Source: Candidatus Woesearchaeota archaeon
Lineage (GTDB): Archaea > Nanobdellota > Nanobdellia > Woesearchaeales > JACQSR01
Direction: 5' to 3'
Length of the DNA stretch: 64,000 nucleotides
Assembly (NCBI GenBank): GCA_016211215.1
Contig: JACQSR010000008.1
Location: 6,546-70,545 of the forward strand
This document shows, piece by piece, positions 1-64,000 of this stretch. Position 1 is the stretch's first letter. Each line of letters opens with the position of its first letter. A model generated the notes under the pieces. It made no database searches. It had not been told where the DNA came from and saw only the letters and a program-made list of their open reading frames with translations. The translations under genes were made by a program, and so were the position numbers.

Positions 1-116
1 ATCAAGGCTAGGTAGAAGGAAAGGAACACCACCAATGAGTTCAGGAACTTGTCAAATATTATGATGGAGTTTATTATAAGGTTGATTTCCCTCATTACCC
101 TTGCAAAGTTCTTCAT
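1..116 (-). CDS. hypothetical membrane protein, N-terminal part only (gene runs off window start)
   Basis: ATG at 116-114, open to position 1 on the minus strand (MKNFARVMREINLIINSIIIFDKFLNSLVVFLSFYLAL...). Hydrophobic. Starts 9 nt after the stop of 126..641. Absent from the supplied track because there is no stop in the window. Confidence 0.3.
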   Translation of the reverse strand, partial: MKNFARVMREINLIINSIIIFDKFLNSLVVFLSFYLAL

Positions 117-125
117 GTTTTGCCT

Positions 126-641
126 TTATGGGCAGGTGCACAGCGCTTTTTGTGCAGTGCATGCATTATAATCTGCCTCGCAATCGTTAACATCTTCTTT
201 CAGCTCAGTTATCTCCGATTCCTTGTTTGCTATTTCCGCAGTCTTGGCCGCAAGGTCCTGCTCCATCTGAAGCATCCTTGCAATCCTGTCCGCAATCTCA
301 TTCTGGGCATCCCTTAAATCCGCCTGAAGCTTGTTTCTTTCATTCTCAACCTTTTCCTTGTCTGTTCGCAGGCTGTCGTACTTTGACTGCAGGTCAGAAG
401 CGCGCTCTTCACGAACCTCCAATTCCACGCTTGTTTCGTTGAGGATGTTCCTGTTAACCTGAAGCTCATTTGTGACTTTCTCAAGCTGGGCAAGCTTTGT
501 GCGGTAATCCTCGGTAAGGTTGTAGAACCTCATCTGGTAAAATGTGGTGAATCCGACAAAGATTATCAGGGTAACTATGATAAGAACCAGAAAGGTAAAG
601 TTCAAGTCGCGATTCATTACTGCCATTTTCCAGACCTCCAC
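126..641 (-). CDS. single-pass membrane protein with long coiled-coil and Cys-rich C-terminus
   Basis: N-terminal TM segment (FTFLVLIIVTLIIFVGFTTF), then heptad-like charged sequence, ending CEADYNACTAQKALCTCP. Overlaps the stop of the upstream VWA gene, which suggests the same operon. Confidence 0.6.
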   Translation of the reverse strand: MEVWKMAVMNRDLNFTFLVLIIVTLIIFVGFTTFYQMRFYNLTEDYRTKLAQLEKVTNELQVNRNILNETSVELEVREERASDLQSKYDSLRTDKEKVENERNKLQADLRDAQNEIADRIARMLQMEQDLAAKTAEIANKESEITELKEDVNDCEADYNACTAQKALCTCP

Positions 642-3022
642 GCCTTTAATTCCCTAAGCTTCCTGAACGCAATCTCGGTTAAAAGTATAACCATTAATGC
701 AATTAACAGCGGCCATTTGTACTCAACCGTATGCACCGTTGTTCGCCTTGAGTTCTTTTTCACGGTTTCCACTATCCTGTCAATATCCCTGGGGTCAAAT
801 ACACTTCCGCCTACAGTTGATACAATGTCTGCCATATCTGTATTCATGCCAACATAGTCATATTCCAGAGGATAGTTAACTGCAACAACCGCATCCATGA
901 CATCATGAAATCCGGTTGAGTTTGAGGTGAACTGGGCAACATAAACGCCGTTATCCACCTTGGAAAAATCAAGCCCGGAAGGCGTCTTGTCTCCGGTAAC
1001 CGTAACGGTTGTTGGGTCTCCAACGGTGGTGTCCCTTACATCTATGTCTGACTTCATTGTCCTTGATGGGTCTCCGACTGCAAAGTTCACCATCCTTATC
1101 AGCAATTTAAAGTTATCCTTTGACAGCATTGAACCTGACCATTGGGAACCATCGTCTGTAGTGTATGCAACAACATTCCCGAGTCCATACCTCCACGCCG
1201 TGATTAGGGGGTCGCCGGTGTTTGTCGAAACCAGCACTTTTGCAATCTCCTTCGGCACAACGAAATTATAGCCCGATATCATGGCCGACACTCCAATGTT
1301 TTTTGTGATGAATTCATTTGAGTTCGTAATTGTGACACTAATCTTCTTGTCGTCCAAGTCCTCCTCCACATCACCGAACAGTATTTTAAGATTTTGCTTT
1401 TCTGAAGGCCTGTAGTAAATGCCATCGCCGGCAGACGCAAGGGCCTTCATGAATGGCTCATTTGTCCTGTCACCAACGCTTACAGTATATGTTTTTATGC
1501 CGTTCTTTGCAGCTTCTCTTGCTTCCTCCAATGCATTTTCAGGATGCTGCGTCACACCATCGGATATCACTATTATGTTTTTTGAGCCCTGGGCGCTTTG
1601 GAGGGCGTAAACTGCCTTCCTTAATCCGGCATACACAAGTGTACCGCCAGTATCGCGAAGGCTTGCAATTTTTGAGACCATTTCAGGATGCTCTGATTTC
1701 ACTCCCAGCGGGCTTACCTGGAATGCATTGTGGTTGAATGCTATTACCCCGACCTTATGGGTAGCCCCTATGTCCCTGAGTATGTCAATTGCAAGGGATT
1801 TTTCAACATCTATGGAGGCGCTTGAGCCTGCGGAAAGGCCAGTGCTTTCGGAGATGTCAATGACAATCATTATGTTCATCTTGCTTTCCGTCCTCTTTTC
1901 ACCCTCGCCTACTTTGACAGGCATTAGCGATTCTATTACATTGTCCTTGTATGAGCCGCGTGCGAATGACTTATCGCCGCCAATTACCACAAGGCCGTTG
2001 CCCTCCGAAACATAATCAGATAATGTGCTGAAACGGGGCTCTATCTCTGCCGCCTCAAGGTTGTTCAGCACAACTGCAGAAAATCCCTCAATACGCTCCG
2101 GCACCTTGTCCTCTGCCTTGACATCATAAATGCTCTGAAGGTTTTTCAGGAACGGCGAGTCCTTCTTTGTGATATAGAGAAGCCTCGGCCTTGGCACAAC
2201 CTTTACTGTCTTGTAGAAAACATTGTTCTGCGGGAAGAAATCGCTGGCCGTTGCAGTTGCCGTAATCCTGTGGAACCCTTCATCAAGCTTCAGCTTGAAT
2301 TTTTTTGTCTCGGCATTCTTCTCCTTCAGGATTTGCTGGCCATCCACATCAACTGAAACCTCGTAGTCAACTTCACCCGCCTTGTTTATGTCGAGAAGGA
2401 ATTCCGTGTCAGAATCAACAATGACTTCCCTGGGACCAACAATTTTTACGCGAACATCTGAATGCACCGGCTCCATGTCCAGTGAGTTGACAGTTGAGTT
2501 CAGCATCGATGCAAACAGCATCATGTCCCCAAGTTCCCTGCCCTTGTTGCTGTTGCCGTCGCTTACAAGCAGTATGTTGTCATTTCCCTTGAGATTTGAC
2601 AGCAGGGCATCGCCCAACGGAGAGCTTTCCCCGATGCCTATGGTCCTTACCTCGGTAGGAAGCCTTCCTTCCAACCCATTTATGAGATTTTCCGAAATCG
2701 AGGAATCGAACATGGAAAATGAAGTTGAGTTGTCCACGAGTATTGTAAGAGTGGGGTCGCCTTCCACAACCGACTCTTCGGAAGTATAAGGCGAAGCAAA
2801 TGCCACTGCGAGAAGGGCGAATATTAAAATTCTGGTGATTATCATCAGCAGCTTGGGGAATTTTGTTGATTCCTCATACTCAGCCTGGTCTTTTTTTGAC
2901 TTGAATTTTACAAAGTCAGCTCGCAGAAGCAAAATGACCAATATTGCGACAGGTATTACTGCAAGCAGGGCATCCGGATGCCTGAGGCAGTAGTTTGCGT
3001 AGCACACATTTGAAAGTATCAT
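617..3022 (-). CDS. membrane protein with two von Willebrand factor A (VWA) domains, BatB-like
   Basis: Two MIDAS-like DxSxS motifs (LVDNSTSFS and VIDISESTG) with downstream SDG motifs (LLVSDGNSNKG, IIVISDGVTQ). N-terminal and C-terminal TM helices. 4-nt overlap with the upstream gene. Confidence 0.7.
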   Translation of the reverse strand: MILSNVCYANYCLRHPDALLAVIPVAILVILLLRADFVKFKSKKDQAEYEESTKFPKLLMIITRILIFALLAVAFASPYTSEESVVEGDPTLTILVDNSTSFSMFDSSISENLINGLEGRLPTEVRTIGIGESSPLGDALLSNLKGNDNILLVSDGNSNKGRELGDMMLFASMLNSTVNSLDMEPVHSDVRVKIVGPREVIVDSDTEFLLDINKAGEVDYEVSVDVDGQQILKEKNAETKKFKLKLDEGFHRITATATASDFFPQNNVFYKTVKVVPRPRLLYITKKDSPFLKNLQSIYDVKAEDKVPERIEGFSAVVLNNLEAAEIEPRFSTLSDYVSEGNGLVVIGGDKSFARGSYKDNVIESLMPVKVGEGEKRTESKMNIMIVIDISESTGLSAGSSASIDVEKSLAIDILRDIGATHKVGVIAFNHNAFQVSPLGVKSEHPEMVSKIASLRDTGGTLVYAGLRKAVYALQSAQGSKNIIVISDGVTQHPENALEEAREAAKNGIKTYTVSVGDRTNEPFMKALASAGDGIYYRPSEKQNLKILFGDVEEDLDDKKISVTITNSNEFITKNIGVSAMISGYNFVVPKEIAKVLVSTNTGDPLITAWRYGLGNVVAYTTDDGSQWSGSMLSKDNFKLLIRMVNFAVGDPSRTMKSDIDVRDTTVGDPTTVTVTGDKTPSGLDFSKVDNGVYVAQFTSNSTGFHDVMDAVVAVNYPLEYDYVGMNTDMADIVSTVGGSVFDPRDIDRIVETVKKNSRRTTVHTVEYKWPLLIALMVILLTEIAFRKLRELKAWRSGKWQ

Positions 3023-4845
3023 GCGTCACCCCTGAATTTAACTATTAGGAGCTCTGCTATAAGCAACAATGCAATAAGCGCAAGCAACGGCAGGTCAAGG
3101 CTGACCTCGCGCTCTGATGCCTCTTCAGCGGAGCCTGCAATGGATTCCTTGCCGGATTTCAGCATGTTGATTGCACCCACATTTGATTCCTTCTCGCTTA
3201 TCAGGTTGGAGGCTATTTCACGGCCTGAGTATGAATAGAATCCTGTTTCATCAAAGTAAATCCTGTTGGTCTTTAATGTTGCGCCCGGAGTGGATACCTC
3301 CTGCTCGGCTACAGGAATAATCTCGCCGGTATGCACGTTGAAATTCCCTATGTCTTCGGCGCCTGAAAGGAAGCCTATGAGCTCGGCCCAGAATATGGGG
3401 TATTCCGAGGTTGACTTGAAATCAGATTCGCGGTCAAAGATTCCGTAATAAACAGCTTTTCCGCTTCCATGCTCCTTCATCACAATGATTGGCACTTCCG
3501 AATCTGTTTTTGCAATTGCTGTAGTGCCGTTCTGCGCAGTAACATTGAAATATGGTGATTTTGTGAAGCAGCCATCGCCAAGGTTCTTGGTGAATCTGTT
3601 CACAATCTGGACGCATACCTGGGCGCTTTGCTGCTTTGCCCCCAATGGAAATGGCAGGATGTCTGACATGTCTATTGCGCCTAAGTCATTTTGGGGCATT
3701 ACAATCACGCTTGAGCCGCCCTTGGCGTATTTTGATATCAGGTTAAAATCGCCCGGAACAAGAAGATTTTTGTCAACATCATTGATTATCACGATGTCAT
3801 GGTTGAGATTTTCGGGATTTATTGTTGGGGGCCTTCTTACATCGAGCGATACGTCCGGAATTGCCTCCATTACCGCCTGCACATAGTTGTTTTCCTTCAG
3901 GTTTGAGACCAAAAGCACCTTTACCTTTTGATTGAAGGGATTGCTTATGGATACCTTGTTGTCGAGCATAAAATCGTCCTTTCTGTCCAGTATTATCTCT
4001 GACTTTCCCTGCGGCGTTGCAAATGTGAACTCCTCGACTGAATCAGGCTCGATGCTTACCGAGGCGCTGTCAAGCTTCTTTGAATCCCGCAGGATTTCTA
4101 TATCTGACTTAATTGCGTCCTTGTTGAAGTTTTTCACGGTTACTTTGGTTGTTATCTTGCTGACGCTCAGCGCTATTATGCCGACATTATCTGAATCCCC
4201 GCTCAGGTCCCTGAACTCAACAACGTGCTCTGCTGACTCAAGCCTGCTCTTTGCAACCATTATATCAGCACCTTCGGTTGGTATAAAATCACTGAGAACA
4301 ACTACCTTGCCCTTTTCGGTGCCCAAAATGTCGTTGGCCATCAGCAACGCGTCACCAATGTTGCTTGTGGTTGCCTTGGGGGAAATCTTCCCAAGAACGG
4401 AAAGGGCATCGCTCTTGCTTCCCTTGGTGAGCAGTGCGGAAGGAACATTTTCAGCAAGTATTATGCTTATCTTCCCGTCAAGGCTTTCCTTTGCCCTGGA
4501 AAGCGCAGTGTCAAACCTTGTCCCGATGCCGTATGAGGCCTGCATCGATGCGCTTCCGTCTATTATTATTACTGTGTTTTCGGATGAGGTTGTGAAAGGC
4601 ATGATTATGTAAGGGGATGCTATGGCAAGGGCAAGCCCGGCCAATGCAAGAAACTGAAGATAAAATATTATGTTCTGCACGAATCTTCTGAAGAATGTCT
4701 GCCTCTTGGTAAGCTTCTTCTCCTCCATGATGAACATCAATGAAGGAATAACCTTTTCTATGGGCTTTGGTTTGATGAGATAGATTATTATCAGGGGTAT
4801 CAATGAAAGCAGCGCATACAATCCCCACATGTTTGTGAACTGCAT
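3019..4845 (-). CDS. BatA-like membrane protein (aerotolerance-regulator N-terminal TM domain plus VWA domain)
   Basis: N-terminus MQFTNMWGLYALLSLIPLIIIYLIKPKP matches the BatA_N pattern. VWA MIDAS motif IIIDGSASM and VVVLSDFIPTEG. C-terminal TM LPLLALIALLLIAELLIV. Confidence 0.7.
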   Translation of the reverse strand: MQFTNMWGLYALLSLIPLIIIYLIKPKPIEKVIPSLMFIMEEKKLTKRQTFFRRFVQNIIFYLQFLALAGLALAIASPYIIMPFTTSSENTVIIIDGSASMQASYGIGTRFDTALSRAKESLDGKISIILAENVPSALLTKGSKSDALSVLGKISPKATTSNIGDALLMANDILGTEKGKVVVLSDFIPTEGADIMVAKSRLESAEHVVEFRDLSGDSDNVGIIALSVSKITTKVTVKNFNKDAIKSDIEILRDSKKLDSASVSIEPDSVEEFTFATPQGKSEIILDRKDDFMLDNKVSISNPFNQKVKVLLVSNLKENNYVQAVMEAIPDVSLDVRRPPTINPENLNHDIVIINDVDKNLLVPGDFNLISKYAKGGSSVIVMPQNDLGAIDMSDILPFPLGAKQQSAQVCVQIVNRFTKNLGDGCFTKSPYFNVTAQNGTTAIAKTDSEVPIIVMKEHGSGKAVYYGIFDRESDFKSTSEYPIFWAELIGFLSGAEDIGNFNVHTGEIIPVAEQEVSTPGATLKTNRIYFDETGFYSYSGREIASNLISEKESNVGAINMLKSGKESIAGSAEEASEREVSLDLPLLALIALLLIAELLIVKFRGDA

Positions 4846-5048
4846 TATGGCGACCTCGCGCTTTTCTTCAGCAGCCTTGAAAGGTCCTCATGGCTGCATA
4901 AATCCTTGGTGACAATGAGGAATCCATCGACGGAATACCAGTAGACTTCGCTTCCAACCTCAACGCCGAGGCCCGAGCGCCCTTCCATGGGCAGCGTGGT
5001 CTGGCCCTGCGTCGTGAGCCTCGATTTTCCCAAAAAGCTGACTTTCAT
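4845..5048 (-). CDS. AbrB/SpoVT/MazE-type small DNA-binding protein
   Basis: SRLTTQGQTTLPMEGRSGLGVEVGSEVYWY fits the looped-hinge-helix pattern (KGQvtIPkeiR..lgi..Gd.v). Its TAA overlaps the ATG of the BatA-like gene (TAATG). Confidence 0.6.
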   Translation of the reverse strand: MKVSFLGKSRLTTQGQTTLPMEGRSGLGVEVGSEVYWYSVDGFLIVTKDLCSHEDLSRLLKKSARSP

Positions 5049-5132
5049 TGTTTATTAATATTAATCCTTGTAATACTAATCTTATCTATCTTAGAACTAA
5101 TCAATTTAATAAGCACTATTTAAATGTTGCGG

Positions 5133-7208
5133 TCAATGCACCGTCCCTTCCTTTACCTTATCAACAACAACATCCTCAGGGCCGGCCGAGAGCGATTGAT
5201 TGCCGTACAGGACTTTGCCGTCATGGACAATCATCTTCAGCTTTTCAAACTCCTCATAGGTTACCTGCAACTTTGAGTTTTCCGAACTGCCGAACATTGC
5301 ACTTTCGCCGTCTTCTGCGGCTTTTACAGTGAGTATTCCCACATTTCCATTCTGGTCTTCCCCGGCAAGAAGCATTCCGTTGCTTTCTATGCCGCGGAGT
5401 TTTGCAGGCTTGAGGTTTGCAACAACAATTATTTTTTTGCCCTTCAGTTCGTCAGCAGAGTAATGCTTCCTGAGCCCTGCAACAAGCTGCCTTTCCTCCT
5501 TTCCAATCCGGATTTTAAGGATGTAAAGCCTGTCTGCATCGGGATGCTCCCTTACTTCAACAATCCTGGCAACTTTCAGGTCAAGGGGAAATAAATCCTT
5601 CTTCTTTTGCTCAAATCTTTCGACAAGGACTTTTGGCTCATTGATGGAATAAGCCTTGGTTTCCACGCCGATGTCATTCCACGAGAGCTTTTTCAGGTTA
5701 AGCTGGTTTTGAAGTGTGGAAGAAAAGACAGGAAGTACCGGAGAAACCACAATGCACAGTATTTTTGTGATGTCAACGCAGGTTCCCAGCACATCATGGG
5801 CTTTTTTCCTGTCCGTTTTCAGCAGCTTCCACGGCTCATTCTCCTGAAAGTATTTGTTTCCAAGCGAGGATAATGCAAGAATCCCCTTAACTGCTTCGTT
5901 GAGGTTGACGGATGAGTAGCTGTCTTTTATCCTTGCAACAACATCATCAATTTCCTTCAGCAGCTTCCCATCCCTGCCTTTGCCCCTGATTTTGCCATCA
6001 AAGTTTTTCGCAGTAAATGAAAGGACGCGATAGCAGAAATTTCCAATGTTGGCTGCAAGCTCATTGTTTATTGAATCTTCAAATTCCCTGAAGTTGAGGT
6101 CTATGTCGGCCATCTTCTTGCTGATGGTTTTTGCATAATAATACCTTAGATATTCGGGATTATACTGCGATGCAAATTCCCCTGCGGTAAGGAAAGTTCC
6201 GCGTGATTTTGACATCTTCTGCCCGTTTACCGTAAGAAAGCCGTGAACCACAATCTCTTCCGGAAGGTTGAAGCCTGAGCCCATGAGCATTGCGGGCCAG
6301 AAGAGGAAATGGAAGTAGATTATGTCCTTTCCGATGAAGTGGATTATCTTCGAGTTTTTTGACTTCCAGTAATGCTTTTCCGCGTCAAGCTTATTGGCCT
6401 TGCAGTAATGCTGGGTGGATGCTATGTAACCTATCGGCGCATCGAGCCATACATAGTAGTAGAGATTTTCCTCGCCGGGAATTTTGAACCCGAAGTATGG
6501 GCCGTCCCTTGAGATGTCCCAGTCCTGCAAACCGTCCTTAATCCAGTTTCTTATGTAGTTGACTATTTCCGGCTGAAGGGATTTATTGGCGGTAAGCCAT
6601 GAATCAAGCTTACCCGAGAAATGGCTAAGCTTAAAAAAATAATGGGTTGATTTTTTTCTTCCCGGAGAGGAGCCGCAGATGGTGCAGTAAGGGCTTACAA
6701 GGTCAGTTGTGTTGTATGTTGCATTGCAGCTCTCGCAAACATCGCCGTACTGGTCAACAGCATTGCACTTGGGGCATTTCCCCTTGACATACCTGTCCGG
6801 AAGAAACCTTTTGCAGTGCGGGCAGTATGTGAGCTCAACTTCCTTCTGGTATATTAAATCCCCTTTCTTCAGCTCATTGAATATCTGGTTGGAATAATGC
6901 TGGTTTTCGGGGCTGTTAGTTGTGTAGTAGGAATCAAAGGAGATATGGAATTTTTCAAAATCTTCCTGATGCCCGATATGAAATTTGCCTATTATTTCTT
7001 CCGGCTTCACGCCCTCCTTCATTGCTGCAATTTCTATTGGGGCGCCGTGAGCATCATCCGCGCAGCAGTAAATTGCGTCTTCGCCGATAAGCTTTAGAAA
7101 TCTCACGTAAATATCAGTCTGTATGTATTCCACCAAATGCCCTACGTGTATTGGGCCGTTGGCGTATGGCAGTGCCGATGTAATTAGGATTTTCTTTTTT
7201 GGGGGCAT
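5133..7208 (-). CDS. metG: methionyl-tRNA synthetase with C-terminal tRNA-binding (Trbp111/EMAP-like) domain
   Basis: HIGH motif (PIHVGHL), KMSKS motif (KMSKSRG), Zn knuckles (CPHCKR, CPKCN, CESCN). C-terminal VARIVEVREHPDADRLYILKIRIG. Confidence 0.97.
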   Translation of the reverse strand: MPPKKKILITSALPYANGPIHVGHLVEYIQTDIYVRFLKLIGEDAIYCCADDAHGAPIEIAAMKEGVKPEEIIGKFHIGHQEDFEKFHISFDSYYTTNSPENQHYSNQIFNELKKGDLIYQKEVELTYCPHCKRFLPDRYVKGKCPKCNAVDQYGDVCESCNATYNTTDLVSPYCTICGSSPGRKKSTHYFFKLSHFSGKLDSWLTANKSLQPEIVNYIRNWIKDGLQDWDISRDGPYFGFKIPGEENLYYYVWLDAPIGYIASTQHYCKANKLDAEKHYWKSKNSKIIHFIGKDIIYFHFLFWPAMLMGSGFNLPEEIVVHGFLTVNGQKMSKSRGTFLTAGEFASQYNPEYLRYYYAKTISKKMADIDLNFREFEDSINNELAANIGNFCYRVLSFTAKNFDGKIRGKGRDGKLLKEIDDVVARIKDSYSSVNLNEAVKGILALSSLGNKYFQENEPWKLLKTDRKKAHDVLGTCVDITKILCIVVSPVLPVFSSTLQNQLNLKKLSWNDIGVETKAYSINEPKVLVERFEQKKKDLFPLDLKVARIVEVREHPDADRLYILKIRIGKEERQLVAGLRKHYSADELKGKKIIVVANLKPAKLRGIESNGMLLAGEDQNGNVGILTVKAAEDGESAMFGSSENSKLQVTYEEFEKLKMIVHDGKVLYGNQSLSAGPEDVVVDKVKEGTVH

Positions 7209-7303
7209 TTAATGGTAGAAAAAGGGAGCATATAAAAAGGTTGGGGAAGCACAACCGATAACGGAAAGATTTAAATATTAATACACATTTATACACACCT
7301 GTA

Positions 7304-7645
7304 ATGAAATTCACGCTTAGCAGGAAGGATATCATTGCACTCAACCAGTGCTTTGACAACGGCCACGTGCATAATGAGGCAAGCCTCGATTTTGCCCTGG
7401 ATTATGCAAGGAGGACTGAAAACTGGACAAAGGCTCTGGCATGGCTCACGAGGGCCATACTGCTCGACCATGTTTTTGAGGAGGGGAACAAAAGAACGGC
7501 AGCTTTGCTGATAGTCACATATGCGGAATTTGAGGGGCATGACACATATGACGATAAGGTACTTAAATTGATTAAGGAAGTTATAATAAAGAAGACCACC
7601 AGTATAACCAGGATAGAGGAGATGATTAAGGATGCCATCAAATAA
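7304..7645 (+). CDS. doc: Doc/Fic-family toxin (death-on-curing type)
   Basis: HVFEEGNKRTA matches the Doc-type variant of the Fic motif, HxFx(D/E)(A/G)NKR. 113 aa, a typical Doc size. TATA-like TTTAAATA about 25 nt upstream. Confidence 0.8.
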   Translation: MKFTLSRKDIIALNQCFDNGHVHNEASLDFALDYARRTENWTKALAWLTRAILLDHVFEEGNKRTAALLIVTYAEFEGHDTYDDKVLKLIKEVIIKKTTSITRIEEMIKDAIK

Positions 7646-7874
7646 GTTTGTGAAGACTGCGAAGAGGATTGCTGAAAGGGACAAGGCTCTTTTTGATGAG
7701 CTTTTGGAGTTCGAGAAGACCAAGAAAATCAGGACTAAAACAAGGCTTAACTTTACTATTGACAAAGGAGTTGCTTCAAGGTTTAAGAGGCTCTGCAGGG
7801 AAAAGGGCTACAACATGAGCGCAAGGGTAGAGCAGGCTATCAACAAAATGATAAAGAAAGGCGAGGCTGCTTAA
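7632..7874 (+). CDS. ribbon-helix-helix (CopG-like) protein, putative Doc antitoxin
   Basis: C-terminal RLNFTIDKGVASRFKRLCREKGYNMSARVEQAINKMI fits a strand-helix-helix layout. Overlaps the doc stop by 14 nt. Confidence 0.55.
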   Translation: MPSNKFVKTAKRIAERDKALFDELLEFEKTKKIRTKTRLNFTIDKGVASRFKRLCREKGYNMSARVEQAINKMIKKGEAA

Positions 7875-8284
7875 TCCTCGTCAATATCCTTGCCGCCTTT
7901 CCCCTCCTTCATCTTCTTTGTAATGCCTATTTTTTGGCTGCAGAAGGTGCATGAAAATACATAAGCCTGAATTCCGTTGAAACTCTTTCTCCTGTATTCC
8001 GTGGTTGCTTCCCCTGATTTTTTGCAGTGGGGGCAGGCGTATTGTATTTCCATCATGAGGCTGTTCTCATGCTCTGCCTTTTCTTCCCTGTAGCCGCAGC
8101 CGGGGCAGACATATTCAAGCGCCCTTATCTTTTTTTTCCCCTTCTCAACGGGCTTTCCCATGGTTGCCTTTTTGCACTTCGGGCATGGCTTGCGGTAAAC
8201 CCACGCAACAGCCTTCCCGCTTCCAATAGTGCGATTGGTAAAGTAAATGCACTCATCCATGCTGTTTGGGAATTTTAATGCCAT
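7871..8284 (-). CDS. double zinc-ribbon protein, function unknown
   Basis: Four CxxC pairs (CPKCKK, CPGCG, CPHCKK, CTFCSQ). Basic/acidic tail. Confidence 0.55.
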   Translation of the reverse strand: MALKFPNSMDECIYFTNRTIGSGKAVAWVYRKPCPKCKKATMGKPVEKGKKKIRALEYVCPGCGYREEKAEHENSLMMEIQYACPHCKKSGEATTEYRRKSFNGIQAYVFSCTFCSQKIGITKKMKEGKGGKDIDED

Positions 8285-9073
8285 TCAAACCACCTTCAAT
8301 CTTTTCACTTCGATGCTAATTGCGTTGTCCAGCACCCGGATGTATCTCGGACAAAGGGTAAATTCTAAGCCATTGCCTCTGCAGTAATTTATAAGATTTT
8401 GCTTTTCGGATTCATTGCGAAATCTGGCAATAACGTTGATTCCTGAAAGATTTGGGTGGATAATTTCATAGCCTGAAAGGTCTTTTTTTATTCTTTCCGC
8501 CATTTCTTTGTATTTTGAATATTTAATTTCCAGCAAATTAAGCTCTCCTCCTAATTTGTCAAGATATCCCCCATCAAACTCCTCAAATTTCCTTGCAGGT
8601 TCGATTAGCATATCATCGCCAAATGCCAAACATCCCCCATATCCGGCATTTATGGGCTTCCATTTTCCGAAAGAGCATACAACTATATCGCAATATTCGG
8701 GAGGGTACATTTCACTTCCAACGCAGCCCGTAATGTCAAGGATAACTTTGCATTTATTCTTGCAGATTTCATAAATTTCCTTTGACTTCTGCTCCGCAAA
8801 ATAGCCAGCAGGATTCTGGTAGATGAAAACATCAGAATAAGCTGCCTTTTTCCTTAAATCTTCCAAATCAATAACACCAAAATCCGTTTTTACCTCTTCA
8901 ACTTCATACCCTAATTTCAGAGGAATTTTTTTATAGGAAAGCCATCCGCCCTGGTCTGGAATGAGGCATTTCTTTCCCTTGAGAATTGAAAACACTGCCT
9001 TGATGGCGTGGTCGCCTGAGGGAGTGAGGATTAAATGTTTTTTTCCAATAAGCCTTTTCAAATTCTCATCCAT
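8285..9073 (-). CDS. PLP-dependent (fold type I / DegT-like) enzyme-like protein
   Basis: DIVVCSFGKWKPINAGYGGCL resembles the DegT/aminotransferase lysine region (D..vfSF...K......GG). The protein is short for the family and the assignment is weak. Confidence 0.4.
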   Translation of the reverse strand: MDENLKRLIGKKHLILTPSGDHAIKAVFSILKGKKCLIPDQGGWLSYKKIPLKLGYEVEEVKTDFGVIDLEDLRKKAAYSDVFIYQNPAGYFAEQKSKEIYEICKNKCKVILDITGCVGSEMYPPEYCDIVVCSFGKWKPINAGYGGCLAFGDDMLIEPARKFEEFDGGYLDKLGGELNLLEIKYSKYKEMAERIKKDLSGYEIIHPNLSGINVIARFRNESEKQNLINYCRGNGLEFTLCPRYIRVLDNAISIEVKRLKVV

Positions 9074-9120
9074 ACCTAAAAGAAAATGGGTTTGGTTTAT
9101 ATAATATTAGGAATGGGCGG

Positions 9121-10020
9121 TTACTTAACAATTCCCCGAACCATTTGAGGGTATTGAATGTCCTTATAGGTGCAGTCAATATCTGCCCTGTCGAGTAGGG
9201 CGCCATGGTATAATTGCCTTGCAAAAGAGATGCTCTTCAGATATTGATTGTAATAGAAGTTATCGGGTAGGCTGCCAGGGGGTACAATCTTAGTTGGCTC
9301 TCCTTTCATAAAAGTGTCTTCCCGTTTTTTTAATTCCCTGTGCACCCAGAACTTAAACATATCATCATAATCCTCGCTTATTGCCGGAACCATAATAAAC
9401 TCCCTGTACAAGAAACGCACGTTCATTTCAGTAACGCGGTTTTCATTCGAGAAAAGACCATAATCCTTTGCAACATCCCTAAATGCCCACAAGGTTAGCC
9501 CCTCTTCAGCAAGGCGGTTAGTGGGTATATTCAGCTCGAATTCGTTCCCTTCCCTGCTTAGTAAGTATACCCTCCTTTCCTGAGGCTCTTTATGCAGATC
9601 TTCTTCAGCTACTCCCTTATGCACATCATAAAATTCTTCCAATCCAAAGATATGGAGATTCTCGAGTCTTCTAGCCACATCATCGGAGAGTATGTCTTCC
9701 ATTTTGATTTTTTCCGCCTCGGCCTTTTTTGCGGGGTCTAACAATGGTGACTCGCGGACCAGCAAAAGAGGGTTATTCGGGAGATATACAGCACCCTCTA
9801 CAACAAACCCCCCGGTGTCGCACAAGGAATCCTCCTTCGCGGACTTCATTCTTGCATATGCCAAATCCCTCAAAGAAATCATGCTTGACGCTCCAGCCCG
9901 CTCCAACTGCCCAATCGCCTCAAACAAGGGAGCCTTAGCCATCATAATCTTTCCCAAGCCCTCAACTACACCCTCCAATAGAACTTCTGAAGTTTTGTAT
10001 GGGAGCGAATACCTGTCCAT
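9121..10020 (-). CDS. hypothetical protein
   Basis: Long ORF with no competing frame. No motif recognised. Confidence 0.5.
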   Translation of the reverse strand: MDRYSLPYKTSEVLLEGVVEGLGKIMMAKAPLFEAIGQLERAGASSMISLRDLAYARMKSAKEDSLCDTGGFVVEGAVYLPNNPLLLVRESPLLDPAKKAEAEKIKMEDILSDDVARRLENLHIFGLEEFYDVHKGVAEEDLHKEPQERRVYLLSREGNEFELNIPTNRLAEEGLTLWAFRDVAKDYGLFSNENRVTEMNVRFLYREFIMVPAISEDYDDMFKFWVHRELKKREDTFMKGEPTKIVPPGSLPDNFYYNQYLKSISFARQLYHGALLDRADIDCTYKDIQYPQMVRGIVK

Positions 10021-10075
10021 TAGAAGAGGGATTGGCGGAGAATTTAATTAGTTTTGTATACTGCGGCATACAACC

Positions 10076-10119
10076 AATCACTTCAACCCAGATTAAAGTT
10101 ATGGCTATATATTTAAATA
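10076..10119. repeat. left copy of an imperfect direct repeat (relic promoter/5' end related to 12800..12843)
   Basis: AATCACTTCAACCCAGATTAAAGTTATGGCTATATATTTAAATA versus the copy at 12800: 38/44 identical by hand alignment. Weaker similarity continues to about 10185, including GTGAT..TATG at the same spacing from the TATA box. Confidence 0.7.
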
Positions 10120-10206
10120 GGCTTGTCTTCAGGATGTTTGGAGTGTGATGAGTATGAATGAGTACAAGAAATCTACTGCGATTGGGAACATTCTGCAATA
10201 GTCCAC

Positions 10207-10779
10207 CTAGATATCTTTAAATGACATAATATTGCCCGGGCCAATAAAATCCAGCAGCAGTTTGTTTTCCTTCAATTTTCCAAAGCTGTCTGCTTTTAGC
10301 CTTTTCCTGTCAAACTCAATGCTGTAGGCTTTAATTCCATCTGCTATCTTTCTTGACAAAAAATCGCCATCACTTTTAAGCTGACTGACGAGGCTGACAA
10401 CCATTATGTCGTTTGTGATACCTTTGCTGTATTTCTCCAGTTCTTCAAGAATCGACTTTGTTTTAAATATGAATCCCAACACCGCTTTCCTATATTCCAT
10501 TTCGTCTGCGATGTCAATCCTCAGCCGGAACTGGCCAATCTCCTCCGTGTGGAATTTGAACTGCAGATGGGGGTATGAATGCTTTGCAGGTGGCATGTGG
10601 TGCTCGATTGCATAATCTCGATGGACCGTTTTTGGGTTTTCAAACCTTGTGGTAATCCTAAATGAGTATTCCTCTTCCAAAATATTAAGGCTTGGCCTCT
10701 CATCTATAACAACCCTGACTCCCGATTTGTCATAAATCGGCTTGTTGAAATACGTTTTTATAAAATGGAATTCTTTCAT
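10207..10779 (-). CDS. hypothetical protein (downstream partner of the VapB-like fusion gene)
   Basis: ATGA overlap with 10776..11498. AT-rich. No recognised motif and no PIN-like acidic pattern. Confidence 0.55.
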   Translation of the reverse strand: MKEFHFIKTYFNKPIYDKSGVRVVIDERPSLNILEEEYSFRITTRFENPKTVHRDYAIEHHMPPAKHSYPHLQFKFHTEEIGQFRLRIDIADEMEYRKAVLGFIFKTKSILEELEKYSKGITNDIMVVSLVSQLKSDGDFLSRKIADGIKAYSIEFDRKRLKADSFGKLKENKLLLDFIGPGNIMSFKDI

Positions 10780-11498
10780 CTTGTTCTGAATAATTTTCCA
10801 TATTCATTAATCAGCATTTGGGCTTTAGATGCCTGAACTTTGATTGCCCATTCTTTTGGGGGTTTCTCCTCCTCGTTCAATCTAAGCGGGGTTTCTATAT
10901 CATCCCTGAAAGAATCTTCGCTTAGGTTGTAAGAATAGTACAACTTTCTCCAACTTGCAATATTATCGTAGTCTTCAAGTTTTCCTGCATAGAATTTTGC
11001 CCTGAACTCCCTTTCCAAAGCAAGAGCAACTGCTTTTAAGTAGATAGATAAGAAGAAACTGGAATAATGCTTATGGGGGTTATCAACTCCAAAGAATTCA
11101 GAAGGGTTCAGCACGCTTTTCTTCAAGAAGACTTTTTTTATCTTCAAGTCAAGCACAAAATCTGACTGGTTTGACTTAACATCATTGTATTCGTATTCAA
11201 ATCCGATTTCCTCTCCGTATGTATAATCATCAAAAAACTCAGTTTTTCTTTTGTACTTGATTGCATTTGCATTCTCATCTCCAATTGAGGCAGTTTTTTC
11301 GCTTAATGTTGCCAAAATTACATCATCAAATGTTTCATTCGGCCCCTTCTTTCTTTTTAGGGCATCCCAAGTCCTAATGCCTACCTTAATTGTTTTGGTT
11401 CTTGGGGGCGATATAACCCTCGCAGTATTAATTTCATTGCTCCTAATCATTGCTTCACCTTTGTATACTGGGTATACTAAGTGTAGTGGTGTACTCAT
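10776..11498 (-). CDS. protein with N-terminal VapB/DUF217-like antitoxin motif fused to an unknown ~170-aa domain
   Basis: TKTIKVGIRTWDALKRKKGPNETFDDVILATL resembles the archaeal PF02697 pattern (ktItv..e.ye.Lk.lK...eSFsdvI..Ll). The rest is unrecognised. Confidence 0.5.
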   Translation of the reverse strand: MSTPLHLVYPVYKGEAMIRSNEINTARVISPPRTKTIKVGIRTWDALKRKKGPNETFDDVILATLSEKTASIGDENANAIKYKRKTEFFDDYTYGEEIGFEYEYNDVKSNQSDFVLDLKIKKVFLKKSVLNPSEFFGVDNPHKHYSSFFLSIYLKAVALALEREFRAKFYAGKLEDYDNIASWRKLYYSYNLSEDSFRDDIETPLRLNEEEKPPKEWAIKVQASKAQMLINEYGKLFRTR

Positions 11499-11532
11499 AT
11501 TTAAACTTTACTATTGATTTATAGATAAAATG

Positions 11533-11790
11533 TCAACTTACAGTAAAACCTATCTCTTCTTGATCGAAGTTCCCTGCCTTGTCAGTTGCCCTGATGAGGA
11601 GGTTATGCTGCCCAGAAGTGAAGCTTTTGTATTTCTTACTTGAGTAGCCATATTCATTGCAGTCTCTGCATAATGGGCTCAAACTACTCCTTGGGATAAT
11701 TGTGTCATTATACTCAATATCAACCTCTTCAGAAACCGTAATGTTGAAGTAAATCTTGCTGCTTTCATAACCATAGCAGCAAATAGAGAG
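11533..11790 (-). pseudogene. 5'-truncated remnant of an Ig-like surface protein gene (C-terminal ~85 codons, no start codon)
   Basis: Minus-strand frame open from a TAG at ~11791 to a TGA at 11535-11533: PILSICCYGYESSKIYFNITVSEEVDIEYNDTIIPRSSLSPLCRDCNEYGYSSKKYKSFTSGQHNLLIRATDKAGNFDQEEIGFTVS*. No ATG in it. ATDKAGN is the D.AGN motif seen at the ends of the Ig-like repeats in 61814..64000. Confidence 0.4.
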
Positions 11791-11810
11791 AATCGGCTAT
11801 AAGTATTTTA

Positions 11811-11830
11811 CCCCACAGCAAGCTGTGGGG
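11811..11830 (-). terminator. perfect 9-bp palindrome hairpin downstream of 11848..12072
   Basis: CCCCACAGC-AA-GCTGTGGGG, 18 nt past the stop codon of the 74-aa gene. No clear oligo-T follows, so terminator function is uncertain. Confidence 0.3.
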
Positions 11831-11847
11831 AATTCTCTAAGTTAAAT

Positions 11848-12072
11848 TTATTTAATTTTATATTCACCTATCGGAAGTATAAATGCCCTAGTGAATCTTT
11901 CAGAAGCAAAACCCAGATCTTCAAAATTGCCCCCCGATTTATTAAATCTATAAGGAACTTCAACTAGTCTAAATCCAGTTACAATATCAGTTATATCTCT
12001 AGTGCATTCACGGATGGTCTTTCCAAACATGTTCCTGTCTTTAATCCAAAGCTTCCAATCAGGCTTCTTCAT
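11848..12072 (-). CDS. hypothetical small protein downstream of the wHTH-nucleotidyltransferase gene
   Basis: 14-nt overlap with 12059..12649. No motif recognised and no HEPN Rx4-6H motif. Confidence 0.45.
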   Translation of the reverse strand: MKKPDWKLWIKDRNMFGKTIRECTRDITDIVTGFRLVEVPYRFNKSGGNFEDLGFASERFTRAFILPIGEYKIK

Positions 12073-12649
12073 CTTGTAACTGCCTCCACCATTCCATCCC
12101 TACAAGAATTACCTTGTCTTTCTTAAGCTTTTTGAAAAATTCTTTAGTGGGATTATGAAATGATTCTTTGAATTCTTTATAGCCGAGATAAACTGAGTTT
12201 AACTGCGTGCTTGTTTTCATGCTGATTTTTTTTGCAGTATTTTCAATCTCTTTAGAATTTTCAATTTTCTGAAAAACCAATAAGATATCAACATCCGAGT
12301 TTTTTGTATAAGTACCATTAGCATAAGAACCAAAAATAACAGCTATCACGGGCTTATCCTTTAATTCCCTTAAGAAATCGTTTACAGATAATTTTACTTT
12401 TGCTGGAAGCCTTTCAAATCTGGAATGTTCAACGGCGCCAAGTGCTGAACTAAGCATTTCTTTTGAGTAATCTAAGAAATAGTTAATCTGGTTACCAGCC
12501 TTTTTCTGTTTAATTAACTTGTTTATCTTTTTAAGTCCGTAATCTATGGAGGGCATTCCTAATTTGAGTTGCTTGGAAAGCCCCCTCTTATGAATCCCGG
12601 GATTAAGGTAAATTTGTTCCAAGATCCTAATTTCAGTTTTGTCATACAT
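12059..12649 (-). CDS. winged-HTH plus minimal nucleotidyltransferase (Pol-beta superfamily, MNT-like) protein
   Basis: N-terminal HTH-like IHKRGLSKQLKLGMPSIDYGLKKI. NTase signature VIFGSYANGTYTKNSDVDILLVF (GS...G....SDxD). Confidence 0.75.
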   Translation of the reverse strand: MYDKTEIRILEQIYLNPGIHKRGLSKQLKLGMPSIDYGLKKINKLIKQKKAGNQINYFLDYSKEMLSSALGAVEHSRFERLPAKVKLSVNDFLRELKDKPVIAVIFGSYANGTYTKNSDVDILLVFQKIENSKEIENTAKKISMKTSTQLNSVYLGYKEFKESFHNPTKEFFKKLKKDKVILVGMEWWRQLQDEEA

Positions 12650-12650
12650 T

Positions 12651-12692
12651 GTATATCGATTGCCATATAAAGTATATCGATAGTATATAAAG
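12651..12692 (-). promoter_or_regulatory. tandem 21-bp duplicated TATA/operator-like unit directly upstream of the wHTH-NTase start
   Basis: The minus strand reads CTTTATATACTATCGATATA / CTTTATATGGCAATCGATATA followed by CAATG (start). GTATATCGAT occurs at 12651-12660 and 12672-12681, spaced 21 bp. Each unit contains an ATCGAT palindrome. Confidence 0.35.
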
Positions 12693-12799
12693 CTTTGCTT
12701 TTCATTCCCGCCTTAAAGTGATGTAAGCTATTCTACGCCCCAAGCCCTGCGAATAGCAGTTAAGATTTGTGCCTCTAGATTCTTGTTCCTGATACCCCG

Positions 12800-12843
12800 A
12801 ATCACTTCGACCCAAACTGAAGTTATGGACATATATTTAAATA
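12800..12843. repeat. right copy of the imperfect direct repeat; functional promoter region of the beta-propeller gene
   Basis: AATCACTTCGACCCAAACTGAAGTTATGGACATATATTTAAATA. TTTAAATA at 12836-12843 lies 22 nt upstream of the GTG at 12866. Confidence 0.7.
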
Positions 12844-12865
12844 TGGCGGGCTTACGGAGCATCAG

Positions 12866-14974
12866 GTGATAATTATGTATAAACACAACAAGATTATCTT
12901 TGCGGTTATAGCGGTTTCATTACTTCTCATAATAGGGTGCGCCAAGGAGCCTGTAAAACCTGAAGAGCCACAGCAATCATTAGAGGCAACTCAGGAGCTA
13001 AAGAAGTTTAATTCTGCCGAGGATGTCAAAGACTTCCTGCAGAAGAGTTCCCAGCAGCAGCCGATTTACAGGAGAGGGGGAATAATTGCTGACATGATGG
13101 TGGAGACTGCAGCAGTTTCGAAGGAGGCAGCTCCAAGCGCAGCACCAGCAGCCGAGTATTCAACAACAAACGTACAGGTGGAAGGGGTTGATGAGGCAGA
13201 TTTTGTAAAGAATGACGGAAAGTATATATATGTTCTTGCGCAGAATAAATTGGTCATTGTCAATGCTTTCCCCGCTGAAGATGCAAAGAAGATTTCCACA
13301 ACAGAAATAAAAGGGCATCCAAGGGACATGTTTGTGAACGGGGATACATTAGTTGTATTTACGGATGATTACGATGAGATTTACACAATTTCCGATTATG
13401 ACTTCCTGCCGAGGCCAACCCAGACGCAAATGACGCACGCAATAATTTATGATATTTCCGACAGAAGCAGCCCTGAGAAGGAAAAAGATTACACTATTGA
13501 TGGTTATTACTTCCAGTCGAGGATGATAGGCGATTATGTGTACCTGATTTCAAAGAAGGATGCCTACTATGGTCCGGGGCCTATAATGCCAATATTAAGG
13601 GAGGCATCAACAAAGATAGTTCCCGATGTTTACTACTTTGACAACCCGGAGCTTAATTATGTATTCCACACAATAACTTCAATAAACCTGAAGAACGAGG
13701 AGACAAAGGCAAAGTCATTCCTGATGGGATATTCCAACACGGTTTATGTGTCGCAGGACAACATCTACATTGCATACCAAAAAAATCTGCCGTACTCTTA
13801 CTATCAGTCTTACAACTCAGACAGGTTCTTCAAGGTTGTTGTGCCTCTGCTGCCGGATGAAGTCCAGGACAAAATCGGGAAGATAAAGGCGAAAGACCTG
13901 GAACCATACGCAGAATGGTCGGAGATTTCCGACGCCCTTGAGGAAATGTACAACAAAATGGATGAAGCGGAAAAAGAAGAGCTGAGCGAGGAAATTACGG
14001 AGGCTATAGAAGAATACGAGATAAAGCTTGAAGTGGAGAGAAGAAAGACAGTAATCCACAAGATTGGCATTAGCAATGGAGACATAGAATACAAGGAAAA
14101 GGGCGAAGTTCCGGGATACCTATTAAACCAGTTTTCGCTTGACGAGTTTGACAATCACCTTAGAGTTGCAACCACGACAGAGCTTTATGTAAGGAACAAG
14201 GCTGAAATGTACAACAATGTTTATGTGCTCGACGAGGATATGGACAAAGTTGGAGAGATAGGGGCGATTGCAAGGGACGAAAGGATATACTCCACAAGGT
14301 TTTTGGGCGACAGGCTTTACATGGTTACATTCAAAAGAGTTGACCCCTTGTTTGTGATTGACCTGAGCAATCCCGAGAATCCAAAGGTTCTTGGCGAGCT
14401 TAAGATTCCGGGATTTTCAGATTACCTGCACCCATACGATGAAGACCACATAATAGGAATAGGAAAGGAAACAGAGGGAAATGAATGGGGCGGAGTTTCA
14501 ATTAAAGGCGTAAAGGTTGCATTATTTGACGTCTCTGATGTTGAGAATCCAAAGCAGGTTGACAGTATTGAAATAGGGGAGCGCGGGACAGACTCAGAAG
14601 CATTAAGAGACCACAAGGCATTCCTGTTCGACAAGAGAAACGACCTTGTTGTGATTCCGATCAGGGAGGTTAAGGGTGAGGTGTATGACGAAAGAGGATA
14701 CTATCGTCAAAGAATATGGCAGGGCGCCTATGTTCTTGAGGTAAGCCCGGAAAAGGGAGTAAAAGTCAGGGGCAAGATTTCCCACGGCGAGGAGGATGAA
14801 AGATACTACTGGAATTCCCCAAGCGCAGTCAGAAGGTCATTGTACATGGATGATGTCCTCTACACAGTATCGGCAAGGAAGATAATGATGAACGGCATTG
14901 AAGATGGCTCTGACATAAACGAGGTTAAGCTGCCCTTTGAGGAGGAAAAGTACTACCAGTACGGGTGGTATTAG
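12866..14974 (+). CDS. secreted beta-propeller domain protein (PF09826 Beta_propel family), lipoprotein-like signal
   Basis: YSTTNVQVEGVDEADFVKNDGKYIYV is the hallmark N-terminal motif of this family. Signal/lipobox-like LLLIIGCAKEP. The start could be the GTG at 12866 or the ATG at 12875. Confidence 0.85.
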   Translation: MIIMYKHNKIIFAVIAVSLLLIIGCAKEPVKPEEPQQSLEATQELKKFNSAEDVKDFLQKSSQQQPIYRRGGIIADMMVETAAVSKEAAPSAAPAAEYSTTNVQVEGVDEADFVKNDGKYIYVLAQNKLVIVNAFPAEDAKKISTTEIKGHPRDMFVNGDTLVVFTDDYDEIYTISDYDFLPRPTQTQMTHAIIYDISDRSSPEKEKDYTIDGYYFQSRMIGDYVYLISKKDAYYGPGPIMPILREASTKIVPDVYYFDNPELNYVFHTITSINLKNEETKAKSFLMGYSNTVYVSQDNIYIAYQKNLPYSYYQSYNSDRFFKVVVPLLPDEVQDKIGKIKAKDLEPYAEWSEISDALEEMYNKMDEAEKEELSEEITEAIEEYEIKLEVERRKTVIHKIGISNGDIEYKEKGEVPGYLLNQFSLDEFDNHLRVATTTELYVRNKAEMYNNVYVLDEDMDKVGEIGAIARDERIYSTRFLGDRLYMVTFKRVDPLFVIDLSNPENPKVLGELKIPGFSDYLHPYDEDHIIGIGKETEGNEWGGVSIKGVKVALFDVSDVENPKQVDSIEIGERGTDSEALRDHKAFLFDKRNDLVVIPIREVKGEVYDERGYYRQRIWQGAYVLEVSPEKGVKVRGKISHGEEDERYYWNSPSAVRRSLYMDDVLYTVSARKIMMNGIEDGSDINEVKLPFEEEKYYQYGWY

Positions 14975-15055
14975 CTTATTTTTCCAAAGTTTTAAATAGA
15001 AATTGTCACTACTTTGTGTCATAAAGGGGGTTTCTATAGTATTTGAGGCACAAAC

Positions 15056-16753
15056 ATGAAGAAGCTTGCAGCTGTAATCACAATGCTCGTTTTGGCTAGC
15101 TTTATTGCTTATGCATTTACACAAGGCACTGCATCATTGACGTGGGTAAAAAACTCATCAACATCCGTGCAGGAAAATTTCACGGTCACCAACACCGATT
15201 CAAGCGGCATTGCAAGCGTTACATTCACTGTTTCTGCGCTTACAAGCGGCTCAAACACACTTTCAGGAGATATTGCAATTTCACCTAATGGAACATCGCT
15301 TAACGCCGGCCAGTCAAAGGACATAACCGTTTCCCTTTCAGGGGTATCTGCCTCGCAGGCATTGGGAACTTACACGGGCATTATAACTTCAAACCACGAC
15401 GGAAACCAGACAAACTCCACAATTACTGTTGAGGTTGAGAGCACATCCATACAAGTGGGTGTTCCTTCCTCATTAAGCTTCGAGAATGCAAAGAGGGGGC
15501 AAAGCTTTGCAAAGACATTTACAATTAATAACACAGGAAACGTGGCGCTCAACAACATCGTTCTTGGGACAACTGTTCCCGCGCAATACTCGCCTCTGTT
15601 CAATGCAACATCCTTTTCGCTGGCGCCCTCCAAAACAAAGGATGTCAGCCTTAATATCACGATACCGGATGACGAATCTTTCGGCAACAAAACTCTTGGC
15701 TCAATATCAATAAACAGCAACGAGCAGAATTTCGGCAATCTTATCTCGGTAAGCGCGGACGTTGAGAGCAACCTGAACATTGTCGATGTCGATGCAACCA
15801 TAGGCACTGAAAGGGAAGGCGTCGAGGAAGACGAAACGCTTGACACCAAGGCAGTTCCGGGAGACAGGGTTGTGTTTGAGGTGAGGGTGGAAAACCTCTT
15901 TCCCGACAGCGAGGATATGGAAATAAGGGACATAGCTGTAACAGGCACCATAATAGAAATAGATGACGGAGATGACCTTGAGTTCGAGGCTGATGAATTT
16001 GACCTTGAGTCTGACAGAAGCGACAGCGTTTTCCTAACCTTTGAGCTTCCTGAAGATTCAGAGGACGGCACATTTGACGTTGAGATTGAGGCAACGGGAG
16101 AGGACGAAGACGGCGTTACTCATTCAGACACATTCGATTTCTCAATCGAAGTGGAAAGGCGCAGGCACGAGATAAAATTCACAAGCGTGGAGCTTGACAA
16201 TAGCCAGGTTTCCTGCAATGAGGAGGCACAGCTCAGCTACGAAGTCATAAACGTAGGAAGGGAAGACGAAGACAACGTAAAGGTTACGGTGAGTTCTTCA
16301 AAGATAAGCCTTGAGGAAGAGCAGGCGGGCATCGAACTGGAATCAGAGCCGGATGGGGACAACACCTACAGCGGAAGTTTTACTGTAAAGGGGGCAAGCG
16401 AAGGCGCTTATCAAATAACCGCAAGGGCATACTATGACACCATACTCGATGATGCCGAGACAGTCACATTAACTGTTAAAGACTGCGGGAAGGAAAATGT
16501 GTCAGTTACTGTACCGGTGATAGTGCCGAAGAATATTACAACCACTCCAACGCCGCAAGTTCCGAAGCAGAATGCAACTCCTGCTGCCGAGAATGCGACA
16601 GCAACACCAATCGCTGTTACGAGAAGCATTGAGACATCCTTTTTCGAGACAGGGGAATACACATTACTGCTTGTGCTTGGCAGCGTGGTTGCCCTATTGC
16701 TCATAGTTATTTTGCTTGCCTACCTGATTCCGAGAAATGTTAATCCCTATTAA
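15056..16753 (+). CDS. acidic cell-surface protein with CARDB-like domains, Thr/Pro linker and C-terminal TM anchor
   Basis: Signal peptide MKKLAAVITMLVLASFIAYA. Repeated Ig/CARDB-like segments. Acidic core IEIDDGDDLEFEADEFDLESD. C-terminal TTTPTPQVPKQN linker plus LLLVLGSVVALLLIVILLAYLIPR. Confidence 0.7.
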   Translation: MKKLAAVITMLVLASFIAYAFTQGTASLTWVKNSSTSVQENFTVTNTDSSGIASVTFTVSALTSGSNTLSGDIAISPNGTSLNAGQSKDITVSLSGVSASQALGTYTGIITSNHDGNQTNSTITVEVESTSIQVGVPSSLSFENAKRGQSFAKTFTINNTGNVALNNIVLGTTVPAQYSPLFNATSFSLAPSKTKDVSLNITIPDDESFGNKTLGSISINSNEQNFGNLISVSADVESNLNIVDVDATIGTEREGVEEDETLDTKAVPGDRVVFEVRVENLFPDSEDMEIRDIAVTGTIIEIDDGDDLEFEADEFDLESDRSDSVFLTFELPEDSEDGTFDVEIEATGEDEDGVTHSDTFDFSIEVERRRHEIKFTSVELDNSQVSCNEEAQLSYEVINVGREDEDNVKVTVSSSKISLEEEQAGIELESEPDGDNTYSGSFTVKGASEGAYQITARAYYDTILDDAETVTLTVKDCGKENVSVTVPVIVPKNITTTPTPQVPKQNATPAAENATATPIAVTRSIETSFFETGEYTLLLVLGSVVALLLIVILLAYLIPRNVNPY

Positions 16754-16867
16754 GTGGTATAAGTTATTAACCATTATAGTAGAGTGAAAAAAACGAAACA
16801 TTTATAAAGGCTCCGGGATTAGTTACCTCAAAATAACGCTCAAAAACAATAACATGGGGGAATATGC

Positions 16868-18214
16868 ATGAATAAAAGAATCTTGGTTGGACTTTTCTGC
16901 TTTATGGCAGTGATTTTTTCAGGTTTGGCTTACGCTAACCCGGTTATTACGGCAATACCGAATCAGGTTGTCAATGAAGGCAGCCTGCTTACAGTGAGCA
17001 TAACTTCAACTGCTCCGAACAACGGAGGCACAGTCTGGTCTTTGCTTTCATTTCCATCAGGAGCTACACTGGCGAATGTCAGTGATACGCAGGCAACATT
17101 CTCATACACTCCGGGAGATGTCACCACATCAAGCATACAGTTTCCTGTAACCGTGCAGGCTTCGGATGCTGACTCTTCTGATGTAAAGTCATTCATAGTT
17201 ACAGTTAACGATGTTTCCCAGCCATCCGGCAACCTTTCAAAGCTGGAGATTGTTGACCTTGATGTTAAAGTAGGATCAAACACCGACAAGAACGTTGACA
17301 ACAACTCAAAGATAAGCGAGGAAGGGCAGCCGGGCGATTCCGTAACTTTCTCTATTGAAATAAAGAATATCTTTGATGAGGATGTCAATGACACCGAGAT
17401 AAAGGACGTTTCCGTAACAGTAACCATATTCGGCATTGATGATGGAGATGACCTCGATGAGGATTCGGACGAGTTTGACCTTGATGCAGAAGAAAAGGAC
17501 ACTGTTGACATAGACTTTGAAATCCCCATGGAAGTTGAGGAAGGCATCTTTGATGTGGAGATAAGGGTTGAGGGTGAAGATGAGTTTGACAACAAGCACG
17601 AGCTTGTATGGGAGCTTCAGATTGAGGTTGAGAAGGACGACCACAAGATTATGATTAGGGACGCTACCCTAAACCCGTCGTCTGTTCAGTGCGCCCGTGA
17701 TGCAACGCTTGATGTTAACATACTTAACATAGGCTCAAAGGACGAAGATGAAGTGGTGCTGGAGATAAGGAATTCAGACCTTGGGATAAATGTCAGGGAC
17801 ACCGACCTTGAGCTTGATGAAGGTATTGACGACAACGACTACTCAAAGACAGTCAGCATAGATGCAACCGGTGCGAAGGCAGGCAACTACCCTGTAACAG
17901 TCAAGACATACTACGACACAAGCAAGCAGTCTGACTCAAAGACTCTTACTTTGACGGTGCAGGAATGCGCTGAGACAAAGCCTGTTGTTGTAATCACGCC
18001 TCCCGAGGAGGAAGAGGAAGATGAGGAGGAAGTTGAAGTTGTAACCGTGCCTCCTGTAACCACGGGAACCGTTCCAGTAACTGCACAGCCGGTTGCGCCA
18101 ACGACATTTGCGGTTAGGGACACGACAACCTACACGGCAATACTGATTATACTTATTGTTATAATCGTGATACTGCTTGTGTTTGCAATAGTGTCAATCA
18201 TAAGGAGAAGGTAA
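16868..18214 (+). CDS. acidic cell-surface protein, tandem paralogue of 15056..16753, with N-terminal cadherin-like/He_PIG-type Ig domain
   Basis: Shares colinear motifs with the upstream gene (IFGIDDGDDLDEDSDEFDLDAEEKD, FDVEIRVEGEDE, IEVEKDDHKI, KTYYDT). PEEEEEDEEE linker. C-terminal TM plus RRR. Confidence 0.7.
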   Translation: MNKRILVGLFCFMAVIFSGLAYANPVITAIPNQVVNEGSLLTVSITSTAPNNGGTVWSLLSFPSGATLANVSDTQATFSYTPGDVTTSSIQFPVTVQASDADSSDVKSFIVTVNDVSQPSGNLSKLEIVDLDVKVGSNTDKNVDNNSKISEEGQPGDSVTFSIEIKNIFDEDVNDTEIKDVSVTVTIFGIDDGDDLDEDSDEFDLDAEEKDTVDIDFEIPMEVEEGIFDVEIRVEGEDEFDNKHELVWELQIEVEKDDHKIMIRDATLNPSSVQCARDATLDVNILNIGSKDEDEVVLEIRNSDLGINVRDTDLELDEGIDDNDYSKTVSIDATGAKAGNYPVTVKTYYDTSKQSDSKTLTLTVQECAETKPVVVITPPEEEEEDEEEVEVVTVPPVTTGTVPVTAQPVAPTTFAVRDTTTYTAILIILIVIIVILLVFAIVSIIRRR

Positions 18215-18216
18215 GC

Positions 18217-18238
18217 TTCTCTTTTTTATTTTCTTTTT
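18217..18238 (+). terminator. oligo-T tract after the surface protein gene (archaeal-type terminator candidate)
   Basis: TTCTCTTTTTTATTTTCTTTTT starts 3 nt after the TAA at 18212-18214. Confidence 0.35.
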
Positions 18239-18242
18239 AAAT

Positions 18243-18923
18243 ATGTCCGATATGAAGTTGGAATATAGAATTGCGAAGACTCATGTTGGGAAAGGGTTAA
18301 TTGAGACACCTGACGTAGTTGTGCAAGTGGCAAATCCTCATTGGAGTTATGCAAGACATTTACCTGCAGATTGGGATTTATCTAAGATTGATAGAAGGAC
18401 TCATGTTACTTCTGATTTGCTGACAAATCTTGAAAATGCTCCAGAAGGTCCGGAAATGGATTTAAGTCCATTAAGAAATGACCAAAGGGCATCTGGAATT
18501 GTTTACGGTAGCAATCCAATACAAAATATGTACAATTTAATCGGAGAATATGCCCAAAGATTTCCAGAGCATGAATTTTTTGGAAAATGGGGGGGTTATC
18601 AACCATATAAAGAGGGGAAAAGATTTGTTTTTTATGTTGAAGATGAAAATGATGCAAATTTAATGGTGCAAAGGCTTAATGAAGTTTCTAAAACAATGAG
18701 AATTCCAATTTCAGCAAATCATCAGTATGGTTTGACACAATATCAAGATTTTGTTGAGATTAATGAAAGATTAAGAAGTACTGTTAGAAACAAAGAAGGA
18801 TTCAAACAGCTTCTTGGGGAATTAGAAGGATTCCCACATTTCTTCCATGAATTCTTTTTAACAAATGACTTCTCAGATCCTCAAGCCCCTTCTAAAGATA
18901 GCCGCAACTCAGATTTAATATAA
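18243..18923 (+). CDS. hypothetical protein (AT-rich orphan)
   Basis: Clean ORF with no motif recognised. Its stop overlaps the left copy of the 37/38-nt repeat. Confidence 0.5.
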   Translation: MSDMKLEYRIAKTHVGKGLIETPDVVVQVANPHWSYARHLPADWDLSKIDRRTHVTSDLLTNLENAPEGPEMDLSPLRNDQRASGIVYGSNPIQNMYNLIGEYAQRFPEHEFFGKWGGYQPYKEGKRFVFYVEDENDANLMVQRLNEVSKTMRIPISANHQYGLTQYQDFVEINERLRSTVRNKEGFKQLLGELEGFPHFFHEFFLTNDFSDPQAPSKDSRNSDLI

Positions 18924-18954
18924 CCCGCTACTCAATAAACTTCCTCATCCTGTC
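18917..18954. repeat. left copy of direct repeat duplicating the 3' end of gene 19789..20586
   Basis: AATATAACCCGCTACTCAATAAACTTCCTCATCCTGTC versus 19779..19815 AATATAACCCCTACTCAATAAACTTCCTCATCCTGTC, with a single 1-nt indel. The minus strand of this copy still reads ..ALDRMRKFIE*, as at the real gene end. Confidence 0.85.
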
Positions 18955-19102
18955 TAACGCCCTTACGAAGTAAAGTGCAACGGGGTCAAGGAGCGCGACG
19001 AAGAATTTGGAAAAAAAGTCCCCGTCAGTAAATATGTAAATACCACTAAATGGTGGTAAATAATAGTAAAGTTTATATAGTTCGGATTATTGCAAGGAGA
19101 AT

Positions 19103-19693
19103 GTGAACCATTTAGAATACTCTCAACAGGTTAAAGCAGAAATAGAAAACTCTCCTTTGTATAGCCTGTTAAGGAACCATTTTATAGGTCAAAAAAGATT
19201 TTCTGAGTCTTTGGGAGAAGGAGATCACTTCAGACATCTGAAAACTAAAAGATTAGACTCAGGATTGTGGATTGCTATAAAAGAGCCAAAACAAGAGCAA
19301 GAAAATCCAGTCCCCTTAGAAGCACATTGTCGAGCGACATACGCTTTCGCTGAATCTTATCATCCGGCGGGTCACAAAAGTATTCAGGATATATTAAAAA
19401 ATCCGGAAAGGTATTATTTGGTAACTAGTGCTTTTTGTATAGGCGTAAAATATAGACAACAACATTTGGGTCTTTGGAATTATGCTGCTTTGGTAGAGGA
19501 TTTAGCATCTTTGAGCATTCCTATTAAACCAGCAGTAAAATCGGGTGATAAGGGAGAGGTTAAAATAGGTGATAAGACTATTCACATTTATTTTGATATA
19601 GACTATTTACTAGAACAGCTTGTAGAAGATATGGGTGGGGAAGATAAGATTCCGAATTGTATGGTTGATGATAAAATGATGATTTTTGAGTAA
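19103..19693 (+). CDS. hypothetical protein (orphan between the two repeat copies)
   Basis: GTG start in the track. No motif recognised. AT-rich. Confidence 0.5.
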   Translation: MNHLEYSQQVKAEIENSPLYSLLRNHFIGQKRFSESLGEGDHFRHLKTKRLDSGLWIAIKEPKQEQENPVPLEAHCRATYAFAESYHPAGHKSIQDILKNPERYYLVTSAFCIGVKYRQQHLGLWNYAALVEDLASLSIPIKPAVKSGDKGEVKIGDKTIHIYFDIDYLLEQLVEDMGGEDKIPNCMVDDKMMIFE

Positions 19694-19778
19694 GGTGCAG
19701 TTATTATTAAGCCGACCCCTTAATTTTCTTTATCAATTTTATCGAACAAGCCCCATTAAATAAATCTCCAGCCGATTG

Positions 19779-19815
19779 AATATAACCCCTACTCAATAAA
19801 CTTCCTCATCCTGTC
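19779..19815. repeat. right copy of direct repeat (authentic 3' end of the NTase-HEPN-like gene)
   Basis: See 18917..18954. Covers the stop codon and last 9 codons (DRMRKFIE*) of 19789..20586, plus 10 nt downstream. Confidence 0.85.
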
Positions 19816-20586
19816 GATGAACTCCTGGGCTTCCTTGTGGCATTTGTCGTATTCAACGCCGCTAATCTGAGTTATGTTGCGGTGCGTGATGTCCTTGGAG
19901 AGCTTGTAGAATTTCCTCATGGTGGTTGCGTATCTTTCTTCCAGCAAACCCTTCCTGACCATCTTCTGCTCGAGCATGTCTGCAACGTGGTCCGGCGAAG
20001 GCGGTATTTCGCCAAGCTTCATCAAAGATGCATGCGCAGCGTCAATAACTCCCCAGTAAAGGTCTATTGTGCCCTGCAGCACATGCCACTTGGAGTTGTG
20101 CAGCGAGTTTGGAGCGCGTACAAAGTAATTCCATATGCTCTCCTGAGTTGGCCTTATCCTGCCCTTTTTCAGGAGCATCTGCAACGGCTCAAAGAACCCG
20201 GTATCGGACAGTGCAACACCATCGCGCAGGATGTTTATCGCAATTGGGTCGCCGTTCCTTACGTATTCCCAGAAGGATGAAAAGCGCAGTGATATTATGT
20301 GAAGGCGGGGAGAGATTTTCATGATGTAGCGCTGCACGATAAGCCTGTACGCCTCGACAAGCTCAGGGGTAATGTCAACCAGGGTATCATCAATGACTAG
20401 GAGAACATCAACGTCGCTTCCCTTCGTCTGTGTGCCGCGTGCCGAAGAGCCGAATATTACAACTGCGCGCAGAAACGCCTTGAGCTCCTTCTCAATCTCG
20501 GCGGCAAACTGGGTTGCAATGTCCATGTCTGACTTATTGTAGAGCTCGAGGTTGGGATTTGCCTTTCTTGGAATCTGGAACTTCAT
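19789..20586 (-). CDS. nucleotidyltransferase domain protein with C-terminal helical HEPN-like domain
   Basis: VVIFGSSARGTQTKGSDVDVLLVID is the minimal NTase signature. The C-terminal ~130 aa is all-helical by composition. No clean Rx4-6H motif seen, so HEPN is tentative. Confidence 0.75.
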   Translation of the reverse strand: MKFQIPRKANPNLELYNKSDMDIATQFAAEIEKELKAFLRAVVIFGSSARGTQTKGSDVDVLLVIDDTLVDITPELVEAYRLIVQRYIMKISPRLHIISLRFSSFWEYVRNGDPIAINILRDGVALSDTGFFEPLQMLLKKGRIRPTQESIWNYFVRAPNSLHNSKWHVLQGTIDLYWGVIDAAHASLMKLGEIPPSPDHVADMLEQKMVRKGLLEERYATTMRKFYKLSKDITHRNITQISGVEYDKCHKEAQEFIDRMRKFIE

Positions 20587-20686
20587 TTAGCCACCGGGTA
20601 GTTACCCAAATTTTCTTTATTTAAAGCTTTCTGATTTCAGGTCCCGAATAACAACCTTTTAAAACAGGCCTGTTTCATCAACCGGC

Positions 20687-21112
20687 ATGAAGAAATACGA
20701 GTACTTTGACCACACCGCTGATGTCGGCATTTTCGCCTATGGGAAGGATACTGCGGAGTTGTTCAGGAACGCGGCACTCGCAACAACAGGGCAGATGGTT
20801 GAGATTAAGGGTGTAAAACCGAAGGTTGAGAGGAAGATTTCGCTGAAGAGCGATAACCTTGAAGGGCTTCTTTTTGATTTCCTTGGAGAGCTGATTTACC
20901 TTAAGGACGCTGATAACCTGCTGTTCTCAAAATATGGCATATCTGTAAAGAAAGTGGAAAAGGGTTATAAACTAAGCGGAACTTTAAAGGGCGACAGGAT
21001 AAACAAAGATGCGATGGAGCTGTTGAACGACGTCAAAGCTGTAACAATGCATATGTTTAAGGTTGAAAAAACAAAAGGAGGCTACAAGGCAACGATAATA
21101 CTGGATATATGA
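20687..21112 (+). CDS. archease (RtcB activator)
   Basis: N-terminal YEYFDHTADVGIFAYG hallmark. 141 aa. ATGA overlap with rtcB. Confidence 0.9.
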   Translation: MKKYEYFDHTADVGIFAYGKDTAELFRNAALATTGQMVEIKGVKPKVERKISLKSDNLEGLLFDFLGELIYLKDADNLLFSKYGISVKKVEKGYKLSGTLKGDRINKDAMELLNDVKAVTMHMFKVEKTKGGYKATIILDI

Positions 21113-22572
21113 CAGAAACAAAAAAACCGGAAATGAAGAAAATCTCTGATTACATCTGGGAGATTTCGCCTGAGTACAAAAAAGGCATGAACGTGCCTGC
21201 AAGAATCTATGCATCCAAGAAGCTTTTGGACGGAATGGATGCAGGCGTGTTTGAGCAGGTAACAAATGTGGCTTGCCTTCCGGGAATCCAGAAATATGCA
21301 TACTGCATGCCAGACGGCCATTGGGGATATGGTTTTCCCATCGGCGGCGTGGCTGCATTTGATGTGGATGAAGGAGTAATCTCGCCGGGTGGAATTGGCT
21401 TTGACGTAAATTGCGGAATGCGCTTGCTGACTACAAACCTTACGTTCAAGGATGTAAAGCCAAAATTGAAAGAAGCAGTTGACTCCCTTTTCAGGCAGGT
21501 TCCCGCTGGCGTTGGATGCAAGGGATTTTTGAAGGCAACAAAGGCGCAGTTCAGGGAAATATCTGAAGTTGGCTCGAAATGGTGCGTTGAGAACGGCTAT
21601 GGATGGGAGGGTGATTTGAAGAGGATTGAGGAGCACGGCTGCATAAAGCAGGCGGATTTCTCAAAAGTAAGCGATAAGGCAATATCACGCGGGATTGAGC
21701 AGCTGGGAACATTGGGAAGCGGAAACCATTACCTGGAAATCCAGATTGCGTCATCATCCAATATTTTTGACGCTGAAGCGGCAAAGACAATGGGGATTGA
21801 CACTCCCGACCAGGTTGTTGTAATGGTGCATTGTGGAAGCAGGGGATTTGGGCACCAGATTGGAACTGATTACCTGAAAGTTTTTTCCGAGATAATGAAA
21901 AAATACAATATCCACGTTGGAGATGCGGAGCTTGCATGCGCCCCATTCCAGTCGAAAGAGGGCCAGGACTATTACAAGGCTATGGCCTGCGCCGCTAACA
22001 TGGCATTTGCAAACAGGCAGGTGATACTGCACAGGATAAGGGAAGTGTTCTCGAAAGTGTTCGGAAAAAGCGCCGAAGAGCTTGAGATGAACCTTGTGTA
22101 TGATGTTGCGCACAACATTGCAAAGGTTGAGAAGCACAAGATTGACGGAAAGATGAAGGATGTTGTAATGCACAGGAAAGGGGCAACGAGGAGCTTCGGC
22201 CCCGATTACGGGGATTTACCTCCGGAGTATAAAAAAATCGGACAGCCTGTTATACTCGGCGGCTCAATGGAAACCGGCTCTTACCTTCTTGTTGGAACCA
22301 ACAAGGCAATGGAGGAGACTTTCGGAAGCACTGCGCACGGCTCAGGCAGAACAATGTCAAGGACGCAGGCGAAGCGCGAGTTCAGGGGAGACGCACTGCA
22401 GAAAGAAATGGAATGCCGCGGCATTTATGTACGTGCAACTTCAATGGCAGGACTGGCGGAAGAGGCAGGGGCGGCATACAAGAACATTTCCGATGTTGTT
22501 GACACCATTGACAAAGCCGGAATCTCGCATAAAGTTGTTGGGTTTACGCCCATTGGAAATGTGAAGGGGTAG
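21109..22572 (+). CDS. rtcB: RNA-splicing ligase RtcB
   Basis: GGIGFDVNCGMRLL, GSGNHYLEIQ, HCGSRGFGHQ and AHGSGR motifs. 487 aa, contiguous, with no intein-sized insertion. Confidence 0.97.
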   Translation: MTETKKPEMKKISDYIWEISPEYKKGMNVPARIYASKKLLDGMDAGVFEQVTNVACLPGIQKYAYCMPDGHWGYGFPIGGVAAFDVDEGVISPGGIGFDVNCGMRLLTTNLTFKDVKPKLKEAVDSLFRQVPAGVGCKGFLKATKAQFREISEVGSKWCVENGYGWEGDLKRIEEHGCIKQADFSKVSDKAISRGIEQLGTLGSGNHYLEIQIASSSNIFDAEAAKTMGIDTPDQVVVMVHCGSRGFGHQIGTDYLKVFSEIMKKYNIHVGDAELACAPFQSKEGQDYYKAMACAANMAFANRQVILHRIREVFSKVFGKSAEELEMNLVYDVAHNIAKVEKHKIDGKMKDVVMHRKGATRSFGPDYGDLPPEYKKIGQPVILGGSMETGSYLLVGTNKAMEETFGSTAHGSGRTMSRTQAKREFRGDALQKEMECRGIYVRATSMAGLAEEAGAAYKNISDVVDTIDKAGISHKVVGFTPIGNVKG

Positions 22573-22692
22573 AGATTTCGGAAAATTACTGTGTATTTCA
22601 CTGAAATGCTGGATGTAATCAGATTGCTATGGCGTAATTCTTCCGGAAAAACCTGAGTAAGGTTTATTAGACAGTGATTCCTCCCCTAAGGG

Positions 22693-23136
22693 ATGGTTAA
22701 CGAATACAGCCAGCTCATAAAGAGCATAGGCAAAGCTCTTGAAGAAGGGAGGAGACAAGTTGTTCGCACGGTAAATAATATCTTAGTTACCACTTATTGG
22801 GAAATTGGAAAACGCATAGTAGAGTTTGAAAAACAAACGGGGAAAAAATCAGCTTATGGCGAAAAGTTATTCGAAAGGATAGCAAAAGACTTAAGGATGA
22901 TGTATGGCAAAGGGTTCAGCAGAAGCAACATCATTTACATGAGGCTTATTTACCTGGAATACCCAAAAAGTCAGACACTGTCTGACCAATTGACGTGGAG
23001 CCATTATATTGAACTTTTAGGGATAGACTATTCACTTGAACGAAGGTTTTACGAGAAACAATGCATGCTTGAAAACTGGTCTGACACCCGAAGAGACGCC
23101 TCAAGCAAGGGGCGTTCAGAAAACGCAAGCATTTAA
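22693..23136 (+). pseudogene. truncated DUF1016/YhcG-family gene (N-terminal domain only; PD-(D/E)xK nuclease domain missing)
   Basis: TTYWEIGKRIVE, LTWSHYIELL and RRFYEKQCMLENWS match the family N-terminal half. The ORF ends 20 codons later. No continuation seen in other frames. Confidence 0.6.
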
Positions 23137-23165
23137 AAACTTATTTCGGCTACTATACTCTGAAA

Positions 23166-24038
23166 ATGGCCCAGGCAACGCCTAATCCGGACTTGGAAGT
23201 AAGGGTGCGCACGCATAGTTCCATTACTGTTCCGGCTGCTGCTCCTGAATATCCAACAACTGTTCCGGTAATGCAATATGCTAATGAAGCACGGCAATAT
23301 GCTGCTGATGGAGTGCCGTACGAAACCGACCCACAAATAAACCCCGGAAATTATTTGCGTTTTGTCATGAATTTCTTAGGCACGGGTCATTTATATCAGA
23401 AAGCTGGGGTTTCTTATGATAAAAAAGGACAAGGATATGCAGTGCTGCAAAGAAACTCTGCAACTGGAGAGGCACCCAGCTTTGATTATGTTACGATGCC
23501 TCAATCCATTGATGATATTGCTGTTAATGCTCCTTCAAGCAGGATTTATTTAATTCCCTTGAAAAAGGCGGATGAGAAGGTGTATGGCTCAAGGGAAAAA
23601 GATGAAAAGAAGAAGCAGGGCATTGAAAGGGCTGTTGAAGCGTTAAAGAGTGCTTCTGACTCTAAAAAGAAATCCGAATATGTTAATCAGTATGATTCAA
23701 AATATTCCCCATATGATACTATCGAGGTTGAGAAAACAGAGGAGTCCAAAAAGCCGTATTTTGACCCTAGAATAAGTTTTCATGAGCAAGTGATAGCACT
23801 TGCTATGGCTAACAACAGGGATTCTTCTCCTGAAGTATTTGACAACACCCACACAAGAAATAATCCTCTGGTAAAGGCTAATGCGGAGGTTAAGGAAAGA
23901 TATTTCCAGCCTTATTCGAATGAGGTGTCGCCAGATGGTACGGCGGTTGCTTTGGGGATTATGGCAAATGCAGGGGTTTCTGTTGGTTCTGGCAAGGCCA
24001 AAGACAAGAGTCGGAAGGAAAGATACCTTAAAAATTGA
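23166..24038 (+). CDS. hypothetical protein
   Basis: Clean ORF. ATGA-type 4-nt overlap with the next gene. No motif recognised. Confidence 0.5.
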   Translation: MAQATPNPDLEVRVRTHSSITVPAAAPEYPTTVPVMQYANEARQYAADGVPYETDPQINPGNYLRFVMNFLGTGHLYQKAGVSYDKKGQGYAVLQRNSATGEAPSFDYVTMPQSIDDIAVNAPSSRIYLIPLKKADEKVYGSREKDEKKKQGIERAVEALKSASDSKKKSEYVNQYDSKYSPYDTIEVEKTEESKKPYFDPRISFHEQVIALAMANNRDSSPEVFDNTHTRNNPLVKANAEVKERYFQPYSNEVSPDGTAVALGIMANAGVSVGSGKAKDKSRKERYLKN

Positions 24039-24901
24039 GACACGAAACTAATTTAAACTTTCCCCTATCCAATTCTGAAATGTTCCCTCAGCTTAAAGAG
24101 AAATTAAAATCCAACATCAAAGCATTGGAAATCCTGGCTTTGATTAAGGGCAATAAAGCAGGCGCAAGGATTCTTGTGCGGGAAGATGATGCAAAGGCAA
24201 TGTGTGATTTTCTTGATGGAATTGGGATTCAGACAGTAAGTTCTGACTTCAAAGTTCTTAAAACTGATGCAGGGGCATATTCCGATGCAGGGGAAAAAAC
24301 CAAGGCGGATGACGCAAGGAAGGGCTATTATGTTTTTTACCTTTCAAAAGACCGAAGCGAGGCAGAAAAAATAAAAGCCCTTGAGGAAAGAAACGACCAT
24401 TACAATCTTGGAATTGCACTGGGGTATCCTGAATGCTGCTGCAGGTTTTTCCGGGAGAATTTCTCGGAAAAAAACACCGATTTGACGCTTTCAACGCTTG
24501 GCAATTCCAACGGCTTCAGATTTGATTTCCGCAGCAACATTGCGATGAGGCATTTTGATGTTTCCCTTCTTTTTCACTTCCCATGCTCCTTCAAATGCAA
24601 AGAATCCATGAAGATTGCAAAAGAAAACCTCCGGATTTTGGGAGGGGAAGACAGGGAATCGGCAAAAATCTTTGAGGGCATGCTTAAAGGGGCAGTAATT
24701 TACGGCGCTTCAAATGTAATCCTTCTCAGGCGCGCAAGGCTTGACGGCAAAAAGATTTATTACAACGGCCTTATGGCGCTGAACAGGAATGCACTTTACA
24801 GGCAGCTGAAAGAATCCGGGCATATTTTGGTCAATAGCCATGGAAGCTTTAAGGTGGGAAATACGGAATATTCCGGGATTGGAATTGCCTATTTTGAATG
24901 A
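24035..24901 (+). CDS. cysteine-motif protein (DUF483-like: GYPECC ... HFPCSFKC)
   Basis: LGIALGYPECCCRFF and LLFHFPCSFKCKES resemble the archaeal DUF483 signature as I recall it. Function unknown. Confidence 0.45.
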   Translation: MRHETNLNFPLSNSEMFPQLKEKLKSNIKALEILALIKGNKAGARILVREDDAKAMCDFLDGIGIQTVSSDFKVLKTDAGAYSDAGEKTKADDARKGYYVFYLSKDRSEAEKIKALEERNDHYNLGIALGYPECCCRFFRENFSEKNTDLTLSTLGNSNGFRFDFRSNIAMRHFDVSLLFHFPCSFKCKESMKIAKENLRILGGEDRESAKIFEGMLKGAVIYGASNVILLRRARLDGKKIYYNGLMALNRNALYRQLKESGHILVNSHGSFKVGNTEYSGIGIAYFE

Positions 24902-25425
24902 TTCCTGTAAACCCCAATTAAGGTGTCATTCACAAAGAACTCATCAACCTTCTTCAGGCTGTTTGGATGGAAGTGGGGGCCAAACACAACCAATTTTCCG
25001 GTAAGCTCCCCTGCAAGCTTATCCTCCACAGAATCCCTGAACAATGGCTTGTCGGGATTAAGGAAGACAACATCATAGCCGGATATAAAATGGCTATTGA
25101 AGTCGCCGTTGATGAATTCAGCGTTCTTTGCGCCAAGCTTCGCTGCAAGATTGACTGCGATGGAATGAAGCTCTGAATCCCATTCTATGCCAACTGCCTT
25201 TTTTGCGAAATTGGAGGCAAGCAGCACAACTTTCCCGTCGCCGGAGCCAAGGTCGATGAATTTCCCGTGGGGGCCGATTTTTTCCAGCACCTGCCATATG
25301 GTTTTTGTGTCCGCGGCATTCCAGAAGCCCTTGCCGGTGTCCTTCATGGGCAGCTTTCCTTTTTTCAGGAGAGAGCGATAGAAGCTGTCATAAGACCCAT
25401 TTATTGATTCATATTTTACCGCCAT
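24889..25425 (-). CDS. SAM-dependent methyltransferase (class I)
   Basis: Motif I FIDLGSGDGKVVLLAS, post-I acidic GIEWD, motif IV-like VVFLNPD. Confidence 0.7.
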   Translation of the reverse strand: MAVKYESINGSYDSFYRSLLKKGKLPMKDTGKGFWNAADTKTIWQVLEKIGPHGKFIDLGSGDGKVVLLASNFAKKAVGIEWDSELHSIAVNLAAKLGAKNAEFINGDFNSHFISGYDVVFLNPDKPLFRDSVEDKLAGELTGKLVVFGPHFHPNSLKKVDEFFVNDTLIGVYRNHSK

Positions 25426-25466
25426 AATATAAAAATAGAATCTGTTATATATAAAACTAGTGGTGC

Positions 25467-25919
25467 CTATCTGATTCCGTATTTCTTCACCTGGGTAAAT
25501 GCTCCACGGGAGGTGGAAGAAATCTCGATTGCTATGTCGCCCACGCTTCGGTATCTTGTGGTGTCTATGAACAATGTGAGGTTTACGTTAGTTTTCGGGG
25601 CGTAGCCTGCTATCTGCTCATAACCATCAAAGCTTACGGAAGAAAGGTAGCTTACATCAAAATCAACCGAGAAAGGCGCATTTTGGACTGCGCCTTCAAT
25701 GCCCTCTTCCACGCCGAAAAGGTGTGAGATGTCAACTTCAGTAATAGGCGGGACATCGACAATAACTTTGGACTGCTCTATGAGTTCCTGCTGCGACTTT
25801 TTGATAAGCTTGCCAATCTCCTTAATCTCCTTCTTTTCCTTTTCCTCTATGTCCCTGAGCTTTTTCAGCCTTTCATCGGGCTTCAGCTTCAGAAGCTCTT
25901 CTTTCTTGAATTCAACCAT
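25467..25919 (-). CDS. hypothetical protein with N-terminal Lys/Glu coiled-coil
   Basis: KKEELLKLKPDERLKKLRDIEEKEKKEIKEIGKLIKK followed by a beta-rich C-terminal half. Confidence 0.5.
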   Translation of the reverse strand: MVEFKKEELLKLKPDERLKKLRDIEEKEKKEIKEIGKLIKKSQQELIEQSKVIVDVPPITEVDISHLFGVEEGIEGAVQNAPFSVDFDVSYLSSVSFDGYEQIAGYAPKTNVNLTLFIDTTRYRSVGDIAIEISSTSRGAFTQVKKYGIR

Positions 25920-25943
25920 ACTGGGAGAAGAGCAGCCTGAAGG

Positions 25944-26528
25944 TTAAATAATTTTGGATTTCAGCCTTCCGTTGAGAACTTTCTGCAGGTTGGTGAGGTA
26001 TAGGGCGCATGATATGCACGCATTTTCAGCATCCCTTGAGTTTCCTGCAAACGCAACAACTAATGTGTCATTGCGCTGAAGATTGAATTCATTGCCGAGA
26101 AAAGAGAAATCTGCCCTGCTGTAGCACGGAATCTCAAGCCTGCTCCCGTAGCTCAGGATAAGAGCACCCTCTGCACCATTCTTGACCGCAATATCCCTTA
26201 CCTTGTAATCGGGGACATTTCTTGATTTTTTCCTTATTATGCATCCCTTTTCCTTCAGCTTTGGAAAAATACCTAGCCTTACGGATTTTGGCTGCCCCAT
26301 CATGAGGCCTATCTTTTCCATAAGATTTTTGCCCTTTCCGCTTAGAAAATGCCCCTCCTGGGTCGATGCTATAAGCCCGTTTCCCTTAAGCCCGTCCAGG
26401 ATGGTCCTTACGGTTCCCTCGCCAAGCTCCAGCGACCTAGACAGCTCAAGCCTGCTCACCGGCTCTTCAAGGTAAAACATGCTCCTTACCAAGTCAAGCG
26501 CAGAGTAATTTGGGATATTGCCTACCAT
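25944..26528 (-). CDS. winged-helix regulator-like protein (DUF4443-like)
   Basis: VSRLELSRSLELGEGTVRTILDGLKGNGLI is wHTH-like. The C-terminal domain is unassigned. Confidence 0.5.
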   Translation of the reverse strand: MVGNIPNYSALDLVRSMFYLEEPVSRLELSRSLELGEGTVRTILDGLKGNGLIASTQEGHFLSGKGKNLMEKIGLMMGQPKSVRLGIFPKLKEKGCIIRKKSRNVPDYKVRDIAVKNGAEGALILSYGSRLEIPCYSRADFSFLGNEFNLQRNDTLVVAFAGNSRDAENACISCALYLTNLQKVLNGRLKSKII

Positions 26529-26570
26529 GACACTGCAGTATACCGAAAAGCTTTAATACTTTGCGCTTGG

Positions 26571-27260
26571 TTGGATATTATATCCAATAAAGGGGTGGTT
26601 AGCATAGGAAAGGCAGATTCGATTGCCGACATCATAGATGCCGAGATAAGGAAACTGAAGAAAAGGGGCGAAAAGAAAAAAGCCGAAAAAAAACCAGCCG
26701 AAGGAGTAAAACTGCAGCCCAAAAAGCAGGAGTCCATAAACGACATCGTGAAGAAGCTGTCGAAAACTAAGCCGAAATCATTAACCGAAGATGAAAAAAA
26801 GGAGCTTGATATCTTAAAAGATATTTTTACCATGGTTAAATACCTCGACAAGGTTGAGGATAAAGACGCGTTCATAGCCAACCTCTACAGCCTAAGTCCG
26901 CGCGGGCAAAGCACGCCTTATGCAGGGGCAATGCCTCAGTCCCAATATGCGGACTACGGAAAGATATGGGGACATCTGGGGAAAGACACGGTTGTAAGGA
27001 TGTACGACGGGGATTTTTCTGCCGGCAGCTCTTCCGCGGGAACGACAAAGCAGGAGCTTGTTTCCTACCAGACGTTTGAGAAGAGCATGAAGAGCATAAA
27101 ATACTTCACACCTGGAGGCCACAGCTCCATAATGCTTGACGCGTTTTACGGGAACGTGCCGATGCACGGCGTTGATTCAAAGGAGTGGGAGAAGATGAAG
27201 CTTTACATGATGGTTGACAACGGCGTAATGTTCAAGCTGATGATGGGGACGGGGATTTAG
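26571..27260 (+). CDS. hypothetical Lys-rich protein (start uncertain)
   Basis: The track ORF starts at 26349 but its first ~60 codons overlap the opposite-strand gene 25944..26528. In-frame TTG at 26571 and GTG at 26595 are more plausible starts. Confidence 0.4.
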   Translation: MDIISNKGVVSIGKADSIADIIDAEIRKLKKRGEKKKAEKKPAEGVKLQPKKQESINDIVKKLSKTKPKSLTEDEKKELDILKDIFTMVKYLDKVEDKDAFIANLYSLSPRGQSTPYAGAMPQSQYADYGKIWGHLGKDTVVRMYDGDFSAGSSSAGTTKQELVSYQTFEKSMKSIKYFTPGGHSSIMLDAFYGNVPMHGVDSKEWEKMKLYMMVDNGVMFKLMMGTGI

Positions 27261-27361
27261 AATTGATTATTGCGCCATTTGAATCAGAATCCAATGTTAA
27301 ATGAAGTATTGTTTCAGTTGATGCTTGTTAAATGCAATAATTTTTTGGGATTAACGACGAA

Positions 27362-27374
27362 AGGGCGAGAAAAC
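27362..27374. repeat. left arm of 13-nt inverted repeat flanking the 27.4-29.1 kb cassette
   Basis: AGGGCGAGAAAAC. Its exact reverse complement GTTTTCTCGCCCT occurs at 29135-29147, with a 12-nt version GGTTTTCTCGCC at 29167-29178. Confidence 0.6.
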
Positions 27375-27448
27375 CTAATGACGACTCTAAAACCGAAAAA
27401 GTTATATTCTACAGCATATATTTGACTCAAGGGGGCGGGAAAACTAAG

Positions 27449-28531
27449 ATGAAAAAGATCTTCATGGTCACTTCGTTGATTTTCTTGTTAAGTAATAATC
27501 TAGTATTTGCCGATCCAGCCGAATATTTATTTAAGAACGAATCTTTGGGGCAAACAGATATGATTGTAGAAGTTAATGATCAAAACTATACAATTTATAA
27601 TATTGATAGGAGTCAAGAAGGTAACCTTTTACTTATAGATTCTAATGGATTTCTACCATCTGATGGAATAATACAAAAGAGTATCGTTACTTATTATACT
27701 TATTTATACATAAATAACCATGAAGAAGAAATTGAATCACACTTCCACATAACCGCCAATAAATTAGACAAAGAAGCAAAATCAAACTATCAAAAGATAC
27801 TCGATACTTTCAAATCTTTATCAGCAGTATGTGTAGATATTCCTCCTTTCCAGCTATTGCAAGTTTGTGTTAAACCTAGTGATAAATTGAGTATAATGAA
27901 AGTTACAATTGTAGTTGTCAAATTACTTCCAGACTGGAATATCGCACTTAATAATTACAAAAATCTTGGGGGCAATATTTTATATTTTACTGATAAATCA
28001 GATACAATGAGATATGGTTTTACCGAAGATCTATATAGTGATATTATTGCAACTTACAGTTTTCTTACTGTTGTCGAGGAAGTGACTGGTGAAAAATTTA
28101 CTGAGAATGATATTATTAAGCCGGAGAAGATTGCGAATGAAGTCGGCAAAAGTACAGAACTTGAATTTAACAGCATCAAACTTAGGTTATTCACATTAAA
28201 AGACTCTGAGAAAAGTAAGTTTGATCAGGTAAAATCAAAGATTAAAGAAATAAGTATCCTGATGAAGGATATTGCTAGAATAAATGGGGATTTGGACGAT
28301 ATTAAAACTAAGAACACCGGTTTGAAGGGTGAAATCGCACTGATAAGCTTAAATGATCAAAAATTGAGGTCAGATATAGACGATTTAGACAACATTTTAC
28401 TAAAAGCTGAGGAATTGAGAAAACAAGCCGAAAATTCATATACTACCCAACAAGATATTTACCAAAAAGAACGTTGGGACTCTAAGGCTATTGATTATGT
28501 TATGGGTTTAGTTAGGTCAATGGTTTACTAA
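27449..28531 (+). CDS. secreted protein with C-terminal coiled-coil (AT-rich orphan)
   Basis: Signal peptide MKKIFMVTSLIFLLSNNLVFA, preceded by an AAGGGGG SD-like sequence. The track starts at the TTG at 27422. No family recognised. Confidence 0.5.
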   Translation: MKKIFMVTSLIFLLSNNLVFADPAEYLFKNESLGQTDMIVEVNDQNYTIYNIDRSQEGNLLLIDSNGFLPSDGIIQKSIVTYYTYLYINNHEEEIESHFHITANKLDKEAKSNYQKILDTFKSLSAVCVDIPPFQLLQVCVKPSDKLSIMKVTIVVVKLLPDWNIALNNYKNLGGNILYFTDKSDTMRYGFTEDLYSDIIATYSFLTVVEEVTGEKFTENDIIKPEKIANEVGKSTELEFNSIKLRLFTLKDSEKSKFDQVKSKIKEISILMKDIARINGDLDDIKTKNTGLKGEIALISLNDQKLRSDIDDLDNILLKAEELRKQAENSYTTQQDIYQKERWDSKAIDYVMGLVRSMVY

Positions 28532-28532
28532 A

Positions 28533-29135
28533 ATGAAAGATTTCAACAAGAATAAGATTATTGAACAAATCTTACTTTCCCTAGAGAGGTTCCAGAAAGA
28601 ACTAGGGTCTGTATCCGGTTCAGAAAGATTTTTCTCCTCAATAACTCTATTTGACCAGATGGAAAAAGGAGTATTAGCAAATCTTCTATTTGAACTTTGG
28701 GAAAGGAATATTCAATCTGCTCTAAACAAATATTGCAGTATGATAGATAAAATAAAAGAAAGTCGTGGAAACATCTTAAAAGTAAATCCAAAATATAATC
28801 AATTCAAAAGAGAAGGTGAGGTTATAAAAAGGGAACAAGATATTACAATTAAAGATAAATTAGAAAAATATAAATCATTATTTGAAAAGACCACTATTGA
28901 AATAAACTATTTAAAAGATAATAATACAAGCTTAATTAGTGAAGGTAAAAGAAGTTATTTGAAAATATACCTCCTTTGTGCAACTTTAATAACTGCTTTT
29001 TATTCAACTGTTGTAGGATTTTATTTTAGTGGTGATGTATCTGCTATAAATAAGAATTTAGTGTTGGTGATTATAATATGGGCGGCTATATTATTCTTTC
29101 TATGGAATAAACTGTTTGAGTGGATTAACAAGTAG
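28533..29135 (+). CDS. hypothetical protein with two C-terminal TM helices
   Basis: Starts 1 nt after the upstream stop. YLLCATLITAFYSTVVGFYF and LVLVIIIWAAILFFLW are TM-like. Confidence 0.5.
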   Translation: MKDFNKNKIIEQILLSLERFQKELGSVSGSERFFSSITLFDQMEKGVLANLLFELWERNIQSALNKYCSMIDKIKESRGNILKVNPKYNQFKREGEVIKREQDITIKDKLEKYKSLFEKTTIEINYLKDNNTSLISEGKRSYLKIYLLCATLITAFYSTVVGFYFSGDVSAINKNLVLVIIIWAAILFFLWNKLFEWINK

Positions 29136-29178
29136 TTTTCTCGCCCTCCCACCACTACGACTAAACGGTTTTCTCGCC
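29135..29178. repeat. right arm(s) of inverted repeat
   Basis: GTTTTCTCGCCCT (29135-29147, starting in the stop codon of 28533..29135) and GGTTTTCTCGCC (29167-29178). Confidence 0.6.
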
Positions 29179-29300
29179 TTGATTCTTGTTCTTGATGTGT
29201 CGCTTTGTTCCTTTGATGGAACTTAGCCCAAAAATTACTTTTCGGACGAAATTTTCCCACACTTTGTAGGGGAAAAGAGTATAACAAGTATCCCTGGGTT

Positions 29301-29528
29301 TTAAAGCAATTTCAGGAATTCCTCTTTCTTCAAACCCGACTGGCGTATAATCTCCAGGAGCGTGCCCCTGTCTACTTCGTCATGCAACGGAACAACTGTT
29401 ACCTTTGTGCCTTCCGAAGTTTCTTTCCTCAGAATAACGTGACTCCCTTTCTGTCTTGCGGCAACAAACCCGTATTTTGTTAGAATTTTGATGACATCCT
29501 TACCGGAAAGTCTAGGCAGCTTTTGCAT
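29301..29528 (-). CDS. hicA: HicA-family mRNA interferase toxin
   Basis: LSGKDVIKILTKYGFVAARQKGSHVILRK is the YcfA/HicA signature (G.H). 75 aa. Confidence 0.85.
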   Translation of the reverse strand: MQKLPRLSGKDVIKILTKYGFVAARQKGSHVILRKETSEGTKVTVVPLHDEVDRGTLLEIIRQSGLKKEEFLKLL

Positions 29529-29733
29529 TTTCCTTTACAGCAAAGCGGGCAATTATTGCTTCTTTCCCCTTAAACTCCTGAGGCAGACCCATCTCTTCTA
29601 TGTACAGTTCAACGGCTTCCTTTAGGTTGGAAAGAGATTCTTCTACTGTATAACCCTGGCTAACAATGTCCACTTCAGGACACAATGCAACATACTGTTT
29701 CTCTCCTTTTCTGATAATAGCTGTAAAGTCCAT
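29512..29733 (-). CDS. hicB: HicB-family antitoxin (UPF0150 fold)
   Basis: FTAIIRKGEKQYVALCPEVDIVSQGYTVEESLSNLKEAVELYIE is a typical HicB N-domain. Overlaps hicA by 17 nt. Confidence 0.8.
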   Translation of the reverse strand: MDFTAIIRKGEKQYVALCPEVDIVSQGYTVEESLSNLKEAVELYIEEMGLPQEFKGKEAIIARFAVKENAKAA

Positions 29734-29803
29734 ACAATTCGCCTGTTTATGTTAGTAGTGCACTCTACTTTATAAAACTTTCATTAAACAACAAGAATTC
29801 AAA

Positions 29804-32005
29804 TCACTCCATCGGCACTGCAGACCACAATGTCCAGTCGTTTGACGGAGAGTATCCTCCAAACACATATTGTGGAGGCCTGTTCTGGCCGAAATAGGAA
29901 TACTGGATTTCGCCCCATACCTGAGGCTGAGCAGCCCTTGCGCCCCCTATGCCATACACGGGGCTTCCAAACTGCCTCCATGCCTTCATAAGCCCGTGGA
30001 AATCTGAAACATCAGTTGAAGCGTCTGCACCAGGCTCTACCGTAATTGCCTTGTCGTAGCCGTTCTTCTTCAGGAGCTTAATCACGTCCTGTATGGGCGC
30101 ATTTCCCTGTCCGGGCGCAAGATGGTCATCCTGAAACCCAAAGTTGTCAACAATATGCACGTTCTTAATCATCTTTGATTCTGCAAGCTTCTTAACCTGT
30201 TCCACATACCACTTGTTGAATGCCTCCTCGTTCTGCTCCAATGTCAATCCCGGCTGTGGGTCCCAGTATTTCCTCCACAAATTCAGATGCCCGGTGTCAA
30301 GGGTAACGCCTATGTGCGTTTCTGCAATCTTTGCCGCTTCTTCTTTGCTCATTCCGGGCTTATAGAAAGGGTTTGCCCTCTCCTGGGGTTTTCCCTCACT
30401 GAACCACTTGGTTCTTTCTTCGGGCGTAAGGGGCTCTCCAACTCCGTACCTGTCTGTGGGTGTGGTGAGGAATTCGACCATCTTTTCCCTTGATTTTTTA
30501 ATAAGCCACACAAGCTCTTCAGGATGCCCGCCAAACCTGTCAGGAAATAAATTTTCCACGGTAAGATACAACGGCTTGTCGGGGTTTTTCGAACGCTCCC
30601 AGGCGCGTATGCCAAGCTCTGCATAGAATCTTGTCGGGTGCCTCTCAAGCCTTTTAATAGGAGTTACAAGGTGAAGCCTTGTCTCATAGGTATCCTGCGC
30701 CTGCTGCTCCTGCGATGTTGATGCCTGTTTCGCAAACTCAAGGTTTTTTGAATTGTCATGGAGGGCTTCCTTAAGCCATTCTGAAGGAAGCTTGTTCTCG
30801 GGAGGCAAAAATGTGCCTCCAACTCCAAGCCCACGGACAAACTGAGTGTCTGATTTCATTAATTTCCAAAGCTCTTCCTTTGGGGTTGTTTCTTCAAGTT
30901 TTTTGTAGAAGTCGTATGCCTTCTCTAATTTGGTTATGTTTTCGATTCTTTCATCAGCCTCTCGTCCGTACTGCAATGCCCATCCGCGGGAGTGAGCCTC
31001 GTTTGTGAGCAGTGTTGCATGAAGAAATGCCTCTTCAGGGTATCTTTTTTCATAATAATCCGGCTTCCTTCCGTTCTTCAGCTCGAACACCTTGTTTTCC
31101 TCTTCGGCAACTTTCCTGAAATCATCGAAGTGGAGATACCTCGTCTGAAAACGACCTTTTTCCCTATCGTACTTTGGAACCCTGCCTTTAATGGGGTCGT
31201 AAATATCCTTAAGAGGTATAAGCTTGCCCTGATAATCGGTATAATCACCCTTCTTAATGCTGGTAGGATTGTCCCAAATGTCCTTTCCGTCGTAATCCTT
31301 TTCTGAAACATTCCAGTCCGGGAATGCAACAACTCTATCGCCCTGTACGGTTTCCATGACCTGGGAAGTTCGGTCGTCAAGCAATACATAGGCCGCATCT
31401 ACAGGTTCAGAATGGCGTTTCCTGAACATCAATCTTCCTGTCTTTGGGTCAACTGCGAGGTTATGCTTTCCGGTCTCGTCGTCTATCACCATGCCCACAA
31501 TAGGCCTTTCAAACTCGCCGGTGTGCATTACAATCGAGCCGGAGCCTGCAACGTCAGCTGCGAAGTCAACTGCCCGTGCAATCTCATCCTTGCAGAGCTT
31601 TGCGTTTGTGATGGAGAAATTTCCCCGCTCATCACGCCCCATCAGCCCCATTACGTTGTAAGCTGCATGCGTGGTAAAATTAACCTCGTTTATGGCGCCC
31701 ATCTCGCGCAATGCCTGGCGCTGGTCGTGGCCGTAAACTCCGGGCGTATGAGCGCCGCGCTGAGAGGAAAATGCACCCGGAAATCCCAATTCAATTGCGC
31801 CAACACCCATCCTGATTTTAGAGTAAACGCCTGCAACATTTGCAGCGGATATTCCCAACGGGACAGACATTCCAACGTCCTTGATGCCATACCCTAAACC
31901 CGATAAGTCCTTCTTATCCCGAGGCTGTGGAGAAGAGCGGCCATAAGTTTCGGAGTCCATGGAGTTAAAGTAATCAACCATAGGGTGATAGTTGTAGAAC
32001 TGCAT
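29804..32005 (-). CDS. xylose-isomerase-like TIM-barrel (AP endonuclease 2 / sugar-phosphate isomerase superfamily) protein with ~315-aa internal insertion
   Basis: Barrel motifs: GAIELGFPG, FTTHAAY, SIVMHTGE, then after the insertion LYLTVENLFP, VTLDTGHLNLW, VHIVDNFGFQDDHLAPGQGNAPIQDVIKLLKKNGYDKAITVEPG. Confidence 0.7.
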   Translation of the reverse strand: MQFYNYHPMVDYFNSMDSETYGRSSPQPRDKKDLSGLGYGIKDVGMSVPLGISAANVAGVYSKIRMGVGAIELGFPGAFSSQRGAHTPGVYGHDQRQALREMGAINEVNFTTHAAYNVMGLMGRDERGNFSITNAKLCKDEIARAVDFAADVAGSGSIVMHTGEFERPIVGMVIDDETGKHNLAVDPKTGRLMFRKRHSEPVDAAYVLLDDRTSQVMETVQGDRVVAFPDWNVSEKDYDGKDIWDNPTSIKKGDYTDYQGKLIPLKDIYDPIKGRVPKYDREKGRFQTRYLHFDDFRKVAEEENKVFELKNGRKPDYYEKRYPEEAFLHATLLTNEAHSRGWALQYGREADERIENITKLEKAYDFYKKLEETTPKEELWKLMKSDTQFVRGLGVGGTFLPPENKLPSEWLKEALHDNSKNLEFAKQASTSQEQQAQDTYETRLHLVTPIKRLERHPTRFYAELGIRAWERSKNPDKPLYLTVENLFPDRFGGHPEELVWLIKKSREKMVEFLTTPTDRYGVGEPLTPEERTKWFSEGKPQERANPFYKPGMSKEEAAKIAETHIGVTLDTGHLNLWRKYWDPQPGLTLEQNEEAFNKWYVEQVKKLAESKMIKNVHIVDNFGFQDDHLAPGQGNAPIQDVIKLLKKNGYDKAITVEPGADASTDVSDFHGLMKAWRQFGSPVYGIGGARAAQPQVWGEIQYSYFGQNRPPQYVFGGYSPSNDWTLWSAVPME

Positions 32006-32006
32006 G

Positions 32007-33407
32007 CTAGCGCCCCCAATTCAGCATGCCGTGGTGCTTCTTGAAATGGTGGTAAGTTCCCCACGTGGCTTTTCTCACCAAAGGGTCTGCCTCCTTTCTT
32101 GCAAGCTCCTGCTTCCATGCCTTGTTCTTGTCAACTTTTGGCTTAGATGGTTTTGGATTCCTAAATGTGGTGGAAAATCCCTTTAGTATTGAGGAAAGCG
32201 GCCCATAATATTTTGGGGGTGTTTCTTTCGGCTTTAACGTGCCTATGTCTTCTCCGGCCTCCTTCAGGTATTTCATCAATTCATCGCCCATGGCGTCCAT
32301 CGCAGCTTTAATGGAGGAATCAATGACTTCCAAAAGCCTGAATTCCTCCTCGTCGCGCATGCTCCTGTACTTTTTAATTTCATCATCGCTCCAGACATAT
32401 GCGCGGAAGTCAATCATGACCCTGCCAACGTGAACCGGGCCGCGCTGGTATTCCTGGGAATAGCTCATCTCAGGGCGCGTACGGTAGAGGTAATGCATAA
32501 GCACGACCTCATTTATTCCCGTATCTTTTACAGGTTTTCTTGCAAGAATCTCAATCTCTATCATTGAAGTTTCAAATGCAACAACCAAGTCTGCAGTATC
32601 AACCTTGTTCTGGTCAAGGGTAAGCCTCCTGATGTTTTTCAGGTACGGCTTCGCCCATGCCATGTACATCTTGATGATTTCATAATGCTGCCTTAGGTAT
32701 TTCAGGGTAAACTTCCTCCTGTTCTTGAGCTCTTCATAGGTATGCTCCTTCCAGGCAAGGTATGCGCGGAGCTTTCTCTTCAGGACTTCACGGACCTTGC
32801 GGTTGAACTGGCCGCGCTCACGCTCGACAACCTCGTCGACATCCTCCTGCTGGAAGGGATGGGTGGAGAAGAACAAATCAGGCAAAGTTGTAAACTGCAC
32901 CTCGCGGGCCATTCCATAGACGGATGCAGGGTTCTTTGCCCCCTGCTCGACCATATCCACCCATATTCCCTTTAATGTAATTTCCGCGGATTCGCGGCTC
33001 CTGCTGTTTGCGTATGAGTCAGCATAGTAGCCGAGCCTCTCGTCAAGTATCCTAAGCTCGCGCACAAGCTGGAATATTTCCTTGACCATCTTGCCGATGG
33101 TTGCAAGAAACTGGGACACCTTGTCCTGCTGGGCTCCAAGGCGCTGCTGGGCTGCGCCAAAAAAAGCAGAATTTTCAGCTGCCGAGAAAACATCCGTAAT
33201 CTTGTCAATATAGGGATAGCCATGAAAATACCTCAGATAGTCCAGAACCCAGAAGTAGGGCTCTTCAACCGAGATGTTAAATCCCTCTATGTAGAGCTTG
33301 TACCTCACCAAAGGCTTAGGGTAGCCTGTGGGAATGGTAGGGCCATTGCGGGTTTCCTCGTCCTTTTCTATGCCGAAACCGAACTTTGCTATGTCTACTG
33401 GCTCCAA
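32007..33407 (-). CDS. conserved-looking hypothetical protein, mostly helical, basic C-terminal tail
   Basis: Stop codon is 1 nt from the start of the TIM-barrel gene. Core-like codon usage by eye. No motif recognised. Confidence 0.6.
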   Translation of the reverse strand: MEPVDIAKFGFGIEKDEETRNGPTIPTGYPKPLVRYKLYIEGFNISVEEPYFWVLDYLRYFHGYPYIDKITDVFSAAENSAFFGAAQQRLGAQQDKVSQFLATIGKMVKEIFQLVRELRILDERLGYYADSYANSRSRESAEITLKGIWVDMVEQGAKNPASVYGMAREVQFTTLPDLFFSTHPFQQEDVDEVVERERGQFNRKVREVLKRKLRAYLAWKEHTYEELKNRRKFTLKYLRQHYEIIKMYMAWAKPYLKNIRRLTLDQNKVDTADLVVAFETSMIEIEILARKPVKDTGINEVVLMHYLYRTRPEMSYSQEYQRGPVHVGRVMIDFRAYVWSDDEIKKYRSMRDEEEFRLLEVIDSSIKAAMDAMGDELMKYLKEAGEDIGTLKPKETPPKYYGPLSSILKGFSTTFRNPKPSKPKVDKNKAWKQELARKEADPLVRKATWGTYHHFKKHHGMLNWGR

Positions 33408-33438
33408 AATATCAACCCCTTTTTTGCATTGTAGTGAT

Positions 33439-33726
33439 TCATGGCTTATATATAGTTTTTCCTTTTTGCAATACTATTATATTTCCAACGCTTTCCACCA
33501 ATACTGCATCAACCCTTTTGCTGATTTGAAGGGCCAGTTCCCTAGAACTTTTGCCGGAAGCATATGATTTCAGCAGCTTTATTTTTATCAGGACTTTTTT
33601 GTCCAACTGGGACCTGATTTCTTTTATCATTGCATCGCTTAACCCGTTTTTTCCTATCCTAAGCATCGGCTCAAGACCCTTTGCCCTTGCTTTAATCCTA
33701 TTCATGGCGCGGATGCTCATGGCCAA
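33439..33726 (-). CDS. YhbY/CRS1 (CRM-domain) RNA-binding protein
   Basis: LEPMLRIGKNGLSDAMIKEIRSQLDKKVLIKIKLL matches the YhbY pattern (iGk.Glt......i...l..hELiKvk). The start may be the internal ATG at 33705, which would avoid overlap with the antiporter gene. Confidence 0.8.
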   Translation of the reverse strand: MAMSIRAMNRIKARAKGLEPMLRIGKNGLSDAMIKEIRSQLDKKVLIKIKLLKSYASGKSSRELALQISKRVDAVLVESVGNIIVLQKGKTIYKP

Positions 33727-35473
33727 GCCTCTTTCTTTCTTTCAGTTCGTCAATGTGCGCAACCTTAAGCTTCAATATGCTCTTGAGGTCCCTGTGGTAA
33801 TCTTCAATCATCATGGATATGTGCTTGCCGCCCAGGAAGTGGGGCAATATCACGTAATCTGCCCCCTTTTCGTACAATGTCAGCGCCTCATCAATCTGGT
33901 TTGCGGTCAATATTATGGATATCTTCGGGTTTTCCTTCTTTGCCTTCTCTATAATCATCTCGTTGTCATTCAGGGTAGGAACCGTTGAGATAACTATCCT
34001 CGCGTGCTTGAGGTCAACCCGCTCCATGATTTCATTGTTGCCTATGTCGCCAAATATGCAGGGCACTTTTTCCTCCTTCAGCTTTCTTATGACATCCGGG
34101 TTGTAATCTATCACCAGCATCTTCTTCTTCAGGCGCTTCAATGTATTGCCTATGGAAAATCCTATCCTGTTGTAGCCGCAGACAATTACGTCGTACCTGC
34201 CCTTCGGCACATTCCCCAAGTTTGCGGAAGTTGCGGTAACCTTGTCAAGGCCGGAGATGTAGGATGACATCCAAAGGTAGATTGGAGTTTCATATTCCAT
34301 AAGGTAAGAGGTTATGATTATTGAGAAGACAGCCAAAAGGATGGTTATGGTTACTATGCCTTGCGAAACATGGCCGAGCAGAAATCCCTGCGATACCAAA
34401 ATAAGCGAGAATTCCGAAATCTGGCCCAATGAAATTCCTGCAATGAAAGACGGCCTGTGGAGGTAGCCAAAGAATGAAACCAGGATGAACACTATGAGGG
34501 GCTTTAGAGCCACGACGAGGACAAGCAATGCAACAAAAGGAAGGATAACTTCCCTTACCGAGCTGATGGAAACTCCAAGGCCCAGGCTCACAAAGAATAT
34601 TGTGGAAAAAAAGTCCCTAAGCGGCTTTACCTGCCCGATAATCTGGAAGTTGAATGGCAGGCCTGCAAGGCCAACTCCTGCAGCAAATGCGCCTATTGCA
34701 ATTGAAAATCCCGGGCTAAGGACATTGATTATTTCGCCGCTTAAACTGACATCAATGTTTTGCAGTATGGAAACTATTATGCTGCCTATGTGCTGGAACA
34801 GCAAAGAGATTGCAAAAAGGAATGTTATGGCCATGAGGAACAGTATTTCCTGGTTTTTTGCGGCGCGCCTGAAAATATGGGGGATAATGAGGCGGGTGAA
34901 TACAACAACAAGCCCAATAAGGATTACTGCCTTTACGGCAGAAATCAGCATGAAAAATCCGGAGAAGGAATCGACTGACCTTAGTATTGAAAGGGAGATT
35001 ATTGCGACAATGTCCTGAACTATGAGGATTCCGATTATTATCCTGCCGTGCAGTGTGTCTATGGAGCGCTTGTCCGATAATATCTTGACAATCACCATGG
35101 TGGAGCTCAATGCAACTATGAGCCCCAGATAGACAGACTCTATCTTTCCGAATCCAAAAATCAGTGACAGCAGAAATGCAGCGGAAAACAGGGAAATAAT
35201 CTGGGCAAGGCCGCCTATTGACGCAACAGCGCCAACCTCACGAAGCTTTCTGAGGTCAAGCTCCAATCCCGCAATAAAAAGCAGGAAGGCTATTCCTATC
35301 TCGGACAATGTTCCGATTATGCCTGAGTTGGTTATAATCCCCAGAAGAGGGCCTAAGATTACGCCTGCAACAACATACGCAGGAATCATGGGCTGATTTA
35401 TCATCCTTGCAAGGTATGAAAGTATTGTTGCAACTATCAACATAATGCCAATGGCAAGGAATATGTCTTCCAT
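33698..35473 (-). CDS. Kef-type monovalent cation:proton antiporter (CPA2) with C-terminal RCK/TrkA-N domain
   Basis: About 12 TM helices. Rossmann-like VIVCGYNRIGFSIGNTL followed by an RCK-like domain. Confidence 0.9.
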   Translation of the reverse strand: MEDIFLAIGIMLIVATILSYLARMINQPMIPAYVVAGVILGPLLGIITNSGIIGTLSEIGIAFLLFIAGLELDLRKLREVGAVASIGGLAQIISLFSAAFLLSLIFGFGKIESVYLGLIVALSSTMVIVKILSDKRSIDTLHGRIIIGILIVQDIVAIISLSILRSVDSFSGFFMLISAVKAVILIGLVVVFTRLIIPHIFRRAAKNQEILFLMAITFLFAISLLFQHIGSIIVSILQNIDVSLSGEIINVLSPGFSIAIGAFAAGVGLAGLPFNFQIIGQVKPLRDFFSTIFFVSLGLGVSISSVREVILPFVALLVLVVALKPLIVFILVSFFGYLHRPSFIAGISLGQISEFSLILVSQGFLLGHVSQGIVTITILLAVFSIIITSYLMEYETPIYLWMSSYISGLDKVTATSANLGNVPKGRYDVIVCGYNRIGFSIGNTLKRLKKKMLVIDYNPDVIRKLKEEKVPCIFGDIGNNEIMERVDLKHARIVISTVPTLNDNEMIIEKAKKENPKISIILTANQIDEALTLYEKGADYVILPHFLGGKHISMMIEDYHRDLKSILKLKVAHIDELKERKRLGHEHPRHE

Positions 35474-35616
35474 CAGCGCTTCACCTCAAGCAGAAATCCC
35501 TTTGGATGCTTCTTGAATTCGAGCTCCACGCCCTTATCGAGGCCCTCGTATTCCGCAATAGCCTTGGGTATAGTTATTGTCAGCTGTCCCGACGGAAGTT
35601 TTTGGATTTTGACCAT
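35473..35616 (-). CDS. unlisted 47-aa AbrB/SpoVT-like protein translationally coupled to the antiporter gene
   Basis: Hand translation: MVKIQKLPSGQLTITIPKAIAEYEGLDKGVELEFKKHPKGFLLEVKR*. QLTITIPKAIAE..GL.KG fits the AbrB looped-hinge pattern. Its TGA shares one base with the antiporter ATG (TGATG). Below the 60-aa track cutoff. Confidence 0.55.
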   Translation of the reverse strand: MVKIQKLPSGQLTITIPKAIAEYEGLDKGVELEFKKHPKGFLLEVKR

Positions 35617-35759
35617 ATTAGATTTAATAGTTTTTTGACTAGTTATCAGGTTATTAGTGTAAATAGTATATAAAACTTGCTATCATGTGTCTGTTGAGGA
35701 TATATGGATAAATTAACACAATAATCCTTAAAAGACAAGTTTCGTTACCAACCATTTCC

Positions 35760-36110
35760 ATGGTAAACTATTCAAAAGGCAAAGAGAGGGTTATAACTAT
35801 AGGTATTCCCTTAATAACGGCTATTCTCTTAGGGTTGCTAGATGTCTTTGGGAAATCCTACCTGACTCCTATTCTCCTTGTTGGACTGGGGGTATTTTTA
35901 TCCTTAGCTATATTATATTTTGCCATTCGTTTTTTAGAAGACCGAGAATTAAGATGGAAGGGTAATAAGAGTTCACATGATGATTTTAGAGCGCGTTTAG
36001 ACAAACTCGAAAGCTCATTAAAGGATTTCTTAGTTCAACAAAAGACTCATGAAAAGATTAATAAACTTGAGAATCGTATATCCTATCTTGAGGGAAGGAC
36101 AAAAAAATGA
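35760..36110 (+). CDS. small membrane protein with C-terminal coiled-coil
   Basis: Two TM-like segments, then RARLDKLESSLKDFLVQQKTHEKINKLENRISYLEG. Confidence 0.45.
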   Translation: MVNYSKGKERVITIGIPLITAILLGLLDVFGKSYLTPILLVGLGVFLSLAILYFAIRFLEDRELRWKGNKSSHDDFRARLDKLESSLKDFLVQQKTHEKINKLENRISYLEGRTKK

Positions 36111-36376
36111 AAGGAAAAAACGCCCAGGTTGAATTGGCAATAATAAAAGGACTTGCCCTGGCATTGGGAATAGTCGGTGCTTTTTTAGTATATGAGGTTA
36201 TAACCGCCCAGACGCCGGATGGTGACTCTATAAAGTGCGAATGGGATTGTTCAAAAGCGCAATGGAGTGTTTGTGCAGGCGGATATTCCTACAGAGACGT
36301 GAATTTTTGTGTGTCTAACGATAATCGTTGTTTAAATAGCGAACCGAAACCTCCAACTAAGACTAAATGCGACTAA
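36107..36376 (+). CDS. small membrane-anchored Cys-containing protein (weakly pilin-like N-terminus)
   Basis: MKGKNAQVELAIIKGLALALGIVGAFLVY, then 6 Cys in the extracytoplasmic part. ATGA overlap with the upstream gene. The class III signal assignment is weak because position -2 is N. Confidence 0.45.
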   Translation: MKGKNAQVELAIIKGLALALGIVGAFLVYEVITAQTPDGDSIKCEWDCSKAQWSVCAGGYSYRDVNFCVSNDNRCLNSEPKPPTKTKCD

Positions 36377-36466
36377 ATCCCCCTACGGTGGCTTGGAAAT
36401 TTGGTCTGTTGGAATTTTTTGTTGGAAGGAAAACAACTATAACTGACCAGTACAACAAGTAAGGTT

Positions 36467-37297
36467 TTACACCGAGACTCTTCCAATCTCCTCAACCATA
36501 TCGCTTGCAAGATATGTAAATCCTTTTTTCTTTTTCAGCAAAATGTCCCCAATCATGCCGTTTATGTAAGCTGCATTGCACGAGCTCTGCCACAGGTCAT
36601 GCGATTGCGAAAGAAATCCTGCGCATAATCCTGCAAGAACATCGCCTGTCCCTGCCTTGGTCATGCCTGCATTTCCTGTTTTGCTGTAGATTATCTTTTC
36701 TTTTGAGATTATTGTATCGGCGGGGCCTTTTAGCAGGAGGATGTTATTGCTGAGATGCTTTTGGATGTCTTTTCTTTCAATTCCAGAGTTTTTCAGAAGA
36801 ATATTAAGCTCGCCAAGATGCGGGGTAATGATGGCGTTGCAGATATCCTGAATCCTTAACGCCTTAATGGCATCTGCATCAATTACCATGGGGCATTTAA
36901 CCGATTTGACAACCTTCCTGACAAATTCTTTTGTTTCTTCCCTTAACCCAAGGCCGTTTCCAATTAAGACAACGTCGAAGGAGTTGCTTAGCTTGATAAT
37001 TTCACCTGCATGCCTTAATTCAAAATATTTTCCGGAAAACTTTTTTGTGACTAAATCGGGGCTTAGGCAGCTAACAGCCCATGCGGTCTTTTCCGGAGCT
37101 GCAACAGTCACCCAATCACAGCCGGAGCGCAGGGCAGCCAATCCTGAAAGCGCAATTGCCCCAACGTAATCTTCCGAGCCTCCAACCGCAAGGACACGGC
37201 CATTATCCCCTTTATGCGAACCCCTCTCCCGCCCGGGAAGCTTTAGGTCACTTTTACTTAAGAATATCTTTTCTTTCATCTTTAAGCCACAACTCAA
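36467..37297 (-). CDS. nnrD: ADP-dependent NAD(P)H-hydrate dehydratase (YjeF C-terminal domain)
   Basis: SHKGDNGRVLAVGGSEDYVGAIALSGLAALRSG and TKAGTGDVLAGL motifs. Confidence 0.85.
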   Translation of the reverse strand: MSCGLKMKEKIFLSKSDLKLPGRERGSHKGDNGRVLAVGGSEDYVGAIALSGLAALRSGCDWVTVAAPEKTAWAVSCLSPDLVTKKFSGKYFELRHAGEIIKLSNSFDVVLIGNGLGLREETKEFVRKVVKSVKCPMVIDADAIKALRIQDICNAIITPHLGELNILLKNSGIERKDIQKHLSNNILLLKGPADTIISKEKIIYSKTGNAGMTKAGTGDVLAGLCAGFLSQSHDLWQSSCNAAYINGMIGDILLKKKKGFTYLASDMVEEIGRVSV

Positions 37298-37877
37298 CCC
37301 TTTTGGTTATGCCCCTGTACGCATTAAGGCCCTTCTTAAGGTCGTGCAGGGCTATTAGAAGGTTGGGAACTGCAAAAACATTTGCGCGCTTCCCTGTATC
37401 GGGGTCGATGCCGCTTGGCACGTCTATGGAAACCTTATAGCCCATGGCTCTGTTGAAGCGCAGAATCGCCGAAGCAATGGGCTCCCTGATGCTCCCCTCA
37501 AGGCCGGTGCCAAATATTGCATCTATGAGAAAGTTATAGTCATTAAAATTGACAAGTGCAGGATCGGTGATGATGCGCAGGTTTGAAATGCTCCTGAGCT
37601 TTATGAGATTTCCTAAAGCCTCGAAGCTAAGCTTGGATTCCTGGCCAAGAAAAAGAACATCAACCGGGCATTTTTCTGCAATGTACCTGGCAGCAACAAA
37701 CCCATCGCCGCCGTTATTGCCATGATAGCAAACCACGAGAACCCTTGCCTGCGGCTCAAGAAGCGTTTCCAGCAGCTTAAAGACACCTTTTCCGGCCCTT
37801 TCCATGAGAAGCTGCGCGGAAACACCATAGCCCATGCTCCTGGCCTCAAGCTTCCTCATTTCAGCAGTTGAAATCAT
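37254..37877 (-). CDS. nnrE: NAD(P)H-hydrate epimerase (YjeF N-terminal domain)
   Basis: VLVVCYHGNNGGDGFVAARY and DAIFGTGL motifs. Its 3' end overlaps the nnrD ORF by 44 nt in another frame. Confidence 0.85.
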   Translation of the reverse strand: MISTAEMRKLEARSMGYGVSAQLLMERAGKGVFKLLETLLEPQARVLVVCYHGNNGGDGFVAARYIAEKCPVDVLFLGQESKLSFEALGNLIKLRSISNLRIITDPALVNFNDYNFLIDAIFGTGLEGSIREPIASAILRFNRAMGYKVSIDVPSGIDPDTGKRANVFAVPNLLIALHDLKKGLNAYRGITKRVELWLKDERKDILK

Positions 37878-38766
37878 CTCCCAGCACTTCCCTCAATTTG
37901 GACTTCGCATGCGCATTGCGCTCAAAATCATTGATAATGCTGTCCATCTCCTGCCTGCTATAAATACCTTTCTCAACAAGAAACTGCGTAAGGTCGATGC
38001 TTTCAGATTCGCTTGCCTTTGCCATTATGGAATCATAATCACAATTCATCAGGGGTTTTACGGCCCTGGATTTCATTAAGCTTATGATGGTGGAATTGAC
38101 CCAGCTGGTAACATAATCATTTTCAACCGCGTTTAGAAATGTCGGGCCAAAGCTCTCGTGCAGGAAACTTATCATCCCCTTAAAGTCCGGGGGCATTTTG
38201 GGCGTTATGCGCTCTATTGCAGGGCATCCTCCAAAAAGGGATGACTCAAATCCCTCTGTCCTTAGAAATGGGCTTTTCTGGAATGGGAACAATCTGCAAA
38301 TGAATGCCCTTTTTCCATAAATCGAGCACTTTCCTCCGCGCAGGAAAACACAGGAGTCAGCATCAATGGAGTAAGTGACAATTATGGTTTTTCCCAAAAT
38401 TTGGTCGTATACTGCCCGCGAGGGTATAATTTTGTGGTCAATGCCCAACTCAGATGCCCCATGCATGAGCCTTTTTGCCTCCCAATCCCACAAGGGAAAT
38501 GATGTCCTCTCAATCGGGATAAGCTGGAACAGGGGAAGCTTTCCGTATGCAAACTCCTCAAAGAATGCTTTTTCCTCCTCGCCCACAAAACCCCTTATGT
38601 GAGAGCAGCATTTTCCGGTTTCACGGCAAACGAACTTCGAGCTACTCAATCCTGCAACCTCCTGCCGGAAGGAAACGAAGAATCTCGTCCGTGTCTGCAT
38701 TAAACCTTTTATGGAGCTTTTTTGCAATCTCTGATGGAAGCTCGGTGCCCTGAACAATTGCCGCAA
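37861..38766 (-). CDS. YkgJ/UPF0153-family cysteine-cluster (CxxCxxCC-type) protein; start uncertain
   Basis: FVCRETGKCCSH and GGKCSIYGKRAFICRLFP match the family. The track start overlaps the upstream gene by 125 nt. An in-frame TTG at 38649 is a plausible true start. Confidence 0.6.
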   Translation of the reverse strand: MRQLFRAPSFHQRLQKSSIKGLMQTRTRFFVSFRQEVAGLSSSKFVCRETGKCCSHIRGFVGEEEKAFFEEFAYGKLPLFQLIPIERTSFPLWDWEAKRLMHGASELGIDHKIIPSRAVYDQILGKTIIVTYSIDADSCVFLRGGKCSIYGKRAFICRLFPFQKSPFLRTEGFESSLFGGCPAIERITPKMPPDFKGMISFLHESFGPTFLNAVENDYVTSWVNSTIISLMKSRAVKPLMNCDYDSIMAKASESESIDLTQFLVEKGIYSRQEMDSIINDFERNAHAKSKLREVLGDDFNC

Positions 38767-39415
38767 AGTCCTTTGCGCGCTTTTTAACGGCGTTTACAGG
38801 CCCGCCGATTACTTTTCCATTATTGTCTACCCCCACTGCAACCCCAAGCGTTGGATGGAGATAGGATGTCTTCCCGTAAACCATGAAGGAGCCTTTCTGC
38901 AGGTATTCCCCGGGCCTTGCCTTTTTGGTAACCTGCTCGGGGCTTACATAAAAAACATCCAATGTGCTCAACCCAAGCCTCCAGGCACGGCTGTAAGATG
39001 CTGTTGCAATGGCAGTTTCTTCTATAGCTTCTTTTGAAATCTGCCTGCCTTCGGATTTTATTACGGCAAAAGGGCTTCCTGCCATGTCTGTATGGAGGAC
39101 AAGGTCGTCTGCATTGGTGTGCTTCTTGATTATTATTTCGTTTGTTGTGGCATCCCGGCCCAGTATGACAAGAAAATCATCCGAAGTAAAAAACCAGCGG
39201 AATTTTTCATACCATTCCCTTTTCACAGGTGCTTTCCTTGCGGACTCCTTTTTCTCATCTGTAAATTCCTTCTGAAGCCTGTCAAGCTGCTTTCTGGTCT
39301 TTTCAAGGGCATCCTTTGCGCCCTGAATCTTCCGCTTCATCTGCTTGGCTTTCTCAAAATACACTGCTGCATTCTCCTCAACAGACTTGTGAACGTAAAG
39401 CGTGACGGAAGCCAT
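38642..39415 (-). CDS. stand-alone NFACT-R (DUF814) domain protein with N-terminal coiled-coil
   Basis: WFFTSDDFLVILGRDATTNEIIIKKHTNADDLVLHTDMAGSPFAVIK is the NFACT-R/DUF814 core. No NFACT-N domain is present. Confidence 0.7.
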   Translation of the reverse strand: MASVTLYVHKSVEENAAVYFEKAKQMKRKIQGAKDALEKTRKQLDRLQKEFTDEKKESARKAPVKREWYEKFRWFFTSDDFLVILGRDATTNEIIIKKHTNADDLVLHTDMAGSPFAVIKSEGRQISKEAIEETAIATASYSRAWRLGLSTLDVFYVSPEQVTKKARPGEYLQKGSFMVYGKTSYLHPTLGVAVGVDNNGKVIGGPVNAVKKRAKDFAAIVQGTELPSEIAKKLHKRFNADTDEILRFLPAGGCRIE

Positions 39416-39493
39416 GCAGGATTAGAGCCGATGATGGTATATAAAACTTCTTAATTCACAATATTTATATAATGAGTTATTGTTGGATGGCAT

Positions 39494-40114
39494 ATGGAAA
39501 AAAAATTGACTCCTGAGCAGATTGCCGAGCTGAAGGAGAAGATAAAGAACATGTCTCCGGAGGAGCTGAAGGAGTTCCAGAAAAAGCAGTGCATATTCTG
39601 CCAGATTGTCGAGGGGAGGGTTTCCGCAAAGAAAGTGTATGAAGACGAGGTTTCGATTGCAATACTTGACATAAACCCCGCAAATCCGGGGCACATACTG
39701 CTGATGCCCAGGGAGCATTACACCATTCTGCCCCAGGTTCCCGAAAGCGAGATTAACCATCTTGCGGCTGTTGCAAAAAAGCTTTCCAATGCTGTGCTGC
39801 GAGCTCTTGATGCAAAGGGGACCAACATAATTGTTGCAAACGGAGTTGCCGCAGGACAAAAAGCCCAGCACATGATGATTCACATAATCCCGAGAAAGGA
39901 AAAAGACTCCGTGGCGTTCAGCATACCGCAAAAGGAGCATTCCATGGAGGAGCTTGACAGCGTGCAGAAGAGGCTTGCCCAAAAATTCGGGACTGTTGCC
40001 GAGGAAAGGCAGGTGCCAAAACCAAAAGAAGTGGAAGCGGAAATAAAAGAGGAAAAACCGGGAAAAGTTGACCTGGATGAGATATCATCGTTGTTTTCCG
40101 GGAGAAAAAAATGA
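39494..40114 (+). CDS. HIT-family protein with non-canonical triad (H-x-M-x-H) and charged C-terminal tail
   Basis: ILDINPANPGHILLMPREH and GQKAQHMMIHIIPR. Canonical is HxHxHxx; here the middle His is Met (nt 39869-39889). Confidence 0.8.
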   Translation: MEKKLTPEQIAELKEKIKNMSPEELKEFQKKQCIFCQIVEGRVSAKKVYEDEVSIAILDINPANPGHILLMPREHYTILPQVPESEINHLAAVAKKLSNAVLRALDAKGTNIIVANGVAAGQKAQHMMIHIIPRKEKDSVAFSIPQKEHSMEELDSVQKRLAQKFGTVAEERQVPKPKEVEAEIKEEKPGKVDLDEISSLFSGRKK

Positions 40115-40641
40115 GCGAATGCGTGCTTTGCGGGATTGTGGAGTCTACGGTGCCGTCAAAGAAAATATACGAGGACGATTCCATAATTGCGGTCCTGGAC
40201 TTCATGGGCGCGCTTCCGGGACACTGCTTCGTTTTCCCGAAGAGGCACTACACCATAATGGAGCAGGTCTCAGACGAGGAAATTGGAAAAGTGTTCGAGG
40301 TTGCAAACAAAATATCATCTGCCCTGTTTGAAACGATGGAGGTGCAGGGCACGAATATCTTCATTGCAAACGGAGTTGCCGCCGGACAGCAGGCACCCCA
40401 TTTCATCTGCAACGTGATACCCCGCCTTGAAGCAGATGGGATAAACCTGCAGTGGAATACCAAGCAGCTCAGCGAGGAGGAAATGTCAACTGTCGAGCTC
40501 AAGATAAAGGAGCAGATCAGGGATGTTGTAAGCTTCAGGGCGAAGGGAAAACCCGAGGTTGCGGAAAAAAAGGCCGTAAGGATATCCGAAGAGGCAGGCG
40601 AAGAGAATTATTTAATCAGGCAGACCAGAAGAAGGCCCTGA
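40111..40641 (+). CDS. HIT-like paralogue with degenerate triad (H-x-I-x-N)
   Basis: VLDFMGALPGHCFVFPKRH and GQQAPHFICNVIPR (nt 40399-40419). ATGA overlap with the upstream HIT gene. Confidence 0.7.
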   Translation: MSECVLCGIVESTVPSKKIYEDDSIIAVLDFMGALPGHCFVFPKRHYTIMEQVSDEEIGKVFEVANKISSALFETMEVQGTNIFIANGVAAGQQAPHFICNVIPRLEADGINLQWNTKQLSEEEMSTVELKIKEQIRDVVSFRAKGKPEVAEKKAVRISEEAGEENYLIRQTRRRP

Positions 40642-43600
40642 TTATTCTGTTGTTGTAACATCATAGGTTGTCACGCCGGCATTCTGACGGACGTACCATT
40701 CGCCTTCAATGCAGGTGTCTTCCACAAGGATGTCATCAAGGTTATCACCGCTTTCAAACTGCACCCAGGAATCGTTGATGCCGTTGTTTCCGCAGCACTT
40801 TGCATAGCCTGAGTTTCCGGCATAGGATGTTGAGTAGCAGAATGTTTCATTGTGGATGTCGCACACGCCCGCATTTAATCCGGCTTCAAGAACACCCATA
40901 ATATTGCACAGGCATGAATTGTTATCGGGGTTCAATCCCTGCGCGAGGCATCCGTCTTCCACGCAGGTCTTCAGAGGGTAATAGCAGGCGGAATTTTCAA
41001 CGCAGCTGTCCTGCTCTAAGTCACAGTCAATGCAGGCGCAGGATTCTCCGGGGTCGCATGGGCCATTGAAATCACCCACTATCGGGACAGTGTAGATGCT
41101 GCCGCCAAACCTGAATCTCATGTCTTCAGGACCTTCGTCATTGGAATTCTTTAAACGGAATTCTGAAACAGACGCGTTGTATAACCCTATTGTGTCAATG
41201 CCATCGCCGTTCCAATCGCCTGCAACGGGAAATTCGTCCATAGGCACGCCGCTGCCGAAAACAATCTCCAAGCTGGACGATTCAGAGACTCTTAGTATGA
41301 ACTTTCTTTCGCCGTAAACATAAACCCCCGGCTTATCCTTTCCATCACCGTTCCAATCCCCTATGACAGGCAAACCCGCTGAGCTGAGCGGTATTGAAAT
41401 TTCCAAGTCAGCGCCACCTTCTGAATTGGAATTCCTGAGGTAGAAAACTCCGTCCAAAATATTCATTATTCCAATAGTGTAGTATCCGTCTCCGTCCCAG
41501 TCTCCTGCAATCGGCCACAAGTATGCCCTGTCGGCAGCCGGGTCCGGATTGTAGGTAAATGACAAATATGCCTGTCCCGAATCATCGCTAAAGGAGAATG
41601 TTCTGGAAGATTCGTTGTATAATCCCACTGTGCTTATTCCATCGCCGTCCCAGTCTCCGCTTATAGGCGTCAAATCATTAGGGTTAACATCGCCAAAACT
41701 GAACGTCTGGTCTGAAGAACCAGCAGTGTTTGAGTCTCTCAGATAAAATTTGCCCTCAAGGAGATTATACAGCCCAATGGTATCGACACTATTATCATCA
41801 TCGTTGCATCCCAAATTCCCGCCGCAATTGCCGCAGTCAGAACAGCACTTCCCGTCCTCGCATAACGTTGTTCCGGCTATGCATGGCTTGGTGCACAGTT
41901 CAAGCTCAGGATTGCAGGAAGCACCGTATATGCATGTGTCATTCTGCAGACTGCAATCACTGCAATCGCACCCCTCTCCAGTTTCGCAAATGCCATTTTG
42001 AATGTCGTTTATGCAGCCGGGGTATTCAGAGCCGCAGTCTGAACTGCAGCTGTATAACTGGGTGGTTGAGTTGTAGCATAAAGTTGTTCCTGCAGTGCAT
42101 GGAGGCCCGTCAACGCACGTTTTTACGCCGTAATCGCAAACTAACCCTGATGCACAGCTGTCCTGCTGTCCATTGCAGTCATCACAGTCGCATGACTCCC
42201 CTTCATCGCAGCCTGAAGTTCCGCCGTTTACAGCGCTAATACATCCCAGGTTATTGTTTCCGCAGTCGGACTGGCAGGTTCCGTCCGAGCACAATGTTGT
42301 TCCAACGGGACATTGGGGGCCGTCAACGCAGATTCCTGCAAGGTAGTCGCATGACAAGCCATCCAAACAGGAGTCCTGCTCGCTGTCGCAATCGGAGCAT
42401 GTGCAGCTTTCACCCACTTCGCAGGCTGAATCATAATCACAGGGCGCAAATCCGGTATCGCATGTGTAGCAATTGTAGCAGCAATCTCCCGTAGTGCACA
42501 ATGTTTTACCGGCATCGCAAAGCTCAGGGGCGCAGTTGGGGTCTACGGGATTTGCTCCTCGCGGACAGTCTTCATCGCAGATTAAATCATCTGAAGCATT
42601 GCAGCAGTCTCCTGCAATAGGTGTGCAATTCCCGCAGTCAGGGTCATAATCCTGCTGGCAGTTGACATCGCATACAGTGTCGTTTTCCGGCAGGCAGCAG
42701 TTATCAGGGGTGTTTTCGCATCCAATACAATCAGGGTCTATTAAAGGAACACAATCGGTATCGCAGATGTAATCCAAAGTTTCATTGCAGCAGTCATTCG
42801 GCATTGGCGTGCAATTTGGCGGGCAATCGGGGTCAACACCTGAATCGCAGTTGGGGTCGCATTGGTTGGGAGTATCATCAGTATCATCGCAGCAGTCATC
42901 TGCTGTCGGAAGGCAAGTAGTTGAACAATCAGGGTCTTTTCCTGCAGGGCAGTCTGTATCGCAGCCATTATTGCCGAGGTCATTGCAGCAGTTTCCCGGT
43001 GTTGGAAGGCAGTTGGTGCAATCGGGGTCTGCTACTTCGGTGCAGTCGGGGTCGCAGATGCCGGATGAATTTGAGGAGCAGCATCCGTCTGCCAAGCCTG
43101 TGCAGTATCTGCAGGTTGAGATGTTTAAGCCGCAATCATTGCATCCAAGAGCCCCATAGTCAAAGCCCAAATCCGTGCATGAATTGCTGCCATCCCCAAA
43201 TAGCAGGATGTTGTTCACAGTTTCGCATTCTTCATTAGCGTCAATTATTCCATCACCGCAGGTTGCAGCCCGAGTGCAGCCCGAGGTGTCCACAATGCAG
43301 TCTGTACCGCATGATAATGCGCCGCCACTAAAACTATCAAAGTCAGTGCATGCAAGGCCGCCAAGCTGAGTGCCATCGCATTGTTCTCCAAGGTTGATGG
43401 CTCCATTGCCGCATGCTCCCGGAGTTATGCCTGTGCATAAGCTTACGTTTATCAGGCATTCATTTTCATAATCAGCCGGAATGCACGATAAAGTTCCTCC
43501 AAGATAAGTATCAAAGTCGGTGCATTGGTCAGAGCCTGCGCCATAGATTGGCTGACCGGTTAATATGTTGAAATCGCATTGCTCAGCCGGGTCAATAATG

Positions 43601-46485
43601 CCATCACCGCAGGTTGCTGCCCTGGCGCAGTATGTTGTATTGAAGCCGCATGCGTCGCATTTTAATGTCCCGCCTGTGAACGTGTCAAAATCATTGCAGG
43701 TTAAGCCCCTGAGATTTGAGCCGTCACATTCCTCGCCTGTCTCAAGTATTCCGTTGCCGCAGAAAGAATTGCAGCCTGTTGTGTTCAATATGCATGTATT
43801 GTGATAACACGAGAGGGTTCCATCATAAAATCCTGCTTCAGCGCAACTGCCAACAGCACCAAAAACGCCTGCCCCTAAAGCATCGAAATCGCATTGCTCT
43901 GGAGAGTCCACATACCCGTCACCGCAGAAAATATCATGACAACCGCTTGTATCAAATGCGCATGTCTGGGTGTTGCATTTCAAAGTCCCAACATCGAAAT
44001 CCAGTTCCTGGCAGGTGTCTGTGTCGCCGAAAATGTAATCTCGGCCTGAAAAGGAAAAGGGCGCGATATCTGCAAATCCAGGGGTGTTTGAGTTTCTAAG
44101 GCGGAATGTGCTGTCTGAAGGCCTGTAAACCCCGATTGTGTCTATGCCATCTCCATTCCAGTCACCTGCAAGGGGTACATCATCTGCATTGCCAAAATCT
44201 ACATTTATATCCGGATTTCCGGCAGTATTGGAATTTCTGAGCCTGAAGCTTATTCCGTGACGAACTCCTACCGTATCAACACCATCTTTATTCCAATCTC
44301 CAATCACCGGCAGATCTCCGGATGTGCCATAAATAAATCCAACAATTAGTTCTTCTGTGTCTGCATTTACATTCTTTAGATAAAATTCGCTTGTTGACGG
44401 CCTGTAAACCCCGATTGTGTCATCACCATCTCCGTCCCAGTCGCCTACAACTGGAATGTCCCCCGCTACACCATAAGCAACCTGTATGTCCGGATAGCCA
44501 GCATTGTTTGTGTTTCTTAGCATGAAAGTGTTTGTCAACGGGGCGTAAATCCCAATTGTATTAGTTCCATCGCCGTTCCAGTCTCCGACAACAGGAACAT
44601 AGGTTTGAACTCCATAGTTAATCGTTAATTCCGGGCTTCCGGGTGTGTTTGAGTTTCTCAGGAGGAAGTTCATGGAGTTTTGAGGGTCGTTCGGAATTGG
44701 CTTGTAGAGTCCAATTGTGTCTATGCCATCATTATTCCAGTCGCCTGCAACGGGGAATAGGTTATAATAATCGCAATCTTCATTTGGGTCTAAGTATTGG
44801 TCTCCGCATACGCTTTCCTCGCATTTTGGAGTGGTTGAATTCCACCAGCACCCTAAATTGCAGTTATCGCCTGTGCAAGATAACTCATTTGTATAGTTGC
44901 CGCATTCGGCTCCAGTGCAGTCTGTGCATCTGTTTGGCCATATTAGACTGTAAACAAAGAGGCAATTCTGTCCAGCACAATCAACCGTGCATTCCTGGTA
45001 ATCGCAGAAATTCCAGACTCCATTGCCGCAGTCATCGCATGAGGTGCAGATGCACGCAGTGTCTGGCTTGCAGTCTGGGTTGTCGCAGTTGGGGCAGCCG
45101 TTTGAGGAATTTATTTCAGGACATTGAGGAATAGTATTAGGGCACTGGTCGCAGTAGTTGCTTATGCCGTCCATATCAGAGTCAAAGCTAATCCCCCCCG
45201 GAAAAGATGCATCAACAGTTATTGTAAATGTATCCTGGGCAGTCAGACCTCCGGTATCCCTTACCTGAACTGTAACATCAGAAGTTCCCTCCTGGCATGA
45301 CTCTCCTGGAGCACGGGCAGGCACAGAGCAGCTAAGATAATTCTGGTCAGCTGAAACCTGGCAATTCACAAGCGCGGGGTTTGTTTGGCTGACAAGGGTG
45401 AATGAAAGCTCGGAGGGCAAATCCTCGTTATCATTAGCTGAATTGCGCAAGTTGACAAAACCGGGATACGTCTGCCCTGAACCCGCAGGAGCGTTTACGT
45501 CCGTGATGGTTATAGTGGGCGGAGTATTTTGAACAACATTCACTGCTGTTGGCCCGCAAGTCTGCCCGAACCACCTAACATTTTCCTGAAGCATTTTCCA
45601 CCTGCTTGAATATGTTCCGGGTGTTAAAGGCGCAGTAATGCCAAACTCGAATGTATGCTGCTGGCCTGGTGCAACATTCGCAGAAACCCTGTCCCTTGCG
45701 ATACCCCACCGAAAATTGTCCTGAGGGTCCTGGGAGCCAAGCCTGTAGTTTGCTGCATCCGTCCATGTTGTACTCCCTGTGTTTTTCATCGTGACTGAAA
45801 CTGACTTCGTGGAGCCTGTTGAAATTGAAGCCGGTATGGTGTTGCTTACGCACTGGGAATCATCCGTAATTGGTGTATAGTCTACAAGGAGATATACCGG
45901 ATAGCCGCCGGAATCACCGCCTGTTGTTGTTGCACTCATAAAATAATAACTTGTAAGCTCGGGATATCTCCAAATCCTAAATGAGGATACCCAATTTGGG
46001 TTGATTACTGCATTATTTTTATCCAGCACAATGTCTTTGTAACCTTCGGAACTGCACACCAGGGTTCCAACTTTTGGCTTAAGGACCGTCCATTGACATG
46101 CGCCAGTTGCAGGGATGTACGGATTAATCGAGTCTATGTTAAGGGAGGTTGCAGTTGTTGTAGGCCACTCGTTTGGATTTGGACCTACAAACTTCTGGCA
46201 GTAAATCCTCAGCGTAAGGGAGTTCAGGGTGAATGCATCGGGCAGGGATGAAGTATCAAACTGTACAAAACCTTCGGTAAGCTCATTCTCACTTGGAGTA
46301 TATCTTGCCTGTATGCGCTGGCATCCATTTATGCTGAGAGTGCTCCCGGCAGTGCCTGTGCACCATCCACCGCCACTGCACGAAGCAGCATTCTGTATCT
46401 GGACAAAATCTGCATAAACCCCAGAAGTCAAGATAACTAACGCAAGAACAAGTATTGCAAACCTCGCCTTTTTCATCCACACCAT
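40642..46485 (-). CDS. giant (1947 aa) secreted cysteine-rich modular surface protein with FG-GAP/VCBS-like repeat blocks
   Basis: Sec signal MKKARFAILVLALVILTSGVYA/DF. NBR1-FW-like Ig domain (TMKNTGSTTW..RWKM..RWFG). Ig-like domain (PPTITITD..TFTITVDA). TSP3-like DSDMDGISNYCDQCPN. Several Cys-repeat families. Two blocks of GDW(N/D)GDG.DT.G.Y repeats. Own TATA (RC of GCTTTTAAATAACT at ~46519-46532). Confidence 0.9.
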   Translation of the reverse strand: MVWMKKARFAILVLALVILTSGVYADFVQIQNAASCSGGGWCTGTAGSTLSINGCQRIQARYTPSENELTEGFVQFDTSSLPDAFTLNSLTLRIYCQKFVGPNPNEWPTTTATSLNIDSINPYIPATGACQWTVLKPKVGTLVCSSEGYKDIVLDKNNAVINPNWVSSFRIWRYPELTSYYFMSATTTGGDSGGYPVYLLVDYTPITDDSQCVSNTIPASISTGSTKSVSVTMKNTGSTTWTDAANYRLGSQDPQDNFRWGIARDRVSANVAPGQQHTFEFGITAPLTPGTYSSRWKMLQENVRWFGQTCGPTAVNVVQNTPPTITITDVNAPAGSGQTYPGFVNLRNSANDNEDLPSELSFTLVSQTNPALVNCQVSADQNYLSCSVPARAPGESCQEGTSDVTVQVRDTGGLTAQDTFTITVDASFPGGISFDSDMDGISNYCDQCPNTIPQCPEINSSNGCPNCDNPDCKPDTACICTSCDDCGNGVWNFCDYQECTVDCAGQNCLFVYSLIWPNRCTDCTGAECGNYTNELSCTGDNCNLGCWWNSTTPKCEESVCGDQYLDPNEDCDYYNLFPVAGDWNNDGIDTIGLYKPIPNDPQNSMNFLLRNSNTPGSPELTINYGVQTYVPVVGDWNGDGTNTIGIYAPLTNTFMLRNTNNAGYPDIQVAYGVAGDIPVVGDWDGDGDDTIGVYRPSTSEFYLKNVNADTEELIVGFIYGTSGDLPVIGDWNKDGVDTVGVRHGISFRLRNSNTAGNPDINVDFGNADDVPLAGDWNGDGIDTIGVYRPSDSTFRLRNSNTPGFADIAPFSFSGRDYIFGDTDTCQELDFDVGTLKCNTQTCAFDTSGCHDIFCGDGYVDSPEQCDFDALGAGVFGAVGSCAEAGFYDGTLSCYHNTCILNTTGCNSFCGNGILETGEECDGSNLRGLTCNDFDTFTGGTLKCDACGFNTTYCARAATCGDGIIDPAEQCDFNILTGQPIYGAGSDQCTDFDTYLGGTLSCIPADYENECLINVSLCTGITPGACGNGAINLGEQCDGTQLGGLACTDFDSFSGGALSCGTDCIVDTSGCTRAATCGDGIIDANEECETVNNILLFGDGSNSCTDLGFDYGALGCNDCGLNISTCRYCTGLADGCCSSNSSGICDPDCTEVADPDCTNCLPTPGNCCNDLGNNGCDTDCPAGKDPDCSTTCLPTADDCCDDTDDTPNQCDPNCDSGVDPDCPPNCTPMPNDCCNETLDYICDTDCVPLIDPDCIGCENTPDNCCLPENDTVCDVNCQQDYDPDCGNCTPIAGDCCNASDDLICDEDCPRGANPVDPNCAPELCDAGKTLCTTGDCCYNCYTCDTGFAPCDYDSACEVGESCTCSDCDSEQDSCLDGLSCDYLAGICVDGPQCPVGTTLCSDGTCQSDCGNNNLGCISAVNGGTSGCDEGESCDCDDCNGQQDSCASGLVCDYGVKTCVDGPPCTAGTTLCYNSTTQLYSCSSDCGSEYPGCINDIQNGICETGEGCDCSDCSLQNDTCIYGASCNPELELCTKPCIAGTTLCEDGKCCSDCGNCGGNLGCNDDDNSVDTIGLYNLLEGKFYLRDSNTAGSSDQTFSFGDVNPNDLTPISGDWDGDGISTVGLYNESSRTFSFSDDSGQAYLSFTYNPDPAADRAYLWPIAGDWDGDGYYTIGIMNILDGVFYLRNSNSEGGADLEISIPLSSAGLPVIGDWNGDGKDKPGVYVYGERKFILRVSESSSLEIVFGSGVPMDEFPVAGDWNGDGIDTIGLYNASVSEFRLKNSNDEGPEDMRFRFGGSIYTVPIVGDFNGPCDPGESCACIDCDLEQDSCVENSACYYPLKTCVEDGCLAQGLNPDNNSCLCNIMGVLEAGLNAGVCDIHNETFCYSTSYAGNSGYAKCCGNNGINDSWVQFESGDNLDDILVEDTCIEGEWYVRQNAGVTTYDVTTTE
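41068..41805 (-). repeat. FG-GAP/VCBS-like repeat block 2 (about 5 units, cysteine-free), aa 1561-1806
   Basis: ISGDWDGDGISTVGLY, IAGDWDGDGYYTIGIM, VIGDWNGDGKDKPGVY, VAGDWNGDGIDTIGLY and IVGDFNG. Confidence 0.75.
41806..42531 (-). repeat. three and a half ~70-aa repeats C.(A/V)GTTLC ... GE.C.C.DC...QDSC..GL.CDY....CVDGP, aa 1319-1560
   Basis: QCPVGTTLCSDGTC..GCDEGESCDCDDCNGQQDSCASGLVCDYGVKTCVDGP and its neighbours. The fourth unit stops after PCIAGTTLCEDGKCCSDCGNCGGNLGC. Confidence 0.7.
42532..43101 (-). repeat. six ~27-34-aa six-cysteine repeats C.P...(D/N)CC(x7-9)CD.(D/N)C(x4-8)DP(D/N)C, aa 1129-1318
   Basis: For example TNCLPTPGNCCNDLGNNGCDTDCPAGKDPDC, PPNCTPMPNDCCNETLDYICDTDCVPLIDPDC and IGCENTPDNCCLPENDTVCDVNCQQDYDPDC. 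Confidence 0.75.
43102..43938 (-). repeat. five intact ~50-60-aa CG(D/N)G...E(E/Q)CD cysteine repeats (myxococcal cysteine-rich-repeat-like), aa 850-1128
   Basis: FCGDGYVDSPEQCD, FCGNGILETGEECD, TCGDGIIDPAEQCD, ACGNGAINLGEQCD and TCGDGIIDANEECE. Each is followed by C.DFD...G(T/A)L.C...C......C. Confidence 0.7.
44032..44757 (-). repeat. FG-GAP/VCBS-like repeat block 1 (5 units, cysteine-free), protein aa 577-818
   Basis: Units begin VAGDWNNDGIDTIGLY, VVGDWNGDGTNTIGIY, VVGDWDGDGDDTIGVY, VIGDWNKDGVDTVGV and LAGDWNGDGIDTIGVY. Each is followed by F.LRNSN..G. Confidence 0.75.
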
Positions 46486-46540
46486 CTTTTTTAAGGTTCT
46501 TTAGAATTTCCCGGCTTTTGCTTTTAAATAACTTTCCCTT

Positions 46541-47464
46541 TCAGCCCAATGAAGGCACGGTGAAATCTATTTTGCCTGCACCTGAGCACTTGCTTTCGTC
46601 GTTCGCCCAGGAAATGTCCTTTTCACCGGAAACAAGGCGGATAGTTTTGGCGGCCCTGCAATCATCGACAGAAATTTTCCTTGAGCCGGAGATAGTGCCA
46701 TGCGACTGGCCGTCTATGAACAGGTTGCCGGCAAGCTTCTGGCCCGTGTCTTCGGCGTAGAAGTCAAGAACCACCTCAGTTATTCCCACTTCCTTCCTCT
46801 TGATAACATAGGTTATTTTTTTTGAGGAGCAATCGCCGGGATATGCATCAGCAATGTAAACTTCATCACCCTGCTTGAGCGCAAGCTGGCTGGCGTTGCT
46901 GCAGAAGTCAAGCGGCAGGCCGGAAAAATAATCACCGGAGAACTCCCCTATTTCGGCACCGTTGTAGAGAACCTTGCCGTACATAAGGTCGTTTGTCTCT
47001 GAATCCACAAAAGCAATTTTTGGCGGAATGGTTCTGTTGTAGAAAAATATGGCCACGATGGAAAGTATCAGCACTATTGCAATAACAAGCAGCCAAAACT
47101 GGGGCTTTTTCCAGTAAGACTTTTTTTCAATGCCAACCGGGTTCTTTGCAGGAACTTCCTCGGCGATTTTTTTGGGCTCTGCATCATCAGACTCCGCTTC
47201 TTCATCAGCACTCTGCTGTGTTTCCTGCTTTTCCTCTTCTTCGGACTCCTGGGTTTCTTCATCTTCCTGCGTTTTTTCGTCTTCCTCGAGGGTTTCAAAG
47301 ACAAAGGAACGGGTTGGGGTTTCCGGAATTGGCTCCGGGGGCTCTATGGGCTCTTTGGATGCCTGCAAAAAAAATTCGTCAATCAGCTTTTTCTTTGAAC
47401 CCCACTCCTTATCAGATGAGTCCTGCGCCGGCTTTTCCTCTTCAAGAATGTCATCTTCCACCAT
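46541..47464 (-). CDS. single-pass membrane protein with acidic cytoplasmic N-terminus and extracytoplasmic domain
   Basis: Glu/Asp-rich first ~115 aa. TM FWLLVIAIVLILSIVAIFFY. Lies between the peptidase gene and the giant gene on the same strand. Confidence 0.55.
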   Translation of the reverse strand: MVEDDILEEEKPAQDSSDKEWGSKKKLIDEFFLQASKEPIEPPEPIPETPTRSFVFETLEEDEKTQEDEETQESEEEEKQETQQSADEEAESDDAEPKKIAEEVPAKNPVGIEKKSYWKKPQFWLLVIAIVLILSIVAIFFYNRTIPPKIAFVDSETNDLMYGKVLYNGAEIGEFSGDYFSGLPLDFCSNASQLALKQGDEVYIADAYPGDCSSKKITYVIKRKEVGITEVVLDFYAEDTGQKLAGNLFIDGQSHGTISGSRKISVDDCRAAKTIRLVSGEKDISWANDESKCSGAGKIDFTVPSLG

Positions 47465-47485
47465 GTCCCTTTTCGGGAAAAGCTA

Positions 47486-48373
47486 CTATATAAATGTTTT
47501 TAATAGCAGGAGTATATAATTCCTAAATACCAGGGCGCAAATGAATGCCAAAAAAAAGCTTGGCACAAAGGGTATGCCCTCCTTTACCATTATGCGCCTA
47601 ATCTTGCCGTTCATTTTGAGCCTTAGCAGGGCTTTAATCTGCCTTTTCTCAATCCCCAAATCCTTTGGCCCGCATATCCTTTTTCCGTTGATTATGACCT
47701 CTTTGGCAATCCAATCTCCTTCGGTAAGCTGCTCGGGCTTTACCCATTTTTTCATGCACCCGTTTTCCATCGAGCGTATAAAGACCCAGAGGGGAAAAAC
47801 CAAAACAAGGGCAGACGGAAGTATCAGAAGGGCCAAACGCATATCCTGAGTTGAGAGAAATGCCAAAATAAAAAGAAAAATGGCGAGCAGGGAGGCTGAA
47901 GCCGAGATATAGATAAAATTTTTTCCTGCAACAATCTTTTTCGCTTCGCGCTTGACTGCCCTGAAGTTTTTAATGCCAACCGCAATGCTCCATACAACGC
48001 CGTATATTGCGCCAACAAGCAGCAGGCTTACCAGAAAAGACAGCATGAAAGTATCCATTGAAGCCCTTATGCCAAACAATGCCCCAAGGCCCATGAGAAG
48101 CTTTGAATCTCCGCCGCCCCACTGGCCTGAGTAGTACATCCCATAGGATACAAGCACAAACACCAGCAGCCCGACAATGCTGTAGCCTATGAAGCTAAAG
48201 TCATGGTAAATCAAGGAAAGCAGTAAGTTTATACCTAACCCGGTGCCGATTAGCGCAAAATTCAGGGAGTCCGGAACTTCCCTTGTCCTGATATCCGATA
48301 TAGAAGCCACCAAAAGCACAACAAAAGCTATTGCAATAAGGATTATTTCTCCAACCGCCATGACCTTCCCCAC
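47486..48373 (-). CDS. A24-family prepilin/preflagellin peptidase (PibD/FlaK-like)
   Basis: First catalytic Asp region VASISDIRTREVPD. Second in WGGGDSKLLMGLG (GxGD). Multi-TM, with an extra C-terminal soluble domain. Confidence 0.8.
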   Translation of the reverse strand: MGKVMAVGEIILIAIAFVVLLVASISDIRTREVPDSLNFALIGTGLGINLLLSLIYHDFSFIGYSIVGLLVFVLVSYGMYYSGQWGGGDSKLLMGLGALFGIRASMDTFMLSFLVSLLLVGAIYGVVWSIAVGIKNFRAVKREAKKIVAGKNFIYISASASLLAIFLFILAFLSTQDMRLALLILPSALVLVFPLWVFIRSMENGCMKKWVKPEQLTEGDWIAKEVIINGKRICGPKDLGIEKRQIKALLRLKMNGKIRRIMVKEGIPFVPSFFLAFICALVFRNYILLLLKTFI

Positions 48374-48405
48374 GTGGGCAAAGTATATAAAGGTTCTTTA
48401 ATTGA

Positions 48406-49134
48406 TTGCATGCTGACATGCTCGAAAAAGTAAAGGATATCCTGGGGATGGAAAACGGAGAAGTGAATATTCCGGGGCACATTGGAATCTCAACTTCCGG
48501 AATTGAGCTTTGGGCAAAGGAGAACGGCAAGGGACTTGATGAGGCCAACAAAAAAAGCTTCGCCAACATGCTTATGGTTCTACGGGAGCAGATAAGGCTG
48601 AAGATACCTTATGTCACAATTTACCTGATGAGGGAGGACATGGACAAGGAGGGCAGCCATTTCAAGGTGCTTGTTGATTCAATTGTGGAATTTTTCCCCA
48701 TGCTCAAGGATTTGGAAGAGATACACTCCAACAAGGTAAAGGTGTCAATAATCGGAAAATGGTACAATCTGCCAAGCAGGGTTGTTGACCCGATAAAAGA
48801 GGTTGTGGAATCTACACGCGACTACAACCAGTTTTACCTGAATTTTTGCATAAACTATGACGGGCAGGAAGAGATGACAGATGCGTGCAGGCTTATTGCA
48901 AGGCAGGTTGCCGCTGGAAAGCTGCAGCCTGAGTCAATTTCAAAGTCCACCATTAAGGAAAGCCTTTATTCGTCTTACTTTCCGCCCCCTGACTTAATCA
49001 TAAAAAACGGGAAGAAGCGCTCCACCAGGGGGTTTTTGCTCTGGGACTCTGCCGAGGCAAGAATTCACTTTTCTGAAAAGCTATGGCCTGATTTCACGAA
49101 AAGCGATTTTGAGAAGGCGCTGCATGAGCAATAG
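48406..49134 (+). CDS. cis-prenyltransferase (UppS)-fold protein with degenerate catalytic motifs
   Basis: Colinear with UPPS: HIGISTSGIELWAKENGK (vs HVAIIMDGNGRWAKK), LNFCINYDGQEEM (vs IAANYGGRWDI), PDLIIKNGKKRSTRGFLLWD (vs VDLVIRTGGEHRISNFLLWQ), LWPDFTKSDFEKAL. The DGN(G/R)R Asp and several other catalytic positions are substituted. Confidence 0.7.
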   Translation: MHADMLEKVKDILGMENGEVNIPGHIGISTSGIELWAKENGKGLDEANKKSFANMLMVLREQIRLKIPYVTIYLMREDMDKEGSHFKVLVDSIVEFFPMLKDLEEIHSNKVKVSIIGKWYNLPSRVVDPIKEVVESTRDYNQFYLNFCINYDGQEEMTDACRLIARQVAAGKLQPESISKSTIKESLYSSYFPPPDLIIKNGKKRSTRGFLLWDSAEARIHFSEKLWPDFTKSDFEKALHEQ

Positions 49135-49177
49135 TCGAAATCTTTAAAAAGCGGCCCGTTTTTCTCCCGCTAACCTG

Positions 49178-49205
49178 TGAATGATGATGGCGCAATGCCA
49201 GAAGG
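49178..49205 (+). promoter_or_regulatory. possible K-turn-like element in the L7Ae leader (weak)
   Basis: TGAATGATGA-TGGC-GCAAT-GCCA-GAAGG: a box-C-like UGAUGA, a 4-bp GC stem flanked on both sides by GA (potential tandem sheared G.A). TATA-like CTTTAAAAAG at 49142-49151. The outer C-stem pairs poorly in my hand fold. Confidence 0.2.
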
Positions 49206-49238
49206 AGGGGTTATTTCTAACCTCAGAAGGTGAGCAAA

Positions 49239-49556
49239 ATGGCTGAAGAATCAAAAGCGTATGAAGCAATCGAGATAGCAAAGGCTACCGGTAAACTGAA
49301 GAAGGGCACAAATGAGGTTACCAAGGCGCTGGAGAGGGGCATCGCAAAGCTAGTTGTTATTGCAAAGGATGTCACCCCAAAGGAAGTTGTCATGCATCTT
49401 CCGATTATTGCAAAAGAGAAAGGAGTTCCGTGCGTTGAAGTACCCTCAAAAGAGGAGCTTGGCGCGGCTGCAGGACTTGACGTTGGAACCAGCGCAATTG
49501 CAATTGTTCAAGAGGGCGATGCAAAAGACCTTATCAAGCAGCTCGGTGGAAAATGA
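49239..49556 (+). CDS. rpl7ae: 50S ribosomal protein L7Ae
   Basis: [25 protein letters not shown] and the rest are typical. ATG at 49239 is preceded by SD-like GAAGGTGA. The track uses the GTG at 49230. Confidence 0.95.
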
Positions 49557-49855
49557 AGGAAGAGAAGAAAGAAGATAGAAGGCCCCAAAGACAGCAGAGA
49601 ACAGAGGAAGCGCCAAAGGGCCAGGCGACATTCTCGTATGCTGTTCCAGCTAGTGTAGAGGAGATAATAGGCAGGACCGGCTCAAGGGGAGAGGCAATTC
49701 AGGTGCGCTGCAAAGTTATAGACGGAAGGGACAAGAACAAGGTTATGAGGAGAAACGTCAAAGGCCCAATTCAGGTTGGGGATATTCTAATGCTCAGGGA
49801 GACTGAAATCGAGGCAAGGCAGCTGAACAAGGCCGGAAGAGGCAAGCTGGGATAA
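49553..49855 (+). CDS. rps28e: 30S ribosomal protein S28e with ~30-aa basic/acidic N-terminal extension
   Basis: [61 protein letters not shown] overlap with rpl7ae. No alternative start is evident nearer the conserved core. Confidence 0.9.
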
Positions 49856-50025
49856 TGGCAAAGTGCACTTTCTGCGGAAGGGTAATCGAGCAGGGAACAG
49901 GCAAGATTTATGTGCTGAAGGAAGGCAAAATCCTGAACTTCTGCTCTTCAAAATGCGAAAAGAACCAGCTGAAGCTCAACAGGAAGCCCATTACAACAAA
50001 ATGGTCCCAGAGGTACATAAAGTAA
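49855..50025 (+). CDS. rpl24e: 50S ribosomal protein L24e (unlisted, 56 aa)
   Basis: Hand translation: [58 protein letters not shown]...C..C zinc-ribbon pattern typical of L24e. TAATG overlap with rps28e. The track ORF 49863..50057 is the wrong frame. Confidence 0.9.
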   Translation: MAKCTFCGRVIEQGTGKIYVLKEGKILNFCSSKCEKNQLKLNRKPITTKWSQRYIK

Positions 50026-50026
50026 A

Positions 50027-50533
50027 ATGGCAGTGGAGCAGTGCCTCGTCATTATAAAGCCCGACGGGATGGCAAAAGGGCTTACAGGGGACATAATACG
50101 CGAGCTTTCAAGGACAGACCTTGTGATGGCTGGCGCAAAGGTTGTGCAGGTTACGAGAGAGTTGTCCGAAGAGCACTACCAGCACCTGAAGGACAAGGAA
50201 TTCTTCAACGACCTGATAAAATACATAATGGGCGATTTCCATCACACCAAGTCTGTATTGGCATTGGTGTATGAAGGCGAAAAGGCAACCGAGAAAATAA
50301 GGAAGATATGCGGGGCAACCCATCCTGAAAAGGCTGAGCCAACCTCAATCAGGGGAAAATACGGCAGGGTTCATTCCGAAACAGGAGTTTTCGAGAATGT
50401 GATACACGCATCCGAGAATGCGAAAGAGGCTGAGCGCGAGATTAAGCTGTGGTTCAGGCCGAATGAACTGATACACACGATATTCCCGGTGGAAAGAAAA
50501 AACCAGAAGATGGATTCATTCTTCTGGAAGTGA
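50027..50533 (+). CDS. ndk: nucleoside diphosphate kinase
   Basis: CLVIIKPDG, active-site NVIHASEN. Conserved archaeal position after rpl24e. Confidence 0.95.
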   Translation: MAVEQCLVIIKPDGMAKGLTGDIIRELSRTDLVMAGAKVVQVTRELSEEHYQHLKDKEFFNDLIKYIMGDFHHTKSVLALVYEGEKATEKIRKICGATHPEKAEPTSIRGKYGRVHSETGVFENVIHASENAKEAEREIKLWFRPNELIHTIFPVERKNQKMDSFFWK

Positions 50534-51790
50534 CTGCTTCAGGCGCTTTATCACTTCATCTATCTTCAGCATCTCCTCTTTGCCCGTTTTCATGTCCCTG
50601 AGAGTCATCTTTTCTTTTTCCAGCTCCTTTTTGCCGATTAATATTACGTAGGGTATGCTTAGCGAATTTGCATAATCGAGGTTCTTGCTTGGACCTCTGC
50701 CGGAAAAGTCCATATCTGAATGTATACCGGAGCTGCGGAGCAAGTTCAGGATTTTCAGGCACACCTCGGCAGTGTTTATGGGTATTATGTAAACCCCTGA
50801 AACAACCTTTTTCCCTATTTTTCTTTTTTCACACACTGCATCGTGAATCCTGTCAAGCCCGAAGCTTATGCCCACTGCAGGATAATCCCCACGGCCAAGA
50901 AGCGAGGAAATCATCCTGTCATACCTTCCGCCTGCGCATATCGTGGACTTCACGGAGCTTTCCCTTGCAGCAACCTCAAACACTGTTCCGGTGTAATATG
51001 ACAATCCGCGTGCAAGGCTCTGGTCGAATCTTGCATTTACACCAAGGATTGAAAGGAATTTTTCCAGCTCCTCTATTTCCTTAATGCCCTCGCTTTTTTT
51101 CAGCAGCTTTCCAATCTTATCAATGCCCTTCATGGAAAGAACGTCCATTATCCTGGCAATTGCATCGTGGCTAATGCCCTTCCCATGCAGTTCCTTCTCA
51201 ACCTCTGTTGCACCAAACTTCTCAAGCTTATCCACTGAAAGAATAACTGTGTCGTGGCTTTCTTTTTTTACACCGCACCAGTCGAGAAGCTCGTTCAGAA
51301 GCTTGCGGTTGTTGAACCTTATCTCGACATCAATTCCGATGCGCTGAAACGCCTCCGAGGCCAATGAAAGCAGCTCAGCCTCCGCAAGCATGGTTTTTAC
51401 CCCGATAATGTCGACATCGCACTGCATGAACTGCCTGTAGCGCGAGGCGCTTATCGGGCCGTCCCTGAACACATTGCCCATCTGGTACAATTTGACTGGC
51501 ATTTTCATCTGGGAATTCATGCCGATGAATCTTGCAAGCGGCACGGTAAGGTCATACCTCAGTCCCAAATCACGGTTTCCCTGGTCCCTGAACTGGAAAG
51601 ATTCCTTCAGAATTTCTTCTCCTCCGGCGTATTTTGACGAAAGAATTTCGTAGCGCTCTATAACAGGAGTTTCAAACGGGGAAAACCCGTACAGCTCGAA
51701 AACATTTGCAAGCGCATTTTGAATATCATTCCTTACAATCTTTTCCTTTGGAAGAAAATCACGGGTGCCTTTGGCGTTTTGGAGCTCCAT
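50516..51790 (-). CDS. hisS: histidyl-tRNA synthetase
   Basis: GTRDFLP, RYRQFMQCDVDIIG and AGGRYD class II motifs. Starts 14 nt after the hisA stop. Confidence 0.95.
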   Translation of the reverse strand: MELQNAKGTRDFLPKEKIVRNDIQNALANVFELYGFSPFETPVIERYEILSSKYAGGEEILKESFQFRDQGNRDLGLRYDLTVPLARFIGMNSQMKMPVKLYQMGNVFRDGPISASRYRQFMQCDVDIIGVKTMLAEAELLSLASEAFQRIGIDVEIRFNNRKLLNELLDWCGVKKESHDTVILSVDKLEKFGATEVEKELHGKGISHDAIARIMDVLSMKGIDKIGKLLKKSEGIKEIEELEKFLSILGVNARFDQSLARGLSYYTGTVFEVAARESSVKSTICAGGRYDRMISSLLGRGDYPAVGISFGLDRIHDAVCEKRKIGKKVVSGVYIIPINTAEVCLKILNLLRSSGIHSDMDFSGRGPSKNLDYANSLSIPYVILIGKKELEKEKMTLRDMKTGKEEMLKIDEVIKRLKQSLPEE

Positions 51791-51804
51791 AGGTTAAATT
51801 TATT

Positions 51805-52503
51805 TCATTTTCTTTTAAACCTTTCCAAATCCTTCAGCTTAAGCTTGCCTGTGTAGAGCGCCATGCCCAAAACTGAATTAATCCCAAGCTCTTCAAGCTT
51901 TTCGATTTCGTGCATGGAATATATGCCACCTGCGGCCGTGATTTTGTTGTTTGTTGAATTCCCAAGCTTCTGCAATGCTGCCATGTCCGTGCCCTGCATC
52001 ATGCCTTCCCTGTCAACATAGGTGTAGAGAAATTCCGAGCAGTAAGGCTCAAGCTCCCTGATTGCTTCAAGCGCATTAATGCCTGTGCTGCTGCGCCACC
52101 CCTTTATGACTATTTCACCCTTTTTTGAGTCTACCGCAATAATAATCCTGTTTTTCCCTATCTCTGATTTAAGCCTGCCGAGAAAATTTCTGTTTATGCT
52201 GCCATGCCTGAATGCCATGCTGCCTATGATTATTTTTTTTGCCCCGGCATCAATAAGTTCCCTTGCCGTTTTTATGTCACGAATCCCGCCTCCAACCCTG
52301 CACGGAATTTTTTTGCATATCTTCTTTACCATGGCCTTGTTGCTGCCTTCCCCCTTTGCTGCATCCAGGTCTATGACCTGCACTTCAAATCCCCTGAAAT
52401 TTTCCAGGAGATTATCATAGCTGTCCAATTCTATCTTTTTTTTCTCGCCCTGCACAAGCTGGACTACTTTCCCTTTCATCAGGTCTATTGAGGGTATTAT
52501 CAT
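51805..52503 (-). CDS. hisA: ProFAR isomerase HisA
   Basis: [20 protein letters not shown]. Start set at the ATG that forms an ATGA overlap with the hisF stop. The track start is at 52515. Confidence 0.9.
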
Positions 52504-53255
52504 TCTCTCACGCAAATCCCATTTTTCCTGAGGAAAGACTTAACCTGCGCAACGGTGTATTCATTGTAATGGAATATTGAGGCTGCCAGGGCAGCGTCTG
52601 CCTTTCCCCTGCTGAAGACTTCGGCAAAATGGCGCGGGTTTCCTATTCCGCCCGATGCTATTACGGGTATGCTTACTGATTCGCTAACCTTCCTTGTCAG
52701 TTCAATATCGCACCCTTTTTTTGTGCCGTCCCTGTCCATTGAAGTAAGCAATATCTCCCCTGCACCCATTTTTTCAGCTTCCCCTGCCCATTTTACCGCA
52801 TCCAGCTTTGTTTCTTTTCTTCCGCCGTGGGTGTAAACAAGCCATCTTTTTCCCCTTTTCTTTGCGTCAATCGCAACAACAATGCACTGGCTTCCGAATT
52901 TTTTTGAAGCGGCGGTGATTAGGGGGGGATTTTCCACTGCCGCGGTGTTTATTGAAACCTTGTCTGCCCCAGCCCTTAGAAGGGAGGCGATATCATTTAG
53001 GGTTCTAACTCCCCCTCCAACGGTAAATGGTATGAACACCCTGGCAGCAACATTCCTGACAACATCAATCATTATCTTTCTTTTTTCATGCGACGCAGTT
53101 ATATCGAGGAATACCAGTTCGTCTGCAGATTGCGCATCATATTCCCCTGCAAGCCCAACAGGATTTCCCGCGTCCCTTATGCCAACAAACTTTATGCCTT
53201 TCACAACGCGCCCTGCATCAACATCCATGCACACAATGATTCTTTTCGCTAGCAT
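52500..53255 (-). CDS. hisF: imidazole glycerol phosphate synthase cyclase subunit HisF
   Basis: [31 protein letters not shown] and IASGGIG. Start at the internal ATG at 53255, 7-nt overlap with the upstream HAD gene. Confidence 0.95.
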
Positions 53256-53845
53256 AGCTCCAGCAACTCCGACAGGTTTTCTATCCTCTTGTCCGCGTCT
53301 ATCCTGAAGCCGATTGCAAGGCACCCTGCGCTTCTAGCAGATTCTATGTCGTATACAGTGTCTCCCACCATGATTGAGTCCTTGGCAGAAACTTTAAGCC
53401 TCCTGCACGCCTCAAAAGCCACGTCGGGAGCGGGCTTTCCCCTCTTCACCTCGTCCCCCCCAACAATGGCGTCGAAAAACTGGTGCAGCCCCGCTGATTT
53501 AAGGAGAAGCTCCACTATTTTGCGGTGGCTGTTTGAGACAATTGCCGTTTTAATTCTCTTCTTTTTCAGCTCCTGCAGTACAGACTTTGCCTCCGGATTC
53601 ACTTTTATTTTTTTTACAAAATCCGAGAACCTGGAAAAGTAGAACTTAGAAATTTCCGCAACTTCCTCATTTGGGAGGAATCTTGCTGCAACCGTATCAA
53701 AAGACTGGGCCCATGCGTCCCTGTCGAACCTTTCGACTGTAATTTCCTTCCTGCCGAATTTTTTCAGGGATGAATTAAGAACGTCAAACCATGCATCATG
53801 CGAGTCCAGCAGAACCCCGTCCATGTCAAACAGGATTGCCTTCAT
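53249..53845 (-). CDS. HAD-superfamily hydrolase (beta-PGM-like subfamily) embedded in the his operon
   Basis: Motif [46 protein letters not shown] overlap with hisH. Confidence 0.8.
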
Positions 53846-54438
53846 CGGCAGAACCTCTTCAGTATTTCCATGCCCAATTTTCCTGACTTTTCCGGATGGA
53901 ACTGGAATGCGACTATGTTTTTTGACTCAATCCCGGAAACGAATTCACTGCCATAGTTAGTGGTGGTTAAGACTGCCTTCCTGTCCAGTGGATTTGCATA
54001 ATAGGAATGCACAAAGTAAAAATATTTCCCAGATGGCGTGTTGGCGAGTATTCTGGAATCCTTTTTTTTGGATATGGAATTCCAGCCAATATGGGGTATT
54101 TTCATCTTTCCACGGAAGCGGAGCACATTCCCCTTCAGCACGCCAAGACCTTTTACTCCGGGAGCTTCCTCGCTTTTTTCGAACAGAAGCTGAAGCCCAA
54201 GGCATATTCCCAGATAGGGCTTTCCGCCGGAAATTGCATTTTTTATAGGGATTGCCAATTTTCTTTCCCGCAGGACTTTCATTGCCGCGCCAAAATGACC
54301 AACACCGGGAAGTATGATTTTGTCTGCATTCGCTATATCCTTTGGGTTTTTGCTGACCACATATTCAACTGACAAGGATTCAAGGGCATTTGCGACATTC
54401 CTTATGTTGCCTGCGCCATAATCAACCACCACAATCAT
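53842..54438 (-). CDS. hisH: imidazole glycerol phosphate synthase glutaminase subunit HisH
   Basis: [24 protein letters not shown] (nucleophile Cys) and FQFHPEKS. Start at the ATG forming an ATGA overlap with the hisB stop. Confidence 0.93.
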
Positions 54439-55016
54439 ATTCTTCCCTTCGTGCTCGGCAGTCTTTTTACGCGGCCAACAGAACAAGCCATCATCATGGA
54501 CTTTGCAAACGCCTTAAAGACAGCCTCAGCCTTGTGGTGGGGATTCCTTCCGTACGGCATGATTATGTGGATATTGCATTTTAAGCCCTGGGAAAATGCT
54601 ATAAAGAAATCCTCGAGAAGTGCTGTGTCCAAATCGCCTATCTTCTTTGCATCTATGTCCACATCAAACCTTGCATACGGACGCCCGCCTATGTCTATGG
54701 ATACAACTGCAAGGCTTTCGTCCATCGGATATACAAAATAGCCTGCACGCTGGATTCCCTTCTTATTGCCAAGAGCCTTTTCAAACGCCTGCCCAAGCAC
54801 TATTCCCGTGTCCTCAACCAGATGGTGCTGGTCCACGTCCAAATCTCCGCTGGCATTTAGTTTTATGTCAAAGAGCCCGTGCTTTGCGAAAAGCTCAAGC
54901 ATGTGGTCGAGAAAACGGATTTTTGTGCTTATTCTTGAATTCCCCCTGCCTTCAATGCGCAGGGAAATCCCTATGTCGGTCTCCTTCGTTTTCCTCCTTA
55001 TTGTTGCGGACCTCAT
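54435..55016 (-). CDS. hisB: imidazoleglycerol-phosphate dehydratase (monofunctional HisB)
   Basis: [19 protein letters not shown] and [12 protein letters not shown]. 193 aa, with no fused phosphatase domain. Confidence 0.93.
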
Positions 55017-55702
55017 TTTTTCTCGAGAATGGCCGGAAGCTCATTTACGCTTTCTATTACTTCGATGGCGCCGTGCTCCATGAGAAGCGACTTCAGCCCA
55101 TCGTCTTTTGCAACACCTATTGCGGGAATTCCTGCAGTCACTGCCATAGCCATGTCATCAACATTGTCGCCAACATAAACCGCATCCTTGGTGCTGAAGT
55201 GCCTCAGTGCAAGCCTTAATCCGCATGGATTTGGCTTTTTCCTGTCTCCAACATCCTCGGCGCACACGACTATGTCAAAGAAATTTCTTGCGGTGAACTG
55301 CTTGAGCGCAAAATCAGCGTCCTTTTTCGGGCGGCCGGTCACTATGCCAAGCTTGTACCTTGCATAAATCTTCTTTAATGCGCCATAATCAAAGAGCCAG
55401 CGCTCGTTCCTTACAAAACCATCATTCTTGTTTCCCCAGTAGAAGAGCTCAAATTTCCTCTCGACTTCCACAGGCTCCGGATTTTTGCCGCCAAGCTGTA
55501 TTATTTTAAGCGTAAGGTCATAATCATCATTATTTCCTGATTTGTTTTTCAGGCGCTGGATGATGCTTGGGTCTACCGGCCTGCCGAGGAAAAACTCTGC
55601 CGTTTTCTGGATTGCAGCCCTGTAAGAAGCAGATACATCAACCAATACACCGTCCATGTCAAAGACTATTGCTTTCATCTTACCATTTTGTTCCACTTCC
55701 AC
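55013..55702 (-). CDS. HAD-superfamily hydrolase, second copy in the his operon
   Basis: Motif [47 protein letters not shown] overlap with hisB. Confidence 0.75.
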
Positions 55703-55765
55703 TGGCCCTTAAGCACCCAATAGAGCGCGCCAAGGCCTATAATAGATAGTATTGCTATAAGCGCG

Positions 55766-56794
55766 TCATTCAAGGCAATCACCAATGCATTTCATAAGGC
55801 GCTTCATCTGGTCTTTTCTTCCAATAGTTATCCTGACGTAGCCTTTAATGGGGATTCTCCTTATCAGGATGCCTTTCTTCTTCAGGCAGGAGTATAGCTT
55901 TCCAGGGTTATTAAATTTTGCCAATATGAAGTTGGCATGGCCCCCATAGACATAAATTCCTCTTTTTCTCAGGAATTCCACGAGCATGATTTTGTTTTTC
56001 CTGACTTCCAGCACATATTTTCTTGCATGGCCAACATCACTCAATGCTATGCTTCCTATCAGGACAGCAAGGGAATTTACCGAATACGGCGAGCGCACGT
56101 TTTTCATGCAGGAGATGTTGTGCTTATCGGAGAGCAATGTGCCCAATCTTACTCCTGCAATCCCGAATACCTTTGAGAATGACTTCACAACAATGAGGGT
56201 GCGATATTTTTTGATTAAATTGATGCACGAGACACCAGAAAAGTCTGCATAGGCCTCGTCTATAAGCACGGCGGAGTTTTTTGCCTTTTTCAGGATTTTA
56301 ATCACGCCGGACTTTTCCAGCAATGTTCCGGTGGGGTTGTTGGGATTGGCTATTACCACAAGCTTTGTGCTTTTTTTGATTTCCTTCAGTGCTTTTTTTA
56401 GGGGAAAAGAAAAATCGCTTCCGTAGGGAATACTTTTTATTTTTGCGCCTGCAATCTGGGCATAAACCCTGAACATCGGGAACGTAGGTTCCACCATTAT
56501 GACTTCATCGTCCCTGTCAACGAATGTGTCAAACACAGTCTTTATGCCTTCGTCTGCGCCGTTTGAGGGAAGAATGTTTTCAATGCCTGTTTTGAAGTAG
56601 GATGAGAGTTTTTTGAGAAGAGAGGAGTATTCCGGATAAACTGATATGTATTTTGGGCTGAGCTTAATGCTGTTTAATTTCTGCGTTGCGCCATAGAGGT
56701 TTTCATTGAAGTCAAGCCTAAGATAAGCATCCCTTCCCTCTATCGGGGGCCTGTAGGGCTGCATCCCAATTACTGATTTTTTTGGCTTCAGCAT
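55766..56794 (-). CDS. hisC: histidinol-phosphate aminotransferase
   Basis: YPEYS, ANPNNPTG, and the PLP-lysine region SFSKVFGIAGVRLG. Confidence 0.9.
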   Translation of the reverse strand: MLKPKKSVIGMQPYRPPIEGRDAYLRLDFNENLYGATQKLNSIKLSPKYISVYPEYSSLLKKLSSYFKTGIENILPSNGADEGIKTVFDTFVDRDDEVIMVEPTFPMFRVYAQIAGAKIKSIPYGSDFSFPLKKALKEIKKSTKLVVIANPNNPTGTLLEKSGVIKILKKAKNSAVLIDEAYADFSGVSCINLIKKYRTLIVVKSFSKVFGIAGVRLGTLLSDKHNISCMKNVRSPYSVNSLAVLIGSIALSDVGHARKYVLEVRKNKIMLVEFLRKRGIYVYGGHANFILAKFNNPGKLYSCLKKKGILIRRIPIKGYVRITIGRKDQMKRLMKCIGDCLE

Positions 56795-58041
56795 TTTCTA
56801 ACCTCGACTGAGCGCTTATGGGCTGAAAGGCTCTCTGCATCTGCCAGTGCAGTTATGACTGGCCTTAATTTCCTAAGCCCCGATGCCGACAGCTTCTGAA
56901 CTGATGGCATTTTCACGAAGTCAAGCACGCTGATTCCAGACCTGAATTTTGACGCCTGCATTGTCGGAAGGACATGGGAGGGGCCCATCGCATAATCTCC
57001 AGCGGCCTCGCATGTAAACTCTCCGAGGAATATTGCTCCTGCGTTGCTTATTTTTCCGAGGATACTTTCCTCAAAAAGCTCCAGGTGCTCGGGCGCAAAA
57101 TCGTTGATGAATGCAACTGCATCACTCCTGTTTTTTGCAAGGATTATTGCGCCATAATTTTCAATTGATTGCGCTGCAATGCTGTTTTTGGCTAGTTTCT
57201 TCAACTGGATTTCCACTTCACGTGAAACCTTATTCGCCAATTTCACGCTTGTTGTAACAAAAATGGCAGACGCGTATTTGTCGTGCTCCGCCTGTGCAAG
57301 CATGTCTGCCGCTATGTAAGTTTCATTTCCCCTTTCGGCGTAAATCACCACCTCTGAAGGGCCTGCGAGGAAGTCAATGCCAACATCCCCGTACAATAAT
57401 TTCTTTGCGGCAGTTACATATATGTTTCCGGGACCCACAATCTTGTCCACCTTGGGAATGGATTCCGTGCCGTATGCCATTGCGGCTATCGCCTGCGCGC
57501 CGCCGACCCTGAAAATCCTATTGGCACCGGCCAATTTCGCCGCGGCAATTACCGCATCACCGGCCTTTGGGGGGGTGCATACAATTATTTCCTTCACGCC
57601 AGCGCATTTTGCGGGAACAACCGTCATCAGAACAGAGCTTGGCAGCGGATAATTTCCGGCAGGAATATAGCACCCAACCCTTTCTATGGGCCTTACAATC
57701 TGCCTTATCTCAATGCCATTTTCCCTTAATTTCATTTCTTTTGGCATCTGCATCCCTGAGAATTTTTTTATCCTGCCGATTGAAACCTTCATTGCATTTA
57801 GCAGTTTTTTGTCAACATTCTTGCATGCCTTTCTGATTTCAGAATCTGAGAATTCCATGTTCTTTTCGCTTAATTCAAAATTGTCAAATTTTGCTGAGAA
57901 CTCAAAAACAGCGCCATTGCCGCGCTTCTTTACCCCACTGATGATTATTTTTGCGCCTTCAATTGCCTTTTCAAGCTCGCCCGAAGAGCGCTGCTTAATC
58001 CTGTCCAGGGCTTCCCTATCGTTAATGGCGATAATTCTCAT
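56788..58041 (-). CDS. hisD: histidinol dehydrogenase
   Basis: GPGNIYV, AQAEHD and [13 protein letters not shown] motifs. Confidence 0.95.
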
Positions 58042-58907
58042 AGTATTATCTTGTTCAGGGCGTACTCGACAATGCCTTCCGCGCCTGCCTCCTTCAGCTT
58101 TGGTATTAACTCGCGGACGAATTTTTCGTCAATGATGGTGTTGAGGGCAACCCAGTTTATGTCGCTTAAGTCAGATATGGTGGGCTTGTTCAATGCCGGC
58201 AGAATCTTCAGGACTTTCGGAAGCTCCTTTTTGCTGACATTCATCATCAGCCCAACCTTTTCTTCCGCGAGAAGCGCTCCAAGGAGAAGCATCCTTATGT
58301 TCTCTATCTTTTTCCTCTTCCACGGATTTTTCCATGCCTCAGGGTTTGCGATGAACTTGGTGTTTGATTCCAGGATTATGTCAACAATGCGTAGGTTGTT
58401 TGCGCGCAATGACGAGCCCGTTTCGGTTATTTCAACAATTGCGTCCGCAAGCTCAGGAGGCTTTACCTCGGTTGCGCCCCAGGAGAATTCAACTTCGGCA
58501 TTCACATTGTGCTTTTTCAGGTACTGCTTTGTGAGGTTTACTGCTTCCGTTGCTATCTTCTTGCCCTCCAAATCCCTTACGCTCCTGATTTTGCTTTCAA
58601 AAGGAACAGCGAGAACCCATTTTACCCTTCCAAGGCCCTGCTTTGAATATATTAAATCGGCAATAGCTACCACATTTGAGCTGTTTTCCAAAATCCAGTC
58701 ATGGCCTGTCAACCCGCAGTCCATGTGGCCGTTTTCAACATAGCGCGACATTTCCTGCGCCCTAACCATTATGCATTCTATTTCCTCATCGTTGATTTTT
58801 GGGTAATAGGAGCGCTCGTCAACCTGTATTGAATATCCTGCCTTCCTGAAAATCCTTACGGTGGATTCCTGAAGGCTGCCCTTTGGTATGCCGAGCTTGA
58901 GTTTCAT
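58038..58907 (-). CDS. hisG: ATP phosphoribosyltransferase, long form
   Basis: [16 protein letters not shown]. 289 aa from the ATG that forms an ATGA overlap with the hisI stop. The track start at 58991 lies inside hisI. Confidence 0.9.
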
Positions 58908-59275
58908 GCCCTTTTGTACACCTTTTTCGGATTGAAAACTCTTTTTCCCATTGTTTTTAATTTTCCGTTTTTCAGTTTCCTGTAGAAGCACGATTTATAG
59001 CCTTTGTGGCAGGCTGCATTGACCTGCTCCACTTTCAGCAGGATTGAATCATTATCGCAGTCAACATATATTTCCCTTACCTTCTGGATGTTTCCTGATT
59101 CCTCGCCCTTTCTCCACAGTTTATTTCTGGACCTTGAGAAATAGCATGCCTTCCCTTCCCTTAATGTTGTTTCGAACGCCTCCCTGTTCATGAAGGCAAG
59201 CATTAAAACTTCGTTGGTCTTGAAGTCCTGCGCTATTGCAGGAATTATTCCGTTAAGCTTGCTGAAATTCATCAT
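58904..59275 (-). CDS. hisI: phosphoribosyl-AMP cyclohydrolase (HisI only, no HisE domain)
   Basis: [40 protein letters not shown] and [14 protein letters not shown] at 59275 is preceded by AGGGGGA, and the TATA (RC of TATTTAAA, 59309-59316) is about 35 nt upstream. The track TTG at 59305 is too close to the TATA. Confidence 0.9.
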
Positions 59276-59341
59276 ATTTATCCCCCTTAGTTTGGAGAAT
59301 GGCAAAGATATTTAAATGTTTCGGTTTACTTGTACTTTATT

Positions 59342-59552
59342 AAGTATAAATTAAGTATAAATAAAGTATAAATCCTAATTGTTACAAAATAAAATTGTTT
59401 AGTATAGAAAGGTTTAAATAAAGGAGTACTATGTTTAGTATAAATAAAGTATATATCAAATAAGGATATCATTATCCAAAAATAGGAAAAAACAATAAGA
59501 TTTATATATTGGAGTACTTGATTATGGATAAACTTAGTATATATCAAGTATA
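59342..59552. promoter_or_regulatory. array of at least 8 AGTATA(A/T/G)A motifs, mostly in 11-bp phased pairs or triplets, in the divergent hisI / RHH intergenic region
   Basis: TTAAGTATAAA-TTAAGTATAAA-TAAAGTATAAA (AGTATA at 59344, 59355, 59366). AGTATAGA at 59401. AGTATA at 59437 and 59448, and at 59536 and 59547. Also GGAGTACT twice. Confidence 0.6.
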
Positions 59553-59563
59553 AACACTATAAA

Positions 59564-59734
59564 ATGCCAGAATCCATCCAGATTAGGATAACCGTTTCTA
59601 AGGAGATAAATGACCTGCTGGAGAAGGTAGGCAAAAAACTTGGAAAGAAAAAATCAATGCTTGCGCGCGAATTGATGGAGCAGAAGCTCTATGATTTGCA
59701 GCTGATACAAAAGGAGCTTGGAAATGAGAAATAA
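59564..59734 (+). CDS. unlisted 56-aa ribbon-helix-helix (CopG/Arc-like) protein
   Basis: Hand translation: MPESIQIRITVSKEINDLLEKVGKKLGKKKSMLARELMEQKLYDLQLIQKELGNEK*. Strand (IQIRITV), helix (SKEINDLLEKVGKKLG), helix (KSMLARELMEQKL). Overlaps the next gene start by 11 nt. Confidence 0.6.
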   Translation: MPESIQIRITVSKEINDLLEKVGKKLGKKKSMLARELMEQKLYDLQLIQKELGNEK

Positions 59735-61817
59735 GGGGCAGGTGACACTTTACATAATAATGGGACTGGTGCTTCTGATAGCAGTTGCGCTTGTTTACTA
59801 TGTACGCACGCTTCCTGAGAAAGAGATTGCCGGAGAGGTGAAGCGCGCAGATGAATTGCCAACGCAGTTTTTGCCAGTGTCAGATTTCGTTGATGCGTGC
59901 CTTGCGAGGATTTCAACTGAAGCAATTACGAAGCTCGGGAATCGCGGGGGTTATATCCAGCCTGAAACTTACGGGATAACCTCGGTAACTGCCGACCCAA
60001 CTTCAGGTTCAGCGGTGCAGTTTTCCCCGCGCTCTTCAATGAATGTCCCGTACTGGTATTTCATGAAATCGGGAAACGGATGCAGGGGAAGCTGCGAGTT
60101 TATTGTTCAAAGGCCTTCGCTTCATGCATCAGGCAAGACTGACAGCTCCATCGAAACCCAAATATCGAATTATGTCTCGCAGAACATCGAGAGGTGCACT
60201 TCGAATTTTGAGCAGTTCAGGGCGCAGGCTATGGATGTTGAAAAGACAGGCGATATTTCAGCAAAGACGACTGTTACCGAGAATGACATTGCAATCGTGC
60301 TTAATTATCCGCTTAAGATAACGCAGGACAATTCCATCGGAGAGGTGAATGAGTTTTCTACAAGGATGGCATTAAACCTGAAGAGAATTTATGAGCTGGG
60401 CTCGCTGCTTACTGAGCTTGAGGGGCAATACAGGTTCCTTGAGAGGGATGTCCTGAACTTAATTGTGCTTTTTTCGGAGATTGACAGCAAAAAACTTCCC
60501 CCAATGGCCGAAACAGAATTCAAGTTTGGCTCCGGAACATCATGGACGAAATCCGATGTCAAGGACAGGATAGAAGGGATGCTGATGAGCTACATTCCGA
60601 TGCTGAAGGTTACCGGCACTTCAAACTACGAGCCGTTTACTGCCATAGGGGACGAGCTTCAGGAGGCATTGTACAATGTCCACAGCACGGTTCCATTGAA
60701 CAAAACCTTTTCTGACCTTGAGGTTAGGATGACTTACCTTGATTTCTGGCCGATATACTTTGACTTAAACTGCGACGGCGAGCATTGTACTTCTGAATCT
60801 GTGTCATCAAACCTTCTTGCGCTGATGGGCATTCAGAGGTATAATTTTGTGTATGATGTGAGCTTTCCGGTAATGGTGGAGATTTACGACAAAAATGCAT
60901 TGCGCGGGCAGGGGTATTACTTCAGGTATTTCCTTGAAGGCAACATAAGGAACAATGAAGTGTTAAAATCAGATTTTGTGCCACTGGAGATGGTTGACCC
61001 CAATCCTTCGTCGCTTTTGTGCAGGGAGAGCAGCAGGAATTCAGGGGATGTGGTTGTTACGGTCAGGGAAAATGACAAGCCGCTTGATGGTGTTGAGGCG
61101 ATGTATTCATGCGCAGGCGAGACATGCTATGTCGGAAAAACTTCAAAGGGCGCATTGGTTGCAAAATTCCCGATATGCTTTGGAGGCATTTTGACGCTTA
61201 ACAAGGAAGGCTATCTTGGGAGGAGCGAAATACTGAGCACCGAGATTGGGAAAAGCGCAACAGTTGAGGCAGGCATGGTGAAGCTTTCACCTGTTAATGT
61301 TGAGATAGGGAAGAAAAAGATGTCTTACACAAACGGAAAATGGGTTTTCAATTCCGCGTCATCTTCATTAAAGGATGAAGAGTACGGCATGATAACCTTC
61401 AGGAGGAAAGGCACTGTTCTCGACGACGAGGTTACTGCAACTGCAGAGTTCGGCAGGGGGGGAAATGTTTCCGTGCAGCTTGCTCCCGGCGATTACGAGC
61501 TTGAGATTAGGCTGTTTACGGACGAGGATGTTGTGATACCTGAAGACAAGAGATGCGAGGGGGCTCTTTTTACCGAGAAATGCTACAAGATTCCCAAGAC
61601 GGAGATAAACGAGACATTCCCGTTGGGAAGCGTGAAGATAAACATAACGATTACTGCAGAGGATTTGGAAAAGGCAAAGATGACTGCCTATGTGCTTGAG
61701 CTTGGGATACTTGATGTTCCGCCTGATGCAAGGAAGATTGAGATGCTGGAGCAGATAAACAAGATGGAGCAGTACTCTGCCGAAAATGAATATGAGCTGA
61801 AGCCGAGGTTTGGATGA
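59724..61817 (+). CDS. large extracellular protein with class III (type IV pilin-like) signal peptide
   Basis: MRNKG/QVTLYIIMGLVLLIAVALVYY fits the archaeal prepilin pattern (K/R)(G/A)-Q-(I/V)-(S/T)-L followed by a hydrophobic helix. A carboxypeptidase-regulatory-like beta segment lies near GDVVVTVRENDKPLDGVEAMY. The track start is the TTG at 59718. Confidence 0.65.
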   Translation: MRNKGQVTLYIIMGLVLLIAVALVYYVRTLPEKEIAGEVKRADELPTQFLPVSDFVDACLARISTEAITKLGNRGGYIQPETYGITSVTADPTSGSAVQFSPRSSMNVPYWYFMKSGNGCRGSCEFIVQRPSLHASGKTDSSIETQISNYVSQNIERCTSNFEQFRAQAMDVEKTGDISAKTTVTENDIAIVLNYPLKITQDNSIGEVNEFSTRMALNLKRIYELGSLLTELEGQYRFLERDVLNLIVLFSEIDSKKLPPMAETEFKFGSGTSWTKSDVKDRIEGMLMSYIPMLKVTGTSNYEPFTAIGDELQEALYNVHSTVPLNKTFSDLEVRMTYLDFWPIYFDLNCDGEHCTSESVSSNLLALMGIQRYNFVYDVSFPVMVEIYDKNALRGQGYYFRYFLEGNIRNNEVLKSDFVPLEMVDPNPSSLLCRESSRNSGDVVVTVRENDKPLDGVEAMYSCAGETCYVGKTSKGALVAKFPICFGGILTLNKEGYLGRSEILSTEIGKSATVEAGMVKLSPVNVEIGKKKMSYTNGKWVFNSASSSLKDEEYGMITFRRKGTVLDDEVTATAEFGRGGNVSVQLAPGDYELEIRLFTDEDVVIPEDKRCEGALFTEKCYKIPKTEINETFPLGSVKINITITAEDLEKAKMTAYVLELGILDVPPDARKIEMLEQINKMEQYSAENEYELKPRFG

Positions 61818-64000
61818 TATACTTTAAGTCATTGGCAATATTGATGTCAATCTTAATAGTTTCACTTCCCATAACCTACGGCGCGATAAGCTCGGTCAAA
61901 GTGGCTGGGGCAGACAACGTCAACGGCATAATACGGGCAGAAGACACCATAACATATACTGTAACTGTTGAAGGGAACATAAGCCCCGAGCTTCTGAAGC
62001 TTAACAGCAATATTCCGTTTGATTCCTGCGCCGAGCAGGGGGGAAAATCAGTTTGTATGCTTTCGCAGTCAACTGACGCTTCATTCCAGCTTCCCGTTGT
62101 GCCGTGGTCAGTTGCCCTTTTTGAAAGGGTAGATAATGTTACAAGGCAGGTTGACTCAAAATCAGGAATAATCGCGGTTGACAGGACAGGGCCGGAGGTC
62201 GTTGCGCTTGCAAAGGATATTTCGAAAAACAGGGTGACGCTTGATTTCAAGGCGCAGGATTACGGGTTTGCACGCGGAGACACACAGCACTGCTCCGGGC
62301 TGTCGAGGGTTGAAATAACGGATTCCGGCGGCAGCTTGTCAAAAACCATAGATGTGACTTCAAGGGAATGCAGCTTTTCGGGCAGTGTTTCGGAGGCAAA
62401 GTCGAGCTTCTCTGAGGGGCACCACATAATAACCGCAACTGCCTATGACATATTTGAGCAGGCTGGAAATGCGCGCACTGTTGAATTTGACATTGATTTA
62501 ACTCCACCCGAGATAGGCGAAAGCTCAGGGGCTTTGGACGCTTTTGGGAATTCACTTACTTTTATTGGACCTTCTCCTGTACGCATGCGTGTTGAGGTTA
62601 TGATTAAGGCGGATGACCTTGACGCGGGAAGTGTGGCTGGAGATTTTACTTCGCTTGGGTTTGAGAATGGAAATGCGAAGGGAAGCTGCTCAAGAAGCGG
62701 AAATGGGAGTAGGTGCGTGTTTTTCATCAATGCGCACGCAACTGCAGGGGGAAGCTTCAAGTATACGGTAACTGCGGCTGATGTTGACGGGAATACTGCA
62801 GCAACTGAGGGTTCGCTTGACTTGACGTTTGACGGAACAGGGCCTTCCATATCGGCAATTAATGTCGGAGTTGCTGCGCCTGACGGCTTTACTTACCTGC
62901 TTCCGGGAAGGAATGAAATAACTGCAACGGTTTCTGATGAAGGAATTGGATTTGACAAGAGCACCGTGTTTTTGGACTTGTCGGGAATAAATCTGGGAAA
63001 CAAAGTTGCTCCGGCTGAATGCTCCGGTGGAATATGCACATGGAAGAATATTCCGAACACCCTGCCTTCAGGATACCTTGGAACGGTAAAGGCCGGAATG
63101 CAGAGCCAGGACTTGCTGGGGAATTTACTGCAGCTGCCTTCGCTTACAATAGATGTGAAGTCTGACAAGAATGCTCCTGAGCTTATTTCCGCAAAGGCAA
63201 CTGCCGTTGGAACTGCCTTTGGACCTGCATACCAGAATTTAATAAAAACAGGAGACATACTGCTTGTTGAAGTAAAGGTACGGGAAAGGCACTCTTCAGT
63301 TGTTTCCGCCCAGCTGGATTTTTCTAACTTTTATGATGCGACGAACGGTTCCGCAACAGTCACAGGAGCCTGTTCAGCGTCAGAGGCAGTTTACACCTGC
63401 ACATTCCAGACGCCTGCAATAAACAAATTGGGGCATATTGTAAGCAGTGCGCGGATAAACATTACTGATGTAGCCGGAAATTCACTTATTTACGACATTC
63501 CGATTGAGGTTTTGGAGCTTGTTACTGAAAAGATAGATTACTGGAAGCATGAAGTAGTTTGCTCGCCACAGCCAATAGACAGGCAGGTGACATCGCTGCT
63601 TTCCCAGAGGATTTTCTGCGCAGTAACACTGACCCCAAAGGTTGATACCCCACGGACATTGATGCTTGCTTTAGGTGAGGTTACTGCAACTCCTGATGAG
63701 CAGGGGATGAATCAAACGGGAGATTTACTTGAAAGCTTTGAGCTGATAAATACGGAAGATAACACCACAGACCCCTACATTGTCTTGACTCTTGCAAAAA
63801 CTGATTTCAAGATGGACAAGCTGAAGGTTGATGCAGTATTGCAGATTATTTCACAGGCCGGGGATAAAGTTACGGGGGTTCCTGAAAACGAGAATATTTC
63901 AATGGAGCTTTCATTCTACAACATGCCTTTAGGAGAATTAAGCAAAAGCACGAAAGACAAGATAAACGAAGCAGTAGACCAGGCAAAGATATTGGGAGAC
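61814..64000 (+). CDS. large secreted protein with repeated Ig-like domains, 3'-incomplete (at least 729 aa; runs off window end)
   Basis: ATGA overlap with the upstream gene. Frame open for all 729 codons by hand translation. Signal peptide MIYFKSLAILMSILIVSLPITYGA. Repeated domain ends D(x)(A/L)GN...D.(t)(g/p)P (AYDIFEQAGNARTVEFDIDLTPPEI, AADVDGNTAATEGSLDLTFDGTGPSI, ITDVAGNSLIYDIPIEV). Absent from the track because there is no stop in the window. Confidence 0.7.
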   Translation, partial: MIYFKSLAILMSILIVSLPITYGAISSVKVAGADNVNGIIRAEDTITYTVTVEGNISPELLKLNSNIPFDSCAEQGGKSVCMLSQSTDASFQLPVVPWSVALFERVDNVTRQVDSKSGIIAVDRTGPEVVALAKDISKNRVTLDFKAQDYGFARGDTQHCSGLSRVEITDSGGSLSKTIDVTSRECSFSGSVSEAKSSFSEGHHIITATAYDIFEQAGNARTVEFDIDLTPPEIGESSGALDAFGNSLTFIGPSPVRMRVEVMIKADDLDAGSVAGDFTSLGFENGNAKGSCSRSGNGSRCVFFINAHATAGGSFKYTVTAADVDGNTAATEGSLDLTFDGTGPSISAINVGVAAPDGFTYLLPGRNEITATVSDEGIGFDKSTVFLDLSGINLGNKVAPAECSGGICTWKNIPNTLPSGYLGTVKAGMQSQDLLGNLLQLPSLTIDVKSDKNAPELISAKATAVGTAFGPAYQNLIKTGDILLVEVKVRERHSSVVSAQLDFSNFYDATNGSATVTGACSASEAVYTCTFQTPAINKLGHIVSSARINITDVAGNSLIYDIPIEVLELVTEKIDYWKHEVVCSPQPIDRQVTSLLSQRIFCAVTLTPKVDTPRTLMLALGEVTATPDEQGMNQTGDLLESFELINTEDNTTDPYIVLTLAKTDFKMDKLKVDAVLQIISQAGDKVTGVPENENISMELSFYNMPLGELSKSTKDKINEAVDQAKILGD

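Follow-up and report, generated by a model that had tools for sequence, protein, structure and literature searches.

The locus and its repeat pair

The window, the whole stretch of DNA analysed here, comprises 64,000 nt from a Candidatus Woesearchaeota archaeon (GCA_016211215.1, contig JACQSR010000008.1, positions 6,546-70,545 of the forward strand). Within it, an islet of small genes is bracketed by a direct repeat and lies between p299 and a gene encoding a PF09826 beta-propeller, the exact 699-aa product of which is already on record. The features are compiled in Table 1.

Table 1. Features of the islet and its borders (positions in the window)
Feature	Position	Strand	Basis
p299, left neighbour, fast-evolving, no family	9121..10020	-	family and locus comparison
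Left copy: duplicated operator, TATA box, leader, start and first ~10 codons of the beta-propeller gene	10068..10183	+	alignments with L089 and the right copy
Left candidate operator palindrome, ATCACTTCAA-CCCAGA-TTAAAGTTAT	10077..10102	.	PWM 27.4 bits, top match in the window
Left TATA-like box, ATATATTTAAATA, same in the right copy and L089	10107..10119	+	sequence comparison
18-codon relic ORF, decayed beta-propeller 5' end	10145..10201	+	ORF list, alignment with L089
p190, partner gene of p240	10207..10779	-	no known family
p240, N-terminal VapB/RHH-like segment and C-terminal domain	10776..11498	-	Pfam, structure model
Remnant, last 77 codons of p821 (821-aa secreted MopE/Big_13 protein)	11533..11763	-	intact p821 in L091
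Younger layer: hairpin, p74, p196 and p196 upstream region	11764..12791 (right limit provisional)	-	absent from L091
Hairpin	11813-11832		fold -15.4 kcal/mol, z -2.4
p74	11848-12072	-	no family match
p196, wHTH and nucleotidyltransferase	12059-12649	-	Pfam NTP_transf_2, PADLOC
Right copy: live operator, TATA box, GGTGA ribosome-binding site and start of the beta-propeller gene	12792..12907	+	repeat search, PWM, orthologue architecture
Right candidate operator	12801-12826		
Right TATA box	12831-12843		
Start codon ATG	12875		
PF09826 beta-propeller gene, 699 aa, secreted lipoprotein-like	12875..14974	+	Pfam E 4e-167

A blastn-short search of the whole window aligned positions 10076-10119 with 12800-12843 at 38 of 44 positions (86%, E 1.3e-5), both copies ending in ATATATTTAAATA, as had been claimed in a sequence-only reading of this DNA; just these two copies occur within the 64 kb. 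Ungapped extension yielded 67 nt at 76%, and the longest identical run, 13 nt, is the TATA box. The GTGAT..TATG start region follows 25 nt past the left and 22 nt past the right copy, and the short left ORF was likewise present as described. The left copy faces the 3' end of p190, and leftward of 10068 no homology to the right copy was found. The further claim of some 70% similarity over the first codons did not reach significance within the window itself (local score 17; shuffled sequences gave 13.9+/-2.2, and 27 of 300 equalled it), but was significant when the left copy of the relative L089 was compared with the right copy of the window (0 of 300).

This L089 left copy was 87% identical to the right copy over ~131 aligned nt (local score 108, z 39), and the part beyond the TATA box still scored 37-39 (z 13). 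Past the TATA box, 12 identical nt precede the pattern GGTGATA.TTATG.ATAA.CACAA, and matches include non-functional positions. Promoter pairs carrying the same operator within 10 other genomes scored only 12-20 over the corresponding part, so that the repeats align better than other promoters with this operator. As the homology of ~110 nt does not stop at the TATA box but includes the leader, the start codon and ~10 further codons, it represents a true duplication of the beta-propeller 5' end, in line with the earlier view of the left copy as a decaying duplicate.

L089 and L091, which overlap identically, belong to a lineage that differs from the window by ~10% at fourfold and third-codon sites, and carry a better preserved left copy together with p190, p240 and an intact p821. 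Since this relative shares the left copy, the alignments place the duplication before the split of the two lineages. With the left copy and the p190-p240 block fixed in a lineage of ~10% fourfold-site divergence, the islet is neither recent nor currently mobile; the sequence-only reading had considered a mobile cassette. Between the window and L089, the left copies differ by 12.5% overall, which is no less than the neutral level of 10%. In the relic ORF, a hand count of the first 15 codons, starting with the ATG, gave 7 non-synonymous as compared to 2 synonymous codon changes, and hence no indication of purifying selection. The operator half-sites and TATA box differed at 2 of 33 positions, as compared to 13 of 46 elsewhere upstream of the ATG (Fisher p 0.019, small sample); a coding relic is decaying beside a still-intact operator and TATA box. 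Nearly all changes map to the window copy, and such odd branch lengths call for one of three causes, namely selection acting on the copy of L089, gene conversion in the L089 lineage or faster decay in the window.

Layers of accessory genes between the repeats

The interior has a GC content of 0.33-0.40 compared to a window mean of 0.449 (sd 0.039), and all its genes in the ORF list lie on the minus strand, in agreement with the AT-rich opposite-strand interior noted earlier. GC3 is lowest in p74 and p196 (0.28 and 0.35), followed by p240 (0.37) and p190 (0.49), with flanks at 0.50-0.54. The window has three low-GC islands, of which the islet is one. The sequence-only reading had treated it as a single 2.7-kb cassette. 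This did not hold, as blastn homology to L091 covers 10195-11763 at 95.3% identity and stops abruptly at 11763, where p821 continues in L091 and the window has the nucleotidyltransferase/p74 module. The comparison thus indicates at least two layers of different age, an older one (p821-p240-p190) common to the relative and a younger one (nucleotidyltransferase/p74) present in the window lineage only. The younger module replaced the 5' 2.2 kb of p821 and left the remnant, which is still 97% identical to L091 (5 synonymous and 2 non-synonymous changes), so that the truncation of p821 is recent.

The gene content was largely as described earlier, except that p240 is only weakly VapB-like, p190 has no family and the gene remnant is the tail of p821. 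The N-terminus of p240 matched the VapB-type Pfam family at E 0.009 and 17.2 bits, under the cut-off of 27.9, and its homologues P0179 and P0150 scored above it (33.1 and 29.2 bits). Translation of p240 probably starts at Met17 (11450); its C-terminal domain was modelled with confidence, and the predicted fold gave no structural match. For p190, no match was obtained in Pfam, PADLOC, NCBIfam or PHROG, and a single-sequence structure model was unusable (pLDDT 39). It has 30 representative homologues only, always with a p240 homologue upstream, and differs from its L091 counterpart by 18 synonymous and 6 non-synonymous changes. The p240-p190 pair occurs in three unrelated contexts, one adjoining an rve transposase and a Fic gene. 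In the younger layer, p196 scored above the cut-off for NTP_transf_2 (41 bits) and below that for the NCBIfam MntA equivalog (31.9 bits, cut-off 60), and falls in a PADLOC defence-candidate family (PDC-M05A, E 5.9e-15, residues 2-186 of 196 on profile positions 11-192 of 201). p74 contains no histidine and matched nothing in Pfam, PADLOC, NCBIfam or PHROG. Together, the foreign composition and the occurrence of such accessory modules elsewhere in unrelated contexts are in favour of the horizontal acquisition proposed before, and the DNA between the repeats is accessory material that was acquired stepwise, in two or more events.

The islet resembles toxin-antitoxin and defence islets in its small two-gene operons, patchy distribution, varied contexts and low GC. 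The weakly RHH/VapB-like N-terminus of p240 recalls VapB-type antitoxins, and p196, a wHTH-nucleotidyltransferase, recalls those of MntA/HepT type VII toxin-antitoxin systems and PADLOC PDC-M05. In contrast to VapBC type II systems, however, no PIN-domain partner was detected, p190 being without family match, and p240 has a large extra domain. Unlike in MntA/HepT systems, no HEPN partner with an Rx4-6H motif accompanies p196. With respect to the PADLOC candidate PDC-M05, p196 matches the PDC-M05A protein, but a second component was not found, p74 having no PADLOC match.

A search for the site without the islet among syntenic relatives gave a divided answer. In the distant locus L095, p262 and the beta-propeller gene are divergent neighbours separated by 100 nt that hold a single operator copy, p299 and the islet are absent, and p565 and p448 follow the beta-propeller gene as in the window. 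In L089/L091, the closest relative with DNA, the older layer and the left copy are in place. The L095 adjacency serves as a proxy for the empty site, but may be derived rather than ancestral, as this locus is distant (61% aa). Among the retrieved loci, neither the right-hand junction nor a true empty site was represented by a close relative. For the beta-propeller N-terminus of the relative (P0013), no DNA is on record; in the 93% relative L040, the sequence breaks inside the beta-propeller gene, and a Fic module lies between this gene and p565.

A candidate operator in the repeat core

The 44-nt core contains a 26-bp palindrome with the consensus ATAACTTCAA-N6-TTGAAGTTAT that adjoins the TATA box. 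A position weight matrix built solely from genomes other than that of the window retrieved exactly two sites in the window, the left (27.4 bits) and the right one (23.9 bits), the third-best reaching 3.8 bits. In Woesearchaeota, Nanoarchaeia and Methanoperedens alike, PF09826 genes are preceded by this conserved palindrome, and orthologues have the same operator/TATA architecture 55-110 nt upstream of the start. In 2.1 Mb of fetched loci, 47 unique sites matched at 17 or more of 20 positions (less than one expected by chance), 36 of which precede a PF09826 start by at most 260 nt, whereas 5 lie upstream of a regulator of the ArsR type with putative transmembrane helices (ArsR-TM) and 4 upstream of small Cys-rich secreted proteins of the same cluster. 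Likewise, 60 of 133 unique upstream regions scored at least 15/20, compared to 2.5% of random windows. These comparisons identify the 44-nt core as the putative operator and TATA box of a conserved regulon, and its high identity is therefore best explained by function and not as the least-decayed part of a neutral scar. Thus, the earlier interpretation of the repeat as a scar holds in that the duplication is real, but the core appears to be more than that.

In ~30 related loci, an HTH_20/ArsR protein with C-terminal hydrophobic, putatively membrane-spanning helices is encoded directly upstream of the beta-propeller gene. The same palindrome occurs in the regulator's own promoter, and we infer that the palindrome is bound by this membrane-anchored regulator. 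No homologue of it was found in the 64-kb window. The proposed arrangement is similar to that of ArsR/SmtB repressors, with a winged-helix ArsR/HTH_20 protein, a dyad-symmetric candidate operator abutting TATA/BRE and a site on the regulator's own promoter, which would allow autoregulation, and the membrane anchoring of a putative DNA-binding protein recalls archaeal regulators such as ArnR of Sulfolobus. Compared to ArsR/SmtB repressors, it lacks evidence for a metal site, and some members of the family are fusions of HTH and beta-propeller.

A proposed history of the locus and its alternatives

The explanation that we consider probable, taken as a whole, is that an old rearrangement struck the PF09826 gene at its extreme 5' end and that the repeats mark its two borders. 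Foreign DNA would have entered by recombination via a short stretch homologous to the beta-propeller 5' region, either as a circular molecule integrated by a single crossover (Campbell-type) or by homology-facilitated illegitimate recombination. Such events create direct repeats of the shared stretch without an integrase, and the repeats may differ from the outset if donor and recipient alleles differ. The sequence comparisons show that some 110 nt were duplicated, from the 26-bp candidate operator and the TATA box over the leader to the start codon and ~10 codons, the left copy staying beside the ancestral upstream neighbours p299/p262 and the right copy on the intact gene. The block p821-p240-p190 came in first, before the window and L089/L091 lineages separated, and the low-GC nucleotidyltransferase/p74 module overwrote part of p821 later. 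Either route duplicates the homologous stretch, which would account for direct repeats in the absence of an integrase, and the duplication of the control region would explain how the beta-propeller gene survived an insertion into its first codons. The islet resembles a Campbell-type or homology-facilitated integration in having direct repeats of a homologous stretch around inserted DNA, but neither a circular donor nor a donor allele was found here; compared to that case, the repeat consists of a promoter and ~10 codons, one copy of which must keep a gene alive, and the insert has since been rebuilt.

The same final structure would be expected if the whole beta-propeller gene had been duplicated in tandem first and p821-p240-p190 had then replaced the upstream paralogue except for its promoter and ~10 codons, with no target duplication at insertion. 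The locus is a replacement hot spot, considering the overwriting of p821 and the Fic module of L040. Nevertheless, this course of events is unlikely, as tblastn detected no other beta-propeller coding trace in the window, tandem PF09826 paralogues occur in none of ~170 fetched loci, and the model requires a pair of events, with a breakpoint falling at codon ~10-12. Integrative elements, such as SSV-type and pTN3-type archaeal elements, typically place foreign low-GC DNA between direct repeats of tens of nt, and the best-conserved 44-nt core is of that order; the repeats might hence be attL and attR of an element that has lost its integrase, with the operator region as attachment site. We regard this as highly improbable: scans of the ORF list and of the islet proteins with Pfam, PADLOC, NCBIfam and PHROG confirmed the reported absence of an integrase and gave no transposase, recombinase or excisionase in or beside the islet, the 64 kb contain no tRNA, the ~110-nt homology fades gradually and has no sharp identical core, the interior combines small modules unrelated to each other, and no p240 relatives were found in viral contigs. 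The islet also differs from IS elements and transposons, having no inverted repeats at its ends and a duplication of ~110 nt.

Two further readings concern the left copy itself. In related Woesearchaeota, two to three operator-bearing promoters occur in tandem, 650-1300 nt apart, before the regulator, the Cys-rich protein and the beta-propeller gene. The left copy could accordingly be an independent promoter of another regulon member, a lost regulator or Cys-rich protein gene, alike through operator and TATA box only, and the weak post-TATA similarity inside the window alone would fit. The scores of L089 at non-functional positions, set against those of the 10 promoter pairs, already disfavour this reading and make it the least credible of those considered. 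Alternatively, the left copy may function as an orphan promoter under the same regulator, giving a short antisense transcript of the p190 (and p240) 3' end, or as a decoy site. The low divergence of operator and TATA box, a left operator scoring as high as the right one and the orientation of the promoter towards the convergent p190 are all consistent with such a role, which is, however, rather doubtful given the small sample, a divergence of the left copy no lower than neutral and the lack of an Rfam match. It is compatible with the preferred rearrangement and not strictly a rival to it.

As a rearrangement scar, the locus represents an ordinary type of event that is unusually readable. The islet shows small accessory modules piling up and overwriting each other at one spot of a reduced DPANN genome with no dedicated recombinase. 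The palindrome provides a concrete candidate operator for a widespread, uncharacterised archaeal pair of a membrane-anchored ArsR-type regulator and a secreted PF09826 beta-propeller; no operator ATAACTTCAA-N6-TTGAAGTTAT with PF09826 beta-propellers and Cys-rich lipoproteins as targets was found in the searchable literature. It is a speculative and rather improbable extension that the palindrome is the operator of an undescribed multi-phylum archaeal envelope regulon and that the left copy is retained as an orphan promoter antisense into p190-p240. Proposed members of this regulon are the membrane-tethered ArsR-type regulator, Cys-rich lipoproteins and the PF09826 beta-propeller. If true, an accessory toxin-antitoxin-like operon would be tied to an envelope regulon through the orphan promoter. 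In any case, the left copy offers the candidate operator as a naturally occurring orphan that could be used for regulator-binding and promoter-activity tests.

Extent and age of the 5'-end duplication

The direct repeats at 10076-10119 and 12800-12843, which border the islet upstream of the PF09826 beta-propeller gene, are identical in 38 of 44 bases (E 1.3e-5, blastn-short against the whole 64-kb window). No third copy was detected in the window by blastn-short, and a search across it allowing up to three mismatches returned the query copy alone. Chance similarity was ruled out by the E-value (1e-5) and by position weight matrix (PWM) scores of 27 and 24 bits versus 3.8 bits for the next match. 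A general promoter motif of the genome was rejected as well, as only two copies occur in 64 kb. Further details named in a sequence-only reading of the region were present: both copies end in ATATATTTAAATA, GTGAT..TATG follows 22-25 nt further on, and the left copy leads into an 18-codon ORF (see table). This ORF ends 5 nt short of the convergent p190 stop codon.

Ungapped extension of the repeat reached 67 nt at 76% identity. The similarity proposed for the start region and first codons was not significant within the window alone, where the post-TATA score of left versus right copy (17) was equalled by 27 of 300 shuffles; it became significant with the left copy of a relative lineage (L089), which scored 37-39 against the window's right copy (z 13, 0/300 shuffles). 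These two copies share 87% identity over approximately 131 aligned nt (local score 108, z 39), the 12 nt past the TATA box being identical and the homology running on through GGTGATA.TTATG.ATAA.CACAA..TTGCG. Therefore, the duplication spans some 110 nt, taking in the start codon and about 10 codons. Further upstream of the repeats no homology was found that might represent a duplicated piece of the genes p299 or p262. The duplication of operator, promoter and 5' end is real and older than the split of the window lineage from that of L089 and L091.

Features of the islet and its borders (window positions)
Feature	Position	Strand	Description
p299	9121-10020	-	left neighbour of the islet
Left copy	~10068-10183		duplicated operator, TATA box and 5' end
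Left operator	10077-10102		26-bp palindrome next to TATA box
Relic ORF	10145-10201		18 codons
p190	10207-10779	-	no match in Pfam, PADLOC, NCBIfam or PHROGs
p240	10776-11498	-	weak VapB-like N-terminus; homologues clear Pfam cut-off
Gene remnant	11533-11763	-	last 77 codons of p821
p74	11848-12072	-	no family match; no histidine
p196	12059-12649	-	wHTH + nucleotidyltransferase (Pfam NTP_transf_2)
Right copy	~12792-12907		operator, TATA box and 5' end of beta-propeller gene
Right operator	12801-12826		26-bp palindrome next to TATA box
Beta-propeller gene	12875-14974	+	PF09826, 699 aa

The islet interior was acquired in two or more layers

Between the copies, GC content is 0.33-0.40 versus a window mean of 0.449 (sd 0.039, 1-kb windows). 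Two further low-GC islands occur in the window, at 18.0-19.7 kb and 27.0-29.5 kb. All genes of the islet interior are on the minus strand. The sequence-only reading was thereby confirmed as to an AT-richer interior on the opposite strand, and also in its wHTH-nucleotidyltransferase (p196), the 74-aa partner and the gene remnant; VapB-like character, which it had assigned to a two-gene module, was seen weakly in p240 and not in p190. p196 matched PDC-M05A, a PADLOC defence-candidate family, along its entire length (E 6e-15), and the MntA score of p196 was under the curated cut-off. As p74 contains no histidine, it is not a HEPN protein. No integrase, the absence of which had already been remarked, was found in Pfam scans, nor any transposase; there is no tRNA, and no known RNA occurs in 9800-13100. 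A tandem 21-nt direct repeat at 12639-12680 (TTGTCATACATTGTATATCGA / TTGCCATATAAAGTATATCGA, 81%) covers the p196 start codon and promoter region and may be an autoregulatory site for the p196 wHTH domain.

Logan contigs of the same strain (L001-L006, L088) were identical to the window and included no variant without the islet; nt 1-18 of L002 mismatch window 10711-10728, probably an assembly tip and too short to read. Genome contigs gave no match to p299. The beta-propeller gene was found at 160 loci in metagenome and genome contigs, all at most 64% identical in amino acids except L040 (93%), whose contig ends inside the gene and so holds no upstream DNA. The informative relative lineage, diverged by about 10% at fourfold sites and with a p299 protein 86.7% identical, is represented by L089/L090 (p299 and 228 nt upstream) and L091-L094 (p821-p240-p190). 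An identical 52-nt overlap between L089 and L091 joins them into one gene order, in which p299 is followed by the left copy, p190, p240 and p821, here an intact secreted MopE/Big_13 protein of 821 aa.

Homology between the window and L091 is 95.3% over 10195-11763 and then ends abruptly. Rightwards from 11764, the window lineage alone has lost the 5' 2.2 kb of p821 and has in its place a hairpin, p74, and p196 with the region upstream of it. This replacement is recent, because the remnant is still 97% identical to L091 (5 synonymous and 2 non-synonymous changes). GC3 rises from p74 (0.28) through p196 (0.35), p240 (0.37) and p190 (0.49) to the flanking genes (0.50-0.54), a gradient consistent with the order of arrival of the layers. 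The islet interior thus consists of acquired modules stacked in at least two layers, and the rearrangement was fixed before the species-level split. Of the sequence-only interpretation, the scar and the foreign origin are upheld, but not the single mobile cassette.

Purifying selection acts on the p240-p190 pair (between window and L091, 18 changes in p190 are synonymous and 6 non-synonymous). The two genes recur side by side in three unrelated DPANN contexts, flanked by hydrogenase and thermosome genes (L175), flanked by PfkB and STT3 (L179), or with a Fic gene and an rve transposase as neighbours (L182). About 50 members make up the p240 family, which had no match in viral contigs, and p190 has about 30 representatives. 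The AlphaFold model of p240 was confident over residues 81-240 and had no PDB match at E 0.001 or better; a single-sequence model of p190 was unusable. The 11-mer TTTGTATACTG lies within GTATAC-containing dyads near the p299 and p240 promoters, one between p299 and the left copy (10053-10075, kept in L089), the other between a TATA-like box and the probable true p240 start, Met17 (11460-11477). The dyads might serve the RHH-like p240 as an operator, the 11-mer match itself being at chance level (E 3.1).

A conserved predicted operator and the fate of the left copy

At the core of the repeat sits a conserved, predicted operator, which was absent from the sequence-only reading. The same sequence (AAAACTTCAATCCAAATAGAAGTTATGGAC.., then a TATA box) occurs in the intergenic region of a distant syntenic Woesearchaeota locus (L095), and ATAACTTCAA-N6-TTGAAGTTAT at 17/20 or better gave 47 unique sites in all fetched loci (2.1 Mb), with less than one expected by chance. 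These sites were seen in Woesearchaeota, Nanoarchaeia and Methanoperedens/Methanosarcinales; 36 of them are located no more than 260 nt 5' of a PF09826 start, typically at 55-110 nt, with a TATA box 3-6 nt downstream of the site. Five others precede the gene for an ArsR/HTH_20 protein of ~200 aa, whose C-terminal part has two hydrophobic (putative membrane) helices, and four precede genes for small Cys-rich secreted proteins located between this regulator and the beta-propeller gene. In about 30 loci the regulator gene is immediately 5' of the beta-propeller gene, and HTH and beta-propeller fusions exist; the 64-kb window contains no homologue of the regulator. A PWM built from other genomes only found exactly two window sites, at 10077 (27.4 bits) and 12801 (23.9 bits), followed by 3.8 bits. 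The best-kept part of the repeat is therefore predicted to be a functional operator and TATA box. A literature search on PF09826, a membrane-anchored ArsR with beta-propeller and the operator sequence returned nothing relevant. In Methanomicrobiales including Methanoregula (L059-L083, L150-L172), a distinct yet related conserved block, (A/T)TTC..TTTTTTTCGCAGTTAACGCCAGATT.AT, lies some 55-85 nt upstream of PF09826 starts and possibly represents the operator in diverged form. The rearrangement is of a known type; what deserves follow-up is the operator with its regulon.

Overall, the left copy has diverged by 12.5% between window and L089, at or above the neutral level. By hand count on the alignment its relic ORF carries 7 non-synonymous and 2 synonymous codon changes, and is not a peptide gene. 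In the operator half-sites and TATA box 2/33 positions changed versus 13/46 in the rest upstream of the ATG (Fisher p 0.019), and both left operators match the live operator in PWM score. This pattern of conservation is a faint hint that the left operator and promoter have been retained, in which case the promoter would fire antisense into p190. Nearly all left-copy differences fall on the window's branch; possible causes are selection on, or gene conversion of, the sister-lineage copy, and more rapid decay in the window.

Proposed recombination and the accessory neighbourhood

Foreign DNA would have been recombined in across a short stretch of homology, through a Campbell-type single crossover or homology-facilitated illegitimate recombination. 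Both routes work without an integrase and would explain repeats that were possibly unlike from the outset. A tandem duplication of the beta-propeller gene followed by replacement would also leave two 5' ends and is unlikely; no paralogue or additional remnant of the gene was found elsewhere in the window. That the copies are a decayed att site is considerably less probable, and tRNA-linked integration was rejected, the window containing no tRNA. Least probable, and very much so, is that the left copy arose as an independent promoter of the regulon, which is contradicted by the post-TATA score of 37-39 between the L089 left and window right copies.

In L095, whose beta-propeller protein is 61% identical, this gene and the p262 homologue are divergent and 100 nt apart, with the p565 and p448 homologues next, as in the window; the window holds 3.8 kb where L095, too distant for a true empty site, has 100 nt. 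The region is a hot spot for accessory modules: in L040 the 18.2-19.7 kb island of the window is missing, and a Fic module separates the beta-propeller gene from p565. This module (L040 1460-3728) encodes a Fic-domain protein of 416 aa, with the HPFSDGNSRTTR motif and an HTH-like N-terminal region, and a partner of 253 aa; the corresponding gap in the window is only 81 nt. The island at 18243-19693 (GC ~0.36, GC3 0.24-0.27; ORFs of 226 and 196 aa, no family match) sits between p448 and p265, which are adjacent in L040. The island at 27000-29500 has the lowest GC of the three (0.30-0.33), ORFs of 369 and 200 aa without a confident family and, together with 40.5-43 kb, the window's largest tetranucleotide deviation.

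At 7304-7874, 2 kb from the islet, a small Fic/DOC-like protein of 113 aa (Pfam E 5e-5) and an RHH/CcdA-like one of 80 aa are encoded by overlapping ORFs, and the two resemble a toxin-antitoxin pair of the Doc/Phd type. Two BatA/VWA genes, p608 and p801 (617-4845), belong to a MoxR/VWA cluster discussed as a putative secretion system (PMC5898192). In many Woesearchaeota (L007, L024, L030, L032, L041, L096, L120, L123, L130) these two genes are on the same strand, 3-6 kb 3' of the beta-propeller gene; in the window they are upstream and inverted, indicating an old rearrangement breakpoint near the beta-propeller 5' end.

Follow-up and report, generated by a model that had tools for sequence, protein, structure and literature searches.

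The genomes of DPANN archaea are tiny, and few of the accessory genes that they carry have been explained. The locus studied here is a pair of overlapping minus-strand genes termed A and B. It lies within the window, i.e., the whole 64,000-nt stretch of a Candidatus Woesearchaeota contig that was analyzed, and an earlier note had proposed it as a candidate for a novel toxin-antitoxin or defence pair. The two ORFs (A, 10776-11498, 240 aa, the longest ORF of this gene; B, 10207-10779, 190 aa) and their ATGA coupling were found as described in that note, with the TGA stop codon of A overlapping the ATG of B at 10776-10779. Homologues were found in 53 clusters for A and 115 clusters for B, with E values down to 1e-132 and 1e-117, respectively, which indicates that both are real genes. 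Among 1.84 billion representatives, only 73 clusters were assigned to B. A relationship of A and B as paralogues was ruled out by an hhalign comparison. The features of the locus are listed in Table 1.

Table 1. Features of the A-B locus and its surroundings in the window.
Feature	Position	Strand	Remark
Direct repeat, copy 1	10068..10185	+	Degenerate copy of the promoter and first codons of the beta-propeller gene
Gene B, candidate effector	10207..10779	-	190 aa
Conserved histidine cluster of B	10561..10605	-	E59-x-H61-x5-H67-x3-H71-x-Q73, within YAIEHHMPPAKHSYPHLQFKFH
Gene A, revised (probable start)	10776..11450	-	224 aa; RHH DNA-binding domain and novel C-terminal domain
C-terminal domain of A	10785..11249	-	Residues 84-238, 155 residues
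RHH (VapB/COG1753/DUF217-like) domain of A	11289..11396	-	Residues 35-70, 240-aa numbering
Shine-Dalgarno-like GGTGA	11455..11459	-	5 nt before ATG 11448-11450
Putative operator	11463..11495	-	Four phased boxes between TATA box and ribosome-binding site
Operator box AGTATAC	11463..11469	-	
Operator box AGTATAC	11472..11478	-	
Operator box ACTACAC	11481..11487	-	Degenerate
Operator box AGTACAC	11489..11495	-	
TATA box TTTAAATA of the A-B operon	11498..11505	-	Preceded by a purine-rich BRE-like stretch
Winged-HTH and minimal nucleotidyltransferase (MNT-like) protein	12059..12649	-	196 aa; PF01909, E=2e-10
Direct repeat, copy 2	12792..12910	+	Beta-propeller gene: working promoter and 5' end (GTG 12866)

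The start of A given in the earlier note is likely 48 nt too far upstream. Since the ATG at 11498 falls within the TATA box, the homologues of A begin at the position of M17 of the 240-aa ORF, and a GGTGA motif precedes the ATG at 11448-11450, the latter is probably the true start codon. GGTG is present in the matching place at many homologous loci. The 53 homologues have lengths of 185-256 aa, with a 138-aa fragment as the single exception.

The earlier note had recognized a VapB/DUF217-like motif at the N-terminus of A. This motif, TKTIKVGIRTWDALKRKKGPNETFDDVILATL, comprises residues 34-65 of the 240-aa ORF and starts after about 17 residues in the revised protein of 224 aa. The domain consists of a beta-strand (KTIKVGI) followed by two helices, which an AlphaFold2 model of A places at residues 41-49 and 57-70. 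Although Pfam family PF02697 matched A of this locus only weakly (E=0.009; 17.2 bits, below the cut-off of 27.9 bits), the match recurs across the A family, in 26 of 30 members at E≤0.1 (best E=6e-8). DUF7557 matched 22 of the 30 members, and the match of PRK13696 to A was weak. Judged by these profile comparisons, A most likely starts with an RHH domain of the VapB/COG1753 class. Stand-alone RHH ORFs of 65-130 aa occur in 57 further genomes and match profile positions 8-55 only. Full-length A was found only in genomes that also contain B.

VapB-type antitoxins have short and flexible tails. A differs from the stand-alone format of about 70 aa that is usual for PF02697/COG1753 by its length of 224-240 aa and by a folded C-terminal domain. 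That the motif is fused to a large further region, as the earlier note had stated, was substantiated: this region forms a folded domain of about 155 residues without detectable relatives. In the AlphaFold2 model it comprises a four-stranded sheet and a helical bundle, with pLDDT values above 90 over most of its length. It contains many invariant polar residues, with the motifs EYEYND, LDLKIKK, PSEFFGVDN and LSE(E/D)SF..DIE.PLR being invariant, while H142 and H144 are not invariant in the family alignment. No match to this domain was found in Pfam, PADLOC, PHROGs, NCBIfam or PDB sequences, profile searches with A against PDB sequences yielded nothing, and a Foldseek search with the model of A against PDB gave no fold match at E≤0.001. 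A search with the C-terminal domain alone retrieved it solely in fusion with an RHH domain and never behind another type of N-terminus, which gives no hint of domain shuffling. Such a large, well-folded and highly conserved domain is unusual for the tail of an antitoxin.

The partner protein B was predicted by AlphaFold2 to form a six-stranded antiparallel meander sheet followed by helices (pLDDT 83, pTM 0.83). The earlier view that B is not a PIN protein held: no PIN profile of Pfam matched B or 34 homologues, and the topology of the model differs from that of PIN domains. B also had no Pfam match to RelE, no match to any family in Pfam, PADLOC, PHROGs or NCBIfam, and, by Foldseek, no match in PDB or BFVD at E≤0.001. 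The structure search proposed earlier for both proteins thus gave no significant match for either. The best Foldseek matches of A and B (Hermes transposase, KshA, designed beta-barrels) had probabilities of at most 0.15 and were regarded as noise, and profile searches of B against PDB sequences returned only chance or His-tag matches. On the strength of these comparisons, the C-terminal domain of A and protein B appear to represent two previously undescribed domains.

An alignment of the B superfamily (41 sequences, 24% mean identity) showed H67, H71 and F103 to be invariant and H61, Q73 and G102 to be at least 90% conserved. In the model, the histidine cluster extends from the end of strand 54-61 through the next loop into the beginning of strand 71-78. 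Several enzymatic assignments were considered and rejected. A 2H phosphoesterase, with KFHTE read as an HxT motif, was dismissed as the motif is not kept beyond the close subfamily, and a PD-(D/E)xK nuclease was without support. PHLQ together with a third histidine had brought an HUH nuclease or relaxase to mind, but neither a conserved catalytic tyrosine nor a fold match was found; as no tyrosine is conserved across the alignment of 41 sequences, covalent HUH catalysis by B is unlikely. A sub-threshold similarity was seen to DUF2278 (PF10042, YukJ-like), a family for which we know of no function. It matched 9 of 34 members of the B family, all below its 25-bit cut-off (best E=0.001, 19.5 bits), with B residues of about 64-125, the segment carrying the PHLQ histidine cluster, aligned to profile positions 20-82; the profile did not match B of this locus. 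Over five pairs compared, identity was 47-57% for B and 40-47% for A, suggesting that B evolves more slowly than A. The median pI values (B, 6.9; C-terminal domain of A, 6.5) do not follow the classic pattern of acidic antitoxin and basic toxin and are uninformative.

The promoter region of the operon contains four phased boxes directly downstream of the TATA box. Besides this putative operator, the 1.06-Mb genome contains no other cluster of at least three GTAYAC sites within 40 nt. At nearly all homologous loci, the TATA element recurs upstream of A as AAATAGAAAGATTTATATA or ...TTTAAATA. Boxes were also present in 18 homologous promoters, with 42 observed versus 3.2 expected (maximum of 9 in 1000 shuffles), at fixed offsets and with a spacing of 8-9 or 17-18 nt; due to the shared ancestry of these promoters, part of the conservation could reflect common descent. 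The box sequence changes together with the DNA-reading beta-strand of the RHH domain in divergent subfamilies: K(T/N)IK(V/L) is accompanied by AGTA(T/C)AC, TTIS by TTATAA-type boxes, TT(I/V/L)R by TGTAT(A/G)C, and TTLWIK by CTATAG. This co-variation, read from the sequences of strand and operator, points to autoregulation, and A most likely represses its own promoter.

RHH repressors that act on arrays of short repeats include MetJ (8-bp metboxes), omega (7-bp heptads), ParG, CopG and NikR. A resembles these systems in combining an RHH domain with tandem short boxes that have a palindromic core, a phasing of 8-9 bp and an overlap with the promoter, and in NikR, too, the RHH domain is followed by a C-terminal regulatory domain. 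In the main rival of a toxin-antitoxin-like function, A would be a ligand- or metal-responsive one-component RHH repressor of the NikR/MetJ type and B a non-toxic metalloprotein or enzyme with a histidine cluster. B would then serve an accessory stress or metabolic function, and a small molecule or metal, rather than proteolysis of A, would switch the operon. The globular and conserved C-terminal domain of A with its invariant polar residues suits a ligand pocket, the cluster H61/H67/H71/Q73 of B resembles a metal site, and the tandem boxes recall the metbox arrays of MetJ. However, neither A nor 30 homologues had a Pfam match to NikR_C, ACT or another sensor family, a co-repressor site was not detectable in A, and H142 and H144 of A are not invariant. 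The A-B family also differs from the known repressors in its GTATAC box, which is specific to it, and in its obligatory partner B, of which they have no known counterpart. We consider this alternative possible, if rather doubtful.

The genomic distribution of the pair bears on this question. At all 13 loci of the genome sample, 3 metagenome loci and 15 loci of a genome collection, A immediately precedes B in the same orientation. The order of the genes is constant, and the homologous loci show small overlaps or gaps, such as the 4-bp ATGA overlap in the window. The co-occurrence analysis for which the earlier note had called found the two genes adjacent in every clear locus examined. Neither of the outcomes that this note had named as speaking against its proposal, a missing PF02697-like match at the N-terminus or genes that never co-occur, was seen. 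The family is confined to one DPANN order (Woesearchaeales-type). Within the sampled phylum the pair was present in 13 of 301 genomes, which belong to many families, and mostly in one copy per genome, whereas typical archaeal toxin-antitoxin families are multi-copy. In one genus, two of nine genomes contain it. In one of these (G091) it resides in a 2.7-kb insert whose flanking genes are adjacent in three genomes of the same genus (G297, G017, G155), and G155 carries the pair at a different site. A tRNA-like conserved block beside the G091 insert was tested with ARAGORN and Rfam and did not correspond to a tRNA gene. At 15 of 17 loci the GC content of the pair was below that of the flanks, by 5.2 points on average. 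The very patchy presence, the different sites within a genus and the low GC content favor a selfish or mobile unit over a metabolic trait and thereby count against a ligand-responsive regulator, as does the absence of accompanying transporter or pathway genes, with neighbors varying from locus to locus. That many loci lie amid housekeeping genes, with one copy per genome, fits such a regulator.

The same data bear on the view that DPANN archaea inherit A-B vertically as part of their core functions, for example a housekeeping regulator with its cofactor that is kept because it is essential. The high identity among homologues (50-69%) and the location of some loci beside genes for tRNA synthetase, thermosome, STT3 or TBP would agree with this, but of the 300 high-quality genomes in the phylum sample only 12 carry the pair, members of the same genus lack it at the syntenic position, and its GC content is lower than that of its surroundings. 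The distribution contradicts a core housekeeping role, which we regard as highly improbable.

Signs of mobility are also visible in the window. The AT-rich and repeat-bracketed cassette reported earlier was confirmed, with a GC content of 0.35-0.40 versus 0.44-0.47 in the flanks and a direct repeat (10068-10134 and 12792-12858) that is 76% identical over 67 nt and extends to about 115 nt at about 74% identity. The cassette gave no Rfam match. The neighboring nucleotidyltransferase gene was likewise found as reported, and its product matches the PADLOC candidate PDC-M05A (E=6e-15); other genomes lack this gene at their A-B loci, and it is no part of the conserved A-B module. An enrichment beside known defence genes, which the earlier note had raised, was not apparent, as 63 genes flanking 12 homologous loci showed no clear excess, with single PADLOC matches only and mostly housekeeping functions. 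Neither A nor B matched a defence model of PADLOC-DB v2 at E≤1. Searches of plasmid and phage records by tblastn and a scan of viral contigs yielded no copies of the pair, and literature searches for DUF2278, DUF7557 and DPANN toxin-antitoxin or RHH proteins retrieved nothing on the A-B family.

These surroundings raise the alternative that A-B serves the regulation or maintenance of an integrative element or plasmid without acting through toxicity, for instance in copy control, partition, superinfection exclusion or accessory DNA processing, comparable to the CopG, omega, ParG and NikA systems. RHH proteins with short-repeat arrays are typical of plasmid control circuits. Tyrosine recombinases adjoin the pair at two loci, NikA-like RHH genes occur near two, and an IS110 transposase and an MCM gene were found near others. 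The degenerate 115-nt duplication that brackets the cassette resembles att sites, and PHLQ with a further histidine in B loosely recalls the metal sites of HUH proteins and relaxases. Usually, however, no replication, partition or integrase genes are located nearby, and the pair is missing from the plasmid, phage and viral-contig collections. In addition, B has no NTPase motif and no tyrosine conserved across its superfamily, and Foldseek detected no Rep or relaxase fold. A role of this kind is decidedly unlikely.

The explanation that we favor, at about an even chance, is that A-B is a mobile and autoregulated type II toxin-antitoxin-like module of Woesearchaeales-type DPANN archaea with two new domains. 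A would dimerize via its N-terminal RHH domain, and several A dimers would bind side by side on about four boxes with 8-9-bp phasing and a palindromic GTATAC core. As this array follows immediately after the TATA box and covers the transcription start expected near 11470-11478, bound A is proposed to shut off the operon. The folded C-terminal domain of A would hold and neutralize B, the presumed effector, whose H-x5-H-x3-H-x-Q cluster on a beta-hairpin probably binds a metal or forms the catalytic site. Loss or titration of A would free B and derepress the operon. The gene pair with its strict linkage, the RHH homology, the conserved box array with its co-varying strand and the patchy, site-variable distribution are read directly from sequence, whereas repression by A, its binding to B, any harm done by B and the function of the histidines are inferred.

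The locus shares with type II modules a tightly coupled two-gene operon with the antitoxin-like gene first and a patchy, mobile distribution, and the variable insertion sites, the low GC content and the conserved operator suit a toxin-antitoxin-like mobile module as well. Toxins are usually more conserved than their partners. Accordingly, the slower evolution of B and the retention of its polar cluster at 24% mean identity count for this explanation, together with the RHH-first architecture, the linkage, the operator and the accessory, mobile character. Counting against it are the size of A and B, both large for a type II pair, the conserved globular C-terminal domain of A, the lack of resemblance of B to any known toxin fold and of A or B to any PADLOC model, the housekeeping neighbors with no clear excess of defence genes, the predominance of single copies, the charge pattern, and the failure to find phage, plasmid or viral-contig copies.

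Among known systems, the VapB (COG1753/DUF217, PF02697)-VapC (PIN) pairs are similar in having an apparently homologous RHH domain, an RHH gene that comes first and overlaps its partner, a patchy, mobile distribution and an apparently autoregulated promoter. They differ in that A possesses a confidently folded domain of 155 residues instead of a short tail, its family members having about 220 aa rather than about 70 aa, in that B is neither PIN nor RelE and has no known fold, and in the restriction of the A-B family to one DPANN order. COG1753 was described as an archaea-specific RHH antitoxin that is paired with PIN or sometimes RelE proteins (Makarova et al., 2009; PMC2701414).

Other parallels are offered by toxin-antitoxin pairs with large antitoxins. 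In AbiEi/AbiEii and MqsA/MqsR, the antitoxins are large, folded DNA-binding proteins in which an N-terminal DNA-binding domain represses their own promoter and a separate globular domain is present. A has the same layout of N-terminal DNA-binding domain and separate globular domain, and AbiEi and MqsA are, like A, about as large as or larger than their partners. There is no sequence or fold relation to A-B: the DNA-binding domain is of the winged-HTH or HTH type in AbiEi and MqsA but an RHH domain in A, and B is neither a nucleotidyltransferase like AbiEii nor a RelE-like RNase like MqsR.

A further possibility, which we hold to be unlikely, is that A-B is a new sensor-effector system of DPANN archaea instead of a plain addiction module. 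The C-terminal domain of A would sense, for example, a metabolite or a signal from a virus or host and would keep B, a histidine-cluster metalloenzyme of new fold, inactive until triggered, and the RHH array would set the dose. Should this be true, the defence or stress biology of small-genome episymbiotic archaea would gain an effector fold and a regulatory domain that are both new.

In A-B, a complete compact unit of promoter, putative operator, regulator and partner has been defined, which is amenable to testing in standard laboratory hosts. The co-varying pairs of RHH strand and box (GTATAC, TTATAA, TGTATAC and CTATAG) offer a natural, if small, data set on DNA reading by RHH strands. If B is not toxic, its conserved histidines point to a metal-dependent activity that has not been described before. 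Should B prove toxic and be neutralized by A, the type II repertoire would gain both a toxin fold and an antitoxin domain that are new to it, and the pair would be a marker for mobile DNA in Woesearchaeales.

Gene A, which encodes a ribbon-helix-helix (RHH) N-terminus and a novel C-domain, and its partner gene B were both present as ORFs of the two-gene module that an earlier note had proposed at 10207-11498, coupled by an ATGA in which the stop codon of A overlaps the start of B (see table). In a collection of 5.8 billion proteins, 53 and 115 homologous clusters at 90% identity were found for A and B, respectively (best E-values 1e-132 and 1e-117), indicating that both are real genes. Named homologues came from Woesearchaeota, Nanoarchaeota or unclassified archaeal MAGs. 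The genome of the window, of DPANN-type size (1.06 Mb, 35 contigs, 84% complete), carries one A-B copy. The ATG at 11498 falls within a TATA box (TTTAAATA, 11498-11505) that is found at the equivalent position in nearly all homologous loci, with a BRE-like AAATAGAAAGA before it. Since close homologues of A start at the position of M17 (numbering of the 240-aa ORF) and a GGTGA lies 5 nt upstream of the M17 ATG, the A gene likely extends from 10776 to 11450 and encodes 224 aa.

Features of the A-B locus, its surroundings and related loci
Feature	Position	Strand	Remarks
A	10776-11498	minus	longest ORF, 240 aa
B	10207-10779	minus	ORF, 190 aa
Putative operator	11463-11495	minus	AGTACACC ACTACACT TAGTATACC CAGTATAC; between TATA box and ribosome-binding site
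Duplication copies	10068-10185 and 12792-12910		bracket 2.7-kb cassette
Gene remnant	11533-11796	minus	start-less open frame, 87 codons, ending ...IRATDKAGNFDQEEIGFTVS
Winged-HTH + minimal nucleotidyltransferase, overlapping 74-aa ORF	11848-12649	minus	196 aa; PF01909
Second toxin-antitoxin-like pair	7304-7874	plus	about 2.5 kb from A-B
299-aa ORF	9121-10020	minus	directly downstream of cassette
~100-nt block	L023:9795-9905, L048:1618-1728, L049:1768-1878, L050:1043-1155	minus (L049)	four genomes of one genus
B-like matches with in-frame TAA	G255:C21:1755-2243, G094:C7:76557-77081		loci L014, L015

Homologues of A and B were adjacent in every clear locus. A immediately preceded B, on the same strand, in 13 of 13 clear loci of a 301-genome sample, on 3 metagenome contigs and at 15 loci in a genome collection covering 185,579 species. 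The sole B-like match without A was marginal (E = 8e-5, within a 673-aa ORF), and full-length A was seen only in B-carrying genomes.

The VapB/DUF217-like motif described for the N-terminus of A was weak in the window protein (PF02697, VapB antitoxin, formerly DUF217; residues 35-68, E = 0.009, 17 bits, below cut-off) and family-wide among 30 members, 26 of which matched PF02697 (best E = 6e-8) and 22 DUF7557; NCBIfam PRK13696 was weakly matched by A. When genomes were searched with the A profile, many stand-alone ORFs of 65-130 aa were also returned from 57 further genomes; these ORFs covered profile positions 8-55 only and are ordinary small RHH proteins of the same class. COG1753/DUF217 is an archaea-specific RHH antitoxin whose partners are PIN and sometimes RelE toxins (Makarova et al., 2009; PMC2701414). 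The AlphaFold2 model of A had a mean pLDDT of 80, with a poor RHH part, as would be expected for the monomer of an obligate dimer, and values above 90 for residues 84-238. The model of this C-domain has a four-stranded sheet and, after it, eight helices; the domain's invariant residues are grouped in EYEYND, LDLKIKK, PSEFFGVDN and LSE(E/D)SF..DIE.PLR. It had no PDB relative by sequence or fold and no Pfam family, and was not found with a different N-terminus.

B matched no family in Pfam, PADLOC, PHROGs or NCBIfam, and only 73 B clusters (33-276 aa, full-length about 190-276 aa) were recovered when 1.84 billion representatives were scanned exhaustively with HMMER. In its model (pLDDT 83, pTM 0.83), six antiparallel strands form a meander sheet, after which come a long helix and a helical bundle. 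This topology differs from a PIN fold, in agreement with the earlier statement that B is not a PIN protein. The fold comparison of AlphaFold models recommended in the earlier note was carried out and gave no significant match for A in PDB or for B in PDB or BFVD. A and B are not paralogues. In the superfamily alignment (41 sequences, 24% mean identity), H67, H71 and F103 were invariant and H61, Q73 and G102 nearly so. The signature E-x-H-x5-H-x3-H-x-Q spans a beta-hairpin and suggests a putative metal or catalytic site. Nine of 34 members matched DUF2278 over this stretch, always below threshold; membership is not established. A might be a ligand- or metal-responsive RHH regulator of the same build as NikR and MetJ, and B a histidine-cluster protein with a non-toxic function; we consider this main rival to a toxin-antitoxin-like reading possible but rather unlikely.

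The putative operator upstream of A is unique in the 1.06-Mb genome as a cluster of at least three GTAYAC sites within 40 nt. Its layout recurs upstream of A where the proteins are ~50% identical and the neighbours differ, with fixed offsets from the TATA box and a spacing of 8-9 or 17-18 nt. In 18 promoters, 42 AGTATAC-like boxes were observed versus 3.2 expected and at most 9 in 1000 shuffles, a test that overstates the independence of these promoters owing to shared ancestry. Neutral DNA, however, would not remain conserved at such protein divergence. Divergent subfamilies differ in the box and, in step with it, in the RHH beta-strand: K(T/N)IK(V/L) occurs with AGTA(T/C)AC in the close family, TTIS(V/I) with TTATAA or AT-only boxes (L039, L009), TT(I/V/L)R(L/V) with TGTAT(A/G)C (L015-L018), and TTLWIK with CTATAG (L014). 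Because the beta-ribbon of RHH proteins reads the major groove, this co-variation is the expectation for a cognate protein-operator pair. In archaea, transcripts begin some 25 nt downstream of the TATA box, so the array would span the start site, and A bound there would be expected to block polymerase recruitment.

The pair lies in an AT-rich stretch (GC 0.35-0.40) bracketed, as previously noted, by a degenerate direct duplication of about 115 nt (74-76% identity). The duplicated segment comprises the promoter and first codons of a beta-propeller gene starting at 12866 and resembles an old att-type or recombination scar; the 2.7-kb cassette contains no integrase. Besides B and A, the cassette contains a gene remnant, a 74-aa ORF and the nucleotidyltransferase gene already recognized beside the pair. 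The remnant shares 37-45% identity with repeat domains encoded by a gene on contig C7 of this genome and probably represents the 3' end of a surface-protein gene cut by cassette rearrangement. The nucleotidyltransferase matched PADLOC candidate PDC-M05A (E = 6e-15), and tblastn found 11 further nucleotidyltransferase-like matches in the genome; the 74-aa ORF had neither a family match nor a HEPN motif. None of these three accompanies A-B in other genomes, which leaves A-B and its promoter as the conserved unit. The 299-aa ORF had no Pfam or PADLOC match and appears to use the region of the first duplicated promoter copy; a TATA-like TTTAAATA precedes the ORF by about 90 nt. In the second toxin-antitoxin-like pair, a 113-aa Fic/Doc protein (motif HVFEEGNKRTA, PF02661, E = 5e-5) is encoded by a gene overlapping an ORF of 80 aa that weakly matched RHH and CcdA; this places the toxin gene first.

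B was present in 13 of 301 genomes sampled from the phylum (12 of 300 high-quality ones), all within the order of the window but spread across many families; one genus had it in 2 of 9 genomes. A core function of A-B is very improbable and less likely than the main rival. In genome G091 of this genus, a 2.7-kb insert contains A-B along with a 161-aa ORF and a TrmB-like gene; it is flanked by 278-aa and 463-aa genes that in G297, G017 and G155 are separated by 0.4-0.9 kb. In G155, the pair is located elsewhere, between a TBP gene and a 134-aa gene, a site occupied in G091 by an unrelated 231-aa ORF. In 15 of 17 loci, the pair was poorer in GC than its ±5-kb flanks (mean difference 5.2 points). 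Tyrosine recombinases accounted for three of the 63 neighbouring genes at 12 loci, two of them directly adjacent to the pair, and NikA-like RHH genes for two; one IS110 transposase and one MCM gene were also present, and most of the others were housekeeping genes. PADLOC matches among the neighbours were single only, and no clear enrichment of known defence genes, a check proposed in the earlier note, emerged. A non-toxic control module of a mobile element is improbable and ranks below the main rival. Searches of catalogued plasmids, phages and viral contigs recovered no A-B copies.

Adjoining the insertion site in G091 is a strongly conserved ~100-nt block between two protein genes, with its own TATA-like promoter, a T-run and a predicted hairpin structure of 22 pairs, two with compensatory changes. 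ARAGORN and Rfam returned nothing for this candidate unannotated small RNA. The B-like matches of two divergent subfamily members contain one or two in-frame TAA stops; either these copies are decaying or the alignment overruns the gene ends.

We give about even chances to A-B being a mobile, autoregulated, type II toxin-antitoxin-like module, in which B would be the effector and A repressor and neutralizer. This fits with an antitoxin-class RHH protein encoded first, the overlapping partner gene, the putative promoter operator, strict A-B linkage, the patchy, site-variable distribution, low GC and the slower evolution of B (47-57% identity versus 40-47% for A across five pairs compared). The large, highly conserved, folded C-domain of A, the absence of a known toxin fold, the single copy with mostly housekeeping neighbours and an uninformative charge pattern count against it. 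A much firmer claim, in which we have high confidence, is that the two genes form a genuine unit that regulates itself, moves horizontally and contains two undescribed domains.

Follow-up and report, generated by a model that had tools for sequence, protein, structure and literature searches.

Duplicated end of a nucleotidyltransferase gene brackets AT-rich foreign DNA in a genome of Candidatus Woesearchaeota

Classical integration into tRNA genes is carried out by tyrosine integrases of the SSV or pNOB8 types. When incoming DNA finds homology on one side only, a duplication rather than a deletion may be a usual outcome of its insertion. Displaced gene ends arising from homology-facilitated illegitimate recombination have been described for Rhs, CDI and T6SS loci, in which 'sequential displacement' arrays contain orphaned 3′ regions and immunity genes (PMC5361080). 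Archaeal elements are also known to integrate into the 3′-distal parts of protein genes, using att sites of 8-69 bp, and target-site duplications were contrasted with att sites in the same work (PMC6563490).

Here we analyze a locus from the genome of an uncultured member of Candidatus Woesearchaeota, contained in a 64,000 nt window (the whole stretch of DNA that was analysed), in which the end of a conserved nucleotidyltransferase gene is duplicated around foreign DNA. We consider it moderately probable that this repeat is a scar left when foreign DNA entered beside the gene by a homology-driven process, with no dedicated integrase.

The repeated gene end and the DNA that it brackets

The direct repeat AATATAACCC(G)CTACTCAATAAACTTCCTCATCCTGTC occurs at 18917-18954 and at 19779-19815, so that the final 37 bases of the gene recur around 860 bases away. 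The features of the locus are, from left to right:

16868-18214, plus strand: surface-protein gene, preceding the T-rich spacer
18215-18242: T-rich spacer at the left limit of the extra DNA, alignable with the first part of the spacer of about 50 nt in genome G001 before diverging
18243-18923, plus strand: 226-aa gene, the probable older insert; a putative ORF of unassigned function from a patchy accessory family, with its TAA stop (18921-18923) inside the left copy
18850-18916: degraded outer part of the left copy, comprising the 3′ tail of the 226-aa gene and the trailer (gapped alignment)
18917-18954: left copy, 38 nt, with one extra G; a displaced non-coding remnant of the nucleotidyltransferase gene end, whose minus strand reads ..DRMRKFIE and a stop
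18955-19102, plus strand: left non-coding part of the probable younger insert, with an archaeal TATA-like box, AAAGTTTATATA, at 19070-19081, about 25 nt before the GTG start of the next gene
19103-19693, plus strand: 196-aa gene of the probable younger insert, with a GTG start; a member of a small patchy family and the only ORF between the repeats
19722-19778: degraded outer part of the right copy, which would have arrived with the younger insert (gapped alignment)
19779-19815: right copy (37 nt), in which the nucleotidyltransferase gene has its working TAG stop, its final 8 codons (DRMRKFIE) and 10 nt of its 3′ trailer
19789-20586, minus strand: target gene, coding for a 265-aa nucleotidyltransferase (PF01909, E 4.4e-9), single-copy and conserved across the order

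The two direct repeats bracket the insert, and the right copy overlaps the target gene and restores its end. The sequence of the repeat, its coordinates and the one-nucleotide difference between copies are exactly those given by a first-pass annotation of this DNA, which also correctly placed the true stop codon of the target gene in the right copy and the end of the 226-aa gene in the left one; however, it assigned 9 codons to the right copy instead of 8 codons plus the trailer. As also annotated, the left copy still reads as the gene end on the minus strand, although it lies outside any ORF with a start codon: in our reading of the sequence, the 51-codon minus-strand frame around it has none, and the ORF list contains no minus-strand ORF of at least 40 aa at this position. 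The displaced piece consists of only 27 coding nt plus the trailer. No palindrome was found within the repeat.

The 27-nt exact core of the repeat (CTACTCAATAAACTTCCTCATCCTGTC) yielded two matches in the window, allowing for up to 3 mismatches, and none in 100 shuffles, which led us to reject a chance repeat. Likewise, a common intergenic motif was rejected because the only matches in the entire 1,062,683-base genome are the two copies of the repeat. Both copies were found in the same arrangement in two independent Logan assemblies from other samples (SRR4343430 and SRR12113385; 99.9% identical), neither of which contained a variant without the insert; this shared arrangement argues against a chimeric assembly, which was also rejected.

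The first-pass annotation held that similarity stops abruptly after the repeat, and this is correct for the gene-internal edge, where 504 of 2000 shuffles align as well as the 45 nt that follow the copies on their right. Conversely, the duplication is longer than the core on the trailer side, with degraded similarity running for about 35-65 nt further, and just 29 of 2000 shuffles align as well as the 45 nt to the left of the core. Regions 18850-18916 and 19722-19778 share roughly 70% identity, with 4 indels, and the gapped local alignment of 18850-18954 with 19722-19815 reaches a score of 79. The core, in turn, shows no differences in 27 nt, even though the left copy is non-coding there.

The empty site and the inserted genes

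The GC content of positions 18200-19850 is 0.31-0.39, compared to 0.45-0.52 for the flanks and 0.452 for the genome. Synteny from blastn comparisons revealed an empty site in G001, a genome of the same genus in which the flanking genes are around 50 nt apart and neither of the two inserted genes is present. Therefore, all of the AT-rich region 18243-19778, including both genes, is extra DNA; G001 lacks this region entirely, beyond the 861 bp that lie between the repeats. The site is occupied instead by taw3 in G002, also from the same genus, and none of the three same-genus genomes (G001-G003) contains the inserted island, which has no second occurrence in the genome studied. Of the two empty alleles anticipated by the first-pass annotation, the one missing 18243-19778 is thus that of G001, whereas a strain missing the younger insert alone was not found.

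The nucleotidyltransferase gene is present in 41/41 related genomes, nearly all of them with full-length orthologues (86% to 34% identity), and is preceded upstream by archease and RtcB genes. Together with the empty site of G001, this conservation bears out the interpretation of the locus as a scar left by an insertion where a conserved gene ends. None of 24 orthologous loci has the gene end in duplicate, and the site contains no tRNA genes or known RNA families.

The two inserted genes had been described as orphans, a term that does not strictly apply to either of them, although both are AT-rich and lacking from the same-genus genomes. The deduced 226-aa protein has no match to Pfam, NCBIfam or PHROG families; its homologues in genomes G099 and G143 (61 and 58% identity), from two other families of the order, occur in unrelated neighbourhoods, and its single-sequence AlphaFold model is poor (pLDDT 43). 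Domain searches with the 196-aa protein found no family match, and no phage or plasmid homologue was found; a search of 1.8 billion representative proteins yielded 16 distant homologues of it, with 45% to about 30% identity, which occur in unrelated chromosomal contexts without flanking repeats. The closest of these (45% identity) is on a 1,088-nt contig, adjoining a co-directional gene. No repeats comparable to those described here flank homologues of either inserted gene elsewhere. The AlphaFold model of the 196-aa protein is confident (pLDDT 86.7), and its fold matches, which are weak and non-significant (best E 0.04), are protein-kinase-like, a resemblance that might be taken only as a lead.

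Judging from the archaeal TATA consensus, AAAGTTTATATA is the putative promoter of the 196-aa gene. The non-coding region that contains it (18955-19102) matched no RNA family, and its folding was not significant (z = -0.47). A scan for bacterial-type promoters and terminators was uninformative, the host being an archaeon.

Possible routes of insertion

Two traits of homology-driven insertion are seen at the locus: one junction lacks homology while the other side grades into diverged homologous sequence, and the homologous segment is duplicated, with the old end displaced around the incoming DNA. The step in divergence, comprising a sharp edge, a decaying trailer and an unchanged core, would fit the meeting of two diverged alleles, and would not fit a duplication in place followed by drift.

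Under a homology-driven insertion, which would depend on the recombination machinery of the host (RadA) and not on a site-specific enzyme, the history of the site could have been as follows. The genus ancestor would have contained the nucleotidyltransferase gene followed by taw3, an order kept in 13/24 related genomes; taw3 would have been lost and the 226-aa gene gained, its end lying 5 nt from the nucleotidyltransferase stop codon. Later, a piece of about 0.8 kb might have arrived from a related lineage, containing the 196-aa gene with its own promoter, together with a nucleotidyltransferase gene end and trailer of its own. Recombination with the gene end already in place would have followed, by a single (Campbell-type) crossover if the piece was circular or, if it was linear, through a homology anchor on one side and an illegitimate joint on the other. 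The outcome would be the older gene, the displaced old gene end (left copy), the new DNA, the new trailer and the intact gene (right copy), in this order. A donor allele, with a member of the 196-aa family adjoining the nucleotidyltransferase gene, was not found in the genomes and contigs searched, the databases holding 4 species of the genus.

The 226-aa gene was already a neighbour of the nucleotidyltransferase gene at the second insertion, because a degraded copy of its 3′ tail and trailer precedes the right copy. Two successive gains, as the first-pass annotation had suggested, are the best reading of the sequence; however, the idea that the same site was used twice by the same mechanism is not borne out because the first insert left no detectable repeat.

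A site-specific tyrosine integrase could also produce near-identical direct repeats of 37/38 nt with one copy restoring the gene end, if it acted on an attP matching the gene end to generate attL and attR; the integrase would have been deleted later, or else the 861-bp unit would be a non-autonomous satellite using an integrase provided in trans by a virus or plasmid. The length of the repeat is within the range of archaeal att sites, and 14/68 thaumarchaeal elements use the 3′-distal parts of protein genes (PMC6563490). Additionally, a difference between attP and attB outside the crossover would place the one-base-different copy on the side of the element, where it is found, and the near-perfect 37-nt core with sharp edges is also exactly attL/attR-like. 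The genome is 84% complete, and a trans-acting integrase could be unassembled or virus-borne. Against this route, the ORF list and domain searches revealed no integrase between or beside the copies, and the insert has room for just one 196-aa gene; the only tyrosine recombinase of the assembly is Xer-like (PF00589, contig C24), with no matches to SSV-type integrases (PF16795) or serine recombinases (PF00239). The first-pass annotation had envisaged viral or circular contigs carrying the repeat next to the 196-aa gene, but no viral contig contains the 27-mer, the only match to a degenerate 24-nt form of it in metagenome contigs was a chance one, in a eukaryote-like ORF, and no circular form or viral or plasmid relative was found. 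Likewise, the lack of duplication at the 24 orthologous gene ends, the occurrence of cargo homologues at unrelated sites without flanking repeats, and the existence of similar scars in this genome, at unrelated targets and with repeats of very different length (see below), do not agree with an integrase, and the degraded similarity past the core is unexpected for a pure att core. Site-specific integration by an integrase at a dedicated att site is therefore not supported, and we consider the participation of an integrase unlikely.

We deem improbable an event occurring in place without foreign homology, in which around 40-100 nt of junction sequence were duplicated by a staggered break or replication slippage, with unrelated DNA taken up in between by a long target-site duplication or by end-joining capture. 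The direct repeats flank the insert exactly and no recombinase was found, both in favour of this event, but it should lead to even divergence, whereas 27 unchanged non-coding nt adjoin 35-65 nt with around 70% identity and 4 indels. Moreover, there is no transposase domain, there are no terminal inverted repeats linking the ends of the insert, and known transposases or casposases produce target duplications far shorter than 37-100 nt. A transposon or casposon with target-site duplication was rejected on the same grounds (no inverted repeats, no transposase domain and a repeat of at least 37 nt), as was an integron cassette, in view of the lack of an IntI-type integrase and of attC-type structured sites.

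It is very improbable that the left copy was kept for a function, for instance in antisense pairing of the 3′ UTR of the 226-aa mRNA with the nucleotidyltransferase mRNA end, or as a protein-binding site needed at both places, because, in spite of the perfect conservation of its 27 non-coding nt beside diverged sequence, there is no RNA family match, significant fold or palindrome, only two copies exist in the genome, conservation cannot be judged from three available versions that differ by only 3 bases in 3-6 kb, and a function would leave the origin of the copy unexplained.

Similar scars and comparison with known systems

The scar is of a known kind and, taken alone, the locus would be an ordinary insertion scar, yet the pattern recurs in this genome, which contains at least three further islands of the same build with different targets and very different repeat lengths. 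Three genes are bracketed on contig C7 by a gene 3′ end duplicated over around 145 nt, 93 of which form an exact repeat, with a diverged alternative C-terminal tail; G003 and G001 have empty sites at this position. On contig C20, a HEPN-like/nucleotidyltransferase pair lies between repeats of 78-118 nt that correspond to the promoter and initial 24 codons of a KaiC/RecA-like gene, while a 67-nt repeat with 76% identity is found in the window at 10068/12792. Additionally, the end of a KaiC-like gene is present in three copies in G003 (100/90/75%), with identity dropping away from the intact gene. The repeats of these similar scars span 37-232 nt, and a single integrase would not be behind all of them because five unrelated targets are involved. 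Local repeats on contigs C32, C10 and C3 were rejected as scars, being tandem paralogues or internal repeats.

From these comparisons we tentatively raise the possibility, which we still find doubtful, that small cassettes of 1-3 genes are routinely acquired in this DPANN genus independently of integrases, with a gene-end copy of 37-232 nt as the homology that travels with them; arrays decaying outward would result from repeated use, and the locus would be one fresh instance. If true, such arrays would be a functional analogue of integrons or of Rhs orphan arrays and, should the pattern hold across more genomes, homologous recombination on short gene-end copies would be indicated as a main route of cassette gain in these organisms. 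Accessory-gene gain is poorly known in tiny symbiotic archaea, with genomes of around 1 Mb and very few mobile-element genes, and the empty site in a sister species makes this a clean and datable gene gain beside a core gene, with no recognisable integrase.

The locus shares with the integrated elements of Thaumarchaeota (PMC6563490) a direct repeat of around 37 nt that restores a gene end, an empty site in a close relative and an AT-rich foreign cargo. Unlike them, no integrase is found in the insert, beside it or, other than a single Xer-like gene, in the assembly; the insert has one gene in 0.86 kb, whereas those are multigene elements; and the DNA missing from the empty site exceeds that between the repeats, with degraded similarity extending past the core. 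As with integron gene cassettes, single-gene units of 0.5-1 kb are added beside a fixed point and older units are pushed outward, but there is no integron integrase or attC-like imperfect palindrome, the repeat is the end of the neighbouring gene, and the cassette has its own promoter-like TATA box. The Rhs, CDI and T6SS displacement systems involve polymorphic toxin loci, whereas here the targets are ordinary housekeeping or surface-protein genes in a DPANN-type archaeon; also, the displaced piece is limited to 27 coding nt and a trailer, the cargo is a single gene and no donor allele was found. In common with these systems, however, new DNA would enter beside a conserved gene that acts as homology anchor, displacing the older gene end and older cargo outward without losing them and with no need for an integrase; the same process would have built the array of G003, where the repeats become less identical the farther they are from the intact gene.

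A duplicated gene end and its surroundings

The repeat and the genes around it are arranged as follows in the window:

16868–18214, plus strand: surface-protein gene, on the other flank
18243–18923, plus strand: gene for a 226-aa protein
18917–18954: left copy of the repeat, AATATAACCCGCTACTCAATAAACTTCCTCATCCTGTC
19103–19693, plus strand: gene for a 196-aa protein
19779–19815: right copy of the repeat, AATATAACCCGCTACTCAATAAACTTCCTCATCCTGTC minus its G
19789–20586, minus strand: nucleotidyltransferase gene, 265 aa

The two copies are near-identical and lie where the first-pass annotation had placed them, with an extra G in the left one; the repeat finder scores the pair as 30 nt with 97% identity. 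The right copy includes the stop codon of the nucleotidyltransferase gene (TAG), as had been claimed, together with its final 8 codons (DRMRKFIE) and a further 10 nt of trailer. The TAA stop of the 226-aa gene falls within the left copy, also as first read, and the 196-aa gene is situated between both copies. Their exact shared part, a 27-nt core, has two matches in the window at ≤3 mismatches (none in 100 shuffles) and only two in the whole genome (1,062,683 bases in 35 contigs, 84% complete); the repeat is therefore not a common intergenic motif, an explanation that the annotation had held against its own reading and that we reject. Likewise, a chimeric assembly is rejected because both copies and the same five genes occur in two Logan assemblies from other runs, SRR4343430 and SRR12113385, which differ from the window by 3 bases per 6,001 and 3 per 3,156, respectively. 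The GC content is 0.31–0.39 over positions 18200–19850, 0.45–0.52 on both sides and 0.452 in the genome.

On the trailer side, similarity extends past the 37-mer: a gapped alignment matches 18850–18954 to 19722–19815, with the outer 57–67 nt of the aligned copies being around 70% identical and containing four indels. For the 45 nt to the left of the core, 29 of 2,000 shuffles aligned equally well, whereas 504 of 2,000 did so to the right of it, which makes this second edge sharp. Hence, the abrupt end of similarity described initially holds to the right of the core, but on the trailer side similarity continues in degraded form. The sequence preceding the right copy is a degraded version of that before the left copy, which is made up of the 3′ tail of the older neighbor, the 226-aa gene, together with the trailer. 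This indicates that the 226-aa gene, or at least its 3′ tail, was already beside the nucleotidyltransferase gene when the duplication occurred. It would thus have been acquired first and the 196-aa gene later, in agreement with the two successive insertions first proposed. The minus-strand frame across the left copy is open for 51 codons without a start codon, and no ORF is called there; this copy is a dead remnant.

The target gene and its flank in relatives

The nucleotidyltransferase domain lies at the N-terminus of the 265-aa protein (PF01909, E = 4.4e-9), for which we found no solved structure related by sequence. It is the product of a core gene of the order, with a match in 41 of 41 related genomes (that of the window itself, three others in its genus, and a single representative for each of 37 further families in the order) and a full-length orthologue, 86% to 34% identical, in nearly all of them. 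A search for an empty site, as the annotation had proposed, was successful: in G001, a genome of the same genus (86% protein identity), neither inserted gene is present, and only about 50 nt of contiguous sequence separate the stop of the surface-protein gene from that of the nucleotidyltransferase gene. In another, G002 (81%), the site is occupied by a 188-aa Taw3-like gene (NF047731, E = 1.2e-48; positions 6031–6597 of the extracted locus L022) on the nucleotidyltransferase strand, overlapping the stop of that gene (TAATG); Taw3 is a tRNA wyosine-derivative methyltransferase.

Across the order, 13 of 24 orthologous loci have taw3 co-directionally downstream of the nucleotidyltransferase gene, and in four of these the two genes are separated by 1–1.4 kb of extra DNA. 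Accordingly, the ancestral order was the nucleotidyltransferase gene followed by taw3, and the linkage hints that the nucleotidyltransferase may act on tRNA or RNA ends. We did not find taw3 anywhere in the window's own genome or in the same-genus genomes G001 and G003 (84–91% complete). What flanks the gene thus varies within the order, and the lineage of the window lost taw3 and gained 1.56 kb; nothing matching this island DNA occurs in the rest of its own genome or in any of the three others from the genus. A second copy of the nucleotidyltransferase gene end was found in none of the 24 loci, searched with 20-mers (≤2 mismatches) over 1–6.6 kb downstream, as contigs allow. Genes for archease and RtcB lie on the other side of the nucleotidyltransferase gene from taw3.

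Inserted genes and the search for hallmarks of mobile elements

The 226-aa protein has no convincing family in Pfam, PHROG, PADLOC or NCBIfam. Homologues with 61% and 58% identity occur in two other families of the order (genomes G099 and G143) and are missing from the remaining 398 genomes searched; their neighborhoods are unrelated, with a UppS-like gene adjoining one and hydrogenase-like genes near the other, and their C-terminal tails diverge past the common motif F(L/F)T(N/D)(D/E). The 196-aa protein has no relative among 401 genomes of the order, nor by word search, but when 1.8 billion representative proteins were searched exhaustively with HMMER, 16 remote homologues of comparable length were retrieved, with identities from 45% down to around 30%. 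Both genes had been called orphans, which strictly neither is. On readable contigs, the relatives of the 196-aa protein are surrounded by housekeeping genes; neither a nucleotidyltransferase gene nor mobile-element genes nor similar flanking repeats lie close to them, and no relative was found in phages or plasmids. Its AlphaFold model is confident (pLDDT 86.7, pTM 0.86, from a 10-sequence alignment) and has no significant Foldseek match in the PDB (best E = 0.04). The weak hits are all protein-kinase-like folds, and together with the motifs LGEG, WIAIKEP, LVEDL and FDID they recall a minimal domain of this type with K/R at the "VAIK" position, which we take only as a lead. A TATA-like AAAGTTTATATA around 25 nt upstream of its GTG start is a putative promoter.

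There is no recombinase gene between the copies or beside them. The assembly (84% complete) has no SSV-type integrase or serine recombinase, and a single tyrosine recombinase, a 303-aa Xer-like protein encoded on contig C24 in ordinary gene surroundings. We found no tRNA gene in the window, and the ends of the insert lack terminal inverted repeats. No viral contig contained the 27-mer, and its degenerate form had one chance match only in metagenome contigs, in a eukaryote-like ORF.

Similar scars and their possible origin

Local exact repeats, listed across the whole genome, included tandem paralogues as well as sharp-edged gene-end copies bracketing low-GC DNA. Comparable repeats in this genome and in G003 are:

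Contig C7, 17126–17218 and 20619–20711 (L072, 2127–2219 and 5620–5712): 93 nt, exact, direct
Contig C20, 4920–4997 and 6356–6433 (L073, 1921–1998 and 3357–3434): 78 nt exact, about 118 nt with mismatches
Contig C55 of G003 (L089, 2914–3145, 4257–4488 and 6344–6575): 232 nt, three copies, 100, 90 and 75% identity
Window, 10068–10134 and 12792–12858: 67 nt, 76% identity, direct, bracketing a 2.7-kb AT-rich islet

On C7, one copy is situated 49 nt ahead of the stop codon in the gene for a 758-aa membrane protein; the other, 3.5 kb away, leads into an alternative C-terminal tail that has diverged and is terminated separately (ILALLLMYFFSRKGKQKL versus IAVLIFLYVFHKRKQ, each followed by a stop codon). 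These copies bracket radical-SAM, TrmB-like and methyltransferase genes; the site is empty in G003 and G001, where a further gene outside the repeat is also missing, as occurs at the present locus. The C20 repeat takes in the promoter of a KaiC/RecA-like ATPase gene and its initial ~24 codons, and its copies flank a HEPN-like/nucleotidyltransferase pair. In G003, this gene end appears three times, with two such pairs in between, and identity declines away from the intact gene.

Other repeats and gene fragments were also seen. Contig C2 carries a 119-nt exact direct repeat (12209–12327 and 13258–13376) whose first copy begins where a 144-aa ORF has its 3′ end and whose second extends as far as the contig does; it may represent either a further duplicated gene end or an overlap between assembly ends. 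A dispersed repeat family with GCAAGCGAGAAGCTGCTAAAGGCGAGCGT and AAGAAGCTCGACTTTAGGCTGCTAAAGGA, probably a MITE, occurs on contigs C2, C3, C13 and C20 of the same genome (e.g., C13 30689–30830 and 35198–35339, C20 75206–75350, and C3 45706–45800). In the window, 22693–23136 encodes a DUF1016 N-terminal domain alone (147 aa), apparently from a truncated YhcG-like nuclease gene, and the next gene (290 aa) has no family match.

We lean toward an origin in which foreign DNA entered by recombination at the resident nucleotidyltransferase gene end, of which it brought a copy. The incoming DNA would have come from a related lineage, carrying the 196-aa gene, its own nucleotidyltransferase gene end and the trailer, either as a circle, by a single crossover with the resident gene end, or as a linear piece, through gene-side homology plus an illegitimate joint at 18954/18955; by either route, the old gene end and the older, 226-aa gene would be displaced outward. 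Integration into the gene 3′ end by an integrase later lost, or supplied in trans, would yield a product of the same topology and is documented in archaea, where 14 of 68 thaumarchaeal integrated elements target such gene ends, with att sites of 8–69 bp (PMC6563490). However, the scars involve five unrelated targets and repeat lengths of 37–232 nt, without an integrase, which favors a homology-driven process over one site-specific enzyme and leaves integrase action the less likely reading. The initial reading as an insertion scar with two successive gains is therefore maintained, but its site-specific att mechanism is disfavored. Less probable still is a long in-place duplication of the target: the core shows no differences in 27 nt and then around 30% divergence within a few bases, a step that duplication and drift could hardly produce because the left core is non-coding. 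This step fits instead the meeting of two diverged alleles; the core would be alike owing to a conserved protein end or to homogenising recombination. A functional repeat is very improbable; no RNA family was found at the repeat site, and the RNA fold there is not significant (z = -0.47).

Beyond the locus itself, the recurring integrase-less pattern in the genus is the part that merits further attention. The scar left by the entry of foreign DNA at a gene end is of an already known kind: the same displacement logic was proposed for the orphaned 3′ regions of Rhs, CDI and T6SS loci, in which, as we propose here, an older gene end is displaced outward by incoming DNA (PMC5361080).
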